From a virus, in the IMG/VR virus record IMGVR_UViG_3300037089_000506: a DNA stretch of 64,000 nt; one strand, written 5' to 3'. The translations under genes were made by a program, and so were the position numbers. This document shows positions 1-64,000 of this stretch, piece after piece (positions within the stretch are counted from its first letter, which is position 1; the number at the start of each line of letters is the position of its first letter). The notes beneath the pieces were generated by a model, which searched no databases, was not told the DNA's origin, and saw only the letters and a program-made list of their open reading frames with translations.

Positions 1-101
1 CGAGGGTACAAAGAATAAACAACCCCAGGACAATCTGTTTTATCACGATTAAACTCCCATACTAATGATAGTATTGAATATACCATTATAAATTAGTCCT
101 G

Positions 102-497
102 TCAATCAGATTCTTCTACCTTTAGTTTTGTATGAGTTGTAATCCAACTTCTATATATTTCTCTCAAAAACTCTAAATCCTCCGTTTTTTGCATATGCTC
201 TATAAAGTTATTAAAATCTTCTTTATTATTCATTTGTTCTTCAATAGCAGACTCTAAAGCGAAATCCTCCATATCGGGGTGACCAGTAATTATTTTAGTT
301 GATTCTAATACAGAATTATATACATTTTCAGCATCAAACCCAGCATGAAGTAAAAAAGCTAAAAAACTTTTTACAGCTTTTTCAAGCTTAGCTTCATTAT
401 CTACTATTCCTGTAGTATCTACAAGAGAATGAGTCTCTGTAGCATCCTCATTTACTTTGAGTGAATGTTTAAAATCAAAATATTCATTTACATTCAT
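102..497 (-). CDS. hypothetical protein
   Basis: 131 aa ORF in the minus-strand replication block; no recognised motif. Confidence 0.6.
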   Translation of the reverse strand: MNVNEYFDFKHSLKVNEDATETHSLVDTTGIVDNEAKLEKAVKSFLAFLLHAGFDAENVYNSVLESTKIITGHPDMEDFALESAIEEQMNNKEDFNNFIEHMQKTEDLEFLREIYRSWITTHTKLKVEESD

Positions 498-838
498 TTA
501 GGTTCCTTTTTCTTTTTTAACTCTTCATGGAGTGAAAAGTTTATAGTATTTACATTAGCAACAAATACCTCAGCAGATACTTCACCTAAGATGTAATTTC
601 GACTAATGTTTAGTATCTGACTAGCCAATTCTTTTATTTTATCCTCCATGAGATATACTCCTTTCTCAATTAGTCCTTTTCCCTAATATCTTTAGTAAAG
701 CATCCAACATGAAACCATTTTTTTGTACCATCTAAAAAAGAGATAGAAAAAGGAAAATCATTAGTATTTGTAGATAAAGAGTCGCATATTCTTCCGCATA
801 TAACACATTTTTTTAGATGCCCCTTATGAAAAGCATCA

Positions 839-2239
839 TCATTCATTATTTGCTTCATCGAGTATATCCCCTCCCCCTATTAATTCATTAAGTCTAAAAG
901 TAGGACCATTAAAATTATACCTACCTGTAGCACCAACTCTGCCCATATTTTGCTTTATTATCTGTACTTCTAAAACATCGGGAAGAATAGCAGCATCAGC
1001 ATCACCAGCCAGGAGTTGATCAGCATAATATTTAGCTCTGAAAACTGCTAATACCGTTCTAGAACGTTCAGCTAAAGCAGAAGAATTTTTAATATTATTT
1101 CTAGTAGGACGTAATTTCTTCAGGTCTTGAACAGTTAAAACTTTAGCCGAATCTGCTTCTCTATTCATCTGGGTTATGGCAATAATACATACATTCTCCT
1201 TTTTGGCAATAGCATTCGTTTTATTTATTGCTTTCTCCATGATGGTAGGTAAAGATGAATTTTTATTTCCTGCCATATCCATAAACTCTCTCACTTGCGT
1301 TATCAAATCTACAAATACAATAAGATATTGTACTTTATAAGTAAGTTTAAATTCTCGTATATGATGCCTTATTTGATCTAATGTAATATCTGGTTCATCA
1401 ATGAATTTAAATGCCTTATCCTTTAGTTTTTCTTTTTCTTTCTGTACTATCTCAATCAATGAATCCATTGTGGGTCCAGTTGAATACCATTGATCAATGG
1501 GTATATTACTTCTCATTGCCATCCACCTATCCATAGTACTAATTTCATCCATTTCAGGAGAAAAGTAAAGACATGGAACATTAGAATCCACTAGGTTAGA
1601 CATTTCATATAATCCATATATTGATTTACCTGTCCCAGTAGCACCAGCAATTAATATAATCTGTCCAGGAGCTGCTTTTTTAGTTAGATTTTGATCCAAG
1701 AAATTTTCACAGAAAGGAAAGTGTAAACCTTTTTTTCTTTCCCGTAGTTCATCAGTATAATTATCAAGGAGCATTTCAAAATCTTTACTTACAACTTGTT
1801 TATAAGCAGTGGCTAAGGTTTCTTGAATTGAGTACTCTAATGAAGATACTTTCAATGTATCTAAAGGATCATGTGAAGTTGTAAGTTCTTGTATCTTTTC
1901 TATGGTTTTATTTATCTTATGCTTTGCTATTGAATCCTTCAAGGAATCAAGAGCACCGGCAAGGTTGGATATATCTACCTGTAAAGAAAAAAGATTTTTA
2001 TTAGTAGCAATATCAACATTATTTTCTAGTCTATTGGCTTCTCTAAATAATGAGGTTTCATTCACTTCCTCTCCTGTTTCTCTTAAATTTTGTAAAGCAG
2101 TATAATATGCTTTGAATTTAGGATTATGGAAAGAATCAGAAGTGATATCCTTTATACTAACATCGGGGTTTTCAATTAATATTTTCAATACTTGCATTTG
2201 TGCCATTAGCACAAAATTTTCGTTAGTTCGTTCTTCCAT
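839..2239 (-). CDS. dnaB: DnaB-like replicative helicase
   Basis: Walker A AGATGTGKS, FSPEM, IVFVDLIT, TQMNRE and IKNSSALAE motifs of SF4 helicases. Confidence 0.9.
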   Translation of the reverse strand: MEERTNENFVLMAQMQVLKILIENPDVSIKDITSDSFHNPKFKAYYTALQNLRETGEEVNETSLFREANRLENNVDIATNKNLFSLQVDISNLAGALDSLKDSIAKHKINKTIEKIQELTTSHDPLDTLKVSSLEYSIQETLATAYKQVVSKDFEMLLDNYTDELRERKKGLHFPFCENFLDQNLTKKAAPGQIILIAGATGTGKSIYGLYEMSNLVDSNVPCLYFSPEMDEISTMDRWMAMRSNIPIDQWYSTGPTMDSLIEIVQKEKEKLKDKAFKFIDEPDITLDQIRHHIREFKLTYKVQYLIVFVDLITQVREFMDMAGNKNSSLPTIMEKAINKTNAIAKKENVCIIAITQMNREADSAKVLTVQDLKKLRPTRNNIKNSSALAERSRTVLAVFRAKYYADQLLAGDADAAILPDVLEVQIIKQNMGRVGATGRYNFNGPTFRLNELIGGGDILDEANNE

Positions 2240-3030
2240 TATTTATCCTTAAAGATATTATGTATCTCTACATCATCTATAACATCTTCAAACTTTAATG
2301 TTGTCTTTTTTTTAGACGTATGGTTCACTACAAAGGATTGTAAAGAATCTGAATACCCATTTTTTTTAATCTCCTCTGGTTTCACCCTAGATACGAATAG
2401 CACGCCTTTTCCCTTATTGTCAATCCTCTCTCGTAGGAAAGCCTCGATATAAGGGGACTGAGTGCCACTATCATAAACGGGAGAAGCATTCTTATCAAAG
2501 GCATCATCTATTATCAAAAGAGTAGCCTGGGCTCTTTTCATATATTCAGAAATCTTTTCTGCCTCTTCATCTCTAGGAAAGGGCTTACATACCATCGAAG
2601 AGAACTCTTTCATTGGAGTATAAAGAGCACTATATCCCTTACGAAAAAAGTGTAGCCCTACTGCTTGTGCTACTGTAGTTTTTTGAGTCTGGTCAATGCC
2701 ATATATATACATACATATATTATGGAGTAAAATGTCTGTATCATACTCCTGTAGAAAGTTTAGAATTTTAATTATTTCTTTATAACTTTTAGTGCCTATA
2801 TAAGAACTCACTAAATTATATTTAAGAGAGTTCTCATCTATCCATATATTATTCTTATTAGCTTGAATAAGTAATTTACTTTGTTTTATCCATTCCTTAT
2901 GACAATCACATTCTTGCACTGCTACATATGCTCCATTATCTACATAGTAAAATCCTGGTTGTTCCATAGGACCAGACTTTGATTTACACTTATTGCATTG
3001 TACATATCGTATCAGAGGAAGTTCATTCAT
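2239..3030 (-). CDS. DnaC/IstB-like helicase loader, degenerate Walker A
   Basis: N-terminal Cys-rich Zn site (CNKC...CDCH), GIDQTQKT at the Walker A position, LLIIDD Walker B; abuts dnaB. Confidence 0.65.
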   Translation of the reverse strand: MNELPLIRYVQCNKCKSKSGPMEQPGFYYVDNGAYVAVQECDCHKEWIKQSKLLIQANKNNIWIDENSLKYNLVSSYIGTKSYKEIIKILNFLQEYDTDILLHNICMYIYGIDQTQKTTVAQAVGLHFFRKGYSALYTPMKEFSSMVCKPFPRDEEAEKISEYMKRAQATLLIIDDAFDKNASPVYDSGTQSPYIEAFLRERIDNKGKGVLFVSRVKPEEIKKNGYSDSLQSFVVNHTSKKKTTLKFEDVIDDVEIHNIFKDK

Positions 3031-3052
3031 ATATAGCCTCTTTTCAACTATA

Positions 3053-3283
3053 CTATATTAGAGGAGGATTGTCAACTACCACAGTCCAGTCAGTGGCAAG
3101 AATGTCTTGAGAATTTAGAAGGGCTTTATAATCTTCTATATGTATATCTATCTTATCTTCTACTAAATGGATATAAATACTATTATTTTTGAGGTAATAA
3201 AAAACGTCTTGATGAGACTCCCTTTGAATTGATTTTCCTAATTTCAATACTTTTAAAGCACATGAGAAGTCCATACACTTCAT
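3053..3283 (-). CDS. DUF2829 / Tad2-like small protein
   Basis: MDFSCALKVLKLGKSIQR N-terminus and SQDILATDW C-terminus match the DUF2829 pattern. Confidence 0.55.
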   Translation of the reverse strand: MKCMDFSCALKVLKLGKSIQRESHQDVFYYLKNNSIYIHLVEDKIDIHIEDYKALLNSQDILATDWTVVVDNPPLI

Positions 3284-3469
3284 ATACGCCCCTCATCTAT
3301 ATATTCATAAATGGAACCATAGAAGTCAAGTTCCTCTGAAGCATCCACCATATTCTTTTTTTCCACGTATTCCTTTTCTTTTTCAATTGCTTTCCTTGCT
3401 AGTATTTTAGCTTCAATCATATTCATAGCTTCAAACTGTATTACGTTATTACACCATGCTTCATTCTCA

Positions 3470-5296
3470 CTATTGATTATCAATACATATTTCCTCATAA
3501 TCTACCTCCATATTGTATATCAATTGCACTTGCTTCAAGTCAAGATACTTCTCATTCAAGAAATTCCTGTTAATAAAATCTTTATCTTGTAGATTTTTAT
3601 ATCTAACTACATCTAAAGACTTTCCTATAACTAAATCATAAGTATAGCAGTTTTGTTGTTGTCCTATTCTATAAATTCTATATCCAGATTGGCTTTTAGT
3701 AGTGAAATTGAAATCAGTATCAAAGTAAATCTGCACGTTAGCCTTCACTATAGATACGGATGTATTCAATACCTGTTCGCCAGCAATGAGAATAGTATAC
3801 CCCTCATTCTCAAACTTGTCAATTATCTGCTTCTTATACTCGTCACGAGTAGTCTTGCGAGGAAGCTTAGATTCCCCATTCAATACTAATACCTGAAATT
3901 GCTTTTTCAATATAGTCTCTAAAGCAGACGCTACTAAAGGATGCGAAGTCCATATTATTATTTTACTTTTTTTATGTTTTTCTATTAAATCTAGTAATGC
4001 TTCCATTTTACTATGGTTCTCAAATTTGAATGAGTCAATCAGCTTAATTACTTCAGGGGAAAATTCTGAACGTAATAGTAATTGTGGCATATCTATTGCC
4101 AACATTGCTACTTGAAAGGAGCTAATCACCGAACGTGCATCTAAAGCCCCCGCTGTATCCTTTATTTTCTGTAGTGTTTCCATTACTACAGCTTGATATA
4201 AGTTTTTATGCTCATCGCTGAATTCAACATAATAAGGTCTAATATAATTTTCAGGTAATAATAATACATCAGAAGCAAACCTGCGAGTACAATGATTTTT
4301 TACAAGTATCTGTAATTCTTCTGCTTTATCCTTCCTAATATCCTTAACGTTATATTTAGAATATTTATCTCCAACTACAAAATATTCCTGAGCCCAATTT
4401 GTAAAGGACTTATTCTTTACTAATGCAGTGTCCATAAGCTTTAGCTGAGAATAATACTTCCACTCTCTTTCGGCTGGAGTTCCAGTAGCACAATAAACAT
4501 AATAGAAATAAGGAGCTATTAAATCTACCACTTTGGATTGGCGAGCTTGAGGATTAGAACACTGATGAGACTCATCTAATATAAGCATTCCTCTATCCTC
4601 ATTCAACCATTGCTCTATCGGTATAGGACACTTTTTATATATTTTACTTTTATTACCTTGATATTCATCAGATACCAAAAGGAAAGAACGATAACTCATT
4701 ATTATTACATTGGAGTCATTATCAAAGGGTTTACGATTCTTTACTCCCCCTATCTCTATCTGCTCTTGGGTGAAATGACTAAACTTCTGTAAATCAATAT
4801 AAAGATTATAGGTGCCTGAATTTGAGGTTAATATAACTATCTTTTTTAATCCTTTTAATTTAGAATATAAATCTGCTGCTGTGAATAGTTCATAGGATTT
4901 GCCTGTTCCCATCTCATTGAATAGTAGATGTCTATTAGTAGACATCAATTTTTGTATATCCTCATACTGATAGTTCTCATAAGGCTCTTTACCTTTAATT
5001 GGGGGTAGTTTAATATCCTCTAAAGAAAAGGGTATTCTATATTTTTGTATTTGAGTTCCAACCTTAGTTGGTAATAAAGATAATTCATTTTCTGTATTAA
5101 TATCAATATCTAAACGTGCAATCTCAGTCAAGCCCTCATAGATATCTTCATATCTATTTACTGGAATGATATAATAATGCCCTTTTTTATTATAGGTGCA
5201 ACCCTCTTTGTGGAAGAAGGCAACGAGTTTAGCGAAGTCATCACCTTTTATTGTTGCGTGTATAGTATTATTTACTACATTTAATTTTACTGGCAT
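3470..5296 (-). CDS. SNF2-family (SF2) helicase
   Basis: NEMGTGKS, LILDESH, ATGTP, YRIGQ motifs. Confidence 0.85.
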   Translation of the reverse strand: MPVKLNVVNNTIHATIKGDDFAKLVAFFHKEGCTYNKKGHYYIIPVNRYEDIYEGLTEIARLDIDINTENELSLLPTKVGTQIQKYRIPFSLEDIKLPPIKGKEPYENYQYEDIQKLMSTNRHLLFNEMGTGKSYELFTAADLYSKLKGLKKIVILTSNSGTYNLYIDLQKFSHFTQEQIEIGGVKNRKPFDNDSNVIIMSYRSFLLVSDEYQGNKSKIYKKCPIPIEQWLNEDRGMLILDESHQCSNPQARQSKVVDLIAPYFYYVYCATGTPAEREWKYYSQLKLMDTALVKNKSFTNWAQEYFVVGDKYSKYNVKDIRKDKAEELQILVKNHCTRRFASDVLLLPENYIRPYYVEFSDEHKNLYQAVVMETLQKIKDTAGALDARSVISSFQVAMLAIDMPQLLLRSEFSPEVIKLIDSFKFENHSKMEALLDLIEKHKKSKIIIWTSHPLVASALETILKKQFQVLVLNGESKLPRKTTRDEYKKQIIDKFENEGYTILIAGEQVLNTSVSIVKANVQIYFDTDFNFTTKSQSGYRIYRIGQQQNCYTYDLVIGKSLDVVRYKNLQDKDFINRNFLNEKYLDLKQVQLIYNMEVDYEEICIDNQ

Positions 5297-5326
5297 TAAT
5301 TCCTCAATATATTATTCCATACATTT

Positions 5327-6193
5327 TTATTTAGTATCAGAATACTCCTCCAAAAACTTTTCAAAGTCTACTCCTTTTTTATAGTAATGATCCTTATTTT
5401 CTAAATCTACTATTTGTATATCAATTAAAAATTTAACCCCCTGCTGCCACTTTTCCTCTATCTCAAATACTTCTTTTAATTTAGGTATTACTTCTAGTAT
5501 TCTATCTTTATCCACATATGCATCCAGAGAATCATGTACAAAACCAATAGTTTCAACAGAGGCTTTACACTCATTATCTCCAGAATTCCATTTTAATGCT
5601 GCTATTGCTACTACTGCTGATTCATCAGTTTGTATAGTGCTATTAGCACAAATATTTACAAGCCCTGAGGCTTCTTTCAAATTTTCATCTCGCCTATACC
5701 TACCTGTATCTGGATTCGTTGCCAAAGATAATAAAGGTACTCTACGAATTCCTCCATGGAAAGAACGAATATAGCCGACTGTCTTCCCCAACTCCTCATT
5801 TCTCTTTATTCGTTTCATTAAACCTTTATATGTATCAAAAAAATTATCTCTAATGAATTTGGCTACAGCATAATATGACCAAAGCTTACTATCAATATTT
5901 GAATATTTTTCCTGCATCTCCTTGACTATATCTTCTAGGTGTCTCTCTTTTACAAACTCCTGTACTCGCTCATAGGACCATGATGTTTCCAGGGTAGAAG
6001 AGCTAAACTTCTTGAAAGACATACCAAATATCATACCAAAATTAATACCTTTGCTATCTTGTCTAAAGGTAGAAAATGGCTTTATCTTCTTTAGCCGCAA
6101 GAATTCTTCTTCTGTAATAGTTCTATTTGTTGTTACTCGTTTTATCTTCACATGTAGAGTATATCCTTCTTCGTGATAAAAGTCAATACCCAC
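5327..6193 (-). CDS. polA: family A DNA polymerase, C-terminal fragment only (motifs B and C)
   Basis: RQDSKGINFGMIFG (motif B), VHDS (motif C); motif A absent; GTG start with an in-frame TGA four codons upstream. Confidence 0.8.
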   Translation of the reverse strand: MGIDFYHEEGYTLHVKIKRVTTNRTITEEEFLRLKKIKPFSTFRQDSKGINFGMIFGMSFKKFSSSTLETSWSYERVQEFVKERHLEDIVKEMQEKYSNIDSKLWSYYAVAKFIRDNFFDTYKGLMKRIKRNEELGKTVGYIRSFHGGIRRVPLLSLATNPDTGRYRRDENLKEASGLVNICANSTIQTDESAVVAIAALKWNSGDNECKASVETIGFVHDSLDAYVDKDRILEVIPKLKEVFEIEEKWQQGVKFLIDIQIVDLENKDHYYKKGVDFEKFLEEYSDTK

Positions 6194-6312
6194 ATATAAT
6201 TTTCACTATATATAATTCTATAAATACTACGCTATTGATTCTTCGAAATCCAGGCTAACATTACTAATATAATACAATAAATATAATAAGAATAATATTA
6301 GGGGTACCCCTG

Positions 6313-6341
6313 TTGACATTTTTAAATTTAGAGAGTATACT
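6313..6341 (+). promoter_or_regulatory. sigma70-type promoter
   Basis: TTGACA-17 nt-TATACT at the start of the plus-strand block. Confidence 0.75.
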
Positions 6342-6359
6342 ATAATGAAGAGGTAAATT

Positions 6360-7727
6360 TTGCTCAAAACTTTACAATATATTGCATTCTTCGGGTTAGC
6401 AATAGTTTCTACTGGATTAGGAATAATTTTATACACTGGATTATCTCATGATTTATTATCTTTTCTCATAATGCTTATTGTAGCAGGAGTTATTGAAGCT
6501 GTCAAGATACTATGCTTAACTTGGTATAACACATCATTCTGGCAAGCTGATCAATTAAAAGCTAGATATATTGATGAATTTATCAAGGGTATGTTCAAGT
6601 CACAAAACTTAAAAAAAATAAAGGATGGTAAACTCCTTAAAACTGTTGAATCTTATTTAAGGCATAGACGACAAGGTAAAACTCGATTTATTATTTATCT
6701 TTTTGCTGCTTTCCTATCTATATCTGCCTCGTATGGTTACATAGCACAATCAGTATATTTAACTACCCAAGCCAAAATATCAGTAGTGACTACTGATTCC
6801 CAAAATATTTACACTGAGAAATTGAAGGCTATAGATGATAGAATACTCCAAGATAAAAAACTGAATATTGACTATGCTAAAAATCAAGGACTATTGGACT
6901 CACAAAATGATACAGATTTTCAAAAGAAATATGATGCTTATCAAAAAAGAATAGACAAGAACAATGATGATATACAAAAGCAATTAGACTTGAAACAAAC
7001 AAATAATGAGACTTTACAGAACCTGAGATTAGGGGACATAAAAATTAATAGCACCAAAGGTCGCACAATGTATCAGTTGATGGGAGACTCTTTAGGTATG
7101 TCTGATAGAACTGTTATGTTTATATTACTCTATTTGCTCGCCATTATGATTGAGGTAGGTCTGTTCATTACCTCTCCACATTTTAACACTATGGATAAAG
7201 AAGATGAAGAAGAAAAATCTATTACAACTAAGCTTGAACAGGGCATACAAGAAAAAGAATACAGGAAGTTAAAGCCAGGGGAAATAAAAGAGGCTTTTGA
7301 TAAGGAGAAGGAGGGGGCTGTATATATAAAACCTGAATTTGAGGGTATGCAAGAAGAAGTAAACGAGTTTATTAAATTGAATCCACCTGAACCTAAGAAA
7401 GAATTTCATGAAGTTTCAGAGGGATTTCCTGTAGGTGTAATAGAGCCTCCCCCTGAAGTAGTACCTCCTTTAATTCGTAAGGTTATTGATAGGGATAAGT
7501 TGATTGATGCTTTTATTGATAATCTCTTCGACGAGAAGGGTAAAATGTTAAATCGAGAAGATGTAGCGGCAAAGGTAGAATTACCTTTATTCCATGCTGT
7601 TAAGATTACAGATTTTCTTACTCATAGTACTATGGTACAGTTCCGACCTCCTACTAGTTTCTATAAAATAGCATCTATAAAGGAGATGAAGAAAGCAATG
7701 GGACAATTATATCAAGGAGAAAAATAA
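6360..7727 (+). CDS. membrane protein with coiled coil
   Basis: several hydrophobic segments flanking a K/Q/D-rich coiled-coil region. Confidence 0.6.
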   Translation: MLKTLQYIAFFGLAIVSTGLGIILYTGLSHDLLSFLIMLIVAGVIEAVKILCLTWYNTSFWQADQLKARYIDEFIKGMFKSQNLKKIKDGKLLKTVESYLRHRRQGKTRFIIYLFAAFLSISASYGYIAQSVYLTTQAKISVVTTDSQNIYTEKLKAIDDRILQDKKLNIDYAKNQGLLDSQNDTDFQKKYDAYQKRIDKNNDDIQKQLDLKQTNNETLQNLRLGDIKINSTKGRTMYQLMGDSLGMSDRTVMFILLYLLAIMIEVGLFITSPHFNTMDKEDEEEKSITTKLEQGIQEKEYRKLKPGEIKEAFDKEKEGAVYIKPEFEGMQEEVNEFIKLNPPEPKKEFHEVSEGFPVGVIEPPPEVVPPLIRKVIDRDKLIDAFIDNLFDEKGKMLNREDVAAKVELPLFHAVKITDFLTHSTMVQFRPPTSFYKIASIKEMKKAMGQLYQGEK

Positions 7728-8089
7728 TGAGCAATAATAACCTAAAAATAAATGAATATGAAACCTCACTTATGAATGAGATTTCAGCCATATCAACCTA
7801 TAAACTATTAACAGTTAGGAATGTATTGGAATCAGCATTTTTACGTCAGATTGAATCTTTACTTGCAGGAGAAGATATTCATATTCCTTTTATTGGTACC
7901 CTACATATAGACTATGAAGGTGATGATTATGTGTCGGGAGCTAAAGTAGCCAAGTTCACACCCCTCTTGACACCATCTAATTTATTCATTAGACTTGTAG
8001 GTGATGCTCATGATGGTAAGGGAGATATAATTTGGCAGATATCGGAAAAGAAGATAAGAGCAGCAGCGCAAAAAAAACTAGAGGAATAA
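7727..8089 (+). CDS. HU/IHF-like DNA-binding protein
   Basis: helical N-terminus then GEDIHIPFIGTL and FTP..PS, resembling the HU fold. Confidence 0.5.
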   Translation: MSNNNLKINEYETSLMNEISAISTYKLLTVRNVLESAFLRQIESLLAGEDIHIPFIGTLHIDYEGDDYVSGAKVAKFTPLLTPSNLFIRLVGDAHDGKGDIIWQISEKKIRAAAQKKLEE

Positions 8090-8096
8090 AAGGAAA

Positions 8097-8612
8097 ATGA
8101 GTAGTTATTTTCGTGAATTTACTAAAGAAGAGAGAATTAAATATAATGCTGCTTTAATGAAGATGGCAATAAAAAAGGAGAAGAAAGTGTTAGAGTATAC
8201 AGGGTTTGATTTGAAAGCACAGCGATATATTCGGATGGGAGGGCAATCCTTAATCTTTGTAAAGGCAATGCCTAATAACAATATATTAGGAGCAGTAAAT
8301 AAAGTTCAGCTACCTTCAGGTGAATATATGTATAATTTAGAACCAGGAGCGTATAAAGTAGAGTTCACCGATGCTCTTCCTTTCAAGTGGCAGGAGCCTG
8401 TATTTCATTATCTTCAGCAATATCGGCTAATTGATGCTGGTATGCATCTGACATTAAATTTCAATCCTTTCTGTGGTATTCTAAACGTGGAGTATAAAGC
8501 ATTGATTGAAGATGGTACTACGTTAGCTACATTAATGTGGGGGGCAATTCCTCATGAGTATGGTGATTTATTGGAGCATACAGCAGCCGTAAATAGGATT
8601 GTATATCCTTAG
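8097..8612 (+). CDS. degenerate dUTPase/dCTP deaminase-like protein
   Basis: GFDL and LEPGAYKVEF segments; other catalytic motifs not conserved. Confidence 0.35.
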   Translation: MSSYFREFTKEERIKYNAALMKMAIKKEKKVLEYTGFDLKAQRYIRMGGQSLIFVKAMPNNNILGAVNKVQLPSGEYMYNLEPGAYKVEFTDALPFKWQEPVFHYLQQYRLIDAGMHLTLNFNPFCGILNVEYKALIEDGTTLATLMWGAIPHEYGDLLEHTAAVNRIVYP

Positions 8613-9088
8613 GAGTAAATATGAAAGCGAATGATTTACCTACTACACCTACAAACATACAGAAACTCTCTAAAACATCATTGGAGAAGTATATCAAAGA
8701 ACATGAGTCTTCGCTAGGAAAAGAGAGAGAATTAATAAATAAGGCGGAAGAAGTATTGGAAAGAGTATTTTTAGATAAGAAGAGAAAAGCTAATATAGGC
8801 AAGTGCTATAAGTATAGTAATAGTTATAGCTCTGATGATACTTGGGATCAATATGATATAATAAAAGATTATATTGTTAGTGAAGGGGGTTGGGGTTATG
8901 GTCAATATAGAGTTCTCACTTTCTATGAGAATGAGAACGAGAGTTCTATAGAATTACATTTAAAGGATATAGGGATGTTTATGGAAATGGAAGATTATAA
9001 GTATCGTCCTATTACAGAAGAAGAGGCTCAGGTAGCATTAAATAGGGTTATGGAAAAATTGATTGGAACACCTTATGGAGGTTGAATT

Positions 9089-9472
9089 ATGGATTATAAA
9101 GAAGTAATGGCAGTATTACCTCAAGATTATAATACTTATTATGAAAAAATAATAAATGATATTTTTTGTTATGCCTTTTCCGAGTATGAAATAGAGAACT
9201 TAGGGGAGGTACTGAAGAAAAAAAGAGATGCAGGATTAAAAAAATATGGTGAATTGTCTTTTCAATCTTCCTTTGTTAATTCCATGAACTCCCCTACGTT
9301 AGAACATGCTAAAGAAGAATTGCTCGATTCTATGAATTATATTGCCCATGAAATATTTAAGAGTATGCTTTTGTATCCTCATGAAACTAGAAGTTTACAA
9401 CAGATACTACATCATTTAGCTATTATTTATGAAAATATAGAAGGAGTAGAAGAGGAGAAAAATCATGCGTGA
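9089..9472 (+). CDS. all-alpha NTP pyrophosphohydrolase-like protein
   Basis: R..GLKKYG...HAKEELLDSMNY (EExxD helix). Confidence 0.45.
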   Translation: MDYKEVMAVLPQDYNTYYEKIINDIFCYAFSEYEIENLGEVLKKKRDAGLKKYGELSFQSSFVNSMNSPTLEHAKEELLDSMNYIAHEIFKSMLLYPHETRSLQQILHHLAIIYENIEGVEEEKNHA

Positions 9473-9869
9473 AATAAAGTTTAGAGCATGGCATGATATA
9501 GACAAGAAATGGTTACATGGATATGAAATGCATAACGAGGGATGCTCTATATATGGAGAAATAATAATTACAGGTAATTGGTTAAATGAAATGCATGGCC
9601 TGCTTGATATAAATAATATAATTGTCGAGCAGTACACCGGACTCAAGGATAAAAAAGGGCAGGATATTTATGAGGGGGATATATTAGGATTCCTAAACAA
9701 TGAGGGATATACTGTAAAAAGCTCAATAGTATGGGATTATGGTGTTTTTTGGTTTGGAAATGATTGGATTCTTGGAGTTGATGTTCAACAACTACCAATA
9801 GAAGTCGTTGGCAACATCCACGAAAATCCGGAATTATTGGAGGCAGAAGATGTGGGAAATAAAGTTTAG
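9465..9869 (+). CDS. YopX-family protein
   Basis: MREIKFRAW, QYTGLKD, IYEGDIL, VVGNIHENPELL. Confidence 0.9.
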   Translation: MREIKFRAWHDIDKKWLHGYEMHNEGCSIYGEIIITGNWLNEMHGLLDINNIIVEQYTGLKDKKGQDIYEGDILGFLNNEGYTVKSSIVWDYGVFWFGNDWILGVDVQQLPIEVVGNIHENPELLEAEDVGNKV

Positions 9870-10290
9870 AGCTAAAGTATTAGGCAGAGATTATCAATGG
9901 GTATATGGACAATATTTTATTACTCCTTTGACTGATGAGAATTCTGGAGAAAAAATAGAATCAGGAATGTATTTTTTATCTGGAATTGATGTTAAGCCTC
10001 ATCATTGTATTGTGCAGAATGATGTTGCTTTCACTATTGATATAAATACATTAGGACAGTTTATAGGGCTGTATGATAAGAATAAAAAAGAAATTTATGA
10101 AGGGGATATTCTTAAATCTTTACGGAAATATACATATATGTATGATACTGGATATAAAGGGCATATACGATATAGACAACATTATGCTGATTATGAATAT
10201 GGTGAACTTGGTGGACAGATTACGCAAGCTAAAGCAAAATTTTGTGAGATTATTGGCAACATCCACGATAACCCTGAATTACTATCTTGA
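9850..10290 (+). CDS. YopX-family protein (tandem paralogue)
   Basis: EIKFRAK, GQFIGLYD, IYEGDIL, IIGNIHDNPELL; likely start ATG 9850. Confidence 0.85.
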   Translation: MWEIKFRAKVLGRDYQWVYGQYFITPLTDENSGEKIESGMYFLSGIDVKPHHCIVQNDVAFTIDINTLGQFIGLYDKNKKEIYEGDILKSLRKYTYMYDTGYKGHIRYRQHYADYEYGELGGQITQAKAKFCEIIGNIHDNPELLS

Positions 10291-10332
10291 CTTTAATTTG
10301 AATTAATAGTATAGTTCAATAAGGAGGATACT

Positions 10333-10899
10333 ATGGGTACCAGAGGAGCATATGGGTTTTACAAAGATGGGGTTTCAAAAATAACTTACAATCATTTTGA
10401 TTCTGATCTAGAATATTTAGGCAAAGATATAATAAAATATATAAAGAATAGGTCTATACAAGATATAAATAATGATTTTGCTGTTATTACTATGGTTAAT
10501 AGTAATGATAAGCCCACTACAGAGCAATTTCTAAAGTGTGCTGAATACTATAATAAAAATGTAAATTCAAAATCTCCTGAAGATTGGTATTGTGTATTAC
10601 GTGATATTCAGGGTGATTTGTTAGCCCATTCTAAAGTTGGGCTTATGATTGATAATCAAGAGTTTATGAAAGATTCATTATTCTGTGAATATGCATATAT
10701 TATCAATTTGGATACAAATGTATTGGAAATATATGAAGGTTTTCAGAAAAAAAGAAGTGATACTCGTTATCAGCCTGATAAACCAGAGGGACAGGGATAT
10801 TGGGGTTGTAAGTTGATAAAGGAAATCTCCTTAGTAGATACCGATGCCGGTATTGACAAGAAGTTTAATGCGCTCATAAAGGAAATGGAGGGTAAATGA
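10333..10899 (+). CDS. conserved phage hypothetical protein
   Basis: 188 aa ORF with AGGAGG RBS. Confidence 0.6.
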   Translation: MGTRGAYGFYKDGVSKITYNHFDSDLEYLGKDIIKYIKNRSIQDINNDFAVITMVNSNDKPTTEQFLKCAEYYNKNVNSKSPEDWYCVLRDIQGDLLAHSKVGLMIDNQEFMKDSLFCEYAYIINLDTNVLEIYEGFQKKRSDTRYQPDKPEGQGYWGCKLIKEISLVDTDAGIDKKFNALIKEMEGK

Positions 10900-11498
10900 A
10901 GATAGGGATAACAGGAGCGCAATCTGTAGGTAAAACTACACTTATACAGGAATTAATAAAAGCTCCTTATTTCAAGGATTATCATGTATTTGATTCTCCT
11001 ACTCGATACTTGAAACAAAAATATGATATAGGATTTGATACTGCTAATACTGATATACAATTGACTACATTAGCATTACAACTCTATCATGTTAATCAGT
11101 ATAAGAATGCTTTTTTTGATAGAACAGTGATAGATAATCTTTCCTATTATTTTTATCATCAAAAACGACATAATAGTAATATGTCTCGTGGTGCTATTAA
11201 CTTTATGTTTGATATGTCTCATGAATTTATGAAATATATTGATATTGTTTTTGTTATCAATTCTGAATTCCCTATTGAGACAGATGGGGTAAGAATTGTA
11301 GATGAAAAACAACGACAAGAAATAACAGAAATATTAACAAGACTCCTACCTGATTTTGCTCATGATAAGTTTGAATACATATCTGGACCTATTGACAAAC
11401 GAGTAGAGCAAGTATTATCTTATTGTAAGAAGCTGGAGGCTATAGATGAAGAAGATTATACTCATGTTGCTTCTCTGTCTAAATACAGTTCTTATTAG
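10896..11498 (+). CDS. P-loop nucleotide kinase (AAA_28/NadR-like)
   Basis: IGITGAQSVGKTT, FDRTVIDNLSY. Confidence 0.75.
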   Translation: MKIGITGAQSVGKTTLIQELIKAPYFKDYHVFDSPTRYLKQKYDIGFDTANTDIQLTTLALQLYHVNQYKNAFFDRTVIDNLSYYFYHQKRHNSNMSRGAINFMFDMSHEFMKYIDIVFVINSEFPIETDGVRIVDEKQRQEITEILTRLLPDFAHDKFEYISGPIDKRVEQVLSYCKKLEAIDEEDYTHVASLSKYSSY

Positions 11499-12124
11499 TG
11501 CTCAGAAGGATGTATTTAATCCAGTTAGCACTGATATAGTTCAGGGACTATATAGAGTAATGCCCCCATCTCATTCACCATATTCTTTTGTTCTATTTGC
11601 TAAATCTACTGTGGCTATGATGAATGATATATATTTGACTATTATAGAATATCCTTTTATATTGACACAGAAAGGAAATGCAACTAAATTTCTATATATA
11701 GAAAATATAGAATATATATATCAGGAAAAGGGAGATAGAATAATACTTATTCCTTATGAGACTGATGGATTACAAATGATATATTTGGAGAAAGTAAAAT
11801 GAAATTTAGGTTAATAAATCATCTTATTGCTACTCTAGGTGGGTACTTCTGGCTACCATGTCCTACATGTGGGCAGATGATGGGTGGGCATGAGTGGTAT
11901 AAATCTGGTTATGCTTCTATTCCTAGTGATATCCATCGGTCTAGGGGTATATGTTTAGATTGTGCTAAAGAGCAAAAATTAGGAAAATTTGGTGAAACGA
12001 AATTGTAATTGTGATATCATAATGAAATGTGATGTATGCTATTGGCGTAATAAATATCAAAAGTATGAAAAGTATACTATTGAGGATATTGATAGAGCCT
12101 TAGAAACCTTATTAGAAAGGAGCG

Positions 12125-12565
12125 ATGCCCATGAACAGCGAACTGGATGCTAAACTATGTGCTGATTTTCCAGAAATATTTATTCAACGTAATATGGACA
12201 TGCAGGAAACCTGTATGTGCTGGGGATTCGAATGTCAAGGTGGCTGGTATCAAATTATTCATGATTTATGTGAAGTAATAAAAAATCATATACAGAATGT
12301 AAATAGTAATATTGATTATGTCAACAAAAAAGAAAATAAAGAAATACCTCATGTTGAGTGTCAGGCTACCCAAGTAAAAGAGAAATTTGGTACATTAAGA
12401 TTTTATACGAATTATGATGATGATTATATTTCTGGTGCTATTAGTATGGCAGAGAATGCTTCTACTCATACTTGTGAGGTATGTGGAAAACAAGGTAAAT
12501 CTAGAGTAAATCATGGTTGGTATTATGTATCCTGTGATGAGCATATACATAAGGAGGAATCATGA
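12125..12565 (+). CDS. conserved phage hypothetical protein
   Basis: QVKEKFGTLRFY motif with C-terminal CEVCG Zn site. Confidence 0.6.
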   Translation: MPMNSELDAKLCADFPEIFIQRNMDMQETCMCWGFECQGGWYQIIHDLCEVIKNHIQNVNSNIDYVNKKENKEIPHVECQATQVKEKFGTLRFYTNYDDDYISGAISMAENASTHTCEVCGKQGKSRVNHGWYYVSCDEHIHKEES

Positions 12566-13234
12566 CGAAGACTGAAGCTAAAGAAATAGCATTAGAGATG
12601 TGGAGATACTTAAAAGATAACCCAGAACTAGAAGATAAAACTCAAGTTCCTAAAGAAATGCTTGATAAATTAGATACTATGTATTATTGTGCTTTATGCG
12701 AAGTGTTCCCTAAATGTAAAGTTCATTATCCTTTAGTAGGGAATGAAATTAATTGCCCATTGTATAATTGTATTGATGGTCCTTATATAGAGTGGGTATG
12801 TTGTCATACAATAGAAGGTAGAAAAAAGTATGCTACAGAAGTAGTGAAACTTATAGAAGCATGGGAGGTTACAAATGAATAAAGAACAGGCTAAAGAGTT
12901 ATGGCCTATCATTAAGGCATATGCTGAGGGTAAAGAGGTACAAGTAAAGAATAAAGATGGAGGGAGTTATATGTATATAGATTCACCTTCTTTTAATCCT
13001 GAGTATAACTATAGAATAAAGCCAAAGGATGAATATGTTCCTTTTACTTATGAAGATACTCTGGTGGGGGAGATTATACTATCAAAACCAGAGCATAAGC
13101 TTCTTATTGCTTCTCAAGACCATAATGGGGTTTATGTTATTTGGGACGGAGGAATAAGTTGCCTGACATATAAGACGTTGTTGGATTGCCATACTTTTAT
13201 TGATGGCACTAATTGTGGTAAGAAGGTAGAGTAA

Positions 13235-13774
13235 ATGGTAGTAGTATCCCAGCATCAGCAAACACGTAAATGGGGATTTAGAATAGTTAATCTTACTGAT
13301 AGTGAAAATAAGTTTGACACTGTTCAGCGCATTCTATTGGAGGACTTTAGGTTTGCCTCCCCCCAAGAAGTATTTGAAAATGTAAATATACTAAAACGTT
13401 TATTTGAATCTGGTAAAGTGAAAGCAGGTAAAGATGAAAGTGGTATCTATGGATATACTGTGTATAATGATGAAGGGAGAGTAATATTAGGTGAAGGTGG
13501 TTGGCAGTCTCCTGATCAGGTTGAAGCTCATATCAATAATATTAAATCTTATATTCAAGGTGATGTTAAAATGGCCCCTATCCCTGTTAGTAAAACAATG
13601 TCAATAACCAAGGGAGAACAGGCCCCTTCTGTTAGATCTATTTATACCGACCCTAATACTGATGAAACTAAAGAATATGGTGGTAATACTGCTAATATAG
13701 ACTTAGAAGCAATAAGGCGACAAGAGAAACTGGATTTAGCTGCTGAGGCTGGTGATGAAGGAAAGTGGGAGTAA
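13235..13774 (+). CDS. DUF1508/YegP-like protein
   Basis: two repeats of the type K..W/YGF/Y.V....GR.IL.E..W.S....A.IN.IK. Confidence 0.45.
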   Translation: MVVVSQHQQTRKWGFRIVNLTDSENKFDTVQRILLEDFRFASPQEVFENVNILKRLFESGKVKAGKDESGIYGYTVYNDEGRVILGEGGWQSPDQVEAHINNIKSYIQGDVKMAPIPVSKTMSITKGEQAPSVRSIYTDPNTDETKEYGGNTANIDLEAIRRQEKLDLAAEAGDEGKWE

Positions 13775-15118
13775 ATTATGAGTAAAAAAAACACAACTAG
13801 AACCACTGTAGGTGGTGATATGATTCAATGCCCCTATTGTCATGCTTATTCTTATCCTCGATTGTATAAGAACCCAAAGACGGATGAAGAGAAGGAGGCT
13901 ATTGTATGTGGCTCCTGTTTAGCTAATTTACGACCCTATATCAATGCTATGATGAAATATGAGGAGGCAATGAAGAAGGAACAGGAGAAGAAACCTACAG
14001 AAGAGAATGCACTTATTATGGACAATGGTGATGGTACTGTTGATGCTTATGTGGATTCAGAAAAAGTAGCAGAGAGGGTATTGACAGAAATGCAAGAAGA
14101 GAGTATGGTTAAGAATGCCCCCGTAGTGGAGCTAAGCTCAAGTGAAGGAAACTAAAATGGTTGAAACTAAGTTGTTACTAGAGGATGAGGAACTGGATTT
14201 ACTGGAGGATATTCTTGATGGATTTTATCTTTCATGCCCCCAGGAGTATTCTCTCACAGAGAAGATGAATCTTCAAGCCAAGCTTGAGAAAAAAGAGGTG
14301 AAGTTGACTAATGAAGAAATCTTCACAGTATGGAAAGCACTCTCTAATGCTTCTCAAGTAGAAATTCAGGAAGATAAGTTTGAGAGTTTGAGGGGTAAGT
14401 TCGAACAGCTCAATATGATGCTGTCATACTAGCACTAATTATTATATCTGTATTTGCTCCCTGTTGAATCAGCTTCATTGCCTTCGACAGGGTTATTTTT
14501 TAGGGGGGTAATATGAGAGCTGAGTGTCCATATTGTCATAAGATTGTAGAGCAGACAATAACAAAACTGGTAAGTCGTTGTACTGAATGTAATAAGGAGT
14601 ATTATAGCCCAGAACAGACTAAAGCTATAACAGCATGGAGAGAATATGGAAAACAATTAGCAAAAAATGCTTGACAGTTTAATCAAACTGTAGTAGGTTA
14701 AGAGTATGAAAACCTGGAAATTACCTGCGGAGTGTAATAAGAATTTGCTGTGTTATAAAGCAGAGCTTTGTGAGCTTTGTAATAAAGCAAAAAAGGCATA
14801 TGAATCTAAGAAGGAGAAAAGAAATAAATCTGTATAGGATTTCACAGACTGTACAAAGCGGGTTTGATACTTATTCTGATGCAATAGTAGCAGCAGATTC
14901 CTCTGAAGATGCTGCTTTGATTCACCCTAATTCTCATTATAGATTTTTTAGAGGATGGCCTATAGCAAATACTTCTGAGTGGGGGGAAGCGCCTGAACGT
15001 GGGTGGGTGGATAATCCTGATCAAGTTAAAGTAGAATTTATTGGTGTGGCTTTACCTACTATAGAAAAGGGAGTCATTTGTGCTTCCTTTCATGCTGGAT
15101 GAAAATATTTTTTAGGTG

Positions 15119-15147
15119 TTGACAAACTGAAAAAGAAGTAGTATAGT
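15119..15147 (+). promoter_or_regulatory. sigma70-type promoter upstream of the large ncRNA
   Basis: TTGACA-17-TATAGT. Confidence 0.75.
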
Positions 15148-15195
15148 GTGAGTATGAGGTTGAGAGCATAAGCCTAACTTCATAAAGTCTTTGAC

Positions 15196-15824
15196 ATACT
15201 AGGGATGGGGAATAAGGATGCAGGAAAAGTCCAGATACGTAGTGTTTGGAACCTAGCTGTAAGGTATGCACCAGTCTTCGACAATGATACAGCCATCCTT
15301 TTTATAGTGGGATTGCAGCCACCCCCAGTGATACTATCCGATACAGTAGGGTAGTGGAGGGGAAATAGCACGTTGAGCCTACGAGTAACGTAAAAGAAAG
15401 GCATTGAATGTGATTAGTCCTAACGAGGTTACGTAGATTCTATAGCAGAGAAGTGGGAAACCCATGGAGTTATAGAGGAGTTCCAGTTAGGACGGTCAGT
15501 GTGAATTAAAGTTCACACTCCGCTAAACCCAGAGGGGTGTCTGTCGGGCAATACAGTTAAAACCTCGTGGTGGGTAGCTTTCGGGCTGGTAAATCATAAG
15601 CCCACCAAATTAGGTGTAATGAATACCTGTAAATCTTATGACTGGTGATTCAAGTCATAAGGGAAAATTCATATGTTCTTCTGAGGCATCATACTCCATA
15701 GATACTTCCAGTCCTATCGTGTATGTAGATGCCAACATGAAGTAATCCCTTAGGGTGGAGCTTAGGCTTTAGGTCAAAAGGGGGAATAGCCATGCTTGTC
15801 AGGTGAATACCCAAACCCTAGTAT
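15196..15824 (+). ncRNA. large (~630 nt) highly structured ncRNA, ROOL/GOLLD-like size class, family unassigned
   Basis: ends pair (ATACTAGGG 15196-204 / CCCTAGTAT 15816-24); more than 10 internal helices, GAAA and UUCG loops, an 8-bp pseudoknot; no credible ORF. Confidence 0.75.
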
Positions 15825-15833
15825 TTCTATTTT

Positions 15834-15909
15834 AGAGGGATAGCTTAAGGTTAGAGCAGGAAATCTATTAAGGTTTCTGTGTTGAAGGTATCGAATCCTT
15901 CTCCCTCTG
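15834..15909 (+). tRNA. atypical tRNA-like gene (Asn-like, loop CTATTAA)
   Basis: AGAGGGA/TCCCTCT acceptor, D arm, G73; irregular anticodon arm and 8-nt T loop. Confidence 0.45.
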
Positions 15910-15941
15910 TACTTTCTGAACCATCAACACACTAATTGTAT

Positions 15942-16661
15942 ATGAAACAGAAATACTACCTTTATCAAATAAAATGTCTAATAAATGGGAAAATTTATGT
16001 GGGGGTGCATAGAACCTATAATCTTGATGATGACTATATGGGTTCAGGTACAAAACTTTTAGGAGACATGACAGTTTTAGGAAAAAAGAATTTTGAGAGA
16101 ACCATTCTAAAGTTCTTTGATTCTGAGGAAGAGATGTATAAAGAAGAAGCCCTTATTGTAAATAAGGTGTTCATACAGAAAGAAGAAACCTATAATATTG
16201 TACCGGGAGGAAGAGGCGGTTCAACTCAGCTTACAGAATTGTCGAGAACAGACCAAGCCCGAAGTAAGAAAAGGGAAACATTAAGAAGAAGAAAGCATCA
16301 GCAAGGTACTAAAAATAGTAGGTATGGAACAATGTGGATTACTAATGGAATAGAAAACAAATCAGTTAGTAGAATTAATGATATTCCTGAAGGCTGGAAA
16401 AAGGGAAGAGCTATATCCTATAATAGAGAATACAGAAGAGGGGAAGCAGCAGTAAATTATGGAACAATGTGGGTTAACAATGGTAAGGAATCTAAACAAA
16501 TAGAAAGTAATAAACCCATACCTGAAGGGTGGAAAAGAGGATTACTAATATCTTTAGAAAAACTTAATTCACAAAAAATGTGGATTACAAATGGTATTGA
16601 AAGTAAATTTGTATATAAAGAATCTCTAATACCTAATAATTGGAGGAGGGGAAGAAAATAA
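15942..16661 (+). mobile_element. freestanding GIY-YIG homing endonuclease
   Basis: YYLYQIKCLINGKIYVGVH...YMGSG; C-terminal MWITNG...IPEGWKKGR repeats. Confidence 0.85.
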
Positions 16662-16664
16662 CGT

Positions 16665-16736
16665 TGCAGGATAAACCAATGGTTGGTTGCTACCCTCATA
16701 AGGTCGATGGTGTGGGTTCGAGTCCCACTCCTGCTA
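16665..16736 (+). tRNA. tRNA (CAT), Met or Ile2
   Basis: cloverleaf, loop CTCATAA, TTCGAGT T loop, 1:72 T-T mismatch. Confidence 0.75.
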
Positions 16737-17198
16737 ATAGGTTGATAGTAAAGCCTTAAAAACTATCATGTGGCTATAACAATTAAGTGAACTTAACAAA
16801 AGTCAAGGAGGATAAGACGATGCCGCCGGGTAAGTAAGAACCCTACTCCAACTATCATTATAGTGGGTAGGTTATTGTTAAAACTTGTTTGAGTGTGTTG
16901 ATGTTTAGATAGATAGGGTAATGTCAATAGGAAGAGTATACACTTCAAGCACCATTACCTTTTATAATTATGGAGGGTACCAAAATGACTTATTACCTCC
17001 TGTAATGGGAGGATGTAAAAGTATGAACGTTCAGGCCAGGAGATTGATGCGAAAGCCACCCTGGCCTTTTATTTTATGATGGTTCGTTTTATGTTTTATT
17101 CGCCCTATGTGCTAAAACCTGAAGGAATACCTTCAGTACCTACCTATCGAGGTTCATAGCAGCCCTAAATTAGGGTAACGGGATAGGATAGGGTACAT

Positions 17199-17270
17199 GC
17201 CATCAGGAGGGAGGGTCTCCCATCAATTCTTATAAAGTTGTGATTCTTCGCTCATACCGAAGTGATGGTA
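17199..17270 (+). tRNA. degenerate tRNA-Ile(TAT)-like gene
   Basis: GCCATCA/TGATGGT acceptor, CAATT-CTTATAA-AGTTG arm, T stem CTTCG/CGAAG with non-canonical loop CTCATAC. Confidence 0.45.
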
Positions 17271-18480
17271 GTTTTATTATAAGGAGTGAATATGGGTATT
17301 ATACCAGAAGGTCAATCAGAACCAATGTCGGAAGACATGGCAAAATCTCTTTTAGGAATTACGATGCTAGAAATGCAGGATAAGAATTTCAAAACTGCTA
17401 CAGAGATTCTATCAGACATGACAGAACGAGCAGAGAATTCTGAGGATATGCAAGCTTTATTTCCTTTTCAGGTGATACAAAATAGAATTGAAATTTTTGG
17501 TTATGATATGAAATTTACTATTCCTGCTTTTCTCTCTTTTGGGGTATTTCCTGATAGAGTAGGAGCAGTGGTAGTTATGCTTATTGATATTCTAGAAACC
17601 CTTGGTGAAGGGAATATAACCTTAAATGATATAGCAGAGAAGTTATATCCCTATGGCTTCTATAATGAAGCAGGGTTAGAAAAGAGAATAGATGAAATTA
17701 AAATTGACAAAAAACTTCCTGCTGAAGAGATGAAATCCAAGTATAATAACTTGTATTGATGGGTAAATAAAAAGCAAAGAAAAAAGTTAGGATATCTATA
17801 GTAATTCTTGACATTCTTTAGATTATATTGTATCTTATTCAAATCTTAATTCTAAGGAGCCTAAAATGGCGCTTGTGTATAGGGTTGAAAATAAAGCACA
17901 TATTGGGCCATATCGGAATGAGTATTACCCTAGTATTATGAAATATGTTTCTAAGCGTCATACTGACAATAACCATCCTTGTCCAATAGAAGATGAAGAT
18001 ATAAATCGACGAATGGATGAAGAAGAGAGATGTGGATTCAAAGATTTGAATCAATTTCGTTCTTGGTTCAATTTGAGGGATAGAAAACTTCTTCATACTA
18101 TGGGGTTTATTCTTACTATTTATGAGGCTAAAGATATTGTTTATGGTAGATATCAAATTTTATTTAATAAAAATACTGCATATAAGATAATGGAATATTC
18201 ACTTTTAACCAGAAAAAGAACTTGACTATTTGACAGGAACATGTTATGTTCCTATTATCACTTGTTGAAGGAGACATGAATGGCGAATGAGGTTAAGAAT
18301 CGCTCGTGCCGAGTGAAGGGAGTAGGAAAGAATTCCGGCAGGTCCATCTCGGCGGAAAATCCTTCGGGGCTTCGTAGGAAGTCTGGTGGGCTAGAGCTTG
18401 CTCCTAAGTCTTTGCGGAGATTAGGCAGAAAGTTCATGACGGACTGTAATCAGGAGGAATTGGCAAAGATTGGATTGTAA

Positions 18481-18660
18481 ATCTATTAGGCAGTGGGCTT
18501 GGAAGTGGCCAGCTTTAATAAGTGGGACAGTAGGCTCTGGTTAGCATCCTGTAACGGGAAAGGGACCAGATGACTGGATATGGGCGCAACCAGCATCGAG
18601 TCGGGGAACGACAACGACTGGGCGCAACTTCCCTTTGGTGTAGTAACATACCTAATAGAT
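18481..18660 (+). ncRNA. unassigned structured RNA (~180 nt)
   Basis: perfect 10-bp terminal helix ATCTATTAGG/CCTAATAGAT, GGAAGT/ACTTCC helix, several internal hairpins. Confidence 0.55.
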
Positions 18661-18746
18661 TTTTATTTTTGAGGTCTTCGTAGCTAGTTCTGGACAAGCT
18701 AGTGAGGTTCCCTCAGTCCAACAAAGAACCACATAATGTCCTTCAG

Positions 18747-18860
18747 GCCATCGTGGTGGAAATGGAAATACACTGGGGACTTAACGAGGGTTTTCCTCTA
18801 GAGAATCTTGGTTAATCCCCCGCCTTTAATGGATTGAGGGTTCGACTCCCTCTGATGGCA
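18747..18860 (+). tRNA. tRNA-Leu(TAA) with 29-nt insert (18785-18813) between positions 36/37
   Basis: removing the insert gives GGGGA-CTTAAAA-TCCCC; type II body, A73. Confidence 0.85.
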
Positions 18861-18914
18861 GACAAATAAGACTGAGAGGAAATTATAAGAGATGTTTGGA
18901 ACTAAAATCAATTT

Positions 18915-18987
18915 GGCTTCCTAGCCCAAAGGCAGAGGCAATAGTTTCAAAAACTATAAAGTTTGAGTTCGAGTCTCAGGGAAGCTA
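18915..18987 (+). tRNA. tRNA with CAA anticodon but no long variable arm
   Basis: ATAGT-TTCAAAA-ACTAT arm, 5-nt variable loop, canonical T arm. Confidence 0.7.
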
Positions 18988-19365
18988 ATAGTGGCAAGAG
19001 CAATACCTGAAGCTCGTTATAAACCACAATATTATATATAAACAGAGGGTTAGAGGTAGCGAGAGTAGCTTGGTAGCTGCCTTGAAAAAGTATAAAATAG
19101 AGCTTGTTCATCAAAATTCTTAGTCTGCTATAAACAGGAGAGCAGTTGAAAAGTAGACGATGATGGATACATCAAAGCCATCTGAGGGTTAGAGTGTTAG
19201 CCCAAAAGCCTAGCAATAGGATACAATAGTATAACCTCCATCGTGATACGTGGGACTGCCTAGATGCTCGCTAGGAGGAAGGAACTATAAAATCGGGGAG
19301 TATCACGTAACTACCTTGAATGACAGCAACAGAGGTAGAAGGTGTACGAGAACCACCTTATTTTT

Positions 19366-19436
19366 GGTTCCTTAGAATAGAGGAAGTTCGTAAGATTCTC
19401 AATCTTAAAGCAGCAGTTCAATTCTGCTAGGAACTA
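19366..19436 (+). tRNA. tRNA-Glu(CTC)
   Basis: TAAGA-TTCTCAA-TCTTA. Confidence 0.8.
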
Positions 19437-19441
19437 TTCAA

Positions 19442-19514
19442 GGTCCCGTAGGCGAGCGGCTAAGCCATCAGCCTTTCACGCTGAGGATCGTCGGTTCAAA
19501 TCCGTCCGGGACTA
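19442..19514 (+). tRNA. tRNA-Glu(TTC)
   Basis: TCAGC-CTTTCAC-GCTGA. Confidence 0.9.
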
Positions 19515-19644
19515 GTAAATCCTATCCTATGGTGTAGCTACTCAGGATAGGTTGAGATAAACCTAACAGACGGTGCATGGGAGTATCAATATTAAGGGTT
19601 GTCATAATTAGAAATGAAGTGAGCACCTACTGAAGATGACCCTA

Positions 19645-19673
19645 TTGACTTTTTAGGAAAAGAGCAGTATAGT
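19645..19673 (+). promoter_or_regulatory. sigma70-type promoter
   Basis: TTGACT-17-TATAGT. Confidence 0.65.
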
Positions 19674-19679
19674 ATTAGT

Positions 19680-19922
19680 AAGAAGGGACCGGGAGTAGCA
19701 GAAAAGTAGTCGATGGTGTCCTGTAAAAAAGATGAGGTGCAAGGGCAAAACCTGCCATGGGTAGCGCTAGACTAATCAGGATAGCTTCCTGATGAATGCC
19801 CAATAGTTCTTATAAACCAGGAATTAGACGAAAAAGTATGCTAGATGAGGGCAGAGACAAACAAGTAATGGTGGTTTGTTTCATAGTGGTGAAAAACCTT
19901 AGCGGGTTTTAATCCCCTTCTT
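19680..19922 (+). ncRNA. unassigned structured RNA (~240 nt)
   Basis: starts just after a promoter; AAGAAGGG/CCCTTCTT terminal helix; internal hairpins; no ORF. Confidence 0.5.
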
Positions 19923-19927
19923 TTTTT

Positions 19928-20000
19928 AGGGACGTAGTTTAGTGGAGAACTACAAAGGCTAAACCCGGAGTAGGTGTTGGAACAAAACCAACCGTTCCTG
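19928..20000 (+). ncRNA. tRNA-like element with unpaired anticodon arm
   Basis: AGGGACG/CGTTCCT acceptor, GTTT/GAAC D stem, GTTGG/CCAAC T stem with AACAAAA loop; 73 nt. Confidence 0.4.
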
Positions 20001-20023
20001 TAAGGAATCCATGTTATCAAAGC

Positions 20024-20800
20024 ATGGAGGATAGTAGGAGTAGAGAAATGGGGAATATGTTACATCAGTTATTGGCCGTGGAGCAAGATTTAGTACAGCA
20101 GTCAAGGAACATTTTGGATGTGGAGTGCAAAAACACCTTCACTAAAAAGCAGGATTTGTTCGATGGTGTACTGAAGAATTACATTTCTTTCGATGCTGCT
20201 GGGGAACAAATTCCTCCAGAGAGTAAAGAAATTGTAACCACAGTAGCAGAGAAGATAGAGTATGCTCAGGGTGCGGTTATCAAGGCCATTGATGCCAGTA
20301 TCAGCAAGGAAGAGACGAATGCTTCTGGTACTGCTAAAGCCCCTCTCATGCTTGATGATGGTACTGACTTTGGTACCCTTTCTGCTACTTCTCTGATTGC
20401 GTTAGAGAAGTATCTTGTCAGGATTAGAGAAGTCTACAAGGACATTCCAACGGTAGACCCTGCTCGTTCATGGACTAAGGATTCTACACAGGCTAGAGCT
20501 ATCTATGTGGCTCCTGTAGATACTAAGTTCCGTTCTATCAAAAAGCTTGAGGTTATCACCAAAGTAGCTGCAACGGATAAGTTCCCTGCACAGACTGAGA
20601 TGGTACAGAACGAGGTCCAGGTAGGTAAGTACGAAACTACCTATACGTCAGGTAGGCTACAGCCTATAGAGAAGTCAAACCTTTTGTCAAAGATTGACAC
20701 TCTGATTCAAGCTGTAAAACAGGCTCGTCAAGCTGCTAATCAGGCACAGGTAATAAACGTCAAGTTAGGTGATAAAATATTCGCCTATATCAACAGTTAA
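20024..20800 (+). CDS. conserved hypothetical protein (LHQLLAVE...IPPES...SG.L...A...AN family)
   Basis: long ORF with biased codon usage; recalled resemblance to an actinobacterial hypothetical family, not verified. Confidence 0.6.
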   Translation: MEDSRSREMGNMLHQLLAVEQDLVQQSRNILDVECKNTFTKKQDLFDGVLKNYISFDAAGEQIPPESKEIVTTVAEKIEYAQGAVIKAIDASISKEETNASGTAKAPLMLDDGTDFGTLSATSLIALEKYLVRIREVYKDIPTVDPARSWTKDSTQARAIYVAPVDTKFRSIKKLEVITKVAATDKFPAQTEMVQNEVQVGKYETTYTSGRLQPIEKSNLLSKIDTLIQAVKQARQAANQAQVINVKLGDKIFAYINS

Positions 20801-21036
20801 ATAAATTGGAGTTACTTCCACCATGGCAGTATTTGTGCTAATCCATGAGGATATTTCGCAATAGCATAAGTATTGCTCTGGGGGGTAACTCCTTAAGAGC
20901 TAGTAGTAGTATCAGTAAATGGGCATACCCGTTAGGGCCGCCCAAGTAGAGTCTACGTAATTCCATCAGTTTATTGCTTGGCAGTTTTCTTAAAGTCTAT
21001 ATCGTGACAGAGGCATTGGCGACAATGATATAATTT

Positions 21037-21130
21037 AACGTAGGCATTGGTTCGAATCCAATCTTTCCCACTGTAAGCTTTATTAAAGAGCTTATTGTGG
21101 GAGAGGAGAGTCGGTGGCAGACTCGGCGTT
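21037..21130 (+). ncRNA. circularly permuted tRNA-like domain (YrlA-like) within a ~430 nt structured 3' region
   Basis: order AC3'-variable-T arm-acceptor3'-linker-acceptor5'-D arm-AC5', all stems paired. Confidence 0.7.
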
Positions 21131-21208
21131 TTTAGTAAAAATCATTGGGTGACTTCGGCCCGAAAGGATACTAGCAGCACTTACAATAGTCTTGAAAACT
21201 ATTAATCG

Positions 21209-21245
21209 GGCCGGGGGAAGGTAAGACCCCCGGTCCTTCTTTTTA
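21209..21245 (+). terminator. intrinsic terminator
   Basis: GGCCGGGGG/CCCCCGGTC hairpin plus T tract. Confidence 0.7.
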
Positions 21246-21258
21246 TTAGACTAATTAT

Positions 21259-21792
21259 ATGAGGTGTAATATGGACTATTTTACATTAAATAACGTGAAA
21301 GTATTTATGACATCAGCTCCGAATAATCTAGATATGGCAGAAATGCTAGGAATGGAAATGGAAGAAAATGAGATTAAATTAGCAATAGTATTATTAGGGG
21401 AAGAAGAATTAAAAAGATTATATGGAGATACTGTTTCTTTATTCAAAGTTTATTCTTCCTATGGAACCAAAGTATTATCCTATCCCATACCAGACTTTGA
21501 GGTTCCTGCTGATATAAGTAAATTTAATCAAGCTGTAGAAACAGTATGTGGTTATATAAAAAATAATAATGTGCTAGTACATTGCTGGGGTGGGCATGGT
21601 AGAACAGGAATTATGACAGTAGGAATTTGTGTGAGAACGGGGATGTCAGTAGAGAATGCGTATGAAATGATATCTAAAAAAAGAAAAATATTAGAAACAA
21701 ATGAACAATTTGAATTTTTATATGACTATGAAGAGTTTTGTATTAAATTAAGGAGTGAATATGATATTAGAGGAACAGCTACAAGTACTTAA
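21259..21792 (+). CDS. Cys-based (CX5R) tyrosine/dual-specificity phosphatase
   Basis: VLVHCWGGHGRTG. Confidence 0.85.
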   Translation: MRCNMDYFTLNNVKVFMTSAPNNLDMAEMLGMEMEENEIKLAIVLLGEEELKRLYGDTVSLFKVYSSYGTKVLSYPIPDFEVPADISKFNQAVETVCGYIKNNNVLVHCWGGHGRTGIMTVGICVRTGMSVENAYEMISKKRKILETNEQFEFLYDYEEFCIKLRSEYDIRGTATST

Positions 21793-22402
21793 TAATTATA
21801 TTGTCCAATTTATTCAGTATATGAAGGACAATAATAGATTTATTGTCTATGACTTGGAAACCAATGGATTTGTAGCTAACCCAATGCCTTCAGTATTATC
21901 AATATCAGCAGAATTATGTAAATTAAACTCCAATAAGACTATATCGGTTATTGATACTTATAATAGATTCTATTATTGTAAAGAGGAATATAACCCTAAA
22001 GCTACAAAAGTAAATGGACTCATTGATGATGAAATAAATAAAAGACGGATTGAAATTTGTGGTAGTTTTGATGATTACACTGATTATTTTTTAGATGACA
22101 TTGCTTCTTTTAAAACCTTTTGTGGTAATACCTCTGTATTCCTTGGATTTAATAATACTGGATTTGATAATATATTTCTTGAGGACTATATGATATTTCC
22201 TCACTCTCTGGATATAATGGTAGTTCAGGCTGCTCTAGAAAATGGTAAGTATAGGAAGCTGAAAGAAGTAGCCCCTGACTATGATGTTATTACTGATGAA
22301 GCAGAATTACATCAATCTTCTTATGATGTATACTTGACTAAAAGTATTTTTAGTAGTATGCTTAGTATGTCAACAGTGAGGATGATTGAACTAAAGGAGT
22401 AG
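21755..22402 (+). CDS. DEDDh 3'-5' exonuclease
   Basis: VYDLETNG, FNNTGFD, H.SSYDV. Confidence 0.8.
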   Translation: MNMILEEQLQVLNNYIVQFIQYMKDNNRFIVYDLETNGFVANPMPSVLSISAELCKLNSNKTISVIDTYNRFYYCKEEYNPKATKVNGLIDDEINKRRIEICGSFDDYTDYFLDDIASFKTFCGNTSVFLGFNNTGFDNIFLEDYMIFPHSLDIMVVQAALENGKYRKLKEVAPDYDVITDEAELHQSSYDVYLTKSIFSSMLSMSTVRMIELKE

Positions 22403-22876
22403 AAATGGAAAAGCCTAAAGTAGTATTGACTGGTGCTGATGGCAATGTATTCAATCTACTGAGCATCTGTACTAAAGCCCTGAAAGAGGCAGGGCAGAGG
22501 GATAAGGCTAAGGAGCTGGGGGAGAAGTTGTGGGAGGCGAGTTCGTATGAACACGCTCTATGTTTAATGGCAGAATTTTGTGAGGTAGAATAAATGGATG
22601 CGAATGATCTGATGGAAAAGTTCACTGTTAAGTATCAAGTTATTGTTTTAATTATACTGGGCATTCTAGGTTCTATTGCTCTAGGCACGTTTGCTCTTTC
22701 AATGGAAGGGCTGTTTCAGATTGTATTTGCAATAGGAGCAGGATTAGTATGCTGGTATATATCAAGGTCAGAGTTTGAGATTTATTCTCGTCCTGTTCTG
22801 ACTTCATATTATTCATTGGGTGTACTACTAATGATGCTATCTTTTGCAGCAGTATTTCTTCAATGAAATTATTCAA

Positions 22877-22952
22877 GCGAGTGTATCTCCTCACTCTGAT
22901 AAGGTGTTGAAAGGGTAGTAGGTGCAGGGAGGTTCGAGTCCTCCAACTCGCA
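22877..22952 (+). tRNA. D-armless tRNA-Ile(GAT)-like gene
   Basis: GCGAGT/ACTCGC acceptor, CACT-CTGATAA-GGTG arm, canonical T arm; only 8 nt where the D arm belongs and a ~21-nt variable region. Confidence 0.5.
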
Positions 22953-22972
22953 CATTGGGAATTAGATAATAT

Positions 22973-23044
22973 GCGGTATTAGCTCAGGGGTAGAGTCCTA
23001 GTTTTCCAAACTCGGGGTCGTCGGTTCGAATCCGATATGCCGCT
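22973..23044 (+). tRNA. tRNA-Gly(TCC)
   Basis: loop TTTCCAA, U73. Confidence 0.85.
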
Positions 23045-23413
23045 TTATAAAGGAGATGAATATGAATATGTTTGAATTTTTTGAAATGAAGGTTAACTAT
23101 GAGGAGCGCAAAGTAGATAACACTATTATTCCAAGTGTTGATGCTGTTATTGATACATGCGCCGTTAATGATTCTACTCAGCCTTATGAAACTGCTATTA
23201 AATGCAGTCATTACAATAATGGGGAATGGGTAGTAGTGGAGCAGTATGATAGTAAAGAAGAGGCTCAAAAGGGGCATGAGAGATGGGTACAAGTATTCAA
23301 GTCGTCACTCCCTACAAAGCTTATAGATGTTTCTGAGTGTCACATAGCTTCAGAGCTTACTGCTTTAGAGGGGAAAAGAGAGTATCTTTTAAATACATCA
23401 AATTAATTTTAAT

Positions 23414-23486
23414 CTACGGTTAGCTCAGTTGGTAGAGCCCTTGGCCGAAGACCAAGTTGTCCTCCGTTCGACTCGGAGACCGTGGA
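23414..23486 (+). tRNA. tRNA-Phe(GAA)
   Basis: CTTGG-CCGAAGA-CCAAG. Confidence 0.9.
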
Positions 23487-23488
23487 CT

Positions 23489-23561
23489 GTGACTGAGGCA
23501 GATTTGGTGTTGCGCCACCCTGTGAAGGTAGAGATAGAGGGTTCGACTCCCTCCAGCCACC
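23489..23561 (+). tRNA. tRNA-His(GTG)
   Basis: loop CTGTGAA, C73. Confidence 0.85.
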
Positions 23562-23574
23562 CTATAAAAAATAA

Positions 23575-23656
23575 GGGTCCGTGGTGGAACTGGCATACAC
23601 GTTGGTCTTAGGAACCAATGCCGAAAGGATTGAGGGTTCAACTCCCTTTGGACCCA
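23575..23656 (+). tRNA. tRNA-Leu(TAG)
   Basis: TTGGT-CTTAGGA-ACCAA, long variable arm. Confidence 0.9.
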
Positions 23657-23660
23657 TCGT

Positions 23661-23734
23661 GCCTTTGTAGCTCATATGGACAGAGCACTTCTCCACGAAA
23701 GAGGATGTAACAGGTTCGAACCCTGCCAAAGGTA
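23661..23734 (+). tRNA. tRNA-Arg(ACG)
   Basis: loop CCACGAA, A20 in D loop. Confidence 0.85.
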
Positions 23735-23736
23735 AT

Positions 23737-23838
23737 GGTTCTGTAGCTCAAATGGACAGAGCAACTGCCCTCTTTTTTACTTTAGCAGTAGAGTAATAAA
23801 GAAGCAGTAGGTAGCCCGTTCGAACCGGGCCAGGATCA
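23737..23838 (+). tRNA. tRNA-Arg(TCT) with 28-nt insert (23774-23801) at 36/37
   Basis: removal gives ACTGC-CCTCTAA-GCAGT; D loop nearly identical to the neighbouring Arg(ACG). Confidence 0.85.
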
Positions 23839-23840
23839 AA

Positions 23841-23940
23841 GGGACTAAGGCCGATTGGTTTAGGCACCGGCCTTTTTGAATACTTTTTAATAGAGTATTG
23901 AAAAAGCCGGTTGTGGTAGGTTCGATTCCTATTAGTCCCA
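23841..23940 (+). tRNA. tRNA-Lys(TTT) with 27-nt insert (23877-23903) at 36/37
   Basis: removal gives CCGGC-CTTTTAA-GCCGG; canonical D and T arms. Confidence 0.85.
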
Positions 23941-23962
23941 TAACTAATTATATGAGGATAGT

Positions 23963-24340
23963 ATGGCAGCAAAAAAAAAGAAAGTAATTGAAGTATGGGA
24001 AATTATTGTTATTAGTGTAGGCTTAGCTATAGGCTTATATGTGTTTGCTATAAAGCCCTATGTTGTTCCTTGGGTACAAGAAAAATTAAATATAGGCTTA
24101 GTGGCAGCAGTTCCTGCTAAAACAGAAATGATGTTACAATCATTAAAGTCAAGAGAATCAGCACCAGTATCAGCAGAGCGACAAGCCATTGAGGCTCTTA
24201 GGCTGAAGCACCTGAAGGTAAAGAATTTATTAGATGATGCTAATCAGATTTTTGGTATTGTTGCTTCATTGGTAGGTATTATTATAGGATTAAAAACCTT
24301 ACTAAGAAATGTAAAGGCTAAGAAGGTAGCAGTAAAGTAA
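23963..24340 (+). CDS. small two-TM membrane protein
   Basis: two hydrophobic helices, basic termini; function unknown (holin-like is a guess). Confidence 0.5.
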   Translation: MAAKKKKVIEVWEIIVISVGLAIGLYVFAIKPYVVPWVQEKLNIGLVAAVPAKTEMMLQSLKSRESAPVSAERQAIEALRLKHLKVKNLLDDANQIFGIVASLVGIIIGLKTLLRNVKAKKVAVK

Positions 24341-24345
24341 CACAA

Positions 24346-24416
24346 GGGGCTATAGCTCAGTTGTAGAGCGGTAGATCTGCATTCTACAGGTCGAGATGTC
24401 AAAGTCTCTAGCTCCA
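24346..24416 (+). tRNA. tRNA-Ala(TGC), variant T loop
   Basis: G3:U70, A73, GTAGA-TCTGCAT-TCTAC; T loop GTCAAA. Confidence 0.75.
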
Positions 24417-24863
24417 TTATTTTTTAGGGTAAGTTATGTCAAGCCAATTTTGAAAATATATTTTTTGTTCTGGTGTCAATTCATCTAGTGGAGGCAATGC
24501 ATTCGCCTTTATTTCTTCCATGAATTGAGTATTCTCTTTAAGCTGGACTAATGTTTCTCCATAATATTTCTTAGCATCTTCTCTAACATTCAAATTTGTT
24601 TTCTTGAAATCCCCTGCATGTCCTATTTCAATATGGTGATTCTCCTCAGGCTTACCCGATTCTGTTTCACATAAAGTGATAAGATTGTTTTCATCGAGTT
24701 CAAGTTCTGGTCTGCCAAAATTTATAATAAGTTCGAAAGACGCAACGTGATGAACATTAACTGCTTCAGTCTTACCACAAGCTTCACAGGCTGGATGCTT
24801 AGAGAGATAATCATGCATTACTTTATGCCATTCTGGGGAGCGTTTTTGATTGTGTAGTTCCAT
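24417..24863 (-). CDS. HNH endonuclease
   Basis: CEAC, VHH, NLITLCE, HH motifs. Confidence 0.75.
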   Translation of the reverse strand: MELHNQKRSPEWHKVMHDYLSKHPACEACGKTEAVNVHHVASFELIINFGRPELELDENNLITLCETESGKPEENHHIEIGHAGDFKKTNLNVREDAKKYYGETLVQLKENTQFMEEIKANALPPLDELTPEQKIYFQNWLDITYPKK

Positions 24864-24888
24864 AAATAATTAGTTTCACTAACTACAT

Positions 24889-25809
24889 ATGGTTAGGCTT
24901 ATAGAAGAGGAAGAATACACATTATTACTTGAAGGCTCAAGAATGAGTTGTATGGAGTTTGTAGAAAACTCACATCTGTATGAAAAAGTTTTTGATATAG
25001 ATGATAAAGATATAGAAATATTATCTTTACCTTTTATTCGGTTTACAAAACTCTTAGATTCTATTGCTATAAGCAATAATAAAAGTAAACTATTAGATAT
25101 CATGCAAGTGCCTTATAGGTATCAGCATATAACTAAGTCAGAAGAATTACTCTCTCCTATTTGTACTAAGACTCATAGAAAGCATCCTATTTCAATATAT
25201 TTTATACCATATTGTAATTGGTTTTATGATGGTGCTTTGGATTATATTAGTGTTGGCTATCCTATGGTGATGTATGACTTAATGAAGAAATGGTATTATT
25301 CTAATGAAATTTTTACTGATTTTAATGATGTATATACTTCAATAGTACCTAATAGACATATTGGTTCTATGAATAGAATTGACCAAGATATAATTTATGC
25401 TAAAGATAAAAAACTTTTTACTTTAGAGGAATATCAAACGGGAGTATATCATGAAATATCTCATTGGATATATGAAACATTATATACTACTAATAGTAAT
25501 TATATAAAAAATAGGCATGATTCTTCGTATCAAAGGGCTGCTAAGTATTACAAAGTTCCTAATATAATATTTTCTACTGTGGAACTTAATGCATATATCC
25601 ATGGATTACTTCAAAGAAAGAAAATGATGGGGGAGGATGAGTGGAATAATCTAACAATAGATGATTTATTTGAAATAGACCCTGGATTAGATGTAGTAAT
25701 GTCCTATGCTCAAAAGGATGCTATACATAAGCAAGCATTTAATAATTTTAAGCAACAAATAGTATCAAGATTAAATAGAGAACATATGCTTGGCACTAAT
25801 ATGAAATAA
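24889..25809 (+). CDS. HExxH-containing protein (possible Zn peptidase)
   Basis: VYHEISHW and ELNAY. Confidence 0.4.
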   Translation: MVRLIEEEEYTLLLEGSRMSCMEFVENSHLYEKVFDIDDKDIEILSLPFIRFTKLLDSIAISNNKSKLLDIMQVPYRYQHITKSEELLSPICTKTHRKHPISIYFIPYCNWFYDGALDYISVGYPMVMYDLMKKWYYSNEIFTDFNDVYTSIVPNRHIGSMNRIDQDIIYAKDKKLFTLEEYQTGVYHEISHWIYETLYTTNSNYIKNRHDSSYQRAAKYYKVPNIIFSTVELNAYIHGLLQRKKMMGEDEWNNLTIDDLFEIDPGLDVVMSYAQKDAIHKQAFNNFKQQIVSRLNREHMLGTNMK

Positions 25810-26082
25810 GGAGATTTATATGGATATAGATGTAAACAAAATAGCAGCTAAATTGGATTTACTTAGACTCAGACTAAACCAACAGAGGGACTTGACAGAG
25901 GAATTGACTAAGCTGTATATTGAAATCAATGTAATGTTAGGCACTCCCATTGATGTGCCTGTAGACCAGAGAACAAAAGCAAAAGCAGCATGGGGGGCTG
26001 ATCCTAATTATGTAAAGCCACCTGTAACCCCAGAGAGTCAAATTATGAAAGATCATATGCTTCAGAGAGATTGGTAATATAT

Positions 26083-26125
26083 CGGGATGTAGCTCAGATA
26101 GTAGAGCGGGTGGTTTGGGGCCATC
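26083..26125 (+). pseudogene. truncated tRNA-Pro(TGG): T arm and 3' acceptor lost
   Basis: CGGGATG, D arm, GGTGG-TTTGGGG-CCATC, then no T arm. Confidence 0.55.
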
Positions 26126-26178
26126 AGTTGACTAGAGAATTCTGATTTGGGAATACATTCCCTTTCTCAAAACACTAA

Positions 26179-26598
26179 TTGTGTATGGAAAAGAAATGTT
26201 TTAGATGTAATGCTTATAAAGATATATCTTCCTTCTCAAAATCCAAAAAGACTCCTGATAAATTACATTCTTGGTGTAAGGAATGTGTAAAAGATTATGA
26301 TCATAATCGTCATATAAACAAAAGATACACTATTCTTTTACAAAAAAAAGAATATAGAGAAAGTAGAAGATTCTGGTTAAAGGAGTACAAAAAAGGAAAA
26401 GTATGTCTACGGTGTGGAGAAAGTCATCCGGCTTGTTTGGTATTTCATCATAAAGATGATACTATAAAAGAAAATAATATAGCAGATATGATAAGAGGAG
26501 GGTATTCACTTAAAAATATAAAAAAAGAAATTGATAAATGTGAGGTTTTATGTTCTAATTGTCATAATAAAGAGCATTTCTCTAAAGATTATTTATAG
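26179..26598 (+). mobile_element. HNH homing endonuclease
   Basis: CFRC..CKEC Zn finger; CLRC, FHH, CEVLCSNCH; stop codon overlaps tRNA-Pro. Confidence 0.8.
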
Positions 26599-26668
26599 CC
26601 GATGTGGTGTAATCCGGCAGCACATGGCATTTGGGATGCTAGGGCACAGTTCAAATCTGGCATCGGCT
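26598..26668 (+). tRNA. tRNA-Pro(TGG)
   Basis: TGGCA-TTTGGGA-TGCTA. Confidence 0.8.
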
Positions 26669-27322
26669 ATTTTCCTATTGACTTTTTTAAAAAACCATAG
26701 TATACTATTTATAGATAGGAACTGCTAGACGGTTACCTAATCTAAGGAGTTAATATGTACAGTATGGTTAAGGAGTATCTTGAAAAGAACAAGGTTATTA
26801 TCACCTACGTGAGAAACGACCTTGGTTTCAAGATAGGAATTGTCGTGGCTATAGGTCAAGACAAAATTGGATGGTCTCTTGTAAACCATCGACACGATTA
26901 TGAGAAGAGGTATCTTAAGCCCCACCAAATTCCCGCAATCCAGAAAATGTTGCAGCGCATGAAAGATTACAAGCCTGGAGTGCTGGACAAGAATGGAAAG
27001 GAAATTCCTTTCCCCAAGATAGACATTTTCAAGTCGAAAGCATATCGCCTGTACTTGGATATGTTGCGTGATACTAACTGGGATGCAACTAGTGAGATTC
27101 CGGTTCCTTCCTTCGATAGAGAAGAAGGACTTCGTAGGGCTATTGAAATGGCAGTCAATGGAACTTTCAAAGTAGCATCATGGCTTACTCATCCATGGGA
27201 TCGCCCTCTGAACAGCTATATGAGAGAAGCCATCACCCAAATGATTGACCGCTCCCATAGGGTTAAAATGTTTCAGGCGTAAGGAGGTAAATAGTGAGGG
27301 ATTGTATTAGTTAAGTTCTTTA

Positions 27323-27625
27323 TAGGGTTGTAGCTTGTACGAGGCATAAGGCCATGCTATTGACTATAAGTACCATATTTATTAGGGCTAAGTCCAACCC
27401 TACGGGAATAGTTCCCATACTATTATTACCTACCTAATCTAGAGGGTGGATATGGGATTGCTGCGAACGACTAGTGCTGCTGGGTGGAGAGGTCGAGTCC
27501 TTACCAAGGATTAGGGGAACAACCTGAGATGGGTGTCTGTTGAAGGCCCTGAGCGTAATATTGGCGTGGTTGCTAAAATCCAGCAGCATCAGTAGAGAGA
27601 GAGGATGCCTTCTCTCTCTTTTTTA
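27323..27625 (+). ncRNA. unassigned structured intergenic RNA ending in a terminator
   Basis: TAGGGTTG/CAACCCTA, TCCCATA/TATGGGA, TGCTGCTGG/CCAGCAGCA helices; (AG)n/(CT)n terminator. Confidence 0.45.
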
Positions 27626-29708
27626 TCTTTTCTACTTGACATTTTTAATGAAATATGGTAGATTATATATGAGATAGCTGGAGGATAAAACCATACTTTT
27701 TACAAGGAGAAGAAAATGAACATATCTGTTATTATTCCTGTTGATGATCTTCATCAGTATCAATACAATTTTTGGTTTTATGATAATAATAATACTCTTT
27801 ACCTGGATGGATATTATGAAGTATCCAAACAAACAAAAAGGCATCACTGGTGTGTTCAACGAGGATATGATAGACTCTCTGGACGTTATCCTTATCCTAA
27901 AATTCCTCTTAATGAGGTTCCTTTTAATGAAGATATAAAGGAACAAGCAAAGAAAGTTCTTATAGACAGCATACAAGTTAAATTTTGGGAAAAGGAATAA
28001 GGAGCTTAGAATGGAAACAAAGAATGTTTGTTATTTACCATGGACAACAATATTAACTATTATATTTGTTGTATTAAAACTTACAAAAGCTATTGCTTGG
28101 AGCTGGTGGTGGGTGTTAAGTCCATTGTTGATTGTAATAGGTATAATAGGTATAGTTATATGTATCTATGCATTGATAGGATTACTTCATATTTTTTCTA
28201 AATAGGAGAATGTGATGCCTAAAGGTATTATTACTGATGAGCACAAGAAAGCAATGAAAGAAGGTAGAGAAAGAGCTAGAGCAGAAAAGATAGCCAATGG
28301 TGAACCTTTGAGAGTATCAAGAAAACAAAAGACAGTACAATCCCAAGGTAAACCTAAGCTATATATTACTGGAAAAGAAAAAGATGCATTGGATTTCTTT
28401 CCTAGTATTAGAGAGTCTTTACGCCCTCTTTATAGAAATAAAGAATGTGATGATATATGTATAGAGCTTTCCCATTCTCCTACATGGCAAAATGTAAGAT
28501 TAGTATTAAATAGACTCCAAGAAATTTTTGATATAGTAGAGAATAATATAATCAAAGCTAAACCTGTAAAAATAAGAAAGAAAAGAGAATTTACTGAAGA
28601 ACAAAGAAAAGCAATAGGTGAAAGATTTGCTTTAGCTCGTGCTAAGAAAGAATTAAAATGAATAATATTTTAGTTTTTATTATGCATTGAGCCTGCTTTG
28701 GATAAGGAGTGACTATGACAATACAAGAAGAGATATTAGAGCTTGAAACAAAACTTGAAAAACTTAAAGAAAAACAAAAAGAGCAACAAAAAAGAAAAGA
28801 ATTTAAAATAATAGACTGTATACAACTTAATATTATAGGTAGGAAAGGCTCACAAGGTTTTGACTATTCTGAAACAGTTATTGGACAGCGAGAATCACTA
28901 TATTCTTTTCAAAAAAATATAGAGGGTTCTATTATGTTAGAACAATACGCATATGATATAGCATTTAGAGCTATAGATCCAATTAAAAGAATGCAAGTTA
29001 TTTCAACATTCCCTTTGATTTTCTAAATACTAATTATACATGACAACAGAAAACATTTTGAAACTTGATGAAGGAATGATGATTGAAGAAGAGGTATTAG
29101 AAGAAGCATTAAGGGTTGCCCGATTACAACTTGGCTTCAAGCAGGTAATCCCTGGAGTTAATATAATGGACGCACACCAATCAGTGCCTGTCTTTGGAAC
29201 CCATTGGGGCAGGGGACTACTTATATCCTATCAAGGCAGATTCGACGCCGTAGTAGGCTCCTGTGGTACCTCTCATGCTGAATTGAAGAAGCAGATGCAG
29301 CCAGGAGAAAGCACTGAAGGCACTTTTTATTATGGATATGATGGTAGAACTAAAACCCTTTATTTGGATTATGCTACCGATAGAACCTTCGAATTTAATA
29401 ATAAAACAATGGGAGCTATTATTAATGCTTTACGCTTGACACCAGGATTCTTTCATAATATGATAGTAGGATAAGGAGGAAGTATGCTTAATTTTGATTT
29501 TATGGAGTCGGAACATGAGGAGAACGAGGAGGACAATGTACAATTTGGTCCTAAATGGAATCCCTTCTATAAACCACATCCCTGTGAAAGATGTGGAGCT
29601 ACGAATACTGAGTATGTAGAAGACCCCTATAATTCTGAAATACTTGATGATCATGAAATGCATTGGTTCTGTCCTGATTGCTATAGAGAGTTAATACAAG
29701 ACATATAA

Positions 29709-29783
29709 GGGAAATTAGCTCAGTTGGTTTAGAGCATCTGTTTTACACGCAGAGGGTCGTAGGTTCGACTCCTACATTTCCCA
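29709..29783 (+). tRNA. tRNA-Val(TAC)
   Basis: TCTGT-TTTACAC-GCAGA. Confidence 0.9.
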
Positions 29784-29789
29784 TTTTTT

Positions 29790-29890
29790 GAGCCGATAGC
29801 TCCAACAGTAGAGCGGGTGGCTGTAAAATACTTTCTTACGAGAGTACTTTAGTAACCACCTTGTTGTAGGTTCGATTCCTGCTCGGCTCG
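29790..29890 (+). tRNA. tRNA-Asn(GTT) with 28-nt insert (29825-29852) at 35/36
   Basis: removal gives GGTGG-CTGTTAA-CCACC; G73, short variable loop. Confidence 0.8.
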
Positions 29891-29895
29891 TACTT

Positions 29896-29966
29896 TCCTC
29901 TTTTGTGTAAAAGTGGCATACAAGTTTTTGAAACTTAGGGAGGTGGGGCAGTACCATCAAGAGGAA
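29896..29966 (+). tRNA. tRNA-Gln(TTG)-like, non-canonical T loop
   Basis: TCCTCTT/AAGAGGA, loop TTTTGAA, T loop GGCAGTA. Confidence 0.55.
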
Positions 29967-30005
29967 CTAATTGGAACAAACCTAACTAATTAGTTAGAGG
30001 TTCCA

Positions 30006-30680
30006 ATGACAATAAGTTTTGTATATGCTCTGAGTAAAGAAGAAATTGAATATTTATTAAAGACAGAAGATTCATTACGAGAAGTTATGATTAAATGCGG
30101 TTTACCTACTAAAGGGGGTAATTACAGAACATTTAATAAAATGCTTATTAAAAAAGAGATTGATCCTATTTTAATAAGGGAAATTAAAGAAAAAGGAAGA
30201 AAATTAGTTTTTTCTAGAAGACAGACTCCTTTTGAAGAAATTTTTTGTGAGCATAGTAAAGTTAAAGGACATACTGTAAAAAAAGAATTAGCTAAAATAA
30301 TACCCTATAAATGTACTTGTGGAAATGAAGGGGAATGGCAAGGAAAGAAGCTTGTATTGCAGCTTGAGCATAAGAACGGGGTTTCTGATGATAATAAAAT
30401 AGAAAATTTATGTTTCTTGTGCCCTAATTGTCATAGTCAAACTGATACCTTTTGTGGAAAGAGTGATAACTTTAAGAAAGAGTCTGAAGCACGTAAACAA
30501 ATGAGAGAGCAGCTTAAAGAAGAAAAAAGACTTAGGCTCCTAAAAGAAAGGGTTCCTTTTTTGTTAACTATAAAAAAAGAATGGGGATGGGTAGAGAAGG
30601 TAGCAAAAGAATGGAAACTTTCTCATACAGAGGTACGAAGGTGGATAAATAAAAATTATCCAGAATTCATTGTCTCATAG
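30006..30680 (+). mobile_element. HNH homing endonuclease
   Basis: LQLEHKNG...NLCFLCPNCHSQT; stop overlaps tRNA-Gln. Confidence 0.85.
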
Positions 30681-30743
30681 CTCAACTGGTAGAGTGGAAG
30701 ATTCTGAATTTTCAGGTTCTAGGTTCAAACCCTAGTGGGACAA
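30671..30743 (+). tRNA. tRNA-Gln(CTG)
   Basis: GAAGA-TTCTGAA-TTTTC, U1-A72. Confidence 0.85.
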
Positions 30744-30831
30744 CATGAAAAGGCATTATAACTATCAGGATTTCTTCTGTTTGTGTAACATACAGGAGGG
30801 CTCAATGTCCGACTCGGGGTAGAACAATCAT

Positions 30832-30903
30832 AGGTCCGTGGTGTAACTGGTAGCACAATAGTCTCCAAAACTATTAGACTAGATTCGAATTCTGGTGGGC
30901 CTG
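30832..30903 (+). tRNA. tRNA-Trp(CCA)
   Basis: ATAGT-CTCCAAA-ACTAT, G73. Confidence 0.9.
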
Positions 30904-30980
30904 AAAATAATAATTCTTTATTATTCTCTTGACAAAACTAATTTTATAGTATATATTATCTATAGATAGGAGAAAATAGT

Positions 30981-31145
30981 ATGAAGAACTACAGTAGAAT
31001 GACTGAGGCTCAGAAGCAGAAGAGTGTTACCAAGATTTCTGGGGATATTCTTTTTGAATCTTCTGATGATGCTTATGATTGGATGAAACGATTGGTGAAA
31101 AAGGTACAGGAAAAGCAAGATAAAGAGAAAAATGAAGTTAACTGA
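30981..31145 (+). CDS. small protein, MKNYS family paralogue 1 (54 aa, below ORF-track cutoff)
   Basis: MKNYSRMTEAQKQK...ILFESSDDAYDWM; ~41-nt direct repeat with 31788. Confidence 0.65.
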   Translation: MKNYSRMTEAQKQKSVTKISGDILFESSDDAYDWMKRLVKKVQEKQDKEKNEVN

Positions 31146-31599
31146 TATTCTCAATGACTTCAATCCTCTTATGGAAGGGGACAAGAAAAAACCAAAGCAT
31201 CAAAAATCTCCAGTATCTCAAAAAATAAAACCAAAGCCTATAGTTAAGATTATCCATGCAAATACTTATACAAAAAATCTTGAAAAAGTATTAGAAAAGT
31301 ATTCTACAGAAAAAGAAAAACAGGAGGTTATATATACAATAGCCTACGTTCAACAATATCTGGTAGAACATGGGGATGGGAATGGTTTGCCTTACACTAT
31401 TCCCCTCCCTAGTGGTGGTGCCCAAACCTTAGACTATCATGAATGGACACCACGAGGACAAGGAAAATATGATTTTCATATACCAGGAGCCGATATAATC
31501 ACTATACAGATACAGCAGAACATTCGTGTTAAACCACCAGTTAAGTATATTACATTTTTAGATATAGGCAATCATCCTAATACTAGAGCAACCTCATAA
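31132..31599 (+). CDS. possible RelE/YafQ-like RNase-fold protein
   Basis: LDYHEW...YDFHI...ITFLDIGNH C-terminal pattern; weak. Confidence 0.35.
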   Translation: MKLTDILNDFNPLMEGDKKKPKHQKSPVSQKIKPKPIVKIIHANTYTKNLEKVLEKYSTEKEKQEVIYTIAYVQQYLVEHGDGNGLPYTIPLPSGGAQTLDYHEWTPRGQGKYDFHIPGADIITIQIQQNIRVKPPVKYITFLDIGNHPNTRATS

Positions 31600-31636
31600 G
31601 AAATACTATGATATACTTATCTTAAGGAGGATAAAC

Positions 31637-32116
31637 ATGGACATTAGGTATGCCATTCTTACTGAGAATCAGAAAGTTCAGCTTTTTGATAATATGAATA
31701 AGGGTATATTTGAGAACATTATCTTCTCTCCTGAGGATGCTAAAATAGAGAACGAGTTTATTGAGAGGATGTATATTTCTAGGAAACAGTATGAAGAACT
31801 ACAGTAGAATGACTGAGGCTCAGAAGCAAAAGGACGTAAGTAACTCCTCTCGTGGTGGGCATATTTTTGAGTCCTCTGAGGATTTTGAAGACTGGATGCA
31901 GAGGGTAGCGAAGCAGGTACAGAAAAAGCAGGATAAGAAGGAAACAGTATGAAGAACTACAGTAAGATAACTGAAGCTGAAAAGAACCTTATTTTTGAAC
32001 AGATGAAGAAAGGTATCTATACTGATATCTTGTTCGAGAAGGGAATTGATGCTGATGATTTCCACCAGAGGCTGCTTCAAGCCTCTGATAGTCATTCTGC
32101 TGTGGGGGCTGTATGA
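31637..32116 (+). repeat. three tandem overlapping ~55 aa paralogues (31637-31807, 31791-31952, 31949-32116)
   Basis: shared TE.QK and IF/LFE motifs; repeated AAACAGTATGAAGAACTACAGTA junctions. Confidence 0.65.
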
Positions 32117-32291
32117 CACAAGTAAAGTTTGAACGAGCCTTTAGTGAGGATGAGAGAAAGGTATTGACTTATAGAAAAGAATGTAGTATTGTTTACATGA
32201 GAGACGTAATAATAAAGCCTATTACTGGTGAGGTTGAAGTAAATAAGATTCAGGATGAGGCTTTAGGGCAGAATATAGATATTTTTGTGTA

Positions 32292-32864
32292 ATGGTAGTA
32301 GACTACCAAAGGGGTTTTTACATGAAGAAGTTTTTGGTTTTGTTCATGGCAATACTGGCGATGTCAGTATTGGTAATTGGTTGTAGTCCTTCTGTAGGGG
32401 GGGGGAGTGGGAATACTTATCTTAAGATAACTACCAGTTATTCCTATTGCTATGCCGTGGTTCAAAATGGAATGGGGTTCCCTCCTGGATGGAGTGGAAA
32501 TACTTACTATCAAGTAAATAATGGAACTTGGTGGATACGATGGGACGTAAGCAATAGTAGTTGGACTGATGCTGAAAATATGTATTATGGCTATAGTCCA
32601 TATACTTCACCTTTTTATTATTATATAAATGCTGTTATTACTCCAAATAGTAATGGAAATGATACACATTATACTTTAGTGCTAGGCACTACTAGCGGTG
32701 CTAATTATTTTACCATTACTTATAATGGTAAAATATTATCCCCAAAAAGTATTACTGCTGATGGCAAGCAGATATACACAAATGAGGGAGATATCATCAT
32801 ACTATCGTCAGGAAAAGGAACCACTCCACCTGATGATACAAACATGAATAAGAACAAGGAATAA
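32292..32864 (+). CDS. lipoprotein
   Basis: MKKFLVLFMAILAMSVLVIG-C signal peptide/lipobox. Confidence 0.7.
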   Translation: MVVDYQRGFYMKKFLVLFMAILAMSVLVIGCSPSVGGGSGNTYLKITTSYSYCYAVVQNGMGFPPGWSGNTYYQVNNGTWWIRWDVSNSSWTDAENMYYGYSPYTSPFYYYINAVITPNSNGNDTHYTLVLGTTSGANYFTITYNGKILSPKSITADGKQIYTNEGDIIILSSGKGTTPPDDTNMNKNKE

Positions 32865-33261
32865 AAATAGGAAGGGATACTACTTGACATTTCAACCTAC
32901 AAGTAGTATACATTTTATAAGGAGTGAATATGAAAGGGCTAAGGACATTAAATCTCTCTCCCATTGTGCGTATCCCTACCAAGGATCGTCCTATTCAAGA
33001 GGCGTTTGAGGAATTCCATGAAAAGAATCCTCACATTTATGCCAATTTAAAGTTGCTTTCAACCCAGGCTTACAATGCTGGTAGAAGGCATATTGGTATG
33101 AAATTTTTCTTCGAGCGTTTGAGGTGGGAATACATGATGGGTATTGAGGACCCTGTGAATGTGTTTAAGCTTAACAACAATTACACTTCATTCTATGCCC
33201 GTAAGCTCATCAAGAATAACAAGAAATTTAAAGACTTGTTCTGGACGAGGGAGAAGGAATA

Positions 33262-33816
33262 ATGAATTTCATGGAAAGGTTTATAGATTCTCTACATACT
33301 ACTGTAGAGAGATTACAATCTATACTACTTAAATATGATATTCATTTTTGTGTATTAGGTGGAGCTTCATTACCTTATTATGGGTTTAGTAGGACTACTG
33401 AGGACATAGATATATTAGTAGCGAGGGAGGATAAGGAAAAATTATTATTGATTCCTCCTTCATATTTGAAGGATAAATCTAATGGTAGAGGCAGAGTATT
33501 TATGTTGGAGGGTATAACTAAAATAGAAGTTATATATTCTGGGGATAAATTGAATGGTATTAAAGGAAAAGCATACCCTTATCCAGAAGAAATAAGTAAG
33601 AATAATCTTATTGATTTATATTGGTTAGTATATTTCAAGATTGAAGCCCAACTATATAATAAGAGTAGATATTATGATTTTGGTGATGTTAAGAATCTAA
33701 TAAAGGAGAATGATTTGCCTGAGGATTACATGAGTAAATCTACAGAAGATGTTGAGAACACTTATAAAGAGCTTTGGAAAGCTGCTCATGTTCCTACTTT
33801 GTTTAATGTAGATTAG
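33262..33816 (+). CDS. Pol-beta-superfamily nucleotidyltransferase (DUF6036/AbiEii-like)
   Basis: VLGGAS...R.TEDIDILV. Confidence 0.65.
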   Translation: MNFMERFIDSLHTTVERLQSILLKYDIHFCVLGGASLPYYGFSRTTEDIDILVAREDKEKLLLIPPSYLKDKSNGRGRVFMLEGITKIEVIYSGDKLNGIKGKAYPYPEEISKNNLIDLYWLVYFKIEAQLYNKSRYYDFGDVKNLIKENDLPEDYMSKSTEDVENTYKELWKAAHVPTLFNVD

Positions 33817-33817
33817 A

Positions 33818-33893
33818 GGCTCTAGGGTCTGCATGGGGTGGACATCAGCTTGTCACGCTGAAGAACAGGAGGGTTCGATACCCTCTAGAGTCG
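33818..33893 (+). tRNA. tRNA-Asp(GTC)
   Basis: TCAGC-TTGTCAC-GCTGA, G73. Confidence 0.9.
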
Positions 33894-33895
33894 GA

Positions 33896-33968
33896 GCAGG
33901 GGGATGTGGGTTCGACTCCCATGAGTGGTGGTACCGCCCAGTCGTCTAAGTGGAATAGGATTCCCTGC
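33896..33968 (+). ncRNA. minimal circularly permuted tRNA mimic
   Basis: GCAGGGG/TCCCTGC closing stem, GTGGG-TTCGACT-CCCAT T arm, loop-closed acceptor, D arm with AGTGG. Confidence 0.65.
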
Positions 33969-33984
33969 GTTTTTTTATAGATAT

Positions 33985-34068
33985 GCGTCGTTATACCGTA
34001 AGTGGCAGCGGGCCTGACTGTAGATCAGGTGTCGATAGACTCGGGTGGTTCGACTCCATCACGGCGCA
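33985..34068 (+). tRNA. tRNA-Tyr(GTA)
   Basis: CCTGA-CTGTAGA-TCAGG, long variable arm, A73. Confidence 0.9.
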
Positions 34069-34702
34069 CTATGAAAGGTAAGAATTTTAGCGGTAATAAT
34101 CTGAGGAATAATACTAATATATAAAGGAGTTCAAATGAAGTAGATTTCTAATAGAAGCCCTCCTTAATTGTCAGGAGTATAATATATAGTACTGACAAAT
34201 AAAAGGAGAATACAATGAGTGAAATTATTGAACAGACAGTAATTAGGGACTATATTGTTAGTCGTCAAAAGTATGAAGAGTTAAAAGCCCTTCAAATACA
34301 GATCGGAGTTTATGGCAAACTCAATCAAGATGCCATCAATCAATATTACCAAGCTCGCCGCACATTCTATAAAAATAAAGGTATACCTATCCCCTATGAT
34401 GATCCTTATTATCAAAATAATGATAATGGACATTATACCTCACGAGATGTCTATGAAGGATTTGAATTTACAGAAACAAGAGTACCTTATAAAATAGGGA
34501 AGCATGAGGCTCGTTATTTGAATGTTATTTATGGTATTATAAAAGGTAGGGAATATAAAACTATTGAAAAGAAGGTTCGTAAGGGTAATGAACTCAATAC
34601 AGACAATGAATTCTTGCATAAAGGTAATGTCAAATATTATGGACAAAAGTATGGATTATCATCAAAAGAAATTGACATTATTTTATCTAAGGTGGTAGGG
34701 AT

Positions 34703-35065
34703 ATGGTAAAACAAATCATTATTATCAACCCAGATACAGGATACAGCAAAGGTAGGATGATGGCTCAGTGCGCCCATGCATCTATTATGAGTATCCTCCA
34801 TCAAGGAGAGTATGAGGGGAATACTTTTATTATTAGGAATCTGGATGAAGAAATGCTTTATTGGATGAAAGAATCCTTTACAAAAATAGTGTATAAAGCT
34901 AAATCTGAGGATGAGCTAATATCTATTTTAGTTTATTCTAAAGATAAAGGAATCCCTGTTTACCCAATGATAGAGGATGATGGTATTCTTACAGCTCTAG
35001 CTTTAAAGCCCTCTGAAGAATCAAAGTTTTCCTTTCTGGAACCATATAAACTTAGATTAGCATAA
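34703..35065 (+). CDS. peptidyl-tRNA hydrolase, PTH2 family
   Basis: KQIIII...SKGRMMAQCAHAS, KIVYK, TALAL.P. Confidence 0.85.
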   Translation: MVKQIIIINPDTGYSKGRMMAQCAHASIMSILHQGEYEGNTFIIRNLDEEMLYWMKESFTKIVYKAKSEDELISILVYSKDKGIPVYPMIEDDGILTALALKPSEESKFSFLEPYKLRLA

Positions 35066-35303
35066 TCATGGGTTGACATTACTGTAAATATGAAGTAGTA
35101 TAGTAGGGAGGAGTAATCCTCCCTATTTTTTAGGAGTAAGATATGAATCAGGCAGAAAAAGAGTGGATGGAGAAACGATGGCCTCAATTAAAGGCTCTAG
35201 AAGTAGAGCATAAACTAAGAAAAGAAATTTTTGAATGGGAAGAAATAGTAGATAATGAAATCTTTGGAGCAAAGATTGATATTATTAATCACAGTGAGGA
35301 ACG

Positions 35304-35756
35304 ATGGAGAAAACCTTTAAAGGAAGTACCATGATTTACGGTTTTTTTGGTGAGTATAGCTTTTTAAGTAATTTCCATCTTTGTGAAATTCCTTTTGAAG
35401 GGCTCATTTACCCCTCTACCGAATATGCATTTCAGGCTGCTAAAACTTTAGACATTCAGGAACGAAAGTTTATTAGAACGGCTACTACTTGTGGTAAGGC
35501 TAAACGAGCAGGAATGACAGTAACATTACGTTCTGATTGGGAGGGAATAAAAATAGGTATTATGTATGATGTGAATATGACTAAATATGAAACATATCCT
35601 GAGCTTAAGGAGAAACTTCTAGCTACAGGTGAAGAAGAACTTGTAGAAGGCAATACGTGGGGAGATACCTTCTGGGGACAGGTAGATGGAATTGGCAAGA
35701 ATTATTTAGGTTTAGTTTTAATGCAGATTAGAAAGGAACTAAAAGAGGGCCTATAG
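35304..35756 (+). CDS. NADAR family protein
   Basis: FLSNF, STEYAFQAAK, DWE..K..IM, LVEGN.WGD.FWG, N.LG..LM.IR. Confidence 0.9.
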   Translation: MEKTFKGSTMIYGFFGEYSFLSNFHLCEIPFEGLIYPSTEYAFQAAKTLDIQERKFIRTATTCGKAKRAGMTVTLRSDWEGIKIGIMYDVNMTKYETYPELKEKLLATGEEELVEGNTWGDTFWGQVDGIGKNYLGLVLMQIRKELKEGL

Positions 35757-35817
35757 CTCAGTGGTAAAGCACCGTCCTCTAAACACGGGAACTAGGGTTC
35801 AATTCCCTATAGGCTCA
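35747..35817 (+). tRNA. amber suppressor-type tRNA (CTA)
   Basis: complete cloverleaf, loop CT-CTA-AA, C31:C39 mismatch. Confidence 0.75.
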
Positions 35818-35831
35818 AAAGGAGATAATAT

Positions 35832-36083
35832 ATGATAACGATGTACCATTGGTGGGCTTCCTGGTGTATGCCCTGTAGGGTAGCAGAGCCAATATGGCTA
35901 AAATTCAAATCACTACATCCAGAGGTAGAATTCCATGATATTGATGCTGATACTGATGATCCCATTGGTAGAAAATATTCAGTAATGTCTATCCCTAATT
36001 TCATTGCAGAAAAGGAAGACGGAACTACAAAACAGCATTTAGGCGTACCCAAGCTTGAAGATTTAGAGGCATTATTATCCTAA
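35832..36083 (+). CDS. thioredoxin
   Basis: WCMPC, SIP cis-Pro motif. Confidence 0.85.
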   Translation: MITMYHWWASWCMPCRVAEPIWLKFKSLHPEVEFHDIDADTDDPIGRKYSVMSIPNFIAEKEDGTTKQHLGVPKLEDLEALLS

Positions 36084-36130
36084 AGTAGTTTATTCCCCTA
36101 TCTTCTAACTAATTAGGGATAGGGATACAC

Positions 36131-38632
36131 ATGAGGATACAAGAAATTTTTTCTCAGTTTGTTTACCATCAGCCTAAAGACCCTTTACAAATAATGATAG
36201 ACTTTTATTTTATGGTAGGCTATGTCTATGGTACTGACTTTAAGGATGATGTTGTTGATTGGGTAATGAAAGAAGCTGTCAAAGACTGTGTTGACCTTCA
36301 TTCAAAGTTTTTAATAAAATCCCTGAAATATTGTTGCTCTGCTGAACTAAAACACATTACAGAATATTGTAATGCATTAAAAAGCGCTGCCAGAAAAAGT
36401 ACCCCTGAAGAAGCACAAGAAGCACTAAAAGAACATTATTCTCCTCGCACTTTTAAGTTCCTAGTAAAATATCTTTCAATCTTTCCTCTTTTTTATAATG
36501 CCTCAGGGGCGGACAATGTTAGTCCTTATACTAAATTTAATCATCGTTTAGACTTGAATAAACGTAACTCTCGGTTTCCCATAAATAAAGATTCAGGAAA
36601 ATATTTAAACCAATTCAAGGCTGTAATAGCTACTCAACGTGCTCTGAATTATTCCGATACAGATATAGCTATAGTATTCGTAGAGATGTTTGATGATGAT
36701 GAAGGATGGAATGGAGCATTTGGTGGACATGCGTGGCAAAAAATAGCACAATGTATGTTGGATTTACTTAGAGCAAAAAAAATTGGAGAAAAAATAATTT
36801 ATTGTGACCATGCTTATGATTTAGAGCATAACACAGGAATTGTATTCAATAAACTGGAAAAATTCTCAAAAAATGGTAGTTTTGGATGGATAAAAGATGA
36901 GTTGGATTGGAAACGAAATAATACATCATTAAAAGCATTTTATGATAAAGTATCAACACAGTTACAACCAGTAGTTGCATATGTAAGCAAATATAAATAT
37001 GAGGATACTATACTCCCACCAGAAGAAAAAAAGGTAATAGCAACTATAAAACAAAGTATTCAAGGCAAAGCAGTACAGGGAGCCAAAAAGGAAATAAAAG
37101 TTCCTGTTACTTCTTCTACTGTTAAAGTAGGAAAAGATGTTATTTTAAATCCTGATTATATAGTAATTAAACCTAATTTAAAACAATATGAAGGTAAAGT
37201 TGGACAAATTACTGAAGCTAGTCCTAAGCTTAGGGTATATTGGGAAGGATTAGGAGAGGCTTATTTCTCCGAGTATTATTTTGTTGTAGCTAATAATTCA
37301 ATTCATCAACCTATTCATCAACCTATTTTATTTTATGCTCCTGAAAATACATTGGAGATAGAGGATACTACTGAGAACACTACATCTAAAAAATCAATAC
37401 CAGTTACGCCAGAGAATGTTAGTATAGGGGATATGGTGCAATATAATCCTGCTACAGAAATAGAAAATAAAAAAGTAGGAGAGGTAATAAAACTAGAACC
37501 TGGATATATATCAATTAAATGGGAAAAAGGAAATGATACTCATTCTATTTGGTGGGATAAAGTAGGGGGAATGTCTACATTTATATTTGCTGAACCTTCC
37601 AAAAATAAAGATAATAAAAAGAAAACGACTAATGAATTACAAGTAGGGGATGAAGGGTTAATAAGAAAACAGATTTATACTATTGATGAGTTTGAAGTGG
37701 GTAAAAAAATTATATTTACTAACCTAGAGAATAAAGAATACACAGGTGTAATAACAAAGAATACAGGATTAACTGTATCTATTAAGTATGATGAGACTCC
37801 ATCTACTAATACAGAAACTCCTTATGATGCTTATGATATAATAGAATTACTAAAAGAAGGGAAAAGAAAGTTTGAATTATTAGTTCCTAAAGAAGAAACT
37901 ACTTCTCCTCTTAAAAATATACCTCTCACTATGAAAAATGTTAAAGTAGGAATGACAATAGGATGGAATCCTGACTATGTATTCCAAAACTCTATCCCAG
38001 AGGATGATATATATACTCTTACTGCTACAATACTTTCTTTTAATCCTGAGTATAGCAGCCCAATAAGAGTTAAATGGAGTGATAATGATATTACTAATGA
38101 AGACTTACTATCTGCGGGAATACCACGATTGCTTATTCTTTCAGACTATAATGAGATTGAATCTGAGTATGATCCTGCTGATGATGGCTGGATTCTAATA
38201 ACAGATACTGATAATCTTACTTTTGGGGATATTTCTATGTATTATGATAAAGCTGTACCTGATTATGCATACAATAAGAGTACTGGTATAATTAAAAATA
38301 TTGAGGGTGATGATGTAGATATTGACTGGAATGATGGTACTTCTGCTGTATATAATTCTAGGTTATTTGCTGAATATCCTAATTATTATTACAAACCCCA
38401 AAGAAAAGGTGCTGAAGAAAACCTAAACGATACGTTTGGTCCTGTTCAATGGGCACCAGTAGATATAAAAGAAGTAGTTGTGGGAGACTTAATACGAGAT
38501 GCTAATCAGGAACAATATGAAGTTTTAAAAACATATATAGACGGAGTAACTTTACAAAGAGAAAATAAACAGGGACTTTATATAGATTTTGATCATTTGT
38601 TTAGCATGGGACCATGGGAGAAAGTGGCTTGA
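36131..38632 (+). CDS. large hypothetical protein with repeated SH3/KOW-like modules
   Basis: 833 aa; recurrent V.VG..V/I modules in the C-terminal 500 aa. Confidence 0.55.
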   Translation: MRIQEIFSQFVYHQPKDPLQIMIDFYFMVGYVYGTDFKDDVVDWVMKEAVKDCVDLHSKFLIKSLKYCCSAELKHITEYCNALKSAARKSTPEEAQEALKEHYSPRTFKFLVKYLSIFPLFYNASGADNVSPYTKFNHRLDLNKRNSRFPINKDSGKYLNQFKAVIATQRALNYSDTDIAIVFVEMFDDDEGWNGAFGGHAWQKIAQCMLDLLRAKKIGEKIIYCDHAYDLEHNTGIVFNKLEKFSKNGSFGWIKDELDWKRNNTSLKAFYDKVSTQLQPVVAYVSKYKYEDTILPPEEKKVIATIKQSIQGKAVQGAKKEIKVPVTSSTVKVGKDVILNPDYIVIKPNLKQYEGKVGQITEASPKLRVYWEGLGEAYFSEYYFVVANNSIHQPIHQPILFYAPENTLEIEDTTENTTSKKSIPVTPENVSIGDMVQYNPATEIENKKVGEVIKLEPGYISIKWEKGNDTHSIWWDKVGGMSTFIFAEPSKNKDNKKKTTNELQVGDEGLIRKQIYTIDEFEVGKKIIFTNLENKEYTGVITKNTGLTVSIKYDETPSTNTETPYDAYDIIELLKEGKRKFELLVPKEETTSPLKNIPLTMKNVKVGMTIGWNPDYVFQNSIPEDDIYTLTATILSFNPEYSSPIRVKWSDNDITNEDLLSAGIPRLLILSDYNEIESEYDPADDGWILITDTDNLTFGDISMYYDKAVPDYAYNKSTGIIKNIEGDDVDIDWNDGTSAVYNSRLFAEYPNYYYKPQRKGAEENLNDTFGPVQWAPVDIKEVVVGDLIRDANQEQYEVLKTYIDGVTLQRENKQGLYIDFDHLFSMGPWEKVA

Positions 38633-38657
38633 CATTAGTAATAATGTAAAGTATAAT
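38629..38657 (+). promoter_or_regulatory. consensus sigma70 promoter for the tmRNA-like RNA
   Basis: TTGACA-17-TATAAT. Confidence 0.85.
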
Positions 38658-38667
38658 ATTAATACAA

Positions 38668-38789
38668 GGGGAGTTGTTGATTCGATTAAGCTGATGATTA
38701 GACCTAACGGATATGCCTAAAAATCGAACAGGTCTGTTCCTTAAACGGATGCATTAGTTTAAGACTCGGGGCCAAACCCGAACTCTCCA
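38668..38789 (+). ncRNA. miniature tmRNA-like RNA (tRNA-like domain, no recognisable tag frame)
   Basis: GGGGAGT/ACTCTCC-A acceptor with G3:U70, stemless D region GATTCGA, 11-bp P2, GAC before the T arm. Confidence 0.7.
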
Positions 38790-38842
38790 TCAATGTAAAA
38801 AAAGATATTGACATTTAGTATTTTTATCTGTATACTATAACT

Positions 38843-40627
38843 ATGAAGATTATGGTGACAACAGATACGCACTGGGGCTTCTCAGTCAAAGGCGACCAGG
38901 CTAATTTAGTCATGCTCCAAAACATGAAAGAAGAGAAAGCAGATGCTCTTATTCACTGTGGAGACTGGGGCTCAGTCTCTTTTGCTGATCGCTATAACTA
39001 CTGGAAAACAGTTAGAGATAGACTAGGTAAGGATTTACCTATTGGAACTATTATGGGGAATCATGACTGTCTTGATAGAGAAACCGAACTTTTAACTAAA
39101 AGAGGGTGGGTTAACTACTCCTTCATTAGCAAAGAAGATAGTATTTATAGCTATAATATACAAGAAGATAAAGGACAATGGGATAAAATAAATAATATCA
39201 TTATTAGAGAAACCGATAAAGTACTATCTACTCAAGTAAAGCAATACTCTTTTGTTGGAACTGAAGGACATAGAGTATTGTGTTCTACTAGAAAGAAAGG
39301 AGAGTTTAAAGAATATGACTATCTTCCTGCAAAGAATATAAAGGGAAGAATAAAAATAAAGTCATGTGCCACAGAAAAAAAAGAAGACTATAATATACCC
39401 GATGGAATTATCCAATTAGCAGCATGGATACTCACTGATGGATATATTGGAAGAAAAAAAGATACACATACAGGACAGTATATTATCTATCAATCAAAAC
39501 CTATTGATAATATACTCACTATTCTTACTTCTTTACATTATACTTATACTATTTATGAGAGAAATAGAAACATACAAGAAATATGTGGTAAAAAATTAAT
39601 TAAAAAATGCTTGCCACAAAAAGAAATAATATTATCTAATGCTTCAGCTAAAGATTTTTCTAAATATCTCTATACAAAAATATTTCCTGATTGGGTGTAT
39701 TCCTTAAGTGATAGACAATTTGAATTATTTTTAATTTCAGTTTTACAGGCTAATGCCTCTAAATCTACCTGTGGTGAAAGTTATATGCTTTATGGTACTG
39801 AAGAATTTTTGGAAAATTTTCAGATTTTATGCCTTCTTCATAATAGAAGAACTTTATACAAAATTGATTCAAGAGGAGATCCAAGACTATATATTACAAA
39901 TAAAGATTCAGTTCAATTTGATGCTACTTATCATAATGTGCTTATTGAGCAGAAACAAACAGTATGGTGCTTAGAAGTACCTCTAACAAACTTTATGGTA
40001 AGAAGAAGAGGAACTACTTATTTCACTGGTAATTGTTGGAGTTTGCCTAAAACAGTATCTACTGATATTCCATATATTTCTCCTAAAAACCCCTATGAAG
40101 TATATTTACAGAATATGGAGATATTAAAGAAGTTTGATATTGTTTATCTTTTTGATGGTATGGAATTACAAGAGGAAAAGAAAACTTTACTCATTCAAGG
40201 TTTCGATGGATGGTACAGAGATGATGTTTACACTAATGATAAAAACTATATTCCTGGATTCCAGACGTTAGGTATGGAATGGTTACAGAAACGCTCTCAT
40301 TTTCAATTTGGGGAAGTCATACAGAGTCTGAAAGAGGCTAAAGACAAAGGGAATATAACAATGTTAGTAACTCATTTTGGCTTTATTGCAGAGGATGCTG
40401 AGAATGATTGGAAATCTAGAAGTGCACAGGGTCCTTTTGGTAAACTTCAAGAACCTCAATATTTCGGTGCTAATTTAAAGTATGAAGATTATCTTGACAA
40501 AGTTGATTATATGTTGTATGGTCATAGTCATAGTGCTTTTGCTGGTACTGCTAAAAACGGAACTACAAAGGTGTTAAACGTAGGTTCAGATTATGAGTTA
40601 CCTAAATATCAGATTCTGGAGGTTTAG
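38843..40627 (+). CDS. calcineurin-like metallophosphoesterase containing an intein
   Basis: DTH, GDW, GNHD, GHSH motifs. Confidence 0.85.
   Translation: MKIMVTTDTHWGFSVKGDQANLVMLQNMKEEKADALIHCGDWGSVSFADRYNYWKTVRDRLGKDLPIGTIMGNHDCLDRETELLTKRGWVNYSFISKEDSIYSYNIQEDKGQWDKINNIIIRETDKVLSTQVKQYSFVGTEGHRVLCSTRKKGEFKEYDYLPAKNIKGRIKIKSCATEKKEDYNIPDGIIQLAAWILTDGYIGRKKDTHTGQYIIYQSKPIDNILTILTSLHYTYTIYERNRNIQEICGKKLIKKCLPQKEIILSNASAKDFSKYLYTKIFPDWVYSLSDRQFELFLISVLQANASKSTCGESYMLYGTEEFLENFQILCLLHNRRTLYKIDSRGDPRLYITNKDSVQFDATYHNVLIEQKQTVWCLEVPLTNFMVRRRGTTYFTGNCWSLPKTVSTDIPYISPKNPYEVYLQNMEILKKFDIVYLFDGMELQEEKKTLLIQGFDGWYRDDVYTNDKNYIPGFQTLGMEWLQKRSHFQFGEVIQSLKEAKDKGNITMLVTHFGFIAEDAENDWKSRSAQGPFGKLQEPQYFGANLKYEDYLDKVDYMLYGHSHSAFAGTAKNGTTKVLNVGSDYELPKYQILEV
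39068..40033 (+). mobile_element. intein with LAGLIDADG-type domain (322 aa)
   Basis: N-terminal CLDRETELLTKRGW, block B VGTEGHRV, LAAWILTDG, C-terminal FTGN/C. Confidence 0.85.
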
Positions 40628-40797
40628 TATGATGTATGGAAATTTAGCTAAAGAAGGGCTTAATGTAAAAGTTATAGATCAAAGCACATTAACTTCTGAC
40701 TGCTGGGGAATTCAATTCGAAGGACTTTCAGCATGTGCACATTGTGAGTATAAGAATACTAAAAAATGTGGGGGTGGTAATACACTAAAAAAATTAA

Positions 40798-40882
40798 GGA
40801 AGGTTGCCGGATAGGAATCGGCCCAGTTTGCTAAACTGAGAGCTAGGTTAAACTAGAGCAGGATCGTTACCTGCACCTTCCG
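40798..40882 (+). tRNA. tRNA-Ser(GCT)
   Basis: loop TTGCTAA, long variable arm, G73. Confidence 0.85.
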
Positions 40883-41502
40883 TAAGGAGTGAATATGATT
40901 ATCTATGAAATCGAAATTTATTCTGATGTAGGAAAAATCTATGCCATTAAAGGACGAAGGATAGAAAAGGCAGATATGATGATTCCAAGAGAGTGGTGCT
41001 CCCGCTATAGAATCAGTTGTGAAGAATTACAACTAAAGGAAGCAGTAAAGATACTCTATGATTATGCTTTAAATAAAGCTAAATTGGAAGTAAAGGAAGC
41101 TGAAGAAAAATTAGAACAACTACAATTTATTGATATATCCCAGTATGAGTTAGTAGATGCTACTATTCCTATTACGCCTATAGAAGGAGAGCTTAGATTA
41201 TGAAAGTAGAATTAATTCAGTATTTTATCAGAACTGCTGCTCAAGAGTTTTATTCTCTCAAAGCCCCTAAAGAAAATAAAAACTATGCTCTCTATTTAGG
41301 AGAAGATGATGAGCATATGTGGATTCATCCTATTTTTATAGGTACAAAAGATAAAGTTCCTTTCATATATTTTGGTAGTGTTTCTCGTTTTATGATTGGA
41401 GATATTATTATCTATGATGATGAGGAGTTAATGGAATATATCACCGATGCTCCCTTTGGTGAAATGAAACATAAAGGACTATCAATTTTTGACTAAATAA
41501 AT

Positions 41503-41586
41503 GGTTCCATAGCCAAGTTGGAAAGGCCCCCGACTGCAAATCGGAGGGTTCCGAAAGGATCGGGGGTTCAAATCCCTCTGGGACCT
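41503..41586 (+). tRNA. tRNA-Cys(GCA) with long variable arm
   Basis: CCCGA-CTGCAAA-TCGGA, U73, GTTCC-GAAA-GGATC extra arm. Confidence 0.8.
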
Positions 41587-41598
41587 AAAGGAAGGATA

Positions 41599-42162
41599 AT
41601 GAGAATACTGGTGGATATGGATGGAGTTCTTAATCTCTGGAATGATCATTTCATTGCCTGGGTAAAAAATTTAGGCTATGATTTTGATGAGTATGAATAT
41701 ACCCATAATGGCGATTGGGAAATAGATAAGTTCATTATAGCCCCTGAAAAAGGTAAAAAAATAATGGATAATATTTGTGTTAATATGAATTTTTGGGCTA
41801 CAATTCCTCCTGATAAAACTGCTATTCCTGTAATGAAAGAATTGAATAAAAAATATAATATATTCATCGCTACTGCTCCTTGGAGCGAGGATGATAAATA
41901 TAAAATAGATAAAATAAAATGGATGAAAAAGTATTTTAATTTCATTGATTCTCATCAGATTATACTCTGTAAGAAAAAATGGGAAATCCCTGGGGATGTT
42001 ATTATTGAAGATAAGCCAGAGACTATTGACAAATGTAATTCAGTTATGTATACTATATGCCATGATCAGCCTTACAATAAGAATTGTAATCCTGATTATA
42101 GATTTTCAAACTGGAATGTAGTTCCAGGGATTTTACAAAAGATTGAAAAGGAAATGAAATGA
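41599..42162 (+). CDS. 5'(3')-deoxyribonucleotidase (NT5C, HAD)
   Basis: ILVDMDGVL, IATAPW, IIEDKP; start moved past the tRNA. Confidence 0.85.
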   Translation: MRILVDMDGVLNLWNDHFIAWVKNLGYDFDEYEYTHNGDWEIDKFIIAPEKGKKIMDNICVNMNFWATIPPDKTAIPVMKELNKKYNIFIATAPWSEDDKYKIDKIKWMKKYFNFIDSHQIILCKKKWEIPGDVIIEDKPETIDKCNSVMYTICHDQPYNKNCNPDYRFSNWNVVPGILQKIEKEMK

Positions 42163-42349
42163 GAGAATCTATTTTGAGAGTATTTGAATATCTGGTGGTA
42201 ATACTTATTCTTATTTTATTTGTAATACCACAGTTAATGGATTTTGATAGTCTTATTGTTCGTTTTAGTGGATTAATATTATTAGTTCCTGTATTCTTAT
42301 TTGTAGTAGCTACAATGAAGGAACTAAAGAGTATATTGAAGAAGTAAAG

Positions 42350-42970
42350 TTATCGAAGCCTACTATCTATTATGGATTTAATAATAGATAAATACTTTAA
42401 GGAGGATTCTTTGGTAAAATGGCGTTGAGAAGAAACATCTATAATGCAAAGAGAGATATTATTTATTTGGCACTCTTTAAATTTATTATTATCATTGCTT
42501 TGTATTGAGGATAGTTTTTCTTTTCCAAAAATAGGTTCGTAATGGAATATGCCATTAAGTTCAAATGCAAGGGAATATTGAGGAAGATAAATATCTAATT
42601 CTGAACCTATGGTTTGTTTATTATTAAAAAGAAAAATAGTAGTGGGATATAATGAGAGAAGGGAATTTTGAAGATACTTTTCTACTTTAGATATGCGGGT
42701 TCCTTTTGTTTTGTGCTTATTACTAAAGGAGGCTGAACAGGAATGAGAGCAAAAAGAGGGGAAATGTTTTGCTTGTTTATACTGAGAATATGAAATTAAC
42801 TGATTACAGTTTTTACAGTAAAAAGGATTCTGTAAATATTTCTCAATATTACTTTGTTGAATTACTTTTGATAGAAGTCGATGTGGTTTGTGTGTACATA
42901 CTACGTGACTAGCCAGTTTCTGAGAAGTTTCAAAGGATTGTGAACAAACGGAACAACGGTATTTCAGCAT
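42350..42970 (-). mobile_element. PD-(D/E)xK homing-endonuclease-like protein with Zn fingers
   Basis: C2H2 finger, FCSHSC, ELDIYLP...FELNGIFHY. Confidence 0.7.
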
Positions 42971-43010
42971 ACTAAATTAGTATGGATGAATCTCTTATGT
43001 TTCGTTACAG

Positions 43011-43095
43011 GGAAGTCGAACCAGTGGGGTTCTGGAACGCACTTGAAATGCGATTGTGCCTGAAAAGGTATGGGGATCGAGACCTCCTACTTCCG
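43011..43095 (+). tRNA. tRNA-Ser(TGA)
   Basis: CGCA-CTTGAAA-TGCG, long variable arm, G73. Confidence 0.8.
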
Positions 43096-43342
43096 AATTT
43101 AGGAGTTATATGGAAAAAGTAGACTTGAATCCTAATGATGCTATTTATATTTTAGCATCATGTGTGGCTACCTTTCTCAACCATTTTAAGGCTGATGGTA
43201 TTATTGTTTCACATAAAGATGTGAGATATAATATAATGGCTGTAGAAGGAGTATTTACAGTGTGCAAGGATGAGTATCCAGAGCAGCCTGTGGGACAGAT
43301 GATAAAAATAAAAACAGGAGCTTGACTTTGTTTACAATATAG

Positions 43343-44098
43343 ATGTATATTGTATTAAACCTCGTTGAGGTTATAGGAAGTTTTATGACAGATTTACTGG
43401 AGGAAGAAATGAAAGATTTTACAAGTGTAGTCAACAAACAGGTTAGAGAACAAAGAGCACTAAATGTTCAGACATTTAAAGAGGAGCTAGATTCTGAGGA
43501 ATCAACAAAAAAGATATCACAGTATCTAGATAGGAATAAGAATTCCTTACCAGAGAACTCTACTGTAGAGACTCTTAGGGCAGAAGCAGCTAATAATATA
43601 CATCTAGCAATAGCATTGGCAGTTAATCCAACCCGACAGAAGCCTCATGAAAAAGAAGCAGAAAAGTGGATTAATAAACTCAGTAAAAAATATAATATGA
43701 TTCCTCTTTATGATTATCCTTCCTTTAAACTTCCTGATCTTGGTTCTGATGCTCTCTATATAGAAGAGGGGGAGATTGTTTTCAAGGAAGATAAATCTGA
43801 AAACAACATTACTAAAGCCCTTGATTTTGGCTTTCAGGTAGGAAATACTACAGTAATTTCTTCTCAAAAGTTTACTAAAGAAGTAGGAGGAGCACAGAAG
43901 GACTATGAAATAGAAATGGCAAATTTTATGATGTATGCTAAACTCAATAAGTCACCTTCAATGTATTTTCTTGCTTTGGTAGATGGGGAGTACTATACTA
44001 AAGAAAGAATAGAGTTTCTTAACAGGAATTTTGGTACTACACGGGTAGTGGCATTATCAATCAATGATCTTTCCACTTTTATTGAAAAACTAGCATAA
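43343..44098 (+). CDS. putative restriction endonuclease
   Basis: directly upstream of the MTase; ALDF...QKFTKE resembles a PD-(D/E)xK core; start may be 43385. Confidence 0.4.
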   Translation: MYIVLNLVEVIGSFMTDLLEEEMKDFTSVVNKQVREQRALNVQTFKEELDSEESTKKISQYLDRNKNSLPENSTVETLRAEAANNIHLAIALAVNPTRQKPHEKEAEKWINKLSKKYNMIPLYDYPSFKLPDLGSDALYIEEGEIVFKEDKSENNITKALDFGFQVGNTTVISSQKFTKEVGGAQKDYEIEMANFMMYAKLNKSPSMYFLALVDGEYYTKERIEFLNRNFGTTRVVALSINDLSTFIEKLA

Positions 44099-44101
44099 GT
44101 T

Positions 44102-45136
44102 ATGAGCAGTACTGAAAAAAAAGAATTAGGTCAATTCTATACAAAAAATGCAGAGTACATTGTAGGAAATCTATTATCTATTTTTCCCAGTACTGCTACT
44201 ATTGTAGACCCTTTTGCAGGGGAAGGGGATTTAATACGTCTCCTTCCCTTCTCTGTAATTGAAGAATATGATATTGATCCTAAAAGAGGTACTACAATAA
44301 GACAAGATACTTTATTAAATCCTCCTAATTACAAAAACAAGTGGATATTAACAAATCCACCATATTTAGCCAAGAATAAAACTAAAAATAAAATGCTTTT
44401 TAATAAGTATCAATTAGACGATTTATATAAAATATCAATAAAAACTATTATTGGGTGTAAAGGAGGGGTTTTAGTAGTTCCTCTTAACTTCTTTTCTTGT
44501 AGAGATGGTTCAGTAAGAAATCAATTCTTAAACAATTACAGAGTAATAAAAGTAAATGTTTTTGAAGAACAAATATTTTCGGATACAACCTATACTATAT
44601 GTTCATTTTCCTTTGTAGAAAAGTCTTTTGCAGAGTTACCTTCTTCTGTTTCTTTTACTTTTTTTCCCTCATTGGAGAATAAAAATATACAGATTTTAGA
44701 GGAGAATAGTTATACTATAGGTAATGAAATATATAATCTACCTAAGAGTGGGGTAAAGATAAGTAGACTATTAAAAGATAAGGAATCCTCTGGGTATATT
44801 AGCAATATCAAGTTATATGCTATAGACTCTGGGTCTACTAAAGGTAGGATTAGACTAGAGTATGAGCCTGATCATTTTTATGGTAAAAGTACAGATAGAG
44901 GATTTGCTACTTTAGTGTTTTCTAAAAGGCTAACTTACTTAGAAGAATTAAATATAATATGGAAATTTAATAAAACTTTAGAAAGATATAGGGAAAGGTA
45001 TCATAGCCTATTTTTAACTAATTTTAGAAATTCTACTGTGTCCTATGCTAGAAAAAGAATTGATTTTGCTTTAGCTTATAGAATTATATCTAATCTGCTA
45101 TTAGCAAACCAAAAAAATCCTTTTGAGTTGGACTAA
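44102..45136 (+). CDS. amino (N6A/N4C) DNA methyltransferase
   Basis: GQFYT, VDPFAGEGDL, TNPPY. Confidence 0.85.
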   Translation: MSSTEKKELGQFYTKNAEYIVGNLLSIFPSTATIVDPFAGEGDLIRLLPFSVIEEYDIDPKRGTTIRQDTLLNPPNYKNKWILTNPPYLAKNKTKNKMLFNKYQLDDLYKISIKTIIGCKGGVLVVPLNFFSCRDGSVRNQFLNNYRVIKVNVFEEQIFSDTTYTICSFSFVEKSFAELPSSVSFTFFPSLENKNIQILEENSYTIGNEIYNLPKSGVKISRLLKDKESSGYISNIKLYAIDSGSTKGRIRLEYEPDHFYGKSTDRGFATLVFSKRLTYLEELNIIWKFNKTLERYRERYHSLFLTNFRNSTVSYARKRIDFALAYRIISNLLLANQKNPFELD

Positions 45137-45142
45137 TTTAGA

Positions 45143-45577
45143 ATGAGCATTAGTTGTGGCTTTATTCTCACCTGTAAAAATACTCTCCTTCTTGGGAGGG
45201 TAACACACCAGAATCACGGGGATATCCCTAAAGGACTAAAAGACGAAGGTGAGAACTTTCTTGAAGCAGCAGAACGAGAACTGTATGAAGAAACCTCGTT
45301 AAAAATAGAAAATAAAGATGCTATTAAAGAAATAGGCTTTCGAGACTATGGCCCCCATAAAATCCTCTATCTGTTCAAATATGAAGCTCCAGAACAGTAT
45401 ACAAATTTACATTGTGATTCTATGGTAGAATATGATCCTCAACGTGATTTTAGTAATTATGGATATTTTGAGCCTTTTCCTGAAATTGATAAATTTGAAT
45501 GGGTTGACATTATTAAAGTTAAAGAGTATACTATACCTAGATTGTATAGGGCAATTCAACCGTATCTAGGAGGATAG
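45143..45577 (+). CDS. Nudix hydrolase
   Basis: G(X5)E(X7)RELYEET Nudix box. Confidence 0.9.
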   Translation: MSISCGFILTCKNTLLLGRVTHQNHGDIPKGLKDEGENFLEAAERELYEETSLKIENKDAIKEIGFRDYGPHKILYLFKYEAPEQYTNLHCDSMVEYDPQRDFSNYGYFEPFPEIDKFEWVDIIKVKEYTIPRLYRAIQPYLGG

Positions 45578-45578
45578 T

Positions 45579-46007
45579 ATGAGAATAGCATCTGATAACA
45601 TAAAAGAACTCCAATTCAATGAAATATTTGTCTTTGGTTCTAACGAAAGGGGCTCCCATGGTGCAGGGGCTGCTTTATATGCCAAGGAGCACTTTGGAGC
45701 CATTCAGGGGCAAGGAATAGGCATCCAAGGGCAATCCTATGGGATTCCAACGAGGGATAGGTATATTGAAACACTTTCTATTGAGATAATACAAGGATAT
45801 GTGGAGCAGTTTACACAGTATGCCAAAGATACTCCTGACAAGACATTTCTTGTCACTGAGATAGGGTGTGGACGAGCACATTACAAGCCTGATAAGATTG
45901 CTACCCTCTTTGAGAAAGCAGCTATACTTGAGAACGTATACTTACCCCAGTCTTTCTGGGACATACTAAATAAGGTAAAGAAGGTGAACCCTGATAAACC
46001 TTATTGA
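45579..46007 (+). CDS. A1S_2505-like phage protein
   Basis: NEIFVFGSN..GSHGAGAA, QSYGIPT, FLVTEIGCG. Confidence 0.75.
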   Translation: MRIASDNIKELQFNEIFVFGSNERGSHGAGAALYAKEHFGAIQGQGIGIQGQSYGIPTRDRYIETLSIEIIQGYVEQFTQYAKDTPDKTFLVTEIGCGRAHYKPDKIATLFEKAAILENVYLPQSFWDILNKVKKVNPDKPY

Positions 46008-46723
46008 TAGCTAATCCTGCCTTGAATGGCATTCATAGGATTAATGGCTGCGGGGGCAGAAAAGGTAAAATCAGGGTTTAATACCTTACATTTATTCTGC
46101 CCCCATTTTTATTAAGGATGGAATATGATAAAAGATGAGCTAGATATTACTCCTTATAGAATAAGAAAGGGATTCTATAGAGACTATATAGATATTAATA
46201 TTTATGATATTTATAATAATAGTGAATGGTTTTCATATAGCAAAGTACACACTAAGTTTATTCATACTGTTTTGAACATAAGAAATGCAGCATATAAGGG
46301 AGCATAATGCTAGAAACTAAATTCAAGATAGCCCAGAGCTTCATAGGTAAAAAAGTCATCTATTATATGCCCTTACTCACAGGGGGAGTACAACAACAGG
46401 AATTGACAGTAAAGTCTGCCAGAATAGCAAAAGATATGGTAGTACTTGACTTTCAAGAATATGAGAGTTATGTTGTGAATATGGATGTGGTAGGTACCAT
46501 GACGAATGGTAAGTTTGCACCACTCTATGAGGAGCCTAAAATTGAAGAATGAAACATATACAGAAAGTTTTGTATTAGCTATGAGTACTGCTGGGATTGA
46601 TTTTAATAAGTATGATACTAAAATTATACTTGAGGCTCATCAAGCATACATATTAGCACCAGCACCAGATAATCGTGCAGACTATGCTTTGAGAATTTTC
46701 AATAAACACAAATAAGGAGTATT

Positions 46724-47011
46724 ATGAAACAGTTAGATGAACAGATGCAGACAGAGGTAGTGAATTTATTCAGAGGTATTTATACTTCTGATGAAGAAGT
46801 AGAAGCATTGAAAGAGTCTATAAAAGTTTATAATAATTCTAAAAAAGAAATGATAAAGAACACAGCAGAAAAGTTGGAAGTGAAACCTTTACATATTAGA
46901 AAAGCATATAAGCAATGGGTTAATTCAATTCAAAACCCAGAAGAGGTTCAAGAAGTTGATGGTATTATTGCTTTTATCCAAGAGTTTGTTGCTGATAAAA
47001 TAGGAGAGTAA
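46724..47011 (+). CDS. possible DsbA/GapR-like dsDNA-binding protein
   Basis: short helical protein of similar length and pattern; weak. Confidence 0.3.
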   Translation: MKQLDEQMQTEVVNLFRGIYTSDEEVEALKESIKVYNNSKKEMIKNTAEKLEVKPLHIRKAYKQWVNSIQNPEEVQEVDGIIAFIQEFVADKIGE

Positions 47012-47013
47012 GT

Positions 47014-47775
47014 ATGTATAAATTCATTTATTCTGAAGAGGAATTACATACGTTTTATGATATAATATTGCCTCCACTGAATGATAATGAAGTTTACTTT
47101 ATATCTCTTTCAGCCCGTAAAAAGTACTTACCCGAGGATATGAGAGATATCCTTGATGGTTCTTCAGAGATGTTTGAACGGAAACTAATAGAAAAGAAAG
47201 ACTGGAATCTATTTTTAAGAACCATTAGACGTTATGAATGCAATGATGGCGCTTATATATCATTAGAGGGAGAACCGTATCCTAATGATGCTATGATAGT
47301 GTATATGAATTTCAACCCCTGCGATGTTATTAAAGCCTATGAAGAGTTCATCATGGATTCAACAAAAAATATGATGGCATTAGCATTGGGCAGAGGATCA
47401 TCACCAGATTACTTTAAAAGAGTTCAACATAATCTAATGACTGCTATGCATCATAGTAGGGGGACTAAACATTATATTGATTTAGATATTGATTTTTTTG
47501 ATGGGGCTAAAGATATAAAATCACTACAAGTTATCCTTAATGTATTGAGAGAGAAAAATGTTCAATTCTTTGTCATTGAAACTCATGGTGGATATCATGT
47601 TTTAATAAAAGTAAATACTATTCATTTTAATTATATGGAAATAATGAAAGAAATCCAAAAGGATTCAACAAAAATTCAAGATATTATGAACAATAGTCAG
47701 GGCATGGTGAGTCTCCCTGGTACTATACAGTCTGGATTTGAAGTAAAAGTATTATACGATTTATCTTCCTTTTAG
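47014..47775 (+). CDS. conserved phage hypothetical protein
   Basis: IDLDID and ETHGGYHVL motifs. Confidence 0.55.
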   Translation: MYKFIYSEEELHTFYDIILPPLNDNEVYFISLSARKKYLPEDMRDILDGSSEMFERKLIEKKDWNLFLRTIRRYECNDGAYISLEGEPYPNDAMIVYMNFNPCDVIKAYEEFIMDSTKNMMALALGRGSSPDYFKRVQHNLMTAMHHSRGTKHYIDLDIDFFDGAKDIKSLQVILNVLREKNVQFFVIETHGGYHVLIKVNTIHFNYMEIMKEIQKDSTKIQDIMNNSQGMVSLPGTIQSGFEVKVLYDLSSF

Positions 47776-48665
47776 TATTGACATTTATTATATTACATAG
47801 TATATTCCTATTATGAAGAACTCATTAGAAGGGGGAGTCTAATGGAATATATGAGTGAAAGAAAATTAGTTGAGATGGAGAATGAGCAAGGATATTGGGC
47901 TCGTGGTACCAAAGTATGGGGAGTAACAGGAAGTCACCATGTTGATTTTATGATGGAGCACCCTGATTATTTTGATACTACTACCAAAGAAATTCTTAAT
48001 ATGTTTAAAGCTAATAATGAAACTCTAGAGCATGATAAAATAACGAGAGAACAGTTAATTTTCATTGCATGTAAACAAGGTTGGATTAGGGTTCGTCATT
48101 ATATTACTCCACAAAATTTTTGGTCTATTCAATGTGATAAAATTAAGCTTAGAGAAAGAACCATACGAGATTTTATTGAAGATTTTGCTCTTAAAAATAA
48201 GCTTATGGAATATAATGCTAAATTGATTATCATTGGATTGGATTCTAATGATGAAATGGATATATACAAATCTGAGGAAGGTGGGGCTGTTGCTTTCCTT
48301 AGAAAGGTAGGAATGGAGGAAAACTCTGAAGTAAAATTAGATGATTTGCTAAGGGAGTATAAATAATGGACAAAAACTATGTAATTAAAATCCAGAATGG
48401 TAAAGCCCATCGATATGATACTCATGGTGCTCATTATAATACTTATTTTTATGATAATGTAGTATCAGGATTAATCCAGAATGATGAAGTGATATTGACA
48501 TTAAAGGATGGACATGTTAAGATATTGGGGTTGAGTGGAACATTAAAACGTTCAATATAAGGAGAAATAAATGAGTAGAGAGCAAATGATAGTTTATCTT
48601 GATAATATCCAGCCTATTAAGGATAAGAGTTATCAACCTTTGGCGGATAGTCTCACTAACTATAC

Positions 48666-49607
48666 ATGGCGTATTTCATTTATTGTATTGAGAACATAAT
48701 AAACCACAAAAAATATATAGGGCAAACATCTAAAACTATTGAAGAAAGATTTTGTGCCCATAAAAAATGCATGATTAGAAGAAAGAATCAAGTTTTGTAT
48801 GATGCTATGAATAAATATGGTATAGATAATTTTATTATTTACCAAGTGGAAGAGTGTAATAAAGAGAATTGTAGTGAAAAGGAACAGTATTGGATAAAAC
48901 AATATAACACCACTAATAGGGATTTTGGCTATAATATGACTGGTGGTGGAGAGAAATGTAATAAGCTAGAAGGATGGTCAGAAGAAAATAAAAAAGAACT
49001 GTATAAGAAACAAGCTATGAAAAGAAAGAAATCTGCTCAAAAGTTAGGGGTAGAACATTTTAATCAATTACCTGAGAATAGGGTAAAATTAGGTAAACAT
49101 CTGAAAGGAAAGACCTTTGAGGAAGTTTATGGAAAGGATCGTTCTGATGCTATCAAGCTTAAAATAAGTAGAACCTTAAAAAATATTGGGCATAAGCCCC
49201 CTATACACCATGGAGGGAATCATGGGTATCATCTTACTAATGAGGATAAGCAAAAAATGAGCGTTGCTCGTAGAGGAAAGACATATGAAGAGATATATGG
49301 AATCACAACTGCTAAGGTGATGAAGGATAAAAAAGTAGAAGTTAGCCTTAAAAGACAGTTCAATATCAAAAAAGAATCACTAAAGATAAGAATAAAGGTT
49401 CTAGATTATCTTAGTAATAATAAGGGAGTCTCTTACAAAGATATCCCTGTAGGGAAGGCTTCTATTCATAATATTAGAACACTTCTACGAGAAATTGGTA
49501 TTGACAATTATCAATTTTTTAAGTATAATTTCTTAGGAAATGATAAAGATTGGTGGGAATTCTTCCAATCTAAAATTTTATTTTTAAGGAGTAAATATGC
49601 AGAATAA
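48666..49607 (+). mobile_element. GIY-YIG homing endonuclease
   Basis: FIYCIENIINHKKYIGQT, GYNMTGGG; overlaps the RNA ligase start. Confidence 0.85.
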
Positions 49608-50871
49608 CACAGCAGTAGTGATGAAAATTAGTAGGATAGAACCTATAGTAGGAGCAGATAACATTGTCAAAGCTATACTTAGCCTAGAGGGAATAGAGCA
49701 GGGGCAGGTAGTAGTAGGTAAAAATGATTTTTATGAAGAAAATAATGTAGTATTTTTTGACTCCAATATGATATTAAACTTAGATTTTATTAAGGTAGTA
49801 GATAAGCAATCTCCTGATTATGGTAAGGAGGAGTTTAAGTCAATCGGGAGCTATTTATCCAAAGGTAATCGGGTAAAGGTAGTGAGACTCAAAAATACTA
49901 TTTCACTGGGGCTTGCAATAGGGGTAGGCAAGTTTAAGCCCTACAATGTTGATCTTGAGGAAGGGAATAGTTTTACTTCCCTTAATGGTGTTGATGTCTG
50001 CCACAAATATGTGCCTCCACAGAAGCAGATTCAGGTTCAAGGTAAGAAGGGAAGGAAAGTAAAGAAAACTTCTCGTCTAATCCCTGATCAGTTTCATTTC
50101 CATATTGATACTTCACAACTATTGCGAAATGTACATAAGTTTAATCCTAACCAGATAATCAGTATCAGTCGGAAAATACACGGAACTTCAGCTATCTGTG
50201 CTAATGCTCTAGTAAAGAGGAAATTAAACCTGCTGGAGAAAATAGCAAAGAGTATAGGAATAAAGATACAGGATACTGAGTACGATTATCTCTATGCATC
50301 CAGGTCAGTAGTCAAGAACGATGCTACTACTTCTGGCTTCTACAAGGAAGATATCTGGACTGAGGCTGGAAAAAAATATTTCCTAACTAAACTTCATGCT
50401 GGTGAAACTGTCTACTATGAGATAGTGGGATTCCTCCCTTCTGGCAATGCTATCCAGAAGGGATATCGTTATGGTTGTATACCTAATACGTATAAAGTTG
50501 CTGTCTATAGGATTACTGCTACTGGTACTGATGGTACTGTGTATGAGTATTCATGGCAAGCAATGAAACAGCGCTGCGAAGAACTTCAGGTGCCTATGGT
50601 AGAGGAATTCTACTATGGCAAGGCTTCCGATTTCCCTCTATACTCCAATCCTACCAATCCTGAGTATTGGGTTAGCTATTTTATTAATGAATTGAAGGCT
50701 AATTATTTGGAAAAAAAGGCCGAAGATTGCGATGGTAACCCTGATGAGGGTATCGTTATCAGGATCGAGGGTATGAACATCGAGGCTTACAAGCTGAAGT
50801 CTGAAGCATTCCTCTTGAAGGAGTCAAAGGCACATGAAGAAGAGGTTATCGATATAGAAGAACAGGCATAA
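49597..50871 (+). CDS. ATP-dependent RNA ligase (DRB0094/Rnl2-like)
   Basis: N-terminal OB-like domain, KIHGTS (motif I), YEIVG, EGIVIR, YKLKS. Confidence 0.85.
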   Translation: MQNNTAVVMKISRIEPIVGADNIVKAILSLEGIEQGQVVVGKNDFYEENNVVFFDSNMILNLDFIKVVDKQSPDYGKEEFKSIGSYLSKGNRVKVVRLKNTISLGLAIGVGKFKPYNVDLEEGNSFTSLNGVDVCHKYVPPQKQIQVQGKKGRKVKKTSRLIPDQFHFHIDTSQLLRNVHKFNPNQIISISRKIHGTSAICANALVKRKLNLLEKIAKSIGIKIQDTEYDYLYASRSVVKNDATTSGFYKEDIWTEAGKKYFLTKLHAGETVYYEIVGFLPSGNAIQKGYRYGCIPNTYKVAVYRITATGTDGTVYEYSWQAMKQRCEELQVPMVEEFYYGKASDFPLYSNPTNPEYWVSYFINELKANYLEKKAEDCDGNPDEGIVIRIEGMNIEAYKLKSEAFLLKESKAHEEEVIDIEEQA

Positions 50872-50894
50872 AGGCTCCCCCATGCCCTTTTTAA

Positions 50895-50925
50895 TTAGGC
50901 TACCAGAAATGGTAGCCTTTTTTAT
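50895..50925 (+). terminator. intrinsic terminator
   Basis: GGCTACCA-GAAA-TGGTAGCC plus T tract. Confidence 0.75.
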
Positions 50926-50949
50926 TACTAAATAAGTAGAGGTATTTTT

Positions 50950-51898
50950 ATGATAGATATGATGTTTGTTACCCAGCTCCAATCTAATTTCTCTAACAAT
51001 GATATTGAATCTTTTGATGAGACTACTCTCTCTATAGATGGAACTCCCTATAATCCGTCACGATGGATAAATGAAATAGGCATGTATTCACAATTAACTT
51101 TAGGGTTACAAGAACAAATACTCAATGATATTACTAGCGATATTATTGTATTTATGAATAGATAGTCTCATTTTACCTACTAATTATATAGAGAGGAGAT
51201 TTTATGATGGTTTCAGCAGCCTTTGTACGTGCATTGAGAAATAATGGTAACACTGCATATACATTTAAGATAAATTTTAGTGGTACTATTATGCTAGTAC
51301 AGTCAGGAACATACTCCCCAGTGGCGTTCATTCCTCAAAAGTGGATCAATGAAATGGAGACCTTCCCTAATTTGCAATCCTCATTGCAAACAGCAATCCT
51401 AACTGATTTCACTTCTACTATCACTACAGCAGCAGCTTCCAACTACTTTACGTCCTCTCAAGCTTCTATCAATGCTCCAGTATTAGTAAATAACTCATTA
51501 TTAGTTGTAAATAATGGTTCTGATGGCATTACTGGTGATCCTATGACTATTCAATAAGATATTAAATGATGATAAGCTTAACGTTTCTACACAGAATAAA
51601 AAACTCATTTCCTGCCTATACAGTAAAACTTATAAATCATGGCACTACTTTTGAATTACAATCAGGAACCAATATACCTATAGTATTTATTCCTACAGTG
51701 TTCCAATCTGAAATAGAAAATTTTACTAATTTAACTTTGTTATTACAAAATTATATTGTTTCAGCTATTTCTACTGATATAACTACAGCTATAAATCAGA
51801 ATTATTTTGTTATACCTCCTCCCTCTATTACTACTGTACAATATAGTACTAAAATATACGGTAATAAATTACCAGGAGACACTATAATCATTCAGTAA
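50950..51898 (+). repeat. three tandem paralogous small ORFs (50950-51165, 51204-51557, 51566-51898)
   Basis: shared W/F-I/Q.NE.E.F.NL...LQ..IL.DI.S.I pattern. Confidence 0.6.
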
Positions 51899-52302
51899 TC
51901 CTCTAATACTAAGTATGCAGGAGTTTTAATGTATACAATAACAGAGTATAACTATGAGGGTGTAGCAGAGGTACAGTGTAATAAATGCGACACTTCCTTC
52001 AGTATAGAGTTTTCTGGTGATGATGGGCAAAAAATAAAAGATTCGATAAAAGAGTCTTTATTAGAGTTGGGTTGGACTAATAATTTTTGTCCACAATGCT
52101 CTGAGGAACTAACTGAACATGGAGACTCAGACGAATCAGACGAATTTAATACCGATTGTTAAAGATTTATTAGAAGATAAAGGCGATACTTTGGATTACA
52201 ATAATCCTAAATTTACTTGGGATTTAGTAGACGAAGGAAGTCAAACAATAAATAAAGACAATCCATTTTCAGGATTATAACTAACTAAATAAGGAGATTT
52301 AT

Positions 52303-52770
52303 ATGTTTATTAGTCATGAATTATTTACTCGGCTTAAAGCTGATATGGACAAGGACTTAGTAGAGCTTACCGATGGTGGTAAAACGCTTCTAATCAATGG
52401 TAAGAGTTTAGCTATTCATCTATGGGGAGAAGTAGCCGAGAGGTTCCATCTTCTAACCAAGGAAGCCAAAGACGAATTGTATGCTAAAATCAAAGCAGAG
52501 GCAGTAAAGTTATCTAATGAAGCTAAGGCTAAGATTGATGCTATTGATGCTACTATAAAAGCTGAAGAAGTTAAGGTAGCTGCTGATATTGATAAAGGTA
52601 TTGCTGCTGTTGCTTCTGATGTAGAGAAAGAAGCTTCTACTGTAGCTGTAGATGCAACTAAGGAAGTTGATAAAGTAGCTGTAACTACAGAAAATGTAAC
52701 TGTACAAGTAGGAACTACTGTAGATACTACTGTTGATACTGCTGATGCTGCTGTTCAAAGCATGAAATAA
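52303..52770 (+). CDS. small protein with Ala/Val/Thr-rich low-complexity tail
   Basis: 155 aa; N-terminus weakly resembles the 50950-51898 family. Confidence 0.55.
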   Translation: MFISHELFTRLKADMDKDLVELTDGGKTLLINGKSLAIHLWGEVAERFHLLTKEAKDELYAKIKAEAVKLSNEAKAKIDAIDATIKAEEVKVAADIDKGIAAVASDVEKEASTVAVDATKEVDKVAVTTENVTVQVGTTVDTTVDTADAAVQSMK

Positions 52771-52774
52771 ATTA

Positions 52775-52801
52775 AAAGCCCTTTGTAATGAAGGGCTTTT
52801 T
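52775..52801. terminator. bidirectional terminator at the convergent junction
   Basis: AAAAGCCCTTT...AAGGGCTTTT. Confidence 0.7.
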
Positions 52802-54087
52802 TACAATCCAAATAAAGTTGTATTTTCTTGTAAAATGTTTTGAGAAGGCAGCATTACCATATCAAATATTTTATTATGAAAATCGTAATATTTATCATAA
52901 TAAATAGTATATCCCTCTCTGGATAATCTATCATGAAATACTTTATCCTTTATATCACTCCACGATATACTAAAAAGGTATCTCGACAAATTTGCCATAA
53001 AACCATAGTTTAGCTGCCCATTATAGATGCGTCTATCATCGCCCCATATAACAAAGTCTACACTAGGGGGGGGAATCATACGTTGTATTATGCTTGCTAT
53101 ATAATACTGATATGTCATATAAACCATATCATCAACAGTACTACCTGCTAATTTACATAATTTCCTAACTTCTTCCCCTTTATTATATTCCTTATCATTA
53201 ATATAGAATCCAGTGCCATTCATAATAGAAAAATCTAAATATAGAAAATCAGCGTTATTCCTTACATCTACCCCTTTACCTATTTGTTTTATTATAATCT
53301 TTTCGTTTACTTCCTGCCCTGGTAGTATGCTCCAGTGCCTTTTGCCTTCCTTTTTCTCTTTCTGACGTATATCATAATGGTGAATAACCTCTATAGTATA
53401 CTTGTCTAGTCTATTTATTTGTTGGGTTACACAAACTTTTTTCTCAGGGGGCATTTTAATACCACCACACTTTTGTATCCCTACTCTAGCATGAGCTATA
53501 ATAGATGTCATATCCGTAAGAGTGAATGGTAGGGGTAAATTTATAATAAGATCTGTAGAACTATAACAAGTATAATCTTCAAAAACAGAAGTTTTCTTAC
53601 TATTAGCTAAGATAGCTATTTTTTTCCATTTGAATTTAGGATTATAGTTAATAAAATAAATTAGAAATTTATTTAGCTTTTTACAATATGACTTCCAGGC
53701 AAAAGCACTGTTTTCAGCAGTACACCACGTACCCTCTATACCATTTATATATTTAGATGCTATCAATTTAGAGGCTTCATGTGTGAGAGGAACATATCCT
53801 ATTATATTATCTTGATTATATACCTCAACATAGTCCTCATTTGGAATTAAACCTTCAATACCACTATTTTTTACATTTTTCTTTTTGGCTGTCCTTGATA
53901 CACTATTGATAAGGGAAGTAAAATCTTCATATTTTAGGTTCTTCCAATTATTCCAATCTATCTGTCCTTCCTCATTTGGGTAAACATTGAAGTATTGAAT
54001 TATTTGTGATTTCTGCTCAGGAGACAATGCAGGAATTTTACTTATTATATGGTCTTTCTTTTCTGTTAATATCATATTAAAATCCAT
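52801..54087 (-). CDS. hypothetical protein, N-terminal half paralogous to 54077-55447
   Basis: shared IDWN.WK.L.Y.DF, GI.GL, PL..EASK.IAS.Y, WC.A. Confidence 0.65.
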   Translation of the reverse strand: MDFNMILTEKKDHIISKIPALSPEQKSQIIQYFNVYPNEEGQIDWNNWKNLKYEDFTSLINSVSRTAKKKNVKNSGIEGLIPNEDYVEVYNQDNIIGYVPLTHEASKLIASKYINGIEGTWCTAENSAFAWKSYCKKLNKFLIYFINYNPKFKWKKIAILANSKKTSVFEDYTCYSSTDLIINLPLPFTLTDMTSIIAHARVGIQKCGGIKMPPEKKVCVTQQINRLDKYTIEVIHHYDIRQKEKKEGKRHWSILPGQEVNEKIIIKQIGKGVDVRNNADFLYLDFSIMNGTGFYINDKEYNKGEEVRKLCKLAGSTVDDMVYMTYQYYIASIIQRMIPPPSVDFVIWGDDRRIYNGQLNYGFMANLSRYLFSISWSDIKDKVFHDRLSREGYTIYYDKYYDFHNKIFDMVMLPSQNILQENTTLFGL

Positions 54088-55447
54088 AATCTAAGTCCAA
54101 TTGATGGTCATAAGCTCTTTGTGCTGGTGTTGATACCCAGTCAGTCCCTGCATATTTGTCGGGGGTTTCCCAGTCATAATCATCCCTATAGTATACATAA
54201 TAAGATACTTCAGCAGAATCATATAAAGTGTCTTGTTTACATTTACTTACTTTAATATAGCGACCCAGAATATTCATTAAGTACTCATCAATAGAAATAT
54301 CATTTTTAATTAAAATATAACTATATTGCAGAGAGGAATCAGCATCTAGATGATGAAGAATTTTTTTAGCATTTATTGGATCTAATAATCTCAATGCCGT
54401 TCGTTTTATTTCATAATCATCAATATCGGTGATGTCCCCTCGTAAATTATTAGAAGCTTTTTGAGCATCATCAGGAGTATAATCATTCTCATACACAATA
54501 TATATACCTCTACCTCTGCCGGTAGCAAATTTTCTCCCATCATCCATAGTCAGCTCATCTAGGAAACCTAAATCAGCATTATCTATACCTTCTCCTACCC
54601 TTTGAATTTCGAATGAAGAAGATAAACCTTCAACACTAGTATCTTCATCCTCAATATCATCACCAATTCGAACTAGTTGAACAAAAGAAACCCCCCCTTT
54701 TAGAATATCATTTTCAATTTCCTCCTGTATATAACAATCAATAAAATACTCTTTATCTAACTCAGAGCGGGCGTCCCCTGCATCCATTATTAGTACTAAA
54801 GCTTTATCAATCAAAGATTTCATCTTATCTACATTAAAGATAAAATTAGGGTATTTGTTAGGAACATTATATCTAGCGGTAGCTGACATTGAACTAAATA
54901 TTACTTCATCCTTCCAATTCCAGGCTTGATAGTCAAGATTTAGCCACATTCTTATTGCTATTTTACCCCATGTGGAATCAGGATTATAGTCTACAAGATA
55001 AAGAAAACGATTATTATTATCGCCCTCTTCAGATACATAATTATCCCAAAAGTTTCTATTATTGTGCAGTGCAACACACCACTTACCTGTTGTTTTACTA
55101 GCACCCACATAAGAAGATGCTATCATTTTTGATGCTTCCCAATCCAGCGGGCAATATCCTACAATAGTACCACTGTTATAGGCAATAATATAATCAGTTC
55201 CTTCATCTAATCCGTTAATACCAGTATTCTTTACCATTTTCTGTCTAGCAGTTTTACTAATTTGAGATAATAATGGAACAAAATCATTATAGGTTAAAGT
55301 ACGCCAATCATTCCAATCTATTTTAGATTCATAGTTTGGATGTATTTTGAAGAAATCCTTTATCTGTTTTTTCTGTTCATCACTTAAAGAAGGTATCATG
55401 TTTATCATAGCTTCTTTTGTTTCTTGTAATAGTGTATTATAATCCAT
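54077..55447 (-). CDS. mosaic hypothetical protein
   Basis: N-half like 52801-54087, C-half like 55437-56663. Confidence 0.65.
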   Translation of the reverse strand: MDYNTLLQETKEAMINMIPSLSDEQKKQIKDFFKIHPNYESKIDWNDWRTLTYNDFVPLLSQISKTARQKMVKNTGINGLDEGTDYIIAYNSGTIVGYCPLDWEASKMIASSYVGASKTTGKWCVALHNNRNFWDNYVSEEGDNNNRFLYLVDYNPDSTWGKIAIRMWLNLDYQAWNWKDEVIFSSMSATARYNVPNKYPNFIFNVDKMKSLIDKALVLIMDAGDARSELDKEYFIDCYIQEEIENDILKGGVSFVQLVRIGDDIEDEDTSVEGLSSSFEIQRVGEGIDNADLGFLDELTMDDGRKFATGRGRGIYIVYENDYTPDDAQKASNNLRGDITDIDDYEIKRTALRLLDPINAKKILHHLDADSSLQYSYILIKNDISIDEYLMNILGRYIKVSKCKQDTLYDSAEVSYYVYYRDDYDWETPDKYAGTDWVSTPAQRAYDHQLDLDYGF

Positions 55448-56663
55448 AATCTAAATCCAATTGATGGTCATATTTTCTCTGTGCTGCTGTTGATACCCAA
55501 TCATCATTATTTCTCTTTGTTCTATTATATTCTTCTTGGTAATAAATATTATAGGTATTACCAGAATAATCCTCAACGTCTAGCTCTATATATGCTTTAG
55601 TTCGTTTGAATTCCTCTTTATTATAGAACTTAAAATTATTGCTCAAAAAATCTTCCATCCACGACTCTAATGCTTCTTGTTTTACTATGATATAATCATA
55701 AGAAGGATGATCAAGATACTCTTTTAAATTTCTTTCTAACTCTAACTCGGAAGAGTCAATATCCATACTCTCATCATAAGTCCATATTCTACTTGCTTCT
55801 CTCTCTGCATCTTCCATAGTATAATCTTCTGTATACTCTATATATAGCCCTCTACCATTATTGATATTAAATCCTTCAAATTCATTTAACATATCTAAGT
55901 GATCTGGTAAAGGCTCTTCATTTGGTAATAATTGATATATATCAAATGAAGAAGAAGTTTCGTTAGTAGCATTTTCTTCTATATCATAATCATCACCCTG
56001 GAAATAATATAAACTATATTGACAATAACCAGCAAAATGTGGTGAAGGTTCATCTTTTATTTCACCGTAAAGACTACATTCAAGATAGAGTATCTTAGGC
56101 TGTAAATCCTCTGTTTCTACATAAGATAATGGTTTTATCTGTCCTGTTCTATATGCGACTAAAACTAATCCATCTTGTCTACCTGTAAATACTATACCTG
56201 CGCATAATAAAGTGAAATTTTTTATATTGCGAGTACACTCACGAGCCACATCTGAGGTAAATTTGGTATTATTAGTTTTTCTTTGATATTCTTCTCGTTC
56301 TTTAGGGGTTAATAACATCTTATAGTAAAGGAATTGATAATCAATAAAATTCTGTTCAGTGAATTGTCTATTAGGATATCGTTTATTATGCTCTCTAAAT
56401 AGGGGTGTTTTCACAAACTCATTATAGTCAAAGAAAAAGAAATGACTTAAATTTACTCCAAACTTTACTACATATTGTCCATATTTGGATTGCATGTCTG
56501 AAGTAAGCTGAGACTCTAAATCATAAGTGGCATAGAAGCCTCTACCATAGTAGTCTCCTCCTCCTACTTTAAATCCTTCTTTATTTATTGAGTCTATTAG
56601 TTTTTCTTCATTAGTTCTATGGTATACCGTAGCTACATTACCATAAATAGTCTCATTAAGCAT
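55437..56663 (-). CDS. protein with N-terminal ADP-ribosyltransferase-like domain
   Basis: VYHRT...GF.VGGG.YYGRGFYATYD...YG.YVVKF. Confidence 0.5.
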   Translation of the reverse strand: MLNETIYGNVATVYHRTNEEKLIDSINKEGFKVGGGDYYGRGFYATYDLESQLTSDMQSKYGQYVVKFGVNLSHFFFFDYNEFVKTPLFREHNKRYPNRQFTEQNFIDYQFLYYKMLLTPKEREEYQRKTNNTKFTSDVARECTRNIKNFTLLCAGIVFTGRQDGLVLVAYRTGQIKPLSYVETEDLQPKILYLECSLYGEIKDEPSPHFAGYCQYSLYYFQGDDYDIEENATNETSSSFDIYQLLPNEEPLPDHLDMLNEFEGFNINNGRGLYIEYTEDYTMEDAEREASRIWTYDESMDIDSSELELERNLKEYLDHPSYDYIIVKQEALESWMEDFLSNNFKFYNKEEFKRTKAYIELDVEDYSGNTYNIYYQEEYNRTKRNNDDWVSTAAQRKYDHQLDLDYGL

Positions 56664-56675
56664 ATATAATTAGTC

Positions 56676-58775
56676 TTACTGAAACCCTAATTTTCTAATC
56701 AAGTCTTCGGTGTTTTTCTTTATATCATCGTTAGTTAGGATTACTTTATTTTCATCCCAAATCTGTAATAATGATTGTCCATCAGTGGCTAAATACTTAT
56801 GAGCAAGATAAACAGCACCAGCAACAGCATCACTACAGTCCTTGGCATTTATACCTAGTACAGAGGTATCCCAGGCATAATCCGCAGTAGCAGGATTGGG
56901 GGAATCACCCATAGTATGATTTATAGTGAGAGTTTTACTCCGAGGACGCTGTGTGATTCTCAATGACTTTAGATTATTTTTTATGAATACATTTCGTCCC
57001 ATCTTCAAATTCCCCTGTTCTATTTGTTGCGCTAGAAATAGGTAGGGGTCCATAGTTTCATCTACGGATATATGGTCCATTTCAATTTCCGCTCTCTCTA
57101 GGTGCTGTAATGCTGCTTCGGACTGAAAAGTATCGTATGAACCCATTATTATTGGCATTTGTCCTTTAGTAAATACATCGAATATGAATTCTTTAATAGC
57201 ATCTAGATTGATTCTTCCTCCGAAAGGATGTATAGGTAAAACAAAGTCTACTATATACATGATATCATGTTCTATATCTAATGCTTTATCAGTTTTCTTT
57301 CTTTCCACATGTACAAAAGCTATGGCAGACATATCATTAGATACTGATTGGTCAATATGAAACACCCGAGGAATCCCCGGTTTATAGTAAAAATGATAAC
57401 CAAATCCTGCTTTCTCAAAAAGAGTATCCCGTATGACTTTCCATATCAGTTCATGAGGTTCCATACGAGCATCAACATGAAGACAATGTTCTATAGATTT
57501 CATCTGTGGTACAAAGCAATTATTTATTTTATCATAATCATAGAATAATTTATCCAAATTTCCTTGTGGTATGCCAGCAAAGTCCTTTAATGATTTATGT
57601 AAATCATCATGGAATAATTGATACATACCATTAGGGTCACTAATAGTTCCATAGGGAACCCTAATAATATCACTTTCATCATATCCTTGAATATTATTGA
57701 GAATAGTGGGGGGTTTTCCCGATCCTCCTTTGAATACAGGAAATGTATGTTCTAGATTAGAAAATTCTTCTGGTTGCCATTCCCATTTAGCCCCTTTTAT
57801 AATAAAATTTTTAGGGCTATTAGGTGCATCAAACATACAATAAGTATCAATAGGGGATTCCAAATCATTAGGTGAAGAGTCTAAAATAGTTCTACCCCAG
57901 TAGTTTCCCATCAAACGAGAATCAACACGACGCTTCATATCATTAAAAAGTCGCATAACAAACTCATCACTCTTTCCTGCTTGTCGGAAAAATGTTATCT
58001 CTGACATAGTACCACATATAATAGTCAGCCCTAGTATAGTAACAGGATTTGAAGCTAACTTATAGTGAAGATTATTAGAGAATTGTAAAGCAGATACACC
58101 ATACCGGGAGGCTGTAGTCCAATATAGAGTATCTATTTTCTTCTCCCGTTGATAATCCCGTTCTCTTTTTATCATATCCTCTCTAGTTCGTACCTTACAA
58201 AAGAAGGTAGAGCCTTCAAGCATATTTATGAAAGGGGATAACAATAATTCTGATGTTTTACGTAAATTATAAGAACATAATACAAAGCTCAATGTCTCTG
58301 AAGACATAATTCCAAAATATTTCTTTGGGTCCCGCATTAATGCTAAATGAACAGTCATATAGAGATTTATCAATACTGATAATGTAGTTTTGCCTGAACC
58401 AATGTAGGTATATAAAACAGCATCTCTATAGGGTTCCTTGTCGTTCATGAATTCAATAAACCATTTTCGTACTCGTGGATAAATGGATTCAGCGACAGGT
58501 CCTAGATACTTAGCAGTTAGAAATTCCTCTGGTGTAGGGGGTTTTAATCTATAATTTACTCTCCAACTATTATTTAATAAATCCAATTTGGCTTTAGCAT
58601 TTAAATTATCATTACTTATTATTGAGTCTAAAGCTGTCTGTATCTTACTGATATCTAATTGATTATAAACATCAAACATATCTATAAGCTCAGTATCCCC
58701 TTCTAATACATCAAAAAGAATGTCATTTAAATTCTCTTGTTTATTTATATCTATTAAATTTGTATTCATTTCCAA
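56676..58775 (-). CDS. terL: terminase large subunit
   Basis: YIGSGKT Walker A, TMSE Walker B, HIDQS...D and KDCSDAVAG nuclease motifs. Confidence 0.8.
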   Translation of the reverse strand: MEMNTNLIDINKQENLNDILFDVLEGDTELIDMFDVYNQLDISKIQTALDSIISNDNLNAKAKLDLLNNSWRVNYRLKPPTPEEFLTAKYLGPVAESIYPRVRKWFIEFMNDKEPYRDAVLYTYIGSGKTTLSVLINLYMTVHLALMRDPKKYFGIMSSETLSFVLCSYNLRKTSELLLSPFINMLEGSTFFCKVRTREDMIKRERDYQREKKIDTLYWTTASRYGVSALQFSNNLHYKLASNPVTILGLTIICGTMSEITFFRQAGKSDEFVMRLFNDMKRRVDSRLMGNYWGRTILDSSPNDLESPIDTYCMFDAPNSPKNFIIKGAKWEWQPEEFSNLEHTFPVFKGGSGKPPTILNNIQGYDESDIIRVPYGTISDPNGMYQLFHDDLHKSLKDFAGIPQGNLDKLFYDYDKINNCFVPQMKSIEHCLHVDARMEPHELIWKVIRDTLFEKAGFGYHFYYKPGIPRVFHIDQSVSNDMSAIAFVHVERKKTDKALDIEHDIMYIVDFVLPIHPFGGRINLDAIKEFIFDVFTKGQMPIIMGSYDTFQSEAALQHLERAEIEMDHISVDETMDPYLFLAQQIEQGNLKMGRNVFIKNNLKSLRITQRPRSKTLTINHTMGDSPNPATADYAWDTSVLGINAKDCSDAVAGAVYLAHKYLATDGQSLLQIWDENKVILTNDDIKKNTEDLIRKLGFQ

Positions 58776-59287
58776 TATTCATCTCTATAAAATACAATAT
58801 TATCATTACATATACGTTTAATTAAATTAGGCTTGAAATAACAACCTACTTCAGCAGTATGTAATTTATGCGCTTGTCTACGATAGAATATTGAATATTC
58901 CGGTAATTTATAATAATGGTTACAATCAAACTCTAATACTCCATAATCTTTGTTTGTTGCTAAACAATATTCTTTAGTATCATCAATAAGGTAAGATGGA
59001 ACAGCAAAATAAAATTTATTAGGGCATATTATTGGGTCTGAAGTTTCATCATAAAGTGCTGCTTCTACAAATTTTTGATGCTTTTCTTTCTTATGCTTAC
59101 TTTCATTCAATAGATCTGACTTTGATATCTTTATTTCTATCTCTATGACTTCTCCTGTAATATCATTAATAGCGATAACATCTGCTATTCCCTGAGAGTA
59201 ACTTAATTCAGAACAACATAAATACCCTTTTTTAAATCTATAAAAACTCATTAAAGCACATTTAATAACATTACTATTAACTTCCAA
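58766..59287 (-). CDS. MmcB-like PD-(D/E)xK nuclease
   Basis: IADVIAI...EIEIKISKSDL, FYFAVP. Confidence 0.7.
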   Translation of the reverse strand: MEVNSNVIKCALMSFYRFKKGYLCCSELSYSQGIADVIAINDITGEVIEIEIKISKSDLLNESKHKKEKHQKFVEAALYDETSDPIICPNKFYFAVPSYLIDDTKEYCLATNKDYGVLEFDCNHYYKLPEYSIFYRRQAHKLHTAEVGCYFKPNLIKRICNDNIVFYRDEYWK

Positions 59288-59426
59288 CTTATTAGTCTCC
59301 TTAATAACTAATTATTTAGTTGAATAGGGGATTTCATATGTATAAGCTTATCCTATTGTAAATAATAGGACTAATAGCACTGAATATAGGCTAAAGGCTT
59401 TGTATTACCTATTACAATAAAATCAA

Positions 59427-60848
59427 ATGGAGGATTTTATGAGAATTGAAGAAAGAAAGAGAGAACATTTATGGTGGATGAATGAGAACGAAGAGTCTCT
59501 TCACGATGGTAGTAAATTGGAAGAGGCTTATGATCCTAAAAGATTAAAGCCAGGATATGATGGTAGAAATGGCCCCGATGTAAAGACATTATATGCTAAG
59601 AAAGGCGAAGCTCGTTTTGATAAACTTGGTGCCAATGGCGGTGATAATCAAGAAGTTTCAAAGCCAAAGAAAGGCGCTGCTGATACTAAAGACCTCTCAG
59701 TAAAAGAACGAAGAATGAGAGAGTTTGAAGATGAAGAGGGAATGGACAATCTTGAGGGAGAGGGCATGGGTGGAGAGGGCATAGATGATGATGTTCCCCC
59801 AGAGATGGAAGAGCCCATGGATGATGAATTCGGAGATGAAGAGGGAATGGAAGGCGAAGGCGAAGGTGGCGACGAAGTAGCTGATGAGGTTACCGTTGAA
59901 ATCCAAGGACAGAGATTCAAATTAGTTCCAGAAGAGCCCGAAGAGGGGATGGAAGGGGATGAATTTGGTGATGAGGAATTTGGTGATGAAGGTGGACAAG
60001 GACTCAATACAGAGCCTCCTCCTATGGGCCAAGTTGAACCTGAGGACGACGATGTTGAATTCCCTGAAGCTGCTCCACGTAAAAGAGTAATGAAAGAGAG
60101 TGCAAAGTCAAAGAAAGAGAAAGCTAACTATGTTAGAAAATTATTGAAAATGAAGGACTTTGCTGAATCAGAATTAAAAGAACTCTTCACTGGTGATTAT
60201 GTTGTAACTAAAGGTCAGAATGGTGGATTAGCAGGAATGAACTTCAAACCAGTAACTGGTGATACTAAGTATGCTGTTGTAGCTCGTGCTGCTACAGGTG
60301 ATCAATACACTGTTACTGATTCTAAATCACCTTATGAGCCTGGGTCAGATTCTAAGGGACAGACTGGTGGTGGTAAAGTAAATAAGCTTGCTGCTCCTAC
60401 TGTAGAATCCTTCAAGAAGTGGCTTCAGAGTACGTATTTAAATGAGGAAGAGGTAGGGGCTGAGGATGGTCAAAATGATCCTGGAAAGGATTCTCAAGAT
60501 TTTAATAAAGAGGATTTGTTTGGACAGGTAACACCCATTTCTCCTTTAGACCCAAAGGATTACCCAGCACAACCAGAAATGGTAGGAATGGGAAACCCTG
60601 GAAAGCAGTCTAAACAGGATGCTAACCCGGTATCAGATACTACTGTAATGACGATGGCTAAGACAGCTCGGGCAGGTGAGAGCACTACTACCACAAAGGC
60701 CCGCTTAGAGGCAGTTAAGAGGGCTCGTGTAGCTCGTAGACAGCAAGAGTCAGCAATAGTAAAACCGGATGGAAAAGTAAGTGTGTTGGATGAAGAACTG
60801 GATTTTAAAAAACTGATGAATGGAGACTATTCTCATCTATCAGAATAA
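59427..60848 (+). CDS. acidic prohead core/scaffold-like protein
   Basis: E/D/G-rich low complexity, adjacent to terL; inference from context. Confidence 0.5.
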   Translation: MEDFMRIEERKREHLWWMNENEESLHDGSKLEEAYDPKRLKPGYDGRNGPDVKTLYAKKGEARFDKLGANGGDNQEVSKPKKGAADTKDLSVKERRMREFEDEEGMDNLEGEGMGGEGIDDDVPPEMEEPMDDEFGDEEGMEGEGEGGDEVADEVTVEIQGQRFKLVPEEPEEGMEGDEFGDEEFGDEGGQGLNTEPPPMGQVEPEDDDVEFPEAAPRKRVMKESAKSKKEKANYVRKLLKMKDFAESELKELFTGDYVVTKGQNGGLAGMNFKPVTGDTKYAVVARAATGDQYTVTDSKSPYEPGSDSKGQTGGGKVNKLAAPTVESFKKWLQSTYLNEEEVGAEDGQNDPGKDSQDFNKEDLFGQVTPISPLDPKDYPAQPEMVGMGNPGKQSKQDANPVSDTTVMTMAKTARAGESTTTTKARLEAVKRARVARRQQESAIVKPDGKVSVLDEELDFKKLMNGDYSHLSE

Positions 60849-60945
60849 ATAAAAATACTATGTAAAAATAAAGGGAGGGTTAAACACCCTCCTTTTTTAT
60901 TTGTATTGGTTAGAAACTCTGGAAGGTGGAAACCACTAATTATCT

Positions 60946-61689
60946 ATGAACAATAAGTCATATAAGTTAGGGAAAACCTGTTCTATTTGTGGAAAGCAAA
61001 TAATAGATAGTAATAAAGGTGGAAAGTGTTCTCTCCATAGAGATCGAACAGGAAAAAATAATCCTTTCTATGGTAAGCATCATGATAAGAAAACTATTGA
61101 AGCTACAAAAATAAAATTAAAAGAAATATCTAAAGATTTATGGAAAGATAAGGGGTATAGGGAAAAAGTAATAAAAGCTATCTCTAAACCTCGAAGAGAG
61201 GGTTTTAAAAAAGAGCAAAGTGAAAGAATAACTCAATGGTATAGAGATAACCCAGAGCAGTTAGATATAAGAAGAGAGGCTATGAAAGAATCTTGGAAGT
61301 CTGGGAGTATTTCCTATAATGAGCATTCTTCTTACAATAGCAGTAAAATAGAAAAATCTCTATTATATGATATACAACAATTTTGTTCAGAAGCACAAGA
61401 ACACTATACTATTAAAACTACTGAAAAATGGTATTTACCAGATATCTACATTGAAAGTAAAAAAATAATAATAGAATTATATGGTGAATATTGGCACGCT
61501 CACTCTGATCGTTACCAAGAAGAAGATGTTGTTCACCATAATGTAAAGGCTAAAGATATTTGGAGCAAAGATAAAATAAGAGAAAAGGTCTTGACAGAAC
61601 TAGGGTATACTGTTATTATTATATGGAGTGAGAAATATAAAAAGGATAAAGAAAATACTTTGTCCTATATTAGGAGTTTATTATGTTAG
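60946..61689 (+). mobile_element. NUMOD3 + Vsr/DUF559-like homing endonuclease
   Basis: NPFYGKHH, YLPDIYI...IELYGEYWH; overlaps the rtcB start. Confidence 0.75.
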
Positions 61690-62822
61690 AAATTCGTGGA
61701 AAATACAATTCTGCTATCATTTATAATGATAATGTGGAACAGTCAGCTTTATCTCAAATTTATGCTCTTCTAAATAATGAGGTTTCTATTGGAAGTAAAA
61801 TTCGTATTATGCCAGATGTTCATGCAGGAGCAGGGTGTGTCATAGGGTATACTGCAACTCTTACAAATAAAATAATAGTAAATTTAATAGGTGTTGATAT
61901 TGGGTGTGGAATCACTTCTATATGTATAGGAAAAAAGGATATAGATTTCCAGAAACTTGATGACATCATTCATACCTATGTACCTTCAGGTCACAATGTA
62001 CATACTTCTCAATCTGGTGGTGAATGGATTCAAAAAGATTTTAAGAAATCTTCCATCTATGATGATGTCAGAAAAATATGTGAGAAGCAAGATCAGGATT
62101 TTAATCGAGTTATGGCTTCACTAGGATCGAGTGGGGGAGGCAACCATTTTTGTGAGGTAGATAAGGATCAAGATGGCCTACTCTGGCTTACTGTTCATTC
62201 AGGCTCTCGTAACTTTGGTTTGAAGATTGCCAATTACTGGCAATCTATAGCGAAGGCTAAAACTCATGGTACTGAAGGTACCATGAATGGGTTGGAGTAT
62301 TTAAAGGATGAGGACTATCAAGGATACTTGACAGATATGATGATAGCTCAAATTTATGCTCATAAGAATCGAGAGTATATATTACAGCAGATTCAAGAGA
62401 AGATGGATTTAGTCTATGGTGATGGTCGTTCTGTTGAGTCTGTCCATAACTATATTGATCTTGACCATGAAATTATCCGTAAGGGAGCAATATCAGCTAT
62501 GCTAAATGAGCCTGTGATTATTCCTTGGAATATGCGAGATGGATTGATTATAGGCACGGGAAAGGGCAATCCAGACTGGAATTTCAGTGCTCCTCATGGT
62601 GCTGGTCGTATCATGGGTAGGCAGGTAGCAAAGAAATCATTACAATTATCTGACTTTGAGGATTCAATGAAGGGAATATGGACTTCATGCGTTTCTAAGG
62701 ATACTATTGATGAATCCCCAATGGCTTATAAGCCTTATGAGGAAATACAGGATTTGATAGGGGATACTGTAGATATAAAGTATACTTTAAAGCCTGTATA
62801 TAGCTTCAAGGCGAATGAATAA
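61683..62822 (+). CDS. rtcB: RtcB RNA ligase
   Basis: MPDVHAG, GVDIGCG, GGGNHF, HSGSR, HNY, PHGAGR, DESPMAYK. Confidence 0.95.
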   Translation: MLEIRGKYNSAIIYNDNVEQSALSQIYALLNNEVSIGSKIRIMPDVHAGAGCVIGYTATLTNKIIVNLIGVDIGCGITSICIGKKDIDFQKLDDIIHTYVPSGHNVHTSQSGGEWIQKDFKKSSIYDDVRKICEKQDQDFNRVMASLGSSGGGNHFCEVDKDQDGLLWLTVHSGSRNFGLKIANYWQSIAKAKTHGTEGTMNGLEYLKDEDYQGYLTDMMIAQIYAHKNREYILQQIQEKMDLVYGDGRSVESVHNYIDLDHEIIRKGAISAMLNEPVIIPWNMRDGLIIGTGKGNPDWNFSAPHGAGRIMGRQVAKKSLQLSDFEDSMKGIWTSCVSKDTIDESPMAYKPYEEIQDLIGDTVDIKYTLKPVYSFKANE

Positions 62823-63399
62823 GGAGTTGAATATGACTGTTAAAGACAAAGAACTATTTATTAATAATTTCCTCAATAGCATGAGGAACACATTCCTTAG
62901 TGAAATAGAAAAGTTCCCTGAGGAATGGGATGGAATAGAACTACGTGCATACATAGCAGGGGCATTCAAGTATGAAAATAGCTATTCTATGGGCAGGAAA
63001 AGAAAAGCTAACTATAATAATGAGCGGTATGTAAGGAATTTGAAATACTAAAGGAGAATACTATGACGTTAAAAGAAAGAAAGGAAAATTTTATTCAAAA
63101 TATGAACCTTTCTGAATTAGAGGATGATTGTGATTGTATCATCATAAAGAGGAGTTCTTATTTAGGATTTCCTAAAAAGCTCTATTTAGAGGCTATGAGT
63201 GAACTTAGAGCTACTTTAGCGATAGATAATGAATCACCTTTAGCTAACCTCGTGGTGTATCTACTAGAAGAAGCAATGATTACTGGATATAAAAAATCTG
63301 ATTTTAAAAAATAATAAAAATAATGCTTGACATAATAATAAAAGAGTAGTATATTCTAATTAAGAGAGGTTGACAACCTAAACAGTCAAAGGAGCTAAT

Positions 63400-64000
63400 A
63401 TGAATACGACAATTCACATTCCGATGCACACCAGGACGGACAAGAGCGCCCACATGGATGCTTTCTTCCCCGTTGAAACCCAGAAGTATATCAGAGAAGA
63501 TGGTACTGATGATGGTCTCCGTGCTATCGTCAATATGAACACGAAGGACACCCTGGGCAGGATTTCCGAGGGTTACAAAGTCGTTACCCACAAAGAAGTT
63601 AGCGACACTATCCAGAACCTCTTCACCGACATTGGCATCAAGTTCACCTCTGATCCCAAGGATATTCGGGTTGGAACCAAGGGAGCCCGTTTCTTCCAGA
63701 CAATCTACTTCCCCGACCTGTCTTTCAACCCTGCGAAGAACCTTGGAATTCCTTCCACCGCTCTTGACATTGGTGGTCACAATTTCCTCGATGAGGAAGT
63801 TTTGGTTCCCTTCGTCAAGGCCCGGAACTCCTACAACAAGACGGAACGCCTCGGATTTGGGTACGGATGCGCTCGCCTCCGCTGCACCAATGGCATGGCT
63901 CTTCTCGTTTCCGAGACTTCCCTGTTCTATCGCCACAATCAGGAATTCTACCTTGAGAAAATCAAGAATGTTCTCTTCGAGCGAATCCAAGAGAACAGTT
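63400..64000 (+). CDS. DUF932/DUF945-like protein (partial, runs off window)
   Basis: GGAG RBS plus ATG 63400; RNSYN...G..R..CTNG motif; open to the window end. Confidence 0.65.
   Translation, partial: MNTTIHIPMHTRTDKSAHMDAFFPVETQKYIREDGTDDGLRAIVNMNTKDTLGRISEGYKVVTHKEVSDTIQNLFTDIGIKFTSDPKDIRVGTKGARFFQTIYFPDLSFNPAKNLGIPSTALDIGGHNFLDEEVLVPFVKARNSYNKTERLGFGYGCARLRCTNGMALLVSETSLFYRHNQEFYLEKIKNVLFERIQENS

What the first reader, a model, noticed from the sequence alone, without database searches (positions are those of the whole stretch)
15196..15824. ~630 nt ornate ncRNA with paired ends and a pseudoknot
Seen: promoter at 15119; 9-bp terminal helix. Nested helices: AAGGATG/CATCCTT, CCAGATAC/GTGTTTGG, GCTGTA/TACAGC, TCTATAGC/GTTATAGA with a GGGAAACCC loop, AGTGTGAA/TTCACACT, TGGTGGGT/GCCCACCA with a UUCG loop, CTTATGACT/AGTCATAAG, GGCATC/GATGCC. 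GTCCTAAC (15417-24) pairs with GTTAGGAC (15486-93) across the CTACG..TAAC/GTTACGTAG helix, forming a pseudoknot. A tRNA-like gene follows 10 nt downstream. Established: ROOL and GOLLD RNAs are large phage/tRNA-associated RNAs of this size class. I cannot assign the family by eye, so it may be a new one.
Basis: partly seen in the sequence, partly recalled or inferred. Interest (0 to 1): 0.8.

Follow-up and report, generated by a model that had tools for sequence, protein, structure and literature searches.

The report
New large structured phage RNA
A roughly 680-base non-coding RNA gene with an elaborate, evolutionarily maintained fold heads the tRNA gene cluster of an uncultivated ~200-kb phage. 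It matches no described RNA family, and in size and setting it resembles the cage-forming ROOL and GOLLD RNAs, whose function is still unknown.

Summary
The flagged stretch is a real, stand-alone structured RNA gene. It lies behind the best sigma-70 promoter of the region (15119-15147), has no conserved ORF under any code tried, and runs directly into a tRNA. The + strand folds far better than shuffles (z -4.9) and than the - strand (z -2.0). I recovered five distinct full-length variants and one internal-deletion variant, all from one clade of syntenic uncultivated phages. They share invariant blocks separated by hypervariable stem-loops and insertions. Eleven base pairs in two tool-made alignments change on both sides while staying paired (0-1 of 500 shuffles reach this). 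Four further helices covary or are replaced by different helices at the same place. The 9-bp terminal helix and the second strand pair of the proposed pseudoknot are specific to the window's own subclade. No Rfam 15 family matches, with ROOL and GOLLD tested directly. It is a new family of the ROOL/GOLLD kind: a large ornate phage RNA at a tRNA island. Its known distribution is narrow, its expression is untested and its function is unknown. The scan had noted this same stretch once before in an overlapping window, and no look-alike on other DNA.

The parts
15119..15147 (+). sigma-70 type promoter (-35 at 15119-15124, -10 at 15142-15147). The transcription start near 15154 is inferred.
   Evidence: 11 of 12 consensus matches, top of the scan. 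Both hexamers are kept in all five variants.
15154..15183 (+). leader hairpin H0 (15154-61 with 15176-83)
   Evidence: MFE. Kept in all variants, with A-U to G-C at the outer pair and G-U to G-C inside.
15189..15210 (+). invariant 5' block B1 (15189-96 and 15200-10), the strand that closes the molecule
   Evidence: Invariant in five variants. Its partner is ambiguous: the 3' end at 15816-24, or 15745-50. 15190-95 could also pair with 15773-78.
15214..15300 (+). hypervariable domain closed by helix H1 (15214-20 with 15294-300)
   Evidence: The closing helix is kept with changes on both sides in almost every column. The interior is 23 to 160 nt long and differs between variants.
15305..15401 (+). 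most conserved core: hairpin H2 with invariant 8-nt loop (15307-22), H3 (15323-26/15359-62), H4 (15332-39/15349-56), H5 (15370-74/15387-91) and a purine-rich junction (15393-401)
   Evidence: 92% column identity. 97% of cells are paired and 3 pairs change on both sides; 1 of 500 shuffles reaches this. The covariance model R1 hits only family members, at 110-123 bits.
15401..15411 (+). small hairpin H6, the site of large insertions in other variants
   Evidence: About 170 nt of extra folded RNA in L074 and about 45 nt in L068 at this point.
15417..15493 (+). helix H7 (15417-24/15486-93) enclosing H8 (15439-46/15469-76) and H9 (15454-57/15461-64)
   Evidence: The second clade has different helices at the same place, 6 bp for H7.
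15498..15519 (+). hairpin H10
   Evidence: 8 bp in the window's clade with one A-U to G-U change. The other clade has a GNRA-capped hairpin instead.
15528..15556 (+). hairpins H11 (15528-37, absent in G001) and H12 (15541-44/15553-56) with a conserved 8-nt loop
   Evidence: H12 shows U-A to C-G in G001.
15563..15628 (+). invariant block B7, helix H13 (15568-74/15601-07) with variable tip H13b, and hairpin H14 (15612-17/15623-28)
   Evidence: 97-100% of cells paired, with one-sided wobble changes only.
15635..15661 (+). variable hairpin H15
   Evidence: 9 bp in the window, one mismatch in L069, and a different hairpin in L068.
15672..15758 (+). invariant blocks B9 (15672-85) and B10 (15737-58) flanking covarying hairpin H16 (15685-90/15728-33)
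   Evidence: H16 has 3 pairs with changes on both sides. B9 and B10 are identical in all five variants.
15758..15832 (+). 3' domain: H17 (15758-69, window's clade only), invariant block 15772-80, covarying hairpin H18 (15781-84/15809-12), invariant 15813-19, and the 3' tail up to the tRNA
   Evidence: All 4 pairs of H18 change on both sides. In three variants the RNA abuts the tRNA directly.
15834..15909 (+). first tRNA of the island, probably co-transcribed. Its 5' processing would set the RNA's 3' end (inferred).
   Evidence: Rfam tRNA 41.4 bits. No terminator-like site in 14-20 kb. All 19 tRNAs of the record lie downstream on the same strand.

Best explanation
This is the gene of a stand-alone, highly structured non-coding RNA of about 680 nt (about 15154-15832, + strand) from a family that has not been described.

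Shown:
- A near-consensus sigma-70 promoter sits in front of it and is conserved with the RNA.
- There is no conserved reading frame.
- The fold has at least 18 helices. Many are kept by compensatory changes or by replacement with different helices. They are interrupted by invariant single-stranded blocks and by sites that tolerate large insertions.
- The strand is fixed by many G-U pairs.
- It sits at the head of the phage's tRNA island.

Inferred:
- Host RNA polymerase transcribes it early, together with the following tRNA.
- RNase P cutting at the tRNA's 5' end releases its 3' end.
- The invariant blocks at the two ends (15189-15210, 15672-85, 15737-58, 15772-80, 15813-19) lock together into a pseudoknotted closing module.

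Most likely mode of action, by analogy only: like ROOL and GOLLD, it acts as an abundant RNA architecture in its own right. It could be a self-assembling particle or a scaffold for host or phage factors linked to tRNA or translation, rather than a message or a short antisense regulator.

My odds: real conserved structured RNA 0.9; family absent from Rfam 15 0.85; works as a ROOL/GOLLD-like architectural RNA 0.35.
For: - Promoter: conserved.
- Non-coding. The only + strand ATG frame (15205-15354) stops after 6 codons in G001 (sequence).
- Folding: z -4.9 on +, -2.0 on -.
- Five variants with a mosaic of invariant blocks and variable stem-loops.
- Covariation: A2 has 97% paired cells and 3 double changes, 1/500 shuffles. 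A3 has 94.5% paired cells and 8 double changes, 0/500, with slid controls at 35-43%.
- G-U pairs at many kept positions fix the strand.
- No Rfam family matches.
- Setting: it precedes all 19 tRNAs of the record.
- ROOL and GOLLD are likewise phage or prophage RNAs near tRNA islands with unrelated folds (bioRxiv 10.1101/2024.12.08.627333).
Against:
- Only five variants, in two subclades of one phage lineage. The statistics are therefore thin, and the invariant core helices carry no covariation.
- How the ends close is unresolved.
- One metagenome contig carries a copy lacking about 410 nt of the middle, so the RNA may be dispensable, or that contig may be misassembled.
- Two complete, more distant phages that share the neighbouring gene lack the core.
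- The analogy with ROOL and GOLLD rests on size and genomic setting only.
Confidence: 0.6

Rival explanations
1. It is a long structured 5' leader of the tRNA operon that acts in cis. It would guide or time processing of the downstream tRNAs, several of which carry unusual hairpin inserts, or buffer their transcription. It would have no function once cut off.
For: It is directly fused to the first tRNA with 0-9 nt between them, and no terminator follows. The tRNA next to it differs between variants while the RNA stays.
Against: About 650 nt with blocks of up to 26 invariant nt and insertion-tolerant helix tips is far more than known tRNA leaders need. The neighbouring tRNA is swapped without change in the RNA's 3' domain, which argues against specific cis pairing with it.
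Confidence: 0.15
2. It is a trans-acting ribozyme or guide RNA, for example one that takes part in maturing the phage's intron-bearing tRNAs.
For: It has an invariant core with pseudoknot potential. Earlier notes record odd hairpin inserts in the same genome's tRNAs, and I saw one in the tRNA that abuts the RNA in G001.
Against: No likeness to RNase P, group I or II introns or any ribozyme family in Rfam. I found no complementarity that points to a substrate. This is speculation.
Confidence: 0.07
3. It is a DNA-level element, such as a replication origin, packaging site or recombination hot spot, or merely decaying non-coding DNA. The predicted RNA fold would then be incidental.
For: The region is gene-free, and neighbouring modules (tRNA, homing endonuclease) are shuffled between variants.
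Against: The compensatory changes keep Watson-Crick and G-U pairs on the + strand only. The + strand is 40 kcal/mol more stable than the - strand. A conserved promoter is aimed at it. Invariant blocks of up to 26 nt rule out decay.
Confidence: 0.04
4. It is a very divergent member of ROOL or GOLLD that the covariance models fail to recognise.
For: Same size class, same phage and tRNA-island setting.
Against: No hit at E<=10 to either model in the whole 109.5-kb record, and none at E<=1 in four other variants.
Confidence: 0.06

Closest known systems
ROOL RNA (Rfam RF03087)
   Same: About 0.6 kb, many helices and pseudoknots, encoded in phages and prophages often beside tRNA islands, and no known protein partner or function.
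   Different: No sequence or structure match (nothing at E<=10; gathering score 99.1 bits). ROOL is widespread, whereas this RNA is known from one phage clade. Oligomer formation is untested here.
GOLLD RNA (Rfam RF02032)
   Same: Large ornate phage or prophage RNA next to or fused with tRNAs. It has a conserved part plus a variable part that accepts insertions.
   Different: No match at E<=10 (gathering score 150 bits). Here the conserved blocks are spread along the whole molecule rather than concentrated in a 3' half.
Abundant unclassified long non-coding RNAs next to tRNA genes in staphylococcal phage K (PMC9241854)
   Same: [quoted passage not shown]
   Different: No sequence likeness: blastn against 50,697 GenBank phage records found nothing.

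Membership tests
ROOL (RF03087) | Match to the family covariance model at or above 99.1 bits | tested here: not met
   No match at E<=10 in the whole record. Nothing in cmscan of the window or of the region.
GOLLD (RF02032) | Match to the family covariance model at or above 150 bits | tested here: not met
   No match at E<=10 in the whole record. Nothing in four other variants at E<=1.
Any other Rfam 15 family (OLE, RNase P, group I/II introns, tmRNA, 6S, raiA, HEARO and others) | Match to any of 4227 covariance models | tested here: not met
   Within 15150-15832 only chance-level hits with E about 1-6, far below the gathering scores. Only tRNAs in the other variants.
Large ornate phage RNAs at tRNA islands (the kind, not a homology family) | Non-coding transcript unit of more than 500 nt | tested here: met
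   No conserved ORF under three codes. About 680 nt from the inferred start to the tRNA.
Large ornate phage RNAs at tRNA islands (the kind, not a homology family) | Many conserved helices supported by covariation | tested here: met
   11 pairs with changes on both sides in tool alignments, plus H0, H1, H7 and H10. Only 5 sequences.
Large ornate phage RNAs at tRNA islands (the kind, not a homology family) | Encoded by a phage or prophage beside a tRNA island | tested here: met
   IMG/VR virus record. The RNA precedes 19 tRNAs on the same strand.
Large ornate phage RNAs at tRNA islands (the kind, not a homology family) | High expression during infection | not testable with these tools
Large ornate phage RNAs at tRNA islands (the kind, not a homology family) | RNA-only homo-oligomer (nanocage) | not testable with these tools
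   Needs cryo-EM or light scattering of the transcript.

The most novel reading that the evidence does not exclude
This is a third, structurally independent class of giant phage tRNA-island RNA. Like ROOL and GOLLD, it would assemble into an RNA-only multimeric particle, which would make such particles a recurrent invention of tRNA-rich phages rather than two curiosities.
Probability: 0.2. Interest if true: 0.8.

Novelty: new variant of a known kind. Interest (0 to 1): 0.6.

Why it matters
ROOL and GOLLD were recently shown to form RNA-only cages, but nobody knows what they do. Both sit beside phage tRNA islands. A third, unrelated large RNA in the same position would add weight to the idea that the position reflects function. 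It is driven by a strong early promoter, fused to the first tRNA, and keeps a core of invariant blocks. It would give structural biologists an independent molecule to test for self-assembly and for shared partners such as tRNAs, ribosomes or host defence nucleases. It is also practical to study. The conserved core, the insertion-tolerant tips and a natural internal-deletion variant already outline which parts to keep or trim for cryo-EM and probing.

Tried and rejected
Homologue hunting that added nothing beyond one phage clade:
- Exact 21- and 23-nt blocks in viral contigs found only G001.
- A loop-only gapped pattern gave 56 chance hits; none was confirmed by nhmmer.
- Two further gapped patterns gave only G001 plus chance hits.
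- An invariant 18-mer in metagenome contigs gave one true contig and four chance hits.
- A 20-base block in genome contigs gave one chance hit.
- blastn against GenBank phages found nothing.

Neighbour-gene routes:
- The upstream 110-aa protein has no close relative in viral contigs.
- Its distant homologues, and those of the downstream 157-aa protein, lie on contigs without any gene-free gap or RNA.
- One promising 2.9-kb contig had no DNA on file.

Other checks:
- Two complete, more distant phages (200.7 and 355.9 kb) lack the core model.
- Reading the region as protein under TAG=Q or TGA=W is rejected.
- RNAalifold on the raw MAFFT alignment gave a garbled consensus because the variable parts misalign, so I curated the helices by anchor blocks instead.
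- RF01998, cited as GOLLD in some earlier notes of this scan, is group-II-D1D4-1 in this Rfam copy. GOLLD is RF02032.
- Host flanks: the whole record has uniform 32-39% G+C and looks viral throughout. The nearest GenBank phage DnaB is 23% identical. The host stays unknown.
- A possible loop-loop contact (15312-16 with 15547-51) loses its end pair in two variants without compensation, so I dropped it as unsupported (sequences).
- Sample accessions were not found in the paper library.

Full report
WHAT IS THERE

The window is the minus strand of bases 10725-74724 of a 109.5-kb IMG/VR virus record estimated 62% complete. Identical neighbouring genes occur on contigs up to 197.8 kb, so the phage genome is probably near 200 kb. 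It has 32-39% G+C throughout, and all 19 of its tRNA genes lie on one strand.

The flagged stretch lies between a small gene ending at 15102 and a tRNA at 15834-15909. It is preceded by TTGACA-17 nt-TATAGT at 15119-15147, the best promoter-like site in 14-20 kb. No terminator-like site follows. There is no ORF above 74 aa in table 11, and none above 117 aa if TAG or TGA is read through. From the inferred start at about 15154 to 15832, the + strand folds to -212.6 kcal/mol (z -4.9). The reverse complement reaches only -172.9 (z -2.0).

RELATIVES

A DnaB gene 13 kb away led to a second virus record, G001, with 78% protein identity and synteny over 36 kb. It holds a homologue of the RNA. Exact-protein look-ups of flanking genes gave more contigs from JGI, ENA and Logan assemblies.

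There are five distinct full-length versions:
- W, the window, identical in L066 and L067
- L069, the same in L070-L072 and L076
- L074
- L068
- G001

Measured from the first invariant block to the tRNA, they are 645, 695, 769, 652 and 661 nt long. One 991-nt contig (L092) has the 5' 64 nt joined directly to the last 230 nt, so it lacks about 410 nt.

All come from one clade of syntenic phages. Every wider search failed, whether by exact or gapped sequence patterns in three public collections, by blastn in GenBank phages, or through distant homologues of both neighbouring genes. Details are in Tried and rejected. Two complete phages (200.7 and 355.9 kb) that share the downstream gene at 30-35% identity have no match to the core model.

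CONSERVATION PATTERN

W and G001 are about 70% identical overall, but the identity is mosaic. Blocks of 8 to 26 nt are identical in all five. They are 15189-96, 15200-09, 15307-22, 15363-80, 15393-401, 15563-74, 15672-85, 15737-50, 15752-58, 15772-80 and 15813-19.

Between these blocks are stem-loops that differ in sequence and length:
- The domain at 15214-15300 ranges from 41 to about 175 nt.
- L074 carries about 170 extra, self-folding nucleotides at 15401-11, and L068 carries about 45 at the same point.
- One hairpin (15528-37) is missing in G001.
- One hairpin (15758-69) exists only in the window's subclade.

The promoter hexamers and a leader hairpin (15154-83) are conserved too. This pattern of fixed core, free helix tips and indels that ignore codon phase is what large structured RNAs show. 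Coding or decaying DNA does not show it.

STRUCTURE AND COVARIATION

On a MAFFT alignment of 15305-15401 (92% identity), four helices give 97% paired cells. Three pairs change on both sides, and 1 of 500 column shuffles reaches this. Slid controls pair 37-68% of cells.

On 15532-15833, six helices give 94.5% paired cells. Eight pairs (11 cells) change on both sides, 0 of 500 shuffles reach this, and slid controls pair 35-43%. The hairpins at 15685-90/15728-33 and 15781-84/15809-12 change at nearly every position.

I registered four more helices by their distance from invariant blocks and checked them by script:
- The helix closing the variable domain (15214-20/15294-300) reads differently in W, L068 and G001 yet is fully paired in each (7, 9 and 7 bp).
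- 15417-24/15486-93 is replaced in the other subclade by an unrelated 6-bp helix at the same place.
- The hairpin at 15498-519 is replaced there by a GNRA-capped one.
- The leader hairpin changes A-U to G-C.

Many kept pairs are G-U. On the other strand these would be A-C mismatches, so the RNA is read from the + strand, the one the promoter serves. With five sequences in two subclades, these numbers support a fold but are not an R-scape-grade test. The invariant core helices carry no information.

WHAT DOES NOT HOLD

The 9-bp end helix (15196-204/15816-24) is perfect in W and L069, but only 5 of 9 positions pair in L074, L068 and G001.

It also overlaps a hairpin kept in all five.

How the ends close is open. 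Minimum-energy folds use the end helix in the window's subclade. In the other subclade they use 15201-06 with 15745-50, then 15752-56 with 15814-18, and in L068 also 15190-95 with 15773-78. The latter set can form in all five variants and would make a pseudoknotted closing module. All its strands are invariant, so comparison cannot decide.

WHAT IT IS NOT

No Rfam 15 family reaches its threshold anywhere on the RNA. At E<=10 only chance-level snoRNA-type hits appear. Four other variants give only tRNAs at E<=1. ROOL (RF03087) and GOLLD (RF02032), searched directly over the whole record, give nothing at E<=10. A core model built here (R1, 97 positions, 21 pairs) hits every full-length family member at 110-123 bits and nothing else in 306 kb of other phage DNA.

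HOW IT PROBABLY WORKS

Shown: a conserved strong promoter, a conserved multi-helix fold on the + strand, fusion to the first tRNA of the island, and absence of a terminator.

Inferred: host RNA polymerase makes the RNA and the tRNA as one transcript early in infection. RNase P then frees the RNA's 3' end, since in three variants the last base of the RNA touches the first base of the tRNA.

By analogy: ROOL and GOLLD share the size, the ornate fold and the tRNA-island setting. They have unrelated folds, and both form RNA-only cages of unknown purpose. I therefore rate an architectural role as the most likely single reading, at about 0.35. That role could be a self-assembling particle, or a scaffold or decoy for tRNA- or translation-linked factors. 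A cis-acting leader of the tRNA operon follows at 0.15, and a trans-acting ribozyme or guide at 0.07. A DNA-level element is disfavoured by strand-specific pairing.

NOVELTY

This is a new homology family within a known kind. I found no paper describing it. The known range is narrow, one uncultivated phage lineage with no close GenBank relative.

The scan's index holds this same stretch once more from an overlapping window (e1-5831803) and no look-alike on other DNA. It also lists other, unrelated large phage RNAs from other genomes.

Noticed in passing
L092:349-801 (ENA ERZ19037038, 991-nt contig): A copy of the RNA with an internal deletion of about 410 nt. The 5' 64 nt (L069 type) are joined directly to the hairpin equivalent to 15612-28 and everything 3' of it. 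The promoter, 3' domain and tRNA are intact. It is either a natural deletion mutant or an assembly error.
   Followed up: partly
L098:8404-9100 (IMGVR_UViG_3300014208_000002, complete 200.7-kb phage): There is a possible positional counterpart at the equivalent place, upstream of the homologue of the 157-aa gene and of a tRNA island. A TTGACA promoter is followed by a leader hairpin and about 650 nt without an ORF, at higher G+C than the genome. It shares a 5' motif with this RNA (a CUUU.ACA-like element, then UUAGGGA.GGG). It has no other alignable similarity, no R1 hit and no Rfam hit, and its fold z is only -1.7. Distant homology is unproven.
   Followed up: partly
window 15834-15909; G001 and L068 tRNA abutting the RNA: The first tRNA after the RNA has an over-long anticodon loop (ARAGORN calls Asn, anticodon AUU; Rfam shows extra loop bases). 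In G001 and L068 a different tRNA takes this place and carries a long hairpin insert in the anticodon region. This fits the earlier notes on hairpin mini-introns in this genome.
   Followed up: no
window 15936-16661: A GIY-YIG (SegE-like) homing endonuclease gene lies between the first two tRNAs in the window and in L066/L067. It is absent at this place in G001 and L070, so it is a mobile insertion.
   Followed up: partly
window 35747-35817: A tRNA with anticodon CUA (amber suppressor; ARAGORN labels it Pyl). ORFs in the window nevertheless look intact under table 11.
   Followed up: no
window 18230-18258: A second near-consensus promoter (TTGACA-17-TATTAT) lies upstream of another gene-free structured stretch (about 18480-18660) noted by earlier readers. 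This phage seems to carry several promoter-led structured RNAs in its tRNA region.
   Followed up: no
Rfam accession used in earlier notes of this scan: Several earlier notes cite GOLLD as RF01998. In the Rfam 15 copy used here, RF01998 is group-II-D1D4-1 and GOLLD is RF02032, so tests run under RF01998 did not test GOLLD.
   Followed up: yes

Follow-up and report, generated by a model that had tools for sequence, protein, structure and literature searches.

A 29-nt hairpin insert in a phage tRNA-Leu(UAA) gene points to a possible, undescribed protein-driven tRNA splicing in phages

The locus analysed here raises the question how a phage tRNA gene that is interrupted by a 29-nt hairpin in its anticodon loop could give rise to a tRNA able to decode. 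The DNA belongs to a 109.5-kb IMG/VR virus record, classed as provirus and 62 % complete; the window, the stretch of 64,000 nt that was analysed as a part of it, has a G+C content of 33 % and carries a tRNA array of more than 20 genes. On the plus strand, positions 18747-18860 are a real class II tRNA-Leu(UAA) gene, 114 nt long with and 85 nt without the insert, recognized by the Rfam tRNA model RF00005 (32.9 bits, gathering score 29), by ARAGORN with the option -i and by its fold. Its acceptor stem has 7 bp, the discriminator is A (A73), the variable arm is long and the T arm normal. ARAGORN in default mode did not report 18747-18860; in intron mode it placed there a tRNA with a 29-nt insert and gave three further insert-bearing tRNAs at 23736-23839, 23841-23940 and 29789-29891. 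Its label for the Leu gene, Lys(ttt), was rejected, the program having chosen a wrong intron boundary. The anticodon UAA comes to lie in a 7-nt loop only once 18785-18813 are taken out.

The anticodon stem (18775-18779 with 18816-18820) encloses a loop of 36 nt, composed of 7 nt and the 29-nt insert. Six different excisions would bring this loop down to 7 nt, and the boundary was chosen by comparison with a homologue and not by folding. A contig of a close relative holds the orthologous Leu gene without insert (L047:874-957), with a loop CUUAAAA, the same anticodon stem and a homologous 5' flank; the contig flanks align, and its DUF7873 protein has 85 % identity to that of the window. Only the removal of 18785-18813, between A36 and A37, restores the loop CUUAAAA. 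On the plus strand, the 5' exon covers 18747-18784 and ends with C32 U33 U34 A35 A36, the hairpin, a predicted mini-intron, covers 18785-18813, and the 3' exon covers 18814-18860 with A37 and A38 as first bases. Since the L047 orthologue lacks it, the Leu insert is a discrete element, and the gene around it is conserved. A transposon-like origin with target-site duplication was rejected: removal of the TTAA-flanked unit would leave a loop of 5 nt.

The 29 nt form a stem of 11 pairs, C1-G27 through C11-G17, with a 5-nt loop, a G.G at pair 2, three G.U or U.G wobbles and a 3' overhang of UU. Pairs 8 to 11 are U-A, U.G, U-A and C-G; the 5' strand of pairs 9 and 10 (U, U) is located at 18793-18794 on the plus strand, and the partners (A, G) at 18802-18803 give U.G and U-A. 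The UU overhang pairs with A35-A36, U33-A38 and U34-A37 extend the helix to the anticodon stem, and C32 is bulged in the pre-tRNA, three pairs below the proposed 3' cut site. In the predicted fold, insert hairpin and anticodon stem are stacked into a helix of about 20 bp. Folding of the pre-tRNA, suggested in an earlier note on this DNA, gave as minimum free energy structure (RNAfold) a cloverleaf with an extended arm of 20 bp at -45.8 kcal/mol (z = -4.1), and none of 200 shuffled sequences was as stable. The note had ascribed one geometry to all four inserts of the window: 11 bp with a G.G at pair 2, the pairs U-A, U.G and U-A at 8-10 and a 2-nt 3' overhang. The fold of the Leu insert has all of these features, but the pair-2 G.G is common only to the Lys insert and the Leu orthologues; the non-pairs lie elsewhere in the Arg insert (U.U at pair 3) and the Asn insert (A.C at pair 4). 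The largely different sequence of the Leu insert, also claimed there, was confirmed by an arm identity of 33-50 % to the other three inserts of the window.

These three are likewise located on the plus strand. The tRNA-Arg(UCU) gene (23737-23839) has a 28-nt insert at 23774-23801 and the tRNA-Lys(UUU) gene (23841-23940; Rfam 47.9 bits) a 27-nt insert at 23877-23903, both between positions 36 and 37 of the tRNA, and the tRNA-Asn(GUU) gene (29790-29890; Rfam 46.4 bits; G73) has a 28-nt insert at 29825-29852 between positions 35 and 36. The spliced loops of Arg and Lys equal those of the intron-less genes Arg(tct) and Lys(ttt) of L007, and the spliced loop of Asn equals the loop of the intron-less Asn(gtt) of L009. 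L007 and L008 are syntenic with the window, with a DUF7873 protein 85 % identical. Their Leu(UAA) gene has a 28-nt insert at the site used in the window gene, and their Glu(UUC) gene also has a 28-nt insert, with the Glu copy of the window being free of one; conversely, their Arg(UCU) and Lys(UUU) genes have no insert whereas the window copies do. L027 and L038, with DNA about 90 % identical to the window, have the same Leu insert as the window, and their Leu gene has A-U for G-C in the anticodon stem, a compensatory change. A pattern scan of metagenomes revealed Leu(UAA) genes with inserts on L035 and L037, contigs otherwise unrelated to the window; these two and L027 were retrieved by a pattern with UUU and AGA fixed. 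Alignment with related Leu-UAA genes, as the note had proposed, thus provides three other lineages (L007/L008, L035 and L037) with an insert at the corresponding position. The L037 insert and the Lys insert of the window have an identical core, so that one cassette family serves different tRNAs. The Leu gene of L035 adjoins genes of a permease and a STAS-domain protein, i.e., transporter genes, and this contig may be cellular, bacterial DNA.

Several observations on the tRNA array and its surroundings were made besides. In place of the near-universal U33, C33 is present in the Arg(UCU) genes of window (23769-23773) and L007 (14871-14944), and apparently also in an Ala(UGC)-like tRNA at 24346-24416 that Rfam scores with 50.5 bits and ARAGORN missed. 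A tRNA of the amber-suppressor type with the anticodon CUA lies at 35747-35817 and an odd tRNA with the anticodon AUU at 15833-15910; the long ORFs of the window read normally under table 11. The tRNA-Leu(CAA) gene with its flanks (18880-19183, about 300 bp) is absent from the 90 %-identical L027 and L038. A NADAR-domain protein (E 3e-24) is encoded within the array at 35304-35756. The region 20024-22402 encodes DUF7873, a DSP/PTP-SAK phosphatase and an RNase_T-type exonuclease, a trio conserved beside the tRNA array in L007. Relatives of DUF7873 with about 50 % identity occur in Cytophagales genomes, which hints at a host among the Bacteroidota.

Eight distinct inserts, four representing the Leu lineages and one each from Lys, Arg and Asn of the window and Glu of the relative, were compared after they had been anchored by script at the splice sites derived from homologues, as MAFFT misaligned the Asn and Glu arms. 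The geometry is kept throughout. Insert lengths are 27-29 nt, the loops have 3-5 nt and are tetraloops in six cases, and every stem has 11 bp with at most two non-pairs, the 11th pair of Lys being U.U. All eight end in a 3' overhang of 2 nt that can pair with the last two exon bases before the 5' splice site, and the last two intron bases covary with the anticodon bases 35-36. The U.G at pair 9 and the U-A at pair 10 are present in eight of eight inserts, the U-A at pair 8 and the C-G at pair 7 in seven; the conservation of pairs 8-10 rests on the six inserts not chosen by pattern, L035 and L037 not being counted. Pairs 1-7 vary freely across inserts yet stay paired. Among the Leu(UAA) orthologues of L007/L008, L035 and L037, pairs 3-7 are altered with the pairing kept, and the U.G at pair 9 and the U-A at pair 10 are constant. 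Covariation was quantified for seven arms that MAFFT aligned in register (Leu, Lys, Arg): 93.2 % of the cells were paired, both sides had changed in 12 of 19 pairs, none of 500 shuffles matched this, and slid partners reached 35-56 %. All eight pre-tRNAs fold as cloverleaf with extended arm (z = -4.1 to -5.6). The Asn insert is placed one base further 5' in the tRNA, at 35/36, and has the same hairpin and stagger; because its geometry is identical in spite of the shift, the cuts would be measured from the hairpin rather than from the tRNA body. Intron-less homologues carry the predicted 7-nt loops for all five tRNA species (Leu in L047, Arg and Lys in L007, Asn in L009, Glu in the window copy). 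On this comparative evidence the insert helix is under selection. The view of the earlier note that structure conserved in spite of sequence divergence reflects selection on a processing signal is hence supported, by the orthologues, by the covariation and by the presence and absence of inserts.

Searches for further members of the family were of limited yield. In viral contigs, a pattern of hairpin core and T loop gave five chance matches and no tRNA, no tRNA was among the 80 matches listed for a relaxed Leu pattern, and none was among the 120 matches listed for a Lys/Leu core pattern. A Leu-specific pattern, run on 185,579 prokaryote species with one genome per species, gave seven chance matches, of which none was a tRNA. 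The covariance model R1 detected no additional members in 12 related virus records; the model scores the Asn and Glu members poorly (13-16 bits). A hairpin of L017 (10940-11030) reached 26.8 bits with this model. It has 13 bp with a G.G mismatch and a CUUU/AGAG top, and it joins an apparent tRNA 3' half (T arm and acceptor strand) to a 5' half (acceptor strand and D arm), which could be a permuted or rearranged tRNA gene. Inserts of other kinds were observed as well: tRNAs with a perfect 32-nt hairpin in the anticodon loop, of a geometry unlike the mini-intron family, in L016:8330-8434 and L022:11406-11510, and three adjacent tRNA-like genes of 108-119 nt with inserts of 38-46 nt in or near the anticodon loop in L020:14731-15146 (also in L021), the L020 record being a complete 189-kb phage.

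The invariant features of the inserts were compared with the substrate rules of RNase III. The E. coli enzyme cuts both strands of a helix, leaves 2-nt 3' overhangs and produces 5'-phosphate and 3'-hydroxyl ends; the shortest reactive helix measures 11 bp from the cut to the tetraloop, and the stem-loop product of the substrate R1.1 has 28 nt (PMC1540722, PMC8708148). One set of proximal and distal box is enough to specify a site, and the distal box is a positive determinant at pairs 10 and 9, canonically UA/UG with a stringent U.G, that may vary between species (PMC1540722, PMC8708148). In E. coli, a C-G or G-C pair beside the scissile bond is a catalytic antideterminant, and at box position 2 a binding antideterminant. 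All eight inserts have the required helix length with their stems of 11 bp, in an arm of about 20 bp together with the anticodon stem. A distal box of U-A/U.G, two pairs below the loop, is likewise present in all eight by the E. coli rules, from which those of the host may differ. The 2-nt 3' stagger, in geometric terms, was found in five tRNA species with boundaries derived from homologues and not from the fold. In the proximal box, pairs 1-4 of the Lys, Arg, Asn and Glu inserts consist of A/U pairs or mismatches only; the Leu inserts have a C-G at pair 1, next to the predicted 5' scissile bond, and that of L007 also a G-C at pair 3, which are antideterminants in E. coli. A purine-purine mismatch next to the C-G of pair 1 is conserved in all four Leu lineages, and we infer that it may offset the antideterminant. 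As far as sequences and predicted folds go, the invariant features of the inserts are the published recognition features of a minimal E. coli RNase III substrate.

We see the chances as about evenly balanced that the 29-nt insert is a protein-spliced mini-intron, a cassette excised by RNase III and resealed by the ATP-dependent ligase of the phage. Cleavage of the RNA as such, the nuclease responsible and the ligase that seals the ends are what we infer from the comparison. In the proposed sequence of events, the hairpin would stack on the anticodon stem of the pre-tRNA and the anticodon would be buried in the helix of about 20 bp. The host RNase III would recognize the cassette by the 11 bp from cut to loop and the distal box of U-A/U.G at pairs 10/9, and would cut each strand once, behind A36 and behind the final base of the intron, at a 3' stagger of 2 nt, thereby freeing a 29-nt hairpin. 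The tRNA halves, now bearing a 3'-OH and a 5'-phosphate at the break, would stay together via acceptor and anticodon stems, and the phage ligase would seal the anticodon loop to yield tRNA-Leu(UAA). No RNase III gene and no dsRNA-binding domain was found in the phage record (109 kb, 62 % complete), thus the nuclease would have to be that of the host.

Two RNA ligase genes are located on the plus strand of the window. The first (49597-50871) encodes an ATP-dependent RNA ligase with an N-terminal OB fold and an Rnl2-type nucleotidyltransferase domain, a distant relative of DraRnl. It matches Pfam PF21189 and PF09414 and the RNA ligase phrog_968 (E 4.6e-49), a match to TIGR02306 (E 6e-9) is below the family cut-off, and no relative was found by sequence in the PDB. 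The family is best known for sealing duplex nicks, not open anticodon loops. The second gene (61683-62822) encodes an RtcB RNA ligase (PF01139, E 1e-58; 45-47 % identity to RtcB of Bacillus phages). ATP-dependent ligases need 3'-OH and 5'-phosphate ends, while RtcB needs a 3'-phosphate or cyclic phosphate and a 5'-OH (PMC7824862). RNase III ends would therefore suit the ATP-dependent ligase without a healing step, and this enzyme is our candidate for sealing 3'-OH/5'-phosphate ends, with RtcB as the alternative. The lack of an AAA_33-type polynucleotide kinase in the 109-kb record suits ends that already bear a 5'-phosphate. Ligases of the 49597-50871 type are absent from 12 related records that also lack inserts, and Lak genomes encode a homologue with 38 % identity over 63 % of the protein; a link of ligase and inserts on these grounds is only suggestive. 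In G002, a 42 %-complete fragment, inserts are present and the ligase was not seen. The two cultured phages with the closest ligase homologues have long tRNA genes with other insert kinds, which do not belong to the hairpin mini-intron family. If L035 is bacterial, such a ligase may be absent there, which counts against its general involvement.

The presence of RtcB would fit a different nuclease, and in this alternative the insert is a true intron cut by another endonuclease, perhaps phage-encoded, with 2',3'-cyclic phosphate and 5'-OH ends joined by the RtcB of the phage. We rate this as unlikely. The enzyme is encoded in the record and is named as the tRNA-splicing ligase of archaea and animals in PMC10630183, yet RtcB is also common in tRNA-rich phages without inserts; 688 phage records hold it, including G001 and G005. 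A DSP/PTP-SAK phosphatase and a metallophosphoesterase, both of the end-healing type, are encoded beside the tRNA array, and the many array ORFs of no known family leave room for a nuclease. EndA (PF01974) is absent from the 109-kb record (62 % complete) at E <= 1, and a bulge-helix-bulge is not formed by the inserts; we know of no metal-independent RNase that cleaves a helix on its two strands at a 3' offset of 2 nt, nor of EndA in bacteria. The ORF overlapping the RtcB start was rejected as splicing partner, as it is homing-endonuclease-like and not conserved beside the RtcB gene of L010. A dedicated protein might just as well use the invariant motif, 8-10 bp from the cuts, as a handle, but the exact fall of the conserved features on the RNase III determinants would then be left as a coincidence.

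A further alternative, which we consider improbable to a still greater degree, supposes that the insert is retained and the product is a tRNA-shaped RNA that does not decode, i.e., an RNA that diverts anticodon nucleases as a decoy, one with a regulatory role, or merely the transcript of a gene made resistant to homing endonucleases. Predicted folds mask the anticodon fully in every member, the array is rich in homing-endonuclease genes, and members of one HNH family are neighbours of intron-bearing tRNAs in two contexts that are unrelated and also occur within a large tRNA-Leu(UAA) insert, all of which this alternative would accommodate. Against it, excision restores a canonical 7-nt loop in five tRNA species, identical to the loops of intron-less homologues; A37 and A38 are always present in the restored loops, and U33 in all except Arg. 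The exon cloverleaf is kept by compensatory change, as in the anticodon stem of L027 (G-C to A-U), and a mere DNA spacer needs neither a covarying RNA helix nor an invariant U.G. The codon usage is also at variance with a non-decoding product. The four insert-bearing genes are the only ones of the record for Lys(UUU), Leu(UAA), Arg(UCU) and Asn(GUU) and so the sole ones for the codons it uses most for these four amino acids: AAA ranks first among all codons and AAU fifth, with UUA leading for Leu and AGA for Arg. It may be argued from this that the insert-bearing tRNAs are needed by the phage.

Very improbable is a mimicry of a tRNA minihelix by the hairpin, in which RNase P would cut the 5' side and RNase Z the 3' side: both enzymes are universal in bacteria and their 3'-OH/5'-phosphate ends could be joined by the ATP-dependent phage ligase, but the minihelices used as substrates combine 12 bp with a T loop of 7 nt and a single discriminator nucleotide, whereas the inserts have 11 bp, loops of 3-5 nt, a 2-nt overhang and no T-loop motif, and the U-A/U.G pairs would stay unexplained. 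Known intron classes were rejected as well. For a group I intron, 29 nt are too small for the ribozyme core, and RF00028 had no match in the window, although this model did detect the group I intron of L009 described below; a bulge-helix-bulge intron disagrees with a helix continuous over both splice sites, whose irregularities are only the C32 bulge and the G.G of pair 2; and the Lak type disagrees with plain hairpins of 27-29 nt that diverge between lineages.

The patchy distribution among orthologues and the core shared by Leu and Lys inserts point to gain, loss or transfer of inserts. A free-standing HNH endonuclease gene (30006-30680, plus strand, weak Pfam HNH match) lies beside the intron-bearing tRNA-Asn. 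It is homologous (E 1e-9) to an HNH ORF that directly adjoins the insert-bearing tRNA-Leu gene on L035, and also to an HNH ORF within a 679-nt tRNA-Leu(UAA) insert of L064. A link of the inserts, in spread or retention, to endonucleases targeting tRNA genes is possible on the basis of this homology. The L064 gene (2310-3072, minus strand) is split at 34/35, its HNH ORF is antisense, and Rfam gave no group I match for the 679-nt insert. A genuine group I intron was observed in the tRNA-Thr(UGU) gene of L009 (7649-7951; RF00028, 70.4 bits), with a DUF559-type endonuclease ORF downstream (8001-8882). The window itself has five homing-endonuclease-like genes (15936-16661, 26179-26598, 30006-30680, 48666-49607 and 60946-61689), two of the GIY-YIG type, two HNH and one with I-TevI zinc finger/NUMOD3/DUF559 domains, scattered in the tRNA array and beside both RNA ligase genes.

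In a wider and tentative reading, which we hold at somewhat below even, phages and perhaps some bacteria would have a third, protein-only route of tRNA splicing that combines a portable 28-nt RNase III cassette with a phage ligase. The cassette would then fit any anticodon loop, provided that its last two bases match bases 35-36. As for its purpose, it could mask anticodons from host anticodon nucleases until maturation or break up the DNA targets of homing endonucleases. Full-text word searches of the literature did not bring up any account of short hairpin introns in tRNAs of bacteria or phages. To our knowledge, tRNA-gene introns of bacteria and their viruses are thought to be self-splicing only, and enzymatic tRNA splicing is taken as a hallmark of archaea and eukaryotes. 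The insert, too small for self-splicing and resembling a minimal RNase III substrate, points to an undescribed protein-driven tRNA splicing in phages. If true, this would be a new splicing pathway, in which a hairpin intron is removed by the ubiquitous RNase III and a phage ligase reseals the tRNA, it would account for tRNA introns of Lak phages called enigmatic, and phage RNA ligases read only as repair enzymes would gain a housekeeping role in splicing. It would also account for the failure of standard tRNA finders to report key phage tRNAs: none of the four insert-bearing genes was given by ARAGORN in default mode, so that an annotation would show the phage without tRNAs for its commonest codons.

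Among known systems, the intervening sequences of 23S rRNA (helices 25 and 45 in Salmonella, Leptospira and others) are excised by RNase III. They resemble the tRNA inserts as extended stem-loops that occur sporadically in a gene of a stable RNA, and in the proposed removal by a host nuclease for double-stranded RNA; however, the 23S rRNA fragments function unligated, whereas a tRNA cut in the anticodon loop cannot decode unless it is resealed. Phage T4 reportedly reseals tRNA-Lys cut by PrrC with Pnkp and Rnl1. A phage RNA ligase would thus reseal an anticodon-loop break in both cases, but the repair in T4 concerns damage by a host defence and needs end healing, while in our proposal the break belongs to a programmed maturation and the ends are already ligatable. 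The bulge-helix-bulge introns of archaea and eukaryotes, processed by EndA/Sen together with RtcB or Trl1 (PMC4090602), are also short, adjacent to the anticodon and paired with it, with the same polarity of the stagger, and an RtcB ligase is present here too. The phage inserts differ in the lack of 3-nt bulges and of a 4-bp central helix, and in their position at 36/37 (Asn 35/36) instead of 37/38. The group I introns of bacterial and phage tRNA genes reside classically in tRNA-Leu(UAA) (PMC3984707), the same gene and the same loop, yet at 34/35 and not 36/37, and with a core of about 200 nt or more. The tRNA introns of the Lak megaphages, called enigmatic by Devoto et al. 2019 (PMC6784885), likewise are no ribozymes, lie in anticodon loops of phage tRNAs and are patchy among relatives. 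Table S6 of that study gives one of 93 nt, another is said to be tRNA-like, they are identical across cohorts, and a hairpin or RNase III geometry is not described (PMC6784885). The closest likeness is to the minimal RNase III substrates T7 R1.1 and uR1.1 (Pertzev & Nicholson 2006, PMC1540722), which share with the inserts the 11 bp, the U-A/U.G at pairs 10/9, the stagger, the product of about 28 nt and the single self-contained box set that specifies the site. Leu inserts differ from R1.1 in the C-G beside the scissile bond, disfavoured in E. coli. R1.1 separates cistrons of an mRNA, and the pieces that result from its cleavage are never joined again, whereas the insert lies in an anticodon loop and its flanks need ligation.

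Follow-up and report, generated by a model that had tools for sequence, protein, structure and literature searches.

Four tRNA genes of an uncultured phage carry short hairpin inserts in their anticodon loops which, as far as the sequence allows a judgement, are best explained as true introns of a protein-spliced class. The host RNase III probably excises the hairpin and a phage ligase acting on 5'-phosphate and 3'-hydroxyl (5'-P/3'-OH) ends would then join the exons. Taken by itself, RNase III-type cutting of the inserts can be predicted with high confidence, and rejoining of the exons, once they are cut, would be very likely. The analysed stretch of 64,000 nucleotides (the window) comes from a 109.5-kb phage record with 34.5% G+C that is 62% complete, in which about 24 tRNA-like genes were counted; the nearest matches among cultured phages are distant. 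Using a cloverleaf search that tolerates long anticodon loops we found exactly four genes of this kind in the window, two of them preceded by promoter-like sequences:

18230..18258, + strand: sigma-70-like promoter, by consensus match only (11/12), upstream of tRNA-Leu
18747..18860, + strand: pre-tRNA-Leu(UAA), long variable arm, no encoded CCA; Rfam tRNA 32.9 bits
18785..18813, + strand: Leu hairpin insert, 29 nt, position 36/37; 11 bp, G-G mismatch at bp 2
23737..23838, + strand: pre-tRNA-Arg(UCU), C33 variant, from the cloverleaf scanner; spliced form Arg(tct)
23774..23801, + strand: Arg hairpin insert, 28 nt, position 36/37; 11 bp, U-U mismatch at bp 3
23841..23940, + strand: pre-tRNA-Lys(UUU); Rfam tRNA 47.9 bits; spliced form Lys(ttt)
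23877..23903, + strand: Lys hairpin insert, 27 nt, position 36/37; 10 bp, G-G mismatch at bp 2
29436..29464, + strand: sigma-70-like promoter, by consensus match only (11/12), upstream of tRNA-Val and tRNA-Asn
29790..29890, + strand: pre-tRNA-Asn(GUU), G73; Rfam tRNA 46.4 bits; spliced form Asn(gtt)
29825..29852, + strand: Asn hairpin insert, 28 nt, position 35/36 within the anticodon; 11 bp, mismatched at bp 4 (A-C)

An earlier sequence-only reading had described four tRNAs with anticodon-loop inserts of 27–29 nt, and all four are indeed present at the isoacceptors it named; the span 23737-23940 under which it filed them holds Arg and Lys, while Leu and Asn lie outside. The locus recurs nearly identically in several independent assemblies with the same inserts each time, which rules out assembly error as their source. 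The 6+6 motif common to the inserts occurs three times against 0.10 expected, a count reached in none of 100 shuffles, and its only exact match elsewhere in viral contigs (L001) was judged to be due to chance. As had been proposed, the inserts fold as hairpins, with z values of −3.4 to −7.3 for anticodon arm plus insert. In the predicted register, in which the two cuts are staggered to leave a 2-nt 3' overhang, nine of the first ten positions pair in all four, bearing out the claimed overhang; for Leu this register ties with register 3, and the Asn helix is broken on the exon side. Base pairs 8–10 read U-A, U.G, U-A throughout, as the earlier reading stated, including the Leu insert (U.G at bp 9, U-A at bp 10). 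Its remark that intron-free copies are missing also holds for the 109.5-kb record (62% complete), where none was found for Leu(UAA), Arg(UCU), Lys(UUU) or Asn(GUU). The codons concerned are abundant, as it had said: AAA, AAT and TTA rank 1, 2 and 7, and AGA is the commonest Arg codon.

When the inserts are removed in silico, ARAGORN accepts the products as valid Leu(UAA), Arg(UCU), Lys(UUU) and Asn(GUU). Within the window the Arg boundary alone is ambiguous, as 35/36 would give Arg UCG; we set it at 36/37 because the syntenic insert-free gene of a relative, L052, has the predicted loop. In this related phage, in which a neighbouring protein is 91% identical, the Arg, Lys and Asn genes are insert-free, stand in the same order and have loops exactly as predicted for the window, the Arg gene sharing even the unusual C33. 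Its Leu(UAA) gene carries a 28-nt insert of the same build and different sequence; the homologous position holds a Leu insert with different letters in L058 as well. Among cultured phages, the Aeromonas phages Aeh1, Ah1 and PX29 and phage AsFcp have such an insert in tRNA-Arg(UCU), and phiAS5 has the insert-free allele at the place of the insert-bearing gene of Aeh1 and PX29. Gene 57B ('RNA ligase'), which lies beside the Aeh1 gene, also adjoins the insert-free phiAS5 allele and was given no weight. The insert-bearing genes of the cultured Aeromonas phages are mis-annotated or unannotated: in GenBank that of Aeh1 (NC_005260, 114904-115008) is filed as tRNA-Glu and that of PX29 (NC_023688, 101160-101263) as tRNA-Lys, and Arg(UCU) is absent from the tRNA list of the Aeh1 genome paper (PMC1524935). 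Both annotations can now be corrected to tRNA-Arg(UCU).

Pattern scans of viral and metagenome contigs yielded 40 distinct inserts of 24–45 nt, most of them 26–30 nt (33 of the 40 fall within 24–31 nt), in genes for Arg(UCU), Leu(UAA), Lys(UUU), Asn(GUU), Gly(UCC), Trp(CCA), Thr(GGU) and Thr(UGU); an Ile(UAU) insert added later brings the total to nine isoacceptors. These counts are uncorrected for relatedness and inflated by related sequences, and the searches were weighted towards Arg, Leu, Lys and Asn. The scan for Asn and Tyr genes returned mostly ordinary tRNAs. For statistics we used 31 unselected inserts, namely 18 found without any constraint inside the insert and 13 more found with the last two bases fixed. 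At stagger 2 their first ten positions are 77% paired, compared with 41–46% at other staggers and 51% (maximum 59%) for shuffled partners. In 16 of the 18 end-unconstrained inserts the final two bases could form Watson-Crick pairs with the two exon bases that precede the insert, and this end complementarity varies in step with the isoacceptor and its anticodon. U.G is found at bp 9 in 13 of the 31 inserts but at other positions in just 13 of 279 cases, and U-A at bp 10 in 14 of the 31; all 19 regular stems have a pyrimidine-purine pair at bp 9, and 15 of them have A-U or U-A at bp 3. For five inserts found through the motif, placing the borders by the motif and nothing else yields an anticodon that fits the tRNA body at 35/36 or 36/37. 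Such borders check out in Trp, Thr, Leu and Lys, for example in a Trp(CCA) gene with A1-U72 and G73. The covariation that the sequence-only reading wished to see is present: in unrelated phages and different isoacceptors the register and the bp 9–10 element persist, with base changes that compensate each other. Unrelated phages carry similar inserts in different isoacceptors, a hint at mobility.

About one quarter of the collected inserts is irregular or off-register. One Lys insert suits a 3-nt register instead, and in a subgroup only 3–4 bp are paired before an internal loop. In two Asn genes with the insert at 34/35 (L201 2746-2849 and L636 10234-10339) the RNase III register suits the 3' border only and would leave 3–4 extra bases on the 5' exon. 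Some Asn or Asp-like tRNA genes (L256 272-386, L629 1019-1143 and L044 1501-1612) were seen to hold longer inserts with several hairpins, one of these inserts having a T-loop; the phage of L629 carries a hairpin-type Lys insert as well. The matches listed from a scan of bacterial and archaeal genomes were mostly archaeal bulge-helix-bulge (BHB) introns, and no cellular bacterial member of the class was confirmed among them. They included two Deinococcales inserts, which are branched, 36 nt long and located in tRNA-Arg(UCU) genes within tRNA arrays (L361 5977-6086 and L425 4290-4398). Both are off-register and suit register 5, no RNase III match was found in the two bins, and they probably represent another class.

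The regular inserts resemble known RNase III substrates closely. The minimal substrate of the E. coli enzyme has an 11-bp helix from the cut to a tetraloop and releases a 28-nt product; its distal box contains U-A and a stringently required U.G, and position 2 of its proximal box is A-U or U-A (PMC1540722). Removing the two top pairs takes away the last distal-box pair (PMC8708148) and both boxes together cover 22 bp (PMC3867540), from which we derive ourselves that the distal box corresponds to bp 9–10. This is where the inserts have U.G and U-A; RNase III sites of B. subtilis show the same U.G bias. The distance from cut to loop is 11 positions in Leu, Arg and Asn and 10 in Lys, a length at which the E. 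coli substrate is 50-fold weaker (PMC1540722). The proximal box (W, A-U, W, G-C at bp 1–4, W being A-U or U-A) is matched in part: in the window bp 3 is A-U in three of four inserts with mismatches at bp 2–4, and G-C at bp 4 is found in the inserts of Aeh1, Ah1 and PX29, not in those of the window. The exon-side helix of the window inserts is short, and mismatched in Asn, which could give single-strand nicking. Like the inserts, the T7 substrates R1.1 and uR1.1 (PMC1540722, PMC3867540, PMC8708148) have a 10–11-bp helix with a short loop, the register with a 2-nt 3' overhang and the distal-box U.G and U-A; in both, position 2 of the proximal box is biased to A-U and the product measures about 28 nt. 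Here, in contrast, the site lies inside a tRNA anticodon loop, its flanks need rejoining and the proximal box is matched only partly. The inserts can thus be said to match an RNase III substrate in length, register and letters, at the level of sequence.

None of the known intron classes accounts for them. Self-splicing group I or II introns need a catalytic core of hundreds of bases, compared with 27–29 nt here, and no Rfam intron family matched the inserts at E values up to 1. Archaeal introns have a bulge-helix-bulge, usually at 37/38, while the inserts form a continuous helix at 35/36 or 36/37; the archaeal 37/38 introns recovered by the same search also look different. The earlier exclusion of group I and of BHB/EndA splicing stands, as both routes fail on their defining features. 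The introns cut by EndA or TSEN and joined by RtcB or Trl1 (PMC3400036) are likewise short, protein-spliced anticodon-loop introns that are cut and then ligated. The phage inserts differ in position, in the missing BHB, in carriers without EndA and in their predicted ends, which would be 5'-P/3'-OH instead of cyclic phosphate and 5'-OH. The intervening sequences (IVS) of 23S rRNA (PMC8708148) also are stems inserted into a stable RNA and are excised by host RNase III. They are 100–200 nt long, defined by their location in rRNA and leave the RNA fragmented, whereas the phage inserts of 24–45 nt sit in tRNA anticodons, in which a lasting break would hardly be tolerated. The 'enigmatic' introns of Lak megaphages (Devoto 2019, PMC6784885) are also anticodon-loop inserts outside group I, with insert-free alleles in relatives. 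This type is tRNA-shaped with a T arm (about 50–115 nt; 79–114 nt with a T-loop in Table S6), while the inserts described here are short single hairpins without a T-loop. The interpretation of the earlier reading, an RNase III-type cut, is therefore upheld at sequence level by the conserved register, the distal box at its published position and the failure of the group I and BHB/EndA routes.

Two RNA ligases in the window are candidates for the joining step:

49597..50871, + strand: ATP-dependent RNA ligase of a distant DRB0094/PHA02142 type, OB-fold and ligase domain; candidate exon joiner
61683..62822, + strand: RtcB-family ligase (PF01139, E 2e-57); rival joining enzyme

The ORF at 49597-50871 matches PF21189 (E 9e-7), PF09414 (E 1.5e-4) and TIGR02306 (E 6e-9, below cut-off) and is about 30% identical over its full length to annotated mycobacteriophage RNA ligases; no relative in the PDB was found by sequence. 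RNase III leaves 5'-P/3'-OH ends (PMC3867540), which suit a DRB0094-like ligase and not RtcB. Ligases of the Rnl2 type favour nicks in duplex RNA and closure of anticodon loops is a speciality of Rnl1 (PMC3884662), a real point against the proposed joining step. That the ORF at 49597-50871 is the joining ligase has roughly equal chances of being right or wrong. An RNase III gene, for which the sequence-only reading had looked to the rest of the genome, did not turn up in the phage's own record (62% complete), nor did a dsRBD protein or Rnl1. As RNase III genes were found in none of 26 carrier records, the nuclease should be supplied by the host and is very probably the host RNase III, judging by gene content. 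EndA (PF01974) was absent from 15 carrier records other than the window's own, with positive controls. The seven near-complete carrier phages have neither RNase III nor EndA nor RtcB. Six of the seven encode a PF09414 ATP-dependent RNA ligase, the exception being the carrier of an off-register insert; Rnl1 is present in four, and two complete carriers have the PF09414 type only. Of 18 control phages, eight have PF09414 and five have RtcB. The resulting co-occurrence (6/7 versus 8/18) has P = 0.09, or 0.02 minus the off-register case, with three of the carriers being close relatives, and the link between this ligase and the inserts is no more than suggestive.

A hairpin of the same build was found in a second context:

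21072..21098, + strand: fifth hairpin, 27 nt, closing the acceptor stem of a circularly permuted tRNA-like RNA

The cuts defined by the motif fall after A73-C74 and before G1. The RNA itself, at about 21037-21147 (window 21037-21250), consists of a T arm, a 7-bp acceptor and a D arm and is closed by the hairpin; a long helix replaces the anticodon arm and the acceptor is not alanine-like. L052 and L058 show compensatory changes in it. In the relatives the hairpin has other letters, with 28 nt, 11 bp, a tetraloop, A-U, A-U, G-C at bp 2–4 and U.G, U-A at bp 9–10. The RNA has weak scores against permuted tmRNA models and none against YrlA; a Ro60 gene was not found in the 109.5-kb record (62% complete). 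Furthermore, in Aeromonas phages the leader and trailer of Arg and Asn genes that lack CCA form helices in which all ten of 10 positions pair and bp 9–10 are U.G, U-A, in a register that frees nucleotide 1 and C74. Among ordinary tRNA genes in the collected loci only 7 of 1188 pair equally well, three of these with the same box. CCA-less tRNA genes with a 10-bp leader-trailer helix in register with nucleotide 1 and C74 were noted at L622 603-676 and L603 5001-5106 and 8701-8782, and further ones lie in L114, L084, L174, L281 and L542. By their sequence these helices of CCA-less phage tRNA genes point to a probable end maturation by RNase III, and the same rule would mark exact tRNA boundaries in a second context. 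Such ends could also come from RNase P and exonucleases (PMC4201824), and the helices back the RNase III reading as support, not as proof.

The precursor would thus form one helix of about 20 bp by pairing of the insert with the anticodon loop, burying the anticodon and presenting a minimal RNase III substrate. Where exon and intron meet, host RNase III would cleave the two strands so that a 2-nt 3' overhang remains and the 27–29-nt hairpin is freed, the 5' exon keeping a 3'-OH and the 3' exon a 5'-phosphate, and the phage ATP-dependent RNA ligase (most likely 49597-50871) would close the anticodon loop without end healing. An RNase III cut could also be the end of the process if the halves stay apart, as a nicked tRNA or as halves serving as decoy, regulator or discard. 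We regard this as unlikely, even if the known bacterial precedent, excision of the 23S rRNA IVS by RNase III, leaves its RNA unjoined (PMC8708148). The fifth hairpin and the leader-trailer helices require cutting only, and the ligase link is statistically weak; a tRNA broken at 35/36 or 36/37 would not decode, though. Anticodon nucleases kill by breaking this very loop. Moreover, an exact 7-nt loop is restored in nine isoacceptors with canonical tRNA bodies, and the carriers examined showed no insert-free copy. If the cut were made by another nuclease of phage or host that leaves cyclic-phosphate ends, RtcB or a Pnk-Rnl1 pair could do the splicing. RtcB is encoded in the window and by many hosts, most genes of the window phage have no known function and Rnl1 occurs in four of seven complete carriers, but RtcB occurs in none of the seven near-complete ones. 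The 2-nt 3' overhang and the distal-box U.G at its published position are specific to RNase III, and CCA addition at the cut of the fifth hairpin would require a 3'-OH, so that we consider such a route distinctly unlikely.

Clearly improbable is also that the RNAs stay uncut, as mimics of tRNA that keep the anticodon masked and act on nucleases, synthetases or T-box-like sensors as decoys, or as tolerated pseudogenes: tRNA-rich phages do hold many odd tRNA-like genes, several of them in the window, but this would leave unexplained the fixed 2-nt register, the fixed U.G ten bases from the border and an end complementarity that tracks the anticodon. A role at the DNA level, with the inserts as footprints of small mobile hairpins or as shields against HNH and GIY-YIG homing endonucleases and any RNA effects incidental, has very little probability. 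Free-standing HNH and GIY-YIG genes flank tRNA genes in the window, SegB of T4 targets tRNA genes (PMC2330249) and similar inserts occur in different isoacceptors; against this, target duplications are absent and the conserved U.G wobble pairs point to the RNA level. Such a role may account for the spread of the introns, not for tRNA production.

Splicing by host RNase III and a phage ligase would, if true, introduce a new chemistry of tRNA splicing, one that passes through 5'-P/3'-OH ends and dispenses with healing. Bacterial tRNA introns are reviewed as self-splicing group I introns and enzymatic tRNA splicing as a matter of archaea and eukaryotes (PMC3400036), and no RNase III-based tRNA splicing was found described in the literature searched, which omits most subscription papers. 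The closest likeness on the joining side is the repair of tRNA-Lys in T4 (PrrC, Pnkp, Rnl1; PMC3014915), where a phage ATP-dependent ligase also closes an anticodon-loop break from 5'-P/3'-OH ends. There the break is damage inflicted by the host that needs healing, while here it would be programmed maturation without healing. The biological role of T4 Rnl2-type ligases is given as unknown (PMC3884662), and the inserts offer a direct test case for it. For the wider proposal, an undescribed phage pathway of host RNase III and an Rnl2/DRB0094-type ligase with mobile introns in at least nine isoacceptors and a tRNA supply that depends on a phage enzyme, the chances are about even. The introns may persist as near-neutral passengers, as shields against tRNA-targeting homing endonucleases, or by masking the anticodon from host nucleases until the phage enzyme is present.

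Several other tRNA genes of the window are unusual as well. An atypical tRNA-like gene at 15833-15910 has enlarged anticodon and T loops and is called Asn(AUU) by ARAGORN, and tRNA-Leu(CAA) at 18915-18987 has a short variable loop, which is unusual for leucine. At 22875-22953 a tRNA-Ile(GAU)-like gene has no normal D arm and extra sequence after the anticodon arm; relatives of the window phage have an ordinary Ile(GAU) gene near this place. The tRNA-Arg(ACG) at 23661-23734, miscalled Ser by ARAGORN, has C33, which is common to both Arg genes of the phage. At 26083-26670 the 5' half of a tRNA-Pro(UGG) is followed by an ORF of 139 aa, in which an HNH-like motif was recognised by eye, and then by a full tRNA-Pro(UGG), which looks like an endonuclease insertion with partial duplication. 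Finally, the tRNA at 35747-35817 has a CUA anticodon and resembles an amber suppressor, yet long ORFs read normally in code 11.

Follow-up and report, generated by a model that had tools for sequence, protein, structure and literature searches.

Protein-cut tRNA introns are known from archaea and eukaryotes, and to our knowledge bacteria are held to splice tRNA by self-splicing introns only. RNase III removes hairpin inserts, the intervening sequences, from 23S rRNA, and the rRNA remains fragmented. For E. coli RNase III, Pertzev and Nicholson (2006, PMC1540722) describe a minimal substrate of 34 nt in which cleavage follows nucleotide 6 and releases a product of 28 nt whose 11-bp stem is capped by a tetraloop. 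The same text describes a 2-bp distal box, UA/UG, in which UG is stringent, a free loop, and a pair 9:30 (bp 3 from the cut) that is A-U or U-A, with G-C at this place blocking binding. Measured end to end, the distal boxes cover 22 bp, which places the end of each 10 bp from its cut (PMC3867540). Among phages, Lak megaphages have ‘enigmatic’ tRNA introns (Devoto et al. 2019, PMC6784885, Table S6) that resemble those described here in being non-ribozyme inserts of the anticodon loop with a patchy distribution; the ones listed measure 79-141 nt and have a T-arm, and a 26-33-nt hairpin is absent among them. No published description of such hairpin tRNA introns in bacteria or their viruses was found in the open-access literature.

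The window analysed here (the whole stretch of DNA, 64,000 nt) is part of a 109.5-kb, AT-rich virus record (IMG/VR IMGVR_UViG_3300037089_000506) that is ~62% complete and derives from peat metagenomes, and a large tRNA cluster lies within it. The initial annotation had reported four tRNAs with 27-29 nt anticodon-loop inserts. All were found at the quoted sequences, and excision in silico left canonical tRNAs, called by ARAGORN as Leu(taa), Arg(tct), Lys(ttt) and Asn(gtt); in its intron mode, the same program miscalls these genes (Lys, Phe, Phe). The range 23737-23940 that had been assigned to the family holds the Arg and Lys inserts, whereas those of Leu and Asn lie outside it. The genes and their introns are the following.

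18747..18860, plus strand: pre-tRNA-Leu(UAA) with a long variable arm, hairpin intron inside (covariance model R1, 72 bits)
18785..18813, plus strand: Leu intron, 29 nt, split at 36/37, mismatch at bp 2
23737..23838, plus strand: pre-tRNA-Arg(UCU) with C33, hairpin intron inside (the intron-free Arg(UCU) of relative L155 has the identical mature loop with C33)
23774..23801, plus strand: Arg intron, 28 nt, split at 36/37, mismatch at bp 3
23841..23940, plus strand: pre-tRNA-Lys(UUU), hairpin intron inside
23877..23903, plus strand: Lys intron, 27 nt, split at 36/37, 10 bp, mismatch at bp 2
29790..29890, plus strand: pre-tRNA-Asn(GUU) with G73, hairpin intron inside (synteny: L155 has an intron-free Asn(GUU) after Val)
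29825..29852, plus strand: Asn intron, 28 nt, split at 35/36 (within the anticodon), internal loop below the cut, mismatch at bp 4

In all four introns base k pairs with base -(k+2), 9 of 10 pairs being formed, most with a pairing probability of 0.75-1.0. When the inserts were shuffled, 0.1-0.7% of trials reached 9 pairs, and 0.006-0.02% did so with the pairs at bp 9 and 10 as well. The hairpins of 10-11 bp that had been proposed are present as paired stems, but the Lys stem has 10 bp rather than 11 and each stem contains one 1x1 mismatch close to the cut, at bp 2, 3 or 4. In three of the precursors (Leu, Arg and Lys) the helix continues across the exon into the anticodon stem, in keeping with the proposed stacked helix of ~20 bp; in Asn it is interrupted by an internal loop, and the proposal fails there. 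No intron-free gene for Lys(UUU), Arg(UCU), Leu(UAA) or Asn(GUU) occurs across the 109.5-kb record (~62% complete), as had been stated for the window. Codon usage likewise agrees with the earlier claim, with AAA and AAT ranking first and second, TTA eighth, and AGA the commonest Arg codon (47%). The close relative L155 (a neighbouring protein is 91% identical) supports the tRNA identities: at the equivalent places its Arg(UCU), Lys(UUU) and Asn(GUU) genes are free of introns, and its tRNA-Leu retains the intron with compensatory changes.

Further tRNA features of the window were recorded. At 15833-15910 there is an atypical Asn(AUU)-like tRNA with G73, an enlarged anticodon loop and an 8-nt T-loop; an Asn(ATT) call is also made in L206 and in Lak phages. 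The tRNA-like element at 22878-22953 has an acceptor stem, a T-arm and a GAU loop and lacks a D-arm, the matching place in L155 being occupied by an ordinary Ile(GAU). C33 stands in place of U33 in the Phe, Arg(ACG) and Arg(UCU) tRNAs (23414-23487, 23660-23735 and 23737-23838), and Arg(ACG) is miscalled Ser(CGA) by ARAGORN. An HNH nuclease ORF (26179-26598) truncates a tRNA-Pro(UGG) in its T-arm region, leaving the 5' part at 26082-26135, and is followed by a different, complete tRNA-Pro (26596-26670), a replacement of the homing type. Finally, an amber-suppressor tRNA (anticodon CUA) is found at 35747-35817, yet TAG closes 18 of 80 long ORFs (code 11); genes resembling it occur in L222 (CUA) and L206 (UUA).

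Viral, metagenome and genome collections were scanned with patterns, which together with a covariance model and inspection of neighbouring tRNAs yielded 36 distinct members of the family, with 10 anticodons, in ~28 records. Arg UCU is the most frequent (13), followed by Lys UUU (6), Leu UAA and Asn GUU (4 each), and Thr UGU and Trp CCA (2 each); CAU, Lys CUU, Glu UUC and Ile UAU have one member each. This spread weakens the earlier argument from anticodon nucleases, since Trp, Thr, Ile, Met and Glu tRNAs are split too, and since the anticodon is hidden in the precursor only, any protection would reach no further than the precursor. All members lie in what looks like a phage tRNA cluster and share a fixed architecture of a 10-nt 5' arm, a loop of 4-11 nt and a 12-nt 3' arm, giving introns of 26-33 nt. 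Because the T-arm distance and the bases at bp 5-10 or 7-10 were prescribed by the search patterns, which left the 5' distance to the anticodon stem free, the conservation at bp 5-10 and the T-arm distance are biased; ten members recovered without fixing those bases serve as an unbiased subset. We regard it as almost certain that this is a real, selected and widespread intron family.

A genome scan with a narrow pattern for bacterial chromosomal copies gave a single match, to a phage-like contig of 4.4 kb from a Clostridia bin, and none came up in 26 relatives. Promoter counts were near chance. One Leu-type tRNA (L222:1065-1177) has a 32-nt hairpin 3 bases out of register that would leave a 10-nt loop, and this member may be decayed or processed otherwise. 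The stretch L116:16403-16514 carries an unrelated insert. The smallest complete-looking carrier, G034 (L500, L508), is a 33-kb record with terminal repeats, a hairpin-intron tRNA-Thr and an Rnl5-like ligase.

BLAST of the window tRNAs against GenBank phages returned nothing useful, and the cultured, T4-like carriers surfaced through pattern matches, namely Aeromonas phages PX29 and Ah1. A tRNA-Arg(UCU) intron is also present in Aeh1, avDM12-TAAL, phiWae14 and AsFcp_4, directly after gene 57B, while AsFcp_1 and AsFcp_2 are identical to PX29. Four different Arg tRNA bodies occupy this gene-57B locus, all with paired, compensated intron stems. In the tRNA clusters read from Aeh1 and PX29 the intron-bearing gene is the sole Arg(UCU). 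Annotations can be corrected here: the Aeh1 gene is omitted from the published tRNA list, which has no Arg(UCU) (PMC1524935), and is called tRNA-Glu in GenBank, where that of PX29 is called a two-piece tRNA-Lys. A tRNA-like sequence of 117-119 nt with a longer anticodon-loop insert of another kind was seen at L525:1501-1617 (PX29 83777-83893; Ah1 84975-85093).

Cuts placed 10 and 12 nt from the top of the hairpin restore a 7-nt loop with a sensible anticodon in 35 of the 36 members, the register taken from the hairpin alone assigning 28 members to 36/37 and 7 to 35/36. The 2-nt 3' overhang claimed for the window introns is borne out by their pairing and extends to the family, in which a stagger of 2 gives 93% pairing and other staggers 40-59%. 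Among 17 aligned members, both sides have changed at 10 of 14 stem pairs. As a structure-pair shuffle is blind to kinship, we relied instead on controls with slid partners, which pair at 44-60% compared with 92% for the true partners, and on a per-anticodon test. In the latter, with each of the 10 anticodons counted once, the last two bases of the intron are complementary to the exon end at 19 of 20 positions (expected 11.3, p~1.5e-4), and the intron is thus tailored to its host anticodon. Moreover, phiAS5 carries an intron-free Arg(UCU) allele whose body is ~92% identical to that of PX29, which fixes the junction at 36/37. The junction is also fixed in G001, where an intron-free Lys(UUU) and an intron-bearing Lys(CUU) have identical bodies.

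The initial annotation had attributed excision to an RNase III-like cut followed by a phage ligase. Its geometry is upheld by the covariation, the intron-free twins and the distal-box match, whereas splicing and the two enzymes are matters that we infer. Mapped from the descriptions in PMC1540722 and PMC3867540, the distal box falls at bp 10 (U-A) and bp 9 (U.G). These are the least variable pairs of the family, bp 10 being U-A in 34/34 and bp 9 U.G in 33/34, and the unbiased subset gave 10/10 and 9/10, with bp 8 divided evenly between U-A (5) and A-U (5). The U-A, U.G, U-A run that had been noted at bp 8-10 is therefore present in the four window introns, but only bp 9 and 10 hold family-wide. 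In related phages, where covariation had been put forward as a check, the stems covary and bp 9/10 are near-invariant.

The family thus agrees with the E. coli rules for the distal box (U-A/U.G at bp 10/9) and for the 2-nt 3' overhang. Likewise, 31 of 34 members have A-U or U-A at bp 3 (two have G-C and one, the window Arg, a mismatch), in line with the rule for position 2 of the proximal box. The modal intron length of 28 nt (20/34) equals the product size of the minimal substrate, and bp 7 is mostly C-G, like pair 13:26 of the model substrate. Base pairs form at the two overhang positions in 34/34 and 29/34 members, and such positions are paired in ~90% of in vivo RNase III sites (PMC6212723). 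Agreement is looser elsewhere, where the E. coli rules favour A-U or U-A at bp 1, A-U at bp 2 and G-C at bp 4: the family has C-G or G-C at bp 1 in 9/34, a mismatch at bp 2 in 12/34 and G-C at bp 4 in only 8/34. According to PMC1540722, C-G or G-C at bp 1 lowers E. coli cleavage 7-14-fold, and loss of the 11th pair costs 50-fold in vitro; this pair is possible in 28/34 members, while introns of 26-27 nt have 10 bp. The preferences at bp 1, 2 and 4 modulate cleavage and do not abolish it, and hosts differ. Together with the anticodon stem, the 36/37 introns form ~19-20 bp, as against ~22 bp overall, with no fewer than 11 bp between cut and loop, in the E. coli rules. Mismatches and loops near the site can restrict RNase III to one strand, as PMC1540722 and PMC3867540 describe, and one-strand cutting can be a concern for Asn with its internal loop. 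For Aquifex RNase III the literature finds the distal-box sequence irrelevant; varied hosts are plausible because a comparable wobble in the distal box is seen with B. subtilis RNase III (PMC11780869). No RNase III gene (PF14622, PF00636) was found in the carriers searched, the window record being only ~62% complete, and the nuclease would therefore be that of the host.

Candidate joining enzymes and a metallophosphoesterase are encoded in the window itself.

49597..50871, plus strand: predicted Rnl5-like ATP-dependent RNA ligase, candidate sealing enzyme (phrog_968, E 5e-49; fold match to Naegleria Rnl5)
61683..62822, plus strand: RtcB ligase, alternative candidate sealing enzyme
38843-40627: metallophosphoesterase, 594 aa

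RtcB, the metallophosphoesterase and the Rnl5-like ligase represent two RNA ligation chemistries in one phage. The product of ORF 49597-50871 has an N-terminal OB domain and nucleotidyltransferase motifs, with Lys193 in motif I, and no C-terminal appendage. Its best fold match is Naegleria Rnl5 (E 9e-15), its catalytic residues are invariant across 56 homologs, and its score of 35 bits against TIGR02306 (DRB0094) stays below the curated cut-off of 151. On sequence grounds it appears to represent a separate Rnl5-like subfamily (phrog_968), with a predicted 3'-OH/5'-P ligase activity.

This ligase is the strongest protein common to three barely related carriers (G000, G001, G003). A homolog occurs in 5 of 13 carrier records, and a full-length match in none of 29 controls. 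The initial annotation had proposed it as the sealing enzyme, which agrees with its Rnl5-like nature and with the company such ligases keep with the introns; against this, RtcB is also present, and two complete carriers, both Aeromonas genomes, lack this type, but have PF09414 (Rnl2-type) and Rnl1 genes. Taken broadly, a PF09414 ligase is present in 10 of 13 carrier records and in 5 of 5 complete ones, compared with 6/26 and 4/14 in controls; the three carrier records without one are fragments (5-42%). The Fisher values (0.002-0.011) overstate the link because controls differ in size and kinship. Since RtcB and Rnl1 are patchy (RtcB was not found in four complete carriers, nor Rnl1 in three) and a PF09414 ligase is present in every complete carrier, the shared denominator is a ligase acting on 3'-OH and 5'-P ends, such as RNase III leaves. 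A weakness of this view is the junction itself, which is a break in a loop, while the known Rnl2 and Rnl5 enzymes prefer duplex nicks; they seal such nicks, and NgrRnl is feeble on single strands (PMC4408790), Rnl1 being the loop-sealing type. The converse idea, that such a ligase implies an intron, was rejected, as 22 other ligase-bearing records were without a hairpin intron among the matches listed; the ligase, common also in intron-less phages, has other work.

Taken together, these observations suggest the following route. In the precursor the intron folds as a hairpin of 10-11 bp whose last two bases pair with the 5' exon end, and the helix extends via U33/U34:A37/A38 into the anticodon stem. 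Host RNase III would recognise the intron half through the U.G/U-A distal box at bp 9-10 and the A-U or U-A at bp 3. Cutting of both strands would free the hairpin, 26-33 nt long and ending in a 2-nt 3' overhang, and leave exon ends bearing a 3'-OH and a 5'-phosphate, which a phage ATP-dependent RNA ligase would join into a 7-nt anticodon loop. That ligase is here probably ORF 49597-50871, and in the T4-like carriers would be Rnl2 or Rnl1. We consider it very probable that the introns are spliced in vivo, and moderately probable that cutting is done by host RNase III and sealing by a phage ATP-dependent ligase. Intron-bearing tRNAs would then likely fail to mature wherever the phage ligase is not made, and tRNA maturation could possibly be tied to it.

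Transcript data bear on whether the exons are joined at all. Four peat metatranscriptome assemblies (three samples) matched 18500-30200, so that the phage or its relatives are present in RNA libraries. No joint in them skips an intron, and the four genes are barely covered, Arg and Lys with almost zero; metatranscriptome libraries rarely contain mature tRNA. The sole intron-spanning RNA contig, 151 nt from a relative, covers the Leu intron unspliced and includes the 5' leader, and hence represents precursor or DNA. It would suit RNAs that are never religated: left intact, or cleaved by RNase III without rejoining, they would be decoys luring anticodon nucleases, synthetases or RNase III, or would simply be destroyed; the intervening hairpins of 23S rRNA, excised by RNase III and never rejoined, offer a precedent, and intron-free genes suffice in close relatives. 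However, a decoy needs no exact 7-nt loop and body-matched anticodon, which are kept in 35 of 36 members across 10 anticodons. The intron-bearing gene is moreover the only Arg(UCU) in the Aeh1 and PX29 clusters read, and a 3'-OH/5'-P-type ligase is present in every complete carrier. Rejoining would be needed here, unlike in rRNA, because the tRNA is cut in or next to its anticodon. We therefore hold an absence of religation to be unlikely, although it is the strongest of the alternatives.

Next in order, and unlikely as well, is excision by a different nuclease, either an anticodon nuclease or a phage or host enzyme that has escaped recognition, leaving cyclic phosphate ends for RtcB or for end-healing and an ATP-dependent ligase. 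The RtcB and metallophosphoesterase of the window, the Rnl1 of the T4-like carriers and a phosphoesterase common to G001 and G003 would fit it, as would the members whose bp 1-2 depart from the E. coli RNase III rules. On the other hand, the four complete carriers without RtcB speak against it, and the only nucleases common to G000, G001 and G003 are of the HNH homing type, the ligase being their strongest shared protein. A different nuclease would also leave the distal-box U.G, the bp 3 rule and the 28-nt size unexplained.

The distribution of the introns is patchy among relatives, L155 having them in Leu and Glu and none in Arg, Lys and Asn. At L155:8366-9277 a nuclease-like ORF and an intron-free Arg(UCU) are followed by the leftover 3' half of an intron-bearing Arg gene, which begins inside the intron loop; the nuclease cassette has displaced the intron-bearing gene. 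This pattern fits a tolerated element caught in homing-nuclease traffic, and the introns may persist because ligase-bearing phages tolerate them, and may in addition block homing nucleases that target tRNA genes. Such replacement, the patchiness and the homing-type nucleases that adjoin many of these tRNAs could also point to an insert acting at the DNA level, either a palindrome that shields tRNA genes from homing nucleases or a mobile remnant, with the genes being pseudogenes or restored by DNA excision. There is no target-site duplication, however, the exons are still canonical, and a paired intron has been kept in four different Arg bodies at one Aeromonas locus. Furthermore, G.U pairs kept at a fixed position indicate RNA pairing, and this disfavours the DNA-level account, which we judge improbable; it may account for spread, not for processing.

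A self-cleaving or self-splicing RNA, which would suit the lack of an identified phage nuclease, is highly improbable for a plain 26-33 nt hairpin that has no conserved unpaired core, a loop free in length (4-11) and sequence, and no Rfam ribozyme or intron match. Group I and II introns were rejected on the same lack of an Rfam match and on size, their catalytic core comprising some hundred nt. An archaeal bulge-helix-bulge (BHB) intron was rejected too, because the cuts lie within a helix 2 bp apart and EndA (PF01974) is absent from 5 carriers, a positive control having been detected in 4 archaea; the initial annotation was thus right to set aside group I self-splicing and BHB/EndA splicing alike.

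If splicing by RNase III and a phage ligase is correct, it would constitute a third tRNA splicing route, in which RNase III products are rejoined and not left cut, and host RNase III would be the splicing endonuclease for a widespread class of 26-33-nt hairpin introns in bacteria. It would also supply a natural substrate for Rnl2/Rnl5-type phage ligases, whose physiological substrates are unknown (PMC4408790), and a mechanism for part of the unexplained phage tRNA introns.

Comparison with the Lak introns separates two types. A Lak-type, tRNA-shaped intron was rejected for the present family, which is a plain hairpin with no T-arm or acceptor-like stem, and both types coexist in G001 and G028. 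The second type, at L331:9532-9653 and 9668-9803 (G001) and L503:175-299 (G028), is 50-51 nt long and Lak-like, with an internal T-arm; here the cuts may be the work of tRNA end-processing enzymes, with sealing by the same ligase. With archaeal and eukaryal splicing (EndA/TSEN with RtcB or Trl1), the phage introns share their short length, their place in the anticodon loop, the pairing of anticodon and intron, and the proposed two protein cuts followed by ligation. They differ in having no bulge-helix-bulge, in lying at 36/37 or 35/36 and not at 37/38, in that no EndA gene was found, and in the predicted 5'-P/3'-OH ends as opposed to cyclic phosphate.

The intervening sequences of 23S rRNA are likewise hairpin inserts in a stable RNA, longer than the phage introns, which may behave as a rejoined counterpart of them. 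A parallel to the proposed enzyme pair exists in the kinetoplastid editosome, which combines RNase III-type endonucleases with Rnl2-type REL ligases (PMC1540722 and PMC4408790), although it is eukaryotic, guided by RNA and devoted to mRNA editing. As for the ligase, ORF 49597-50871 shares its OB domain and nucleotidyltransferase with NgrRnl and DraRnl (Rnl5, PMC4408790), its best structural match, at 16% identity and with ~85 additional residues. The closest likeness on the nuclease side is uR1.1, derived from T7 R1.1, for which PMC1540722 gives the same 28-nt product, 11-bp stem with tetraloop, 2-nt 3' overhang, UA/UG distal box, A-U or U-A at position 2 of the proximal box and free loop sequence. 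The phage introns have C-G at bp 1 more often than uR1.1 and are often mismatched at bp 2. In the same text uR1.1 is an mRNA processing site that is never rejoined, whereas the phage introns sit in the anticodon loop.

What the first reader, a model, noticed from the sequence alone, without database searches (positions are those of the whole stretch)
33896..33968. Second, minimal (73 nt) permuted tRNA mimic immediately after tRNA-Asp
Closing stem GCAGGGG/TCCCTGC, canonical T arm, acceptor GAGTGGT/ACCGCCC (one mismatch) closed by a 3-nt loop, D arm with AGTGG, then a T tract. It has no anticodon, no free CCA end and no extension for Ro binding. It would be released by 3' processing of tRNA-Asp. 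Inference: a decoy for proteins that read the tRNA elbow (defence nucleases, tRNA sensors).
Basis: partly seen in the sequence, partly recalled or inferred. Interest (0 to 1): 0.7.

Follow-up and report, generated by a model that had tools for sequence, protein, structure and literature searches.

The report
Back-to-front tRNA look-alike, one lineage only
A large peat-soil phage carries, between two of its tRNA genes, an 80-base insert that folds like a tRNA with a sealed acceptor end and no anticodon loop; it is real, but three sister lineages lack it, so whether it does anything is unproven.

Summary
Window 33896-33968 (+) reads closing helix, T arm, 7-bp acceptor-like hairpin with a GGT loop, D-like arm, closing helix, then G and T7. 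It starts 2 nt after tRNA-Asp and ends 16 nt before tRNA-Tyr.

- **Beyond chance:** re-ordered and given a 7-nt loop, it is called a tRNA by ARAGORN at default settings. None of 300 flank-shuffled controls is.
- **No known family:** it matches nothing in Rfam, including YrlA. It has no Ro-binding motif, and no Ro60 gene lies in the 109-kb record.
- **No conservation signal:** it is identical in 13 metagenome contigs of one clonal lineage. Three sister lineages lack it; their Asp-Tyr spacer is 11 nt, 17 nt, or 231 nt with a 69-aa ORF. It is therefore a lineage-specific ~83-bp insertion, and covariation cannot be tested.
- **No parent or relative:** no parent tRNA and no similar sequence was found anywhere I searched.

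My best reading (about 0.4) is a tRNA-derived accessory RNA module, co-transcribed with the neighbouring tRNAs and freed by their processing. It would be a YrlA-type tRNA body without the Ro handle. The decoy idea is untested. The rivals are a neutral relic of tandem tRNA genes and a tRNA-shaped terminator.

This scan has noted free-standing permuted tRNA mimics on other phage DNA before. I did not check those notes.

The parts
33818..33893 (+). tRNA-Asp(GTC), no encoded CCA; upstream neighbour whose 3' processing would define the element's 5' end
   Evidence: ARAGORN; Rfam tRNA 35.2 bits
33894..33976 (+). lineage-specific insertion of about 83 bp (GA + element + G + T7) into the Asp-Tyr spacer
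   Evidence: The spacer is 11 nt in L038, 17 nt in L042 and L043, and 231 nt of unrelated sequence with a 69-aa ORF in L012 and L021
33896..33902 (+). closing helix, 5' strand GCAGGGG (tRNA positions 38-44 equivalent)
   Evidence: pairs 7/7 with 33962-33968; present in the MFE and centroid folds, alone and in context
33906..33922 (+). T arm GTGGG-TTCGACT-CCCAT
   Evidence: exact GGTTCGACTCC match; drawn as the T arm by ARAGORN after de-permutation
33923..33939 (+). acceptor-like 7-bp hairpin GAGTGGT-GGT-ACCGCCC, contiguous with the T stem; predicted RNase P site between 33932 and 33933
   Evidence: sequence; ARAGORN drawing; the RNase P site is inferred from the M. smegmatis YrlA precedent
33944..33961 (+). 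D-like arm GTCT-AAGTGGAATA-GGAT, with A14, A15, G18, G19 and A21 equivalents in the loop
   Evidence: constrained fold; ARAGORN drawing
33962..33968 (+). closing helix, 3' strand TCCCTGC
33969..33976 (+). G + T7 directly after the closing helix (terminator-like tail or U-rich trailer)
33985..34069 (+). tRNA-Tyr(GTA), downstream neighbour; no promoter-like site between the T tract and it

Best explanation
The element is a genuine circularly permuted tRNA body: a tRNA 3' half, a 3-nt GGU cap, then a tRNA 5' half, with the anticodon loop missing. One lineage of a large (at least 198 kb) peat-soil phage carries it as an ~83-bp insertion in a spacer between tRNA-Asp and tRNA-Tyr that is otherwise 11-17 nt long.

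**Origin (inferred).** It most likely derives from tRNA genes. The junction of two tandem isoacceptor tRNA genes has exactly this order and a 2-4-nt gap between the acceptor strands.

**How it would work (inferred).**
- It is transcribed with the neighbouring tRNAs.
- RNase Z or exonuclease processing of tRNA-Asp, plus RNase P or RNase E cutting ahead of tRNA-Tyr, would free an RNA of about 75-85 nt.
- In that RNA the T arm stacks on the sealed 7-bp acceptor hairpin, and the D-like arm stacks on the open 7-bp closing helix. The result is a YrlA-type tRNA-like module without the Ro60-binding handle.
- The closing helix plus U7 gives it a terminator-like, exonuclease-resistant 3' end.
- Because the acceptor stem is 7 bp, RNase P may nick the GGU cap, as it does in M. 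smegmatis YrlA, and the enzyme that adds CCA could then extend the new 3' end.

**Function (inferred).** I take it to be an accessory, moron-like RNA that presents a tRNA elbow and acceptor arm without a cleavable anticodon loop.

**What is shown:** the anatomy, the insertion status, and the lack of the YrlA and Ro features. Transcription, folding, processing and any protein partner are not shown.
For: - **The fold is real.** ARAGORN at default calls the de-permuted sequence a tRNA, against 0 of 300 flank-shuffled controls. Only two such elements exist in the 109-kb record and none in the reversed control.
- **Tertiary-contact positions are kept.** T54, T55, C56 and A58 equivalents in the T loop; A14, A15, G18, G19 and A21 equivalents in the D loop; an A15:U48-type pair is possible.
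- **The closing helix looks shaped for this topology.** It is 7 bp, extended by a C-G pair at the 32:38 position. From general tRNA knowledge, real tRNAs keep that position unpaired. The helix ends exactly where the anticodon loop would begin on both sides.
- **It is not a fresh local duplicate.** Identity of the de-permuted element to the phage's 20 tRNAs is 27-52%, which is the tRNA-to-tRNA background (mean 44%, max 66%).
- **The thermodynamic gap to the MFE is ordinary.** It lies within the range of this phage's real tRNAs. The element folds as its own domain between the two tRNAs.
- **The slot holds cargo elsewhere.** A sister lineage carries a 69-aa ORF with a ribosome-binding site at the same place, which fits an accessory-cargo site.
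- **The phage has another permuted tRNA module.** It lies at 21037-21130, directly after a DUF7873 gene (Pfam E 4e-67).
- **There is a processing precedent.** A 7-bp-acceptor YrlA is cut by RNase P and CCA-tailed in vivo (PMC4201824).
Against: - The element is absent from three sister lineages.
- It is identical in all 13 contigs that carry it, and those contigs show 0 variable sites in 2.6 kb. No covariation or selection signal can be read.
- No similar sequence was found in INPHARED phages by blastn, in IMG/VR by three k-mers, or in GTDB genomes by two k-mers (the single hit was a chance match in a coding region).
- The D arm is out of register, with a 4-nt linker in place of U8-N9 and two G-U pairs out of four. 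The acceptor has an A x C mismatch. The predicted T-arm pairing probability is 0.002.
- The neighbourhood holds debris. A truncated 17-codon ORF remnant lies after tRNA-Tyr, and the matching ORF continues in the sister lineage L012.
- No adjacent partner protein travels with the element. The upstream gene occurs without it in six other contexts.
Confidence: 0.4

Rival explanations
1. It is a neutral relic. On this reading the element is a captured or left-over fragment of two tandem, near-identical tRNA genes, running from one anticodon loop to the next. It has no function of its own, and its helices are complementary only because both halves descend from the same tRNA.
For: - Tandem isoacceptor pairs with 3-4-nt spacing exist in this phage group: Glu-Glu at 19365-19514 and Gln-Gln in L012.
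- The YrlA model hits junctions of tandem tRNAs in this genome. Chen et al. warn of the same artefact.
- The element is absent from three sister lineages.
- It has an acceptor mismatch and an irregular D arm.
- An ORF remnant persists 100 nt downstream.
- No homologue was found anywhere.
Against: - No parent tRNA is found in the genome; identities are at background level.
- Both truncations fall exactly at the ends of the anticodon stem.
- The stem is lengthened to 7 bp by a 32:38 C-G pair that a working tRNA would not have.
- All four helices and the elbow nucleotides are intact.
Confidence: 0.3
2. It is primarily an intrinsic transcription terminator. The GC-rich 7-bp closing helix followed by G + U7 would stop transcription coming from the promoter at 30929-30957 through the ORFs and tRNA-Asp. 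The tRNA-like interior would be incidental ancestry, or only stabilise the 3' end.
For: - The helix plus T7 has terminator geometry.
- The phage uses canonical hairpin + T6 terminators elsewhere: 14496, 27619, 35126, 50918, 52797, 60893.
- The closing helix forms in every predicted fold.
- The other permuted module also ends in GCGTTTTT.
Against: - The enclosed 'loop' is 59 nt and branched, so the simple terminator scan does not call it.
- tRNA-Tyr lies 16 nt downstream with no promoter-like site of its own, so efficient termination would silence it.
- Sister lineages have no terminator at this place.
- T6 runs also follow real tRNAs here without ending the cluster, for example tRNA-Val at 29784 with the next tRNA starting at 29790.
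- T6-T7 runs are common in this 34.5% GC genome: 56 on the + strand of the window.
Confidence: 0.2
3. It is a true permuted tRNA gene. Its transcript would be circularised or end-joined, perhaps by the machinery that would have to remove the 27-29-nt inserts in other tRNAs of this phage. It would then be opened at the acceptor loop to give a working tRNA.
For: - The order of the halves is as in permuted tRNA genes of red and green algae (recalled from the literature).
- Several tRNAs in the window carry anticodon-loop inserts: Rfam tRNA hits of 100-114 nt at 18747-18860, 23841-23940 and 29790-29890 (sequences).
- A 7-bp acceptor stem with U at position -1.
Against: - No anticodon loop can be rebuilt. 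The flanks are GA on the 5' side and GUUUUUUU on the 3' side, and they do not pair with each other or give a U33-NNN-R37 loop.
- There is no bulge-helix-bulge motif.
- Only 3 nt lie between the acceptor strands.
- The 32:38 position forms a Watson-Crick pair.
Confidence: 0.03

Closest known systems
YrlA (Y RNA-like A; Rfam RF02553; Chen et al. 2014, PMC4201824)
   Same: Same permuted order: stem, T arm, loop-closed acceptor stem, D arm, stem. The tRNA elbow nucleotides are kept. The acceptor stem is 7 bp, as in M. smegmatis YrlA, which RNase P opens and which is then CCA-tailed.
   Different: No Ro60-binding helix or GNCGAAN0-1G motif. No Ro60/TROVE gene in the 109-kb record. No hit to the Rfam model at E <= 10. 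It is 73 nt, against about 147 nt reported for M. smegmatis YrlA in that paper. It sits inside a tRNA cluster as a lineage-specific insert.
DUF7873-linked tRNA-mimic RNA
   Same: A permuted tRNA module in the same phage, also ending in GCGTTTTT, and also found by the same strict finder.
   Different: That module is part of a roughly 440-nt RNA directly after a DUF7873 gene, and its acceptor loop is 27 nt. The element studied here is 13 kb away, stands alone, has a 3-nt acceptor loop, and shows no sequence similarity to it.
Junction of tandem tRNA genes ('dimeric tRNA' false positives of YrlA searches)
   Same: T arm, acceptor 3' strand, short spacer, acceptor 5' strand, D arm, in that order.
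   Different: Here the two acceptor strands pair with each other, the two outer strands pair with each other, and both outer tRNA halves are missing.
Circularly permuted tRNA genes of Cyanidioschyzon merolae and some green algae (recalled from the literature: Soma et al. 2007)
   Same: The 3' half is encoded upstream of the 5' half.
   Different: Those genes keep the anticodon loop, have a processable linker between the halves, and have a leader-trailer motif for circularisation. None of these is present here.
Phage T4 species 1 and 2 RNAs (RNA C, RNA D) (recalled)
   Same: Small non-tRNA RNAs encoded within a phage tRNA cluster and released by tRNA processing; function unknown.
   Different: No sequence or structural relation was tested. 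They are longer and are not known to be permuted tRNAs.

Membership tests
YrlA / bacterial Y RNA | T, acceptor-like and D stem-loops in permuted order | tested here: met
YrlA / bacterial Y RNA | GNCGAAN0-1G motif or Ro60-binding helix near the 5' end (Chen et al. 2014) | tested here: not met
   No CGAA-containing motif in 33880-33980. The closing helix is only 7 bp and starts 2 nt after tRNA-Asp.
YrlA / bacterial Y RNA | Encoded within about 4 kb of a Ro60 (TROVE) gene on the same strand | tested here: not met
   No TROVE (PF05731) or DUF2828 (PF11443) match in the 109.5-kb record. The record is about 62% complete, so a distant Ro60 gene is not excluded.
YrlA / bacterial Y RNA | Score at or above the Rfam RF02553 gathering threshold (69 bits) | tested here: not met
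   No hit over the element even at E <= 10
Functional tRNA | Anticodon stem-loop and a free acceptor end | tested here: not met
   Not called by ARAGORN or the Rfam tRNA model in its native order. The anticodon loop is absent and the acceptor is closed by GGT.
Permuted tRNA gene (algal type) | Leader and trailer that pair and restore an anticodon loop after joining | tested here: not met
   The flanks GA and GTTTTTTT do not pair or give a canonical loop
Intrinsic (Rho-independent) terminator | GC-rich helix immediately followed by a U tract | tested here: met
   7-bp helix with 5 G-C pairs, then G + T7
Intrinsic (Rho-independent) terminator | Compact hairpin (loop of 3-8 nt) at the end of a transcription unit | tested here: not met
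   59-nt branched interior, so the scan does not call it. tRNA-Tyr follows without a promoter-like site.
DUF7873-linked tRNA-mimic RNA | Lies directly downstream of a DUF7873 gene | tested here: not met
   The DUF7873 gene is at 20024-20800, 13 kb away. The gene upstream of the element has no Pfam family.
Conserved structured RNA (any family) | Compensatory base changes among homologues | not testable with these tools
   All 13 copies are identical and no diverged homologue was found

The most novel reading that the evidence does not exclude
A free-standing, anticodon-less tRNA-body mimic acquired as RNA cargo in a phage tRNA cluster. After release by tRNA processing it either stays sealed, or RNase P opens it and it is CCA-tailed into a two-piece 'tRNA without an anticodon'. 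It would then titrate host proteins that recognise the tRNA elbow or acceptor arm, such as tRNA-targeting defence nucleases or MenT-type nucleotidyltransferase toxins. Alternatively it serves as an extra ligand for the phage's own DUF7873 RNA-protein system. Either way it would be an RNA-only counter-defence module that works without Ro60.
Probability: 0.12. Interest if true: 0.7.

Novelty: new variant of a known kind. Interest (0 to 1): 0.35.

Why it matters
If it is expressed and folded, it would show that the tRNA-like half of a Y RNA can exist alone, as swappable cargo in phage tRNA clusters. That would point to RNA-only mimicry of tRNA as a phage tool against tRNA-directed host defences. 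It would also give a minimal 73-nt model substrate for asking which enzymes read the tRNA elbow without an anticodon. If it is only a relic, it still documents how permuted tRNA-like sequences can arise from tandem tRNA genes. That matters for judging the many 'permuted tRNA mimic' calls in phage genomes.

Tried and rejected
- **Rfam:** at gathering thresholds on the whole window and at E <= 10 on 33700-34200, only the two flanking tRNAs matched and nothing covered the element. The YrlA model on the whole record hit tRNA T arms and tandem-tRNA junctions, not the element.
- **Relatives through the upstream gene in IMG/VR:** none.
- **k-mer searches:** exact k-mers from the T arm/acceptor region and from the D arm/closing helix gave nothing in IMG/VR. 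They gave nothing relevant in GTDB genomes. The one hit, in Terrisporobacter, is a chance match inside a coding region with no tRNA nearby.
- **attP idea:** I considered that the 5' part is a phage attachment-site copy of a host tRNA 3' half. I rejected it because no host tRNA matches, and because the downstream half completes a full cloverleaf.
- **Homology between spacers:** the 91-nt spacer and the 231-nt spacer of the sister lineage show none (score 13 against a shuffle mean of 15.4).
- **Parent tRNA in the same genome:** none.
- **Microdiversity among carriers:** 0 variable sites in 2.6 kb.
- **Family members of the other mimic, for a comparison model:** DUF7873 relatives were not found in IMG/VR with a single-protein query or in 300 sampled genomes of one bacterial class. 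No model was built.
- **Searching the longer metagenome contigs for Ro60:** those records are not held.
- **Permuted-tRNA finder on a Felix O1-type tRNA cluster (L044, 24 kb, 20 tRNAs):** no hit. My finder demands a 7-bp acceptor stem, so it is not a census of looser mimics.
- **Upstream 184-aa protein:** no Pfam, PHROG or PDB sequence match. The fold search is only weakly nucleotidyltransferase-like. I do not claim it is a partner.

Full report
**1. What is there**

The window is the minus strand of a 109.5-kb IMG/VR virus record. The same phage occurs on metagenome contigs up to 198 kb, so it is a large phage, apparently from peat or soil samples. The window is 34.5% G+C. ARAGORN finds 19 tRNAs in it, and the Rfam tRNA model finds several more.

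Between tRNA-Asp(GTC) at 33818-33893 and tRNA-Tyr(GTA) at 33985-34069 lie 91 nt with no ORF of 50 aa or more on either strand. Within them the sequence reads:
- GCAGGGG (33896-33902)
- GAT
- GTGGG-TTCGACT-CCCAT (33906-33922)
- GAGTGGT-GGT-ACCGCCC (33923-33939)
- AGTC
- GTCT-AAGTGGAATA-GGAT (33944-33961)
- TCCCTGC (33962-33968)
- G, then T7 (33970-33976)

**2. Is it more than chance?**

Yes.
- GGTTCGACTCC is an exact match to the T-loop consensus. Such motifs are 15-fold enriched in the window (18 found against 1.2 expected).
- I re-ordered the element as 5' half, an artificial 7-nt loop, 3' half, then CCA. ARAGORN at its default threshold called a tRNA with each of five loops tried. It called none of 300 controls in which the sequence flanking the T arm was shuffled (drawing).
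- I wrote a strict finder that requires a 5/5 T stem, a 7-bp hairpin directly after it, a 5-bp closing helix, and ARAGORN confirmation. It returns exactly two elements in the 109-kb record: this one and 21037-21130. It returns none in the reversed window, none at junctions of adjacent tRNAs, and none in the other loci fetched.
- In tRNA numbering the loop nucleotides that build the elbow are in place: T54, T55, C56 and A58; A14, A15, G18, G19 and A21; and an A15:U48-type pair is possible.

There are departures from a canonical tRNA:
- The acceptor-to-D linker is 4 nt in place of U8-N9.
- Two of the four D-stem pairs are G-U.
- The acceptor has one A x C mismatch.

ViennaRNA prefers a rod inside the same closing helix (-27.0 against -21.2 kcal/mol, z = -1.2). 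It gives the T arm a pairing probability of 0.002. However, the 5.8 kcal/mol gap is typical of this phage's genuine tRNAs (mean 5.1; 6 of 19 have a gap of 5.8 or more). In its 266-nt context the element folds as a separate domain closed by the 7-bp helix.

**3. Relatives**

The upstream 184-aa gene served as an anchor.
- **Lineage A (carries the element).** Twelve metagenome contigs from several samples carry the element (L002-L011, L039, L040), which with the window's own record makes the 13 copies. They are identical to the window across 2.6 kb, with no variable site. This is one clonal population.
- **Lineage B (L012, L021).** The upstream protein is 92% identical and tRNA-Asp differs at one base. 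The spacer holds 231 unrelated nucleotides with a 69-aa ORF and a ribosome-binding site.
- **Lineage C (L038).** The two tRNAs are 11 nt apart.
- **Lineage D (L042, L043).** The two tRNAs are 17 nt apart.
- **More distant homologues of the anchor gene.** They have no tRNAs nearby.

The element is therefore an ~83-bp lineage-specific insertion (33894-33976) at a site that also took up a different insert in the sister lineage. The last 5-8 nt before tRNA-Tyr are loosely conserved in all four lineages.

No similar sequence was found:
- in 50,697 phage records by blastn;
- in IMG/VR by three k-mers;
- in one genome per prokaryote species by two k-mers.

Covariation cannot be assessed.

**4. Origin**

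The order 'T arm, acceptor 3' strand, 2-4 nt, acceptor 5' strand, D arm' is what the junction of two adjacent tRNA genes looks like. The YrlA model indeed hits such junctions in this genome, and Chen et al. discarded them as false positives. If the two genes are near-identical isoacceptors, both outer strands and both acceptor strands would be complementary by descent. This phage group does have such pairs, 3-4 nt apart: Glu-Glu and Gln-Gln in L012.

Two points count against a fresh, local and purely accidental fragment.
- The de-permuted element is only 27-52% identical to the phage's tRNAs, which is the background level.
- Both ends fall exactly at the ends of the anticodon stem. The stem is lengthened to 7 bp by pairs at the 26:44 and 32:38 positions. 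The 32:38 pair is a C-G pair that a working tRNA would avoid (this rests on my general knowledge of tRNA).

The neighbourhood does keep debris. A 17-codon remnant at 34071-34124 begins an ORF that continues further in lineage B.

**5. What it most likely does**

All tRNAs here lack an encoded CCA and are closely packed, so the cluster is matured by endonucleolytic processing. Cutting at the 3' end of tRNA-Asp and at the 5' end of tRNA-Tyr would free the element.

Its geometry fits a tRNA L-shape with the ends moved to the anticodon side. The T stem runs directly into the 7-bp capped hairpin, and the D stem runs directly into the closing helix. This is the design of the tRNA-like domain of YrlA (PMC4201824).

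The closing helix plus G + U7 has the form of an intrinsic terminator. The phage uses canonical hairpin + T6 terminators elsewhere. Three observations make me doubt that termination is the main role:
- tRNA-Tyr follows 16 nt later without a promoter-like site.
- Sister lineages have no terminator at this place.
- T runs follow other tRNAs inside this cluster without ending it.

M. smegmatis YrlA is the one YrlA with a 7-bp acceptor stem. RNase P cuts it in the acceptor loop and it is CCA-tailed in vivo. The same could happen here between T33932 and A33933.

**6. Membership**

The element is not a YrlA family member:
- it has no GNCGAAN0-1G motif;
- there is no TROVE or DUF2828 gene in the record;
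- it gives no hit to RF02553 at E <= 10.

It is not a tRNA and not an algal-type permuted tRNA gene, because no anticodon loop can be rebuilt. It is also not attached to the DUF7873 gene. That gene precedes the other permuted module in this window (Pfam E 4e-67) and lies 13 kb away. So the element works like, or at least looks like, the tRNA half of a Y RNA, without belonging to the family.

**7. Earlier notes of this scan**

Notes on other genomes describe free-standing, anticodon-less permuted tRNA mimics inside phage tRNA operons, and Ro-less mimics. I used them as leads only and could not check them. Within this window I confirmed two things: the first mimic passes my finder, and its upstream gene is DUF7873.

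**8. Verdict**

The decoy interpretation is neither supported nor excluded. My odds are:
- about 0.4 for an expressed accessory tRNA-body mimic RNA;
- about 0.3 for a neutral relic;
- about 0.2 for a terminator as the main role;
- about 0.03 for a true permuted tRNA gene.

Interest is moderate. The kind is known from YrlA, and this scan has seen similar elements. This instance is a singleton with no evolutionary or expression evidence.

Noticed in passing
window 20024-22402: A DUF7873 gene (20024-20800, Pfam E 4e-67) is followed by about 440 nt of ORF-free sequence that holds the other permuted tRNA module (21037-21130). Next come a dual-specificity-phosphatase-like gene (21259-21792) and an RNase T-like exonuclease gene (21755-22402). 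Together they look like an RNA-processing or RNA-repair cassette.
   Followed up: partly
The Rfam tRNA model calls three of them at 100-114 nt, and ARAGORN calls none. The inserts share a TACTTT...AGAGTA-type hairpin. Short introns of this kind are unusual for bacteria and phages.
   Followed up: no
window 33262-33816: The 184-aa protein directly upstream of tRNA-Asp has no Pfam, PHROG or PDB sequence match. Its AlphaFold model (pLDDT 83) weakly resembles small nucleotidyltransferases: MenT1 tRNA-modifying toxin, ANT(2''), TM1012 (Foldseek E 4e-3, TM about 0.4). It occurs without the element in sister lineages.
   Followed up: partly
window 34071-34124: A 17-codon ORF remnant (MKGKNFSGNNLRNNTNI*) lies right after tRNA-Tyr. 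In the sister lineage L012 the homologous ORF reads on to the contig end. The region is an indel hot spot.
   Followed up: partly
window 34125-34200: A block conserved in lineages A, C and D holds a mini-ORF (ATG AAG TAG) with a ribosome-binding site, and an inverted repeat TTGTCAG...CTGACAA around TATAAT. It is probably a regulated promoter or operator for the downstream genes.
   Followed up: no
window 34703-36083: A run of translation- and stress-related accessory genes: PTH2 peptidyl-tRNA hydrolase (34703-35065), a NADAR domain protein (35304-35756), a tRNA with the amber anticodon CTA (35747-35817) overlapping the end of the NADAR gene, and a thioredoxin-like gene.
   Followed up: no
window 22877-22953: An orphan T arm (GGTTCGAGTCC at 22931) sits inside a tRNA-sized stretch with a paired acceptor (GCGAGTG/CAACTCGC). 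Neither ARAGORN nor Rfam calls it. It may be an aberrant tRNA-like gene just upstream of tRNA-Gly.
   Followed up: no
L038, L042 versus window 33818-33893: tRNA-Asp differs between lineages A/B and C/D, and the differences appear compensatory in the acceptor and anticodon stems. For example the acceptor GGCTCTA/TAGAGTC becomes GGCTCCT/AGGAGTC. This is a clean example of covariation in a phage tRNA.
   Followed up: no
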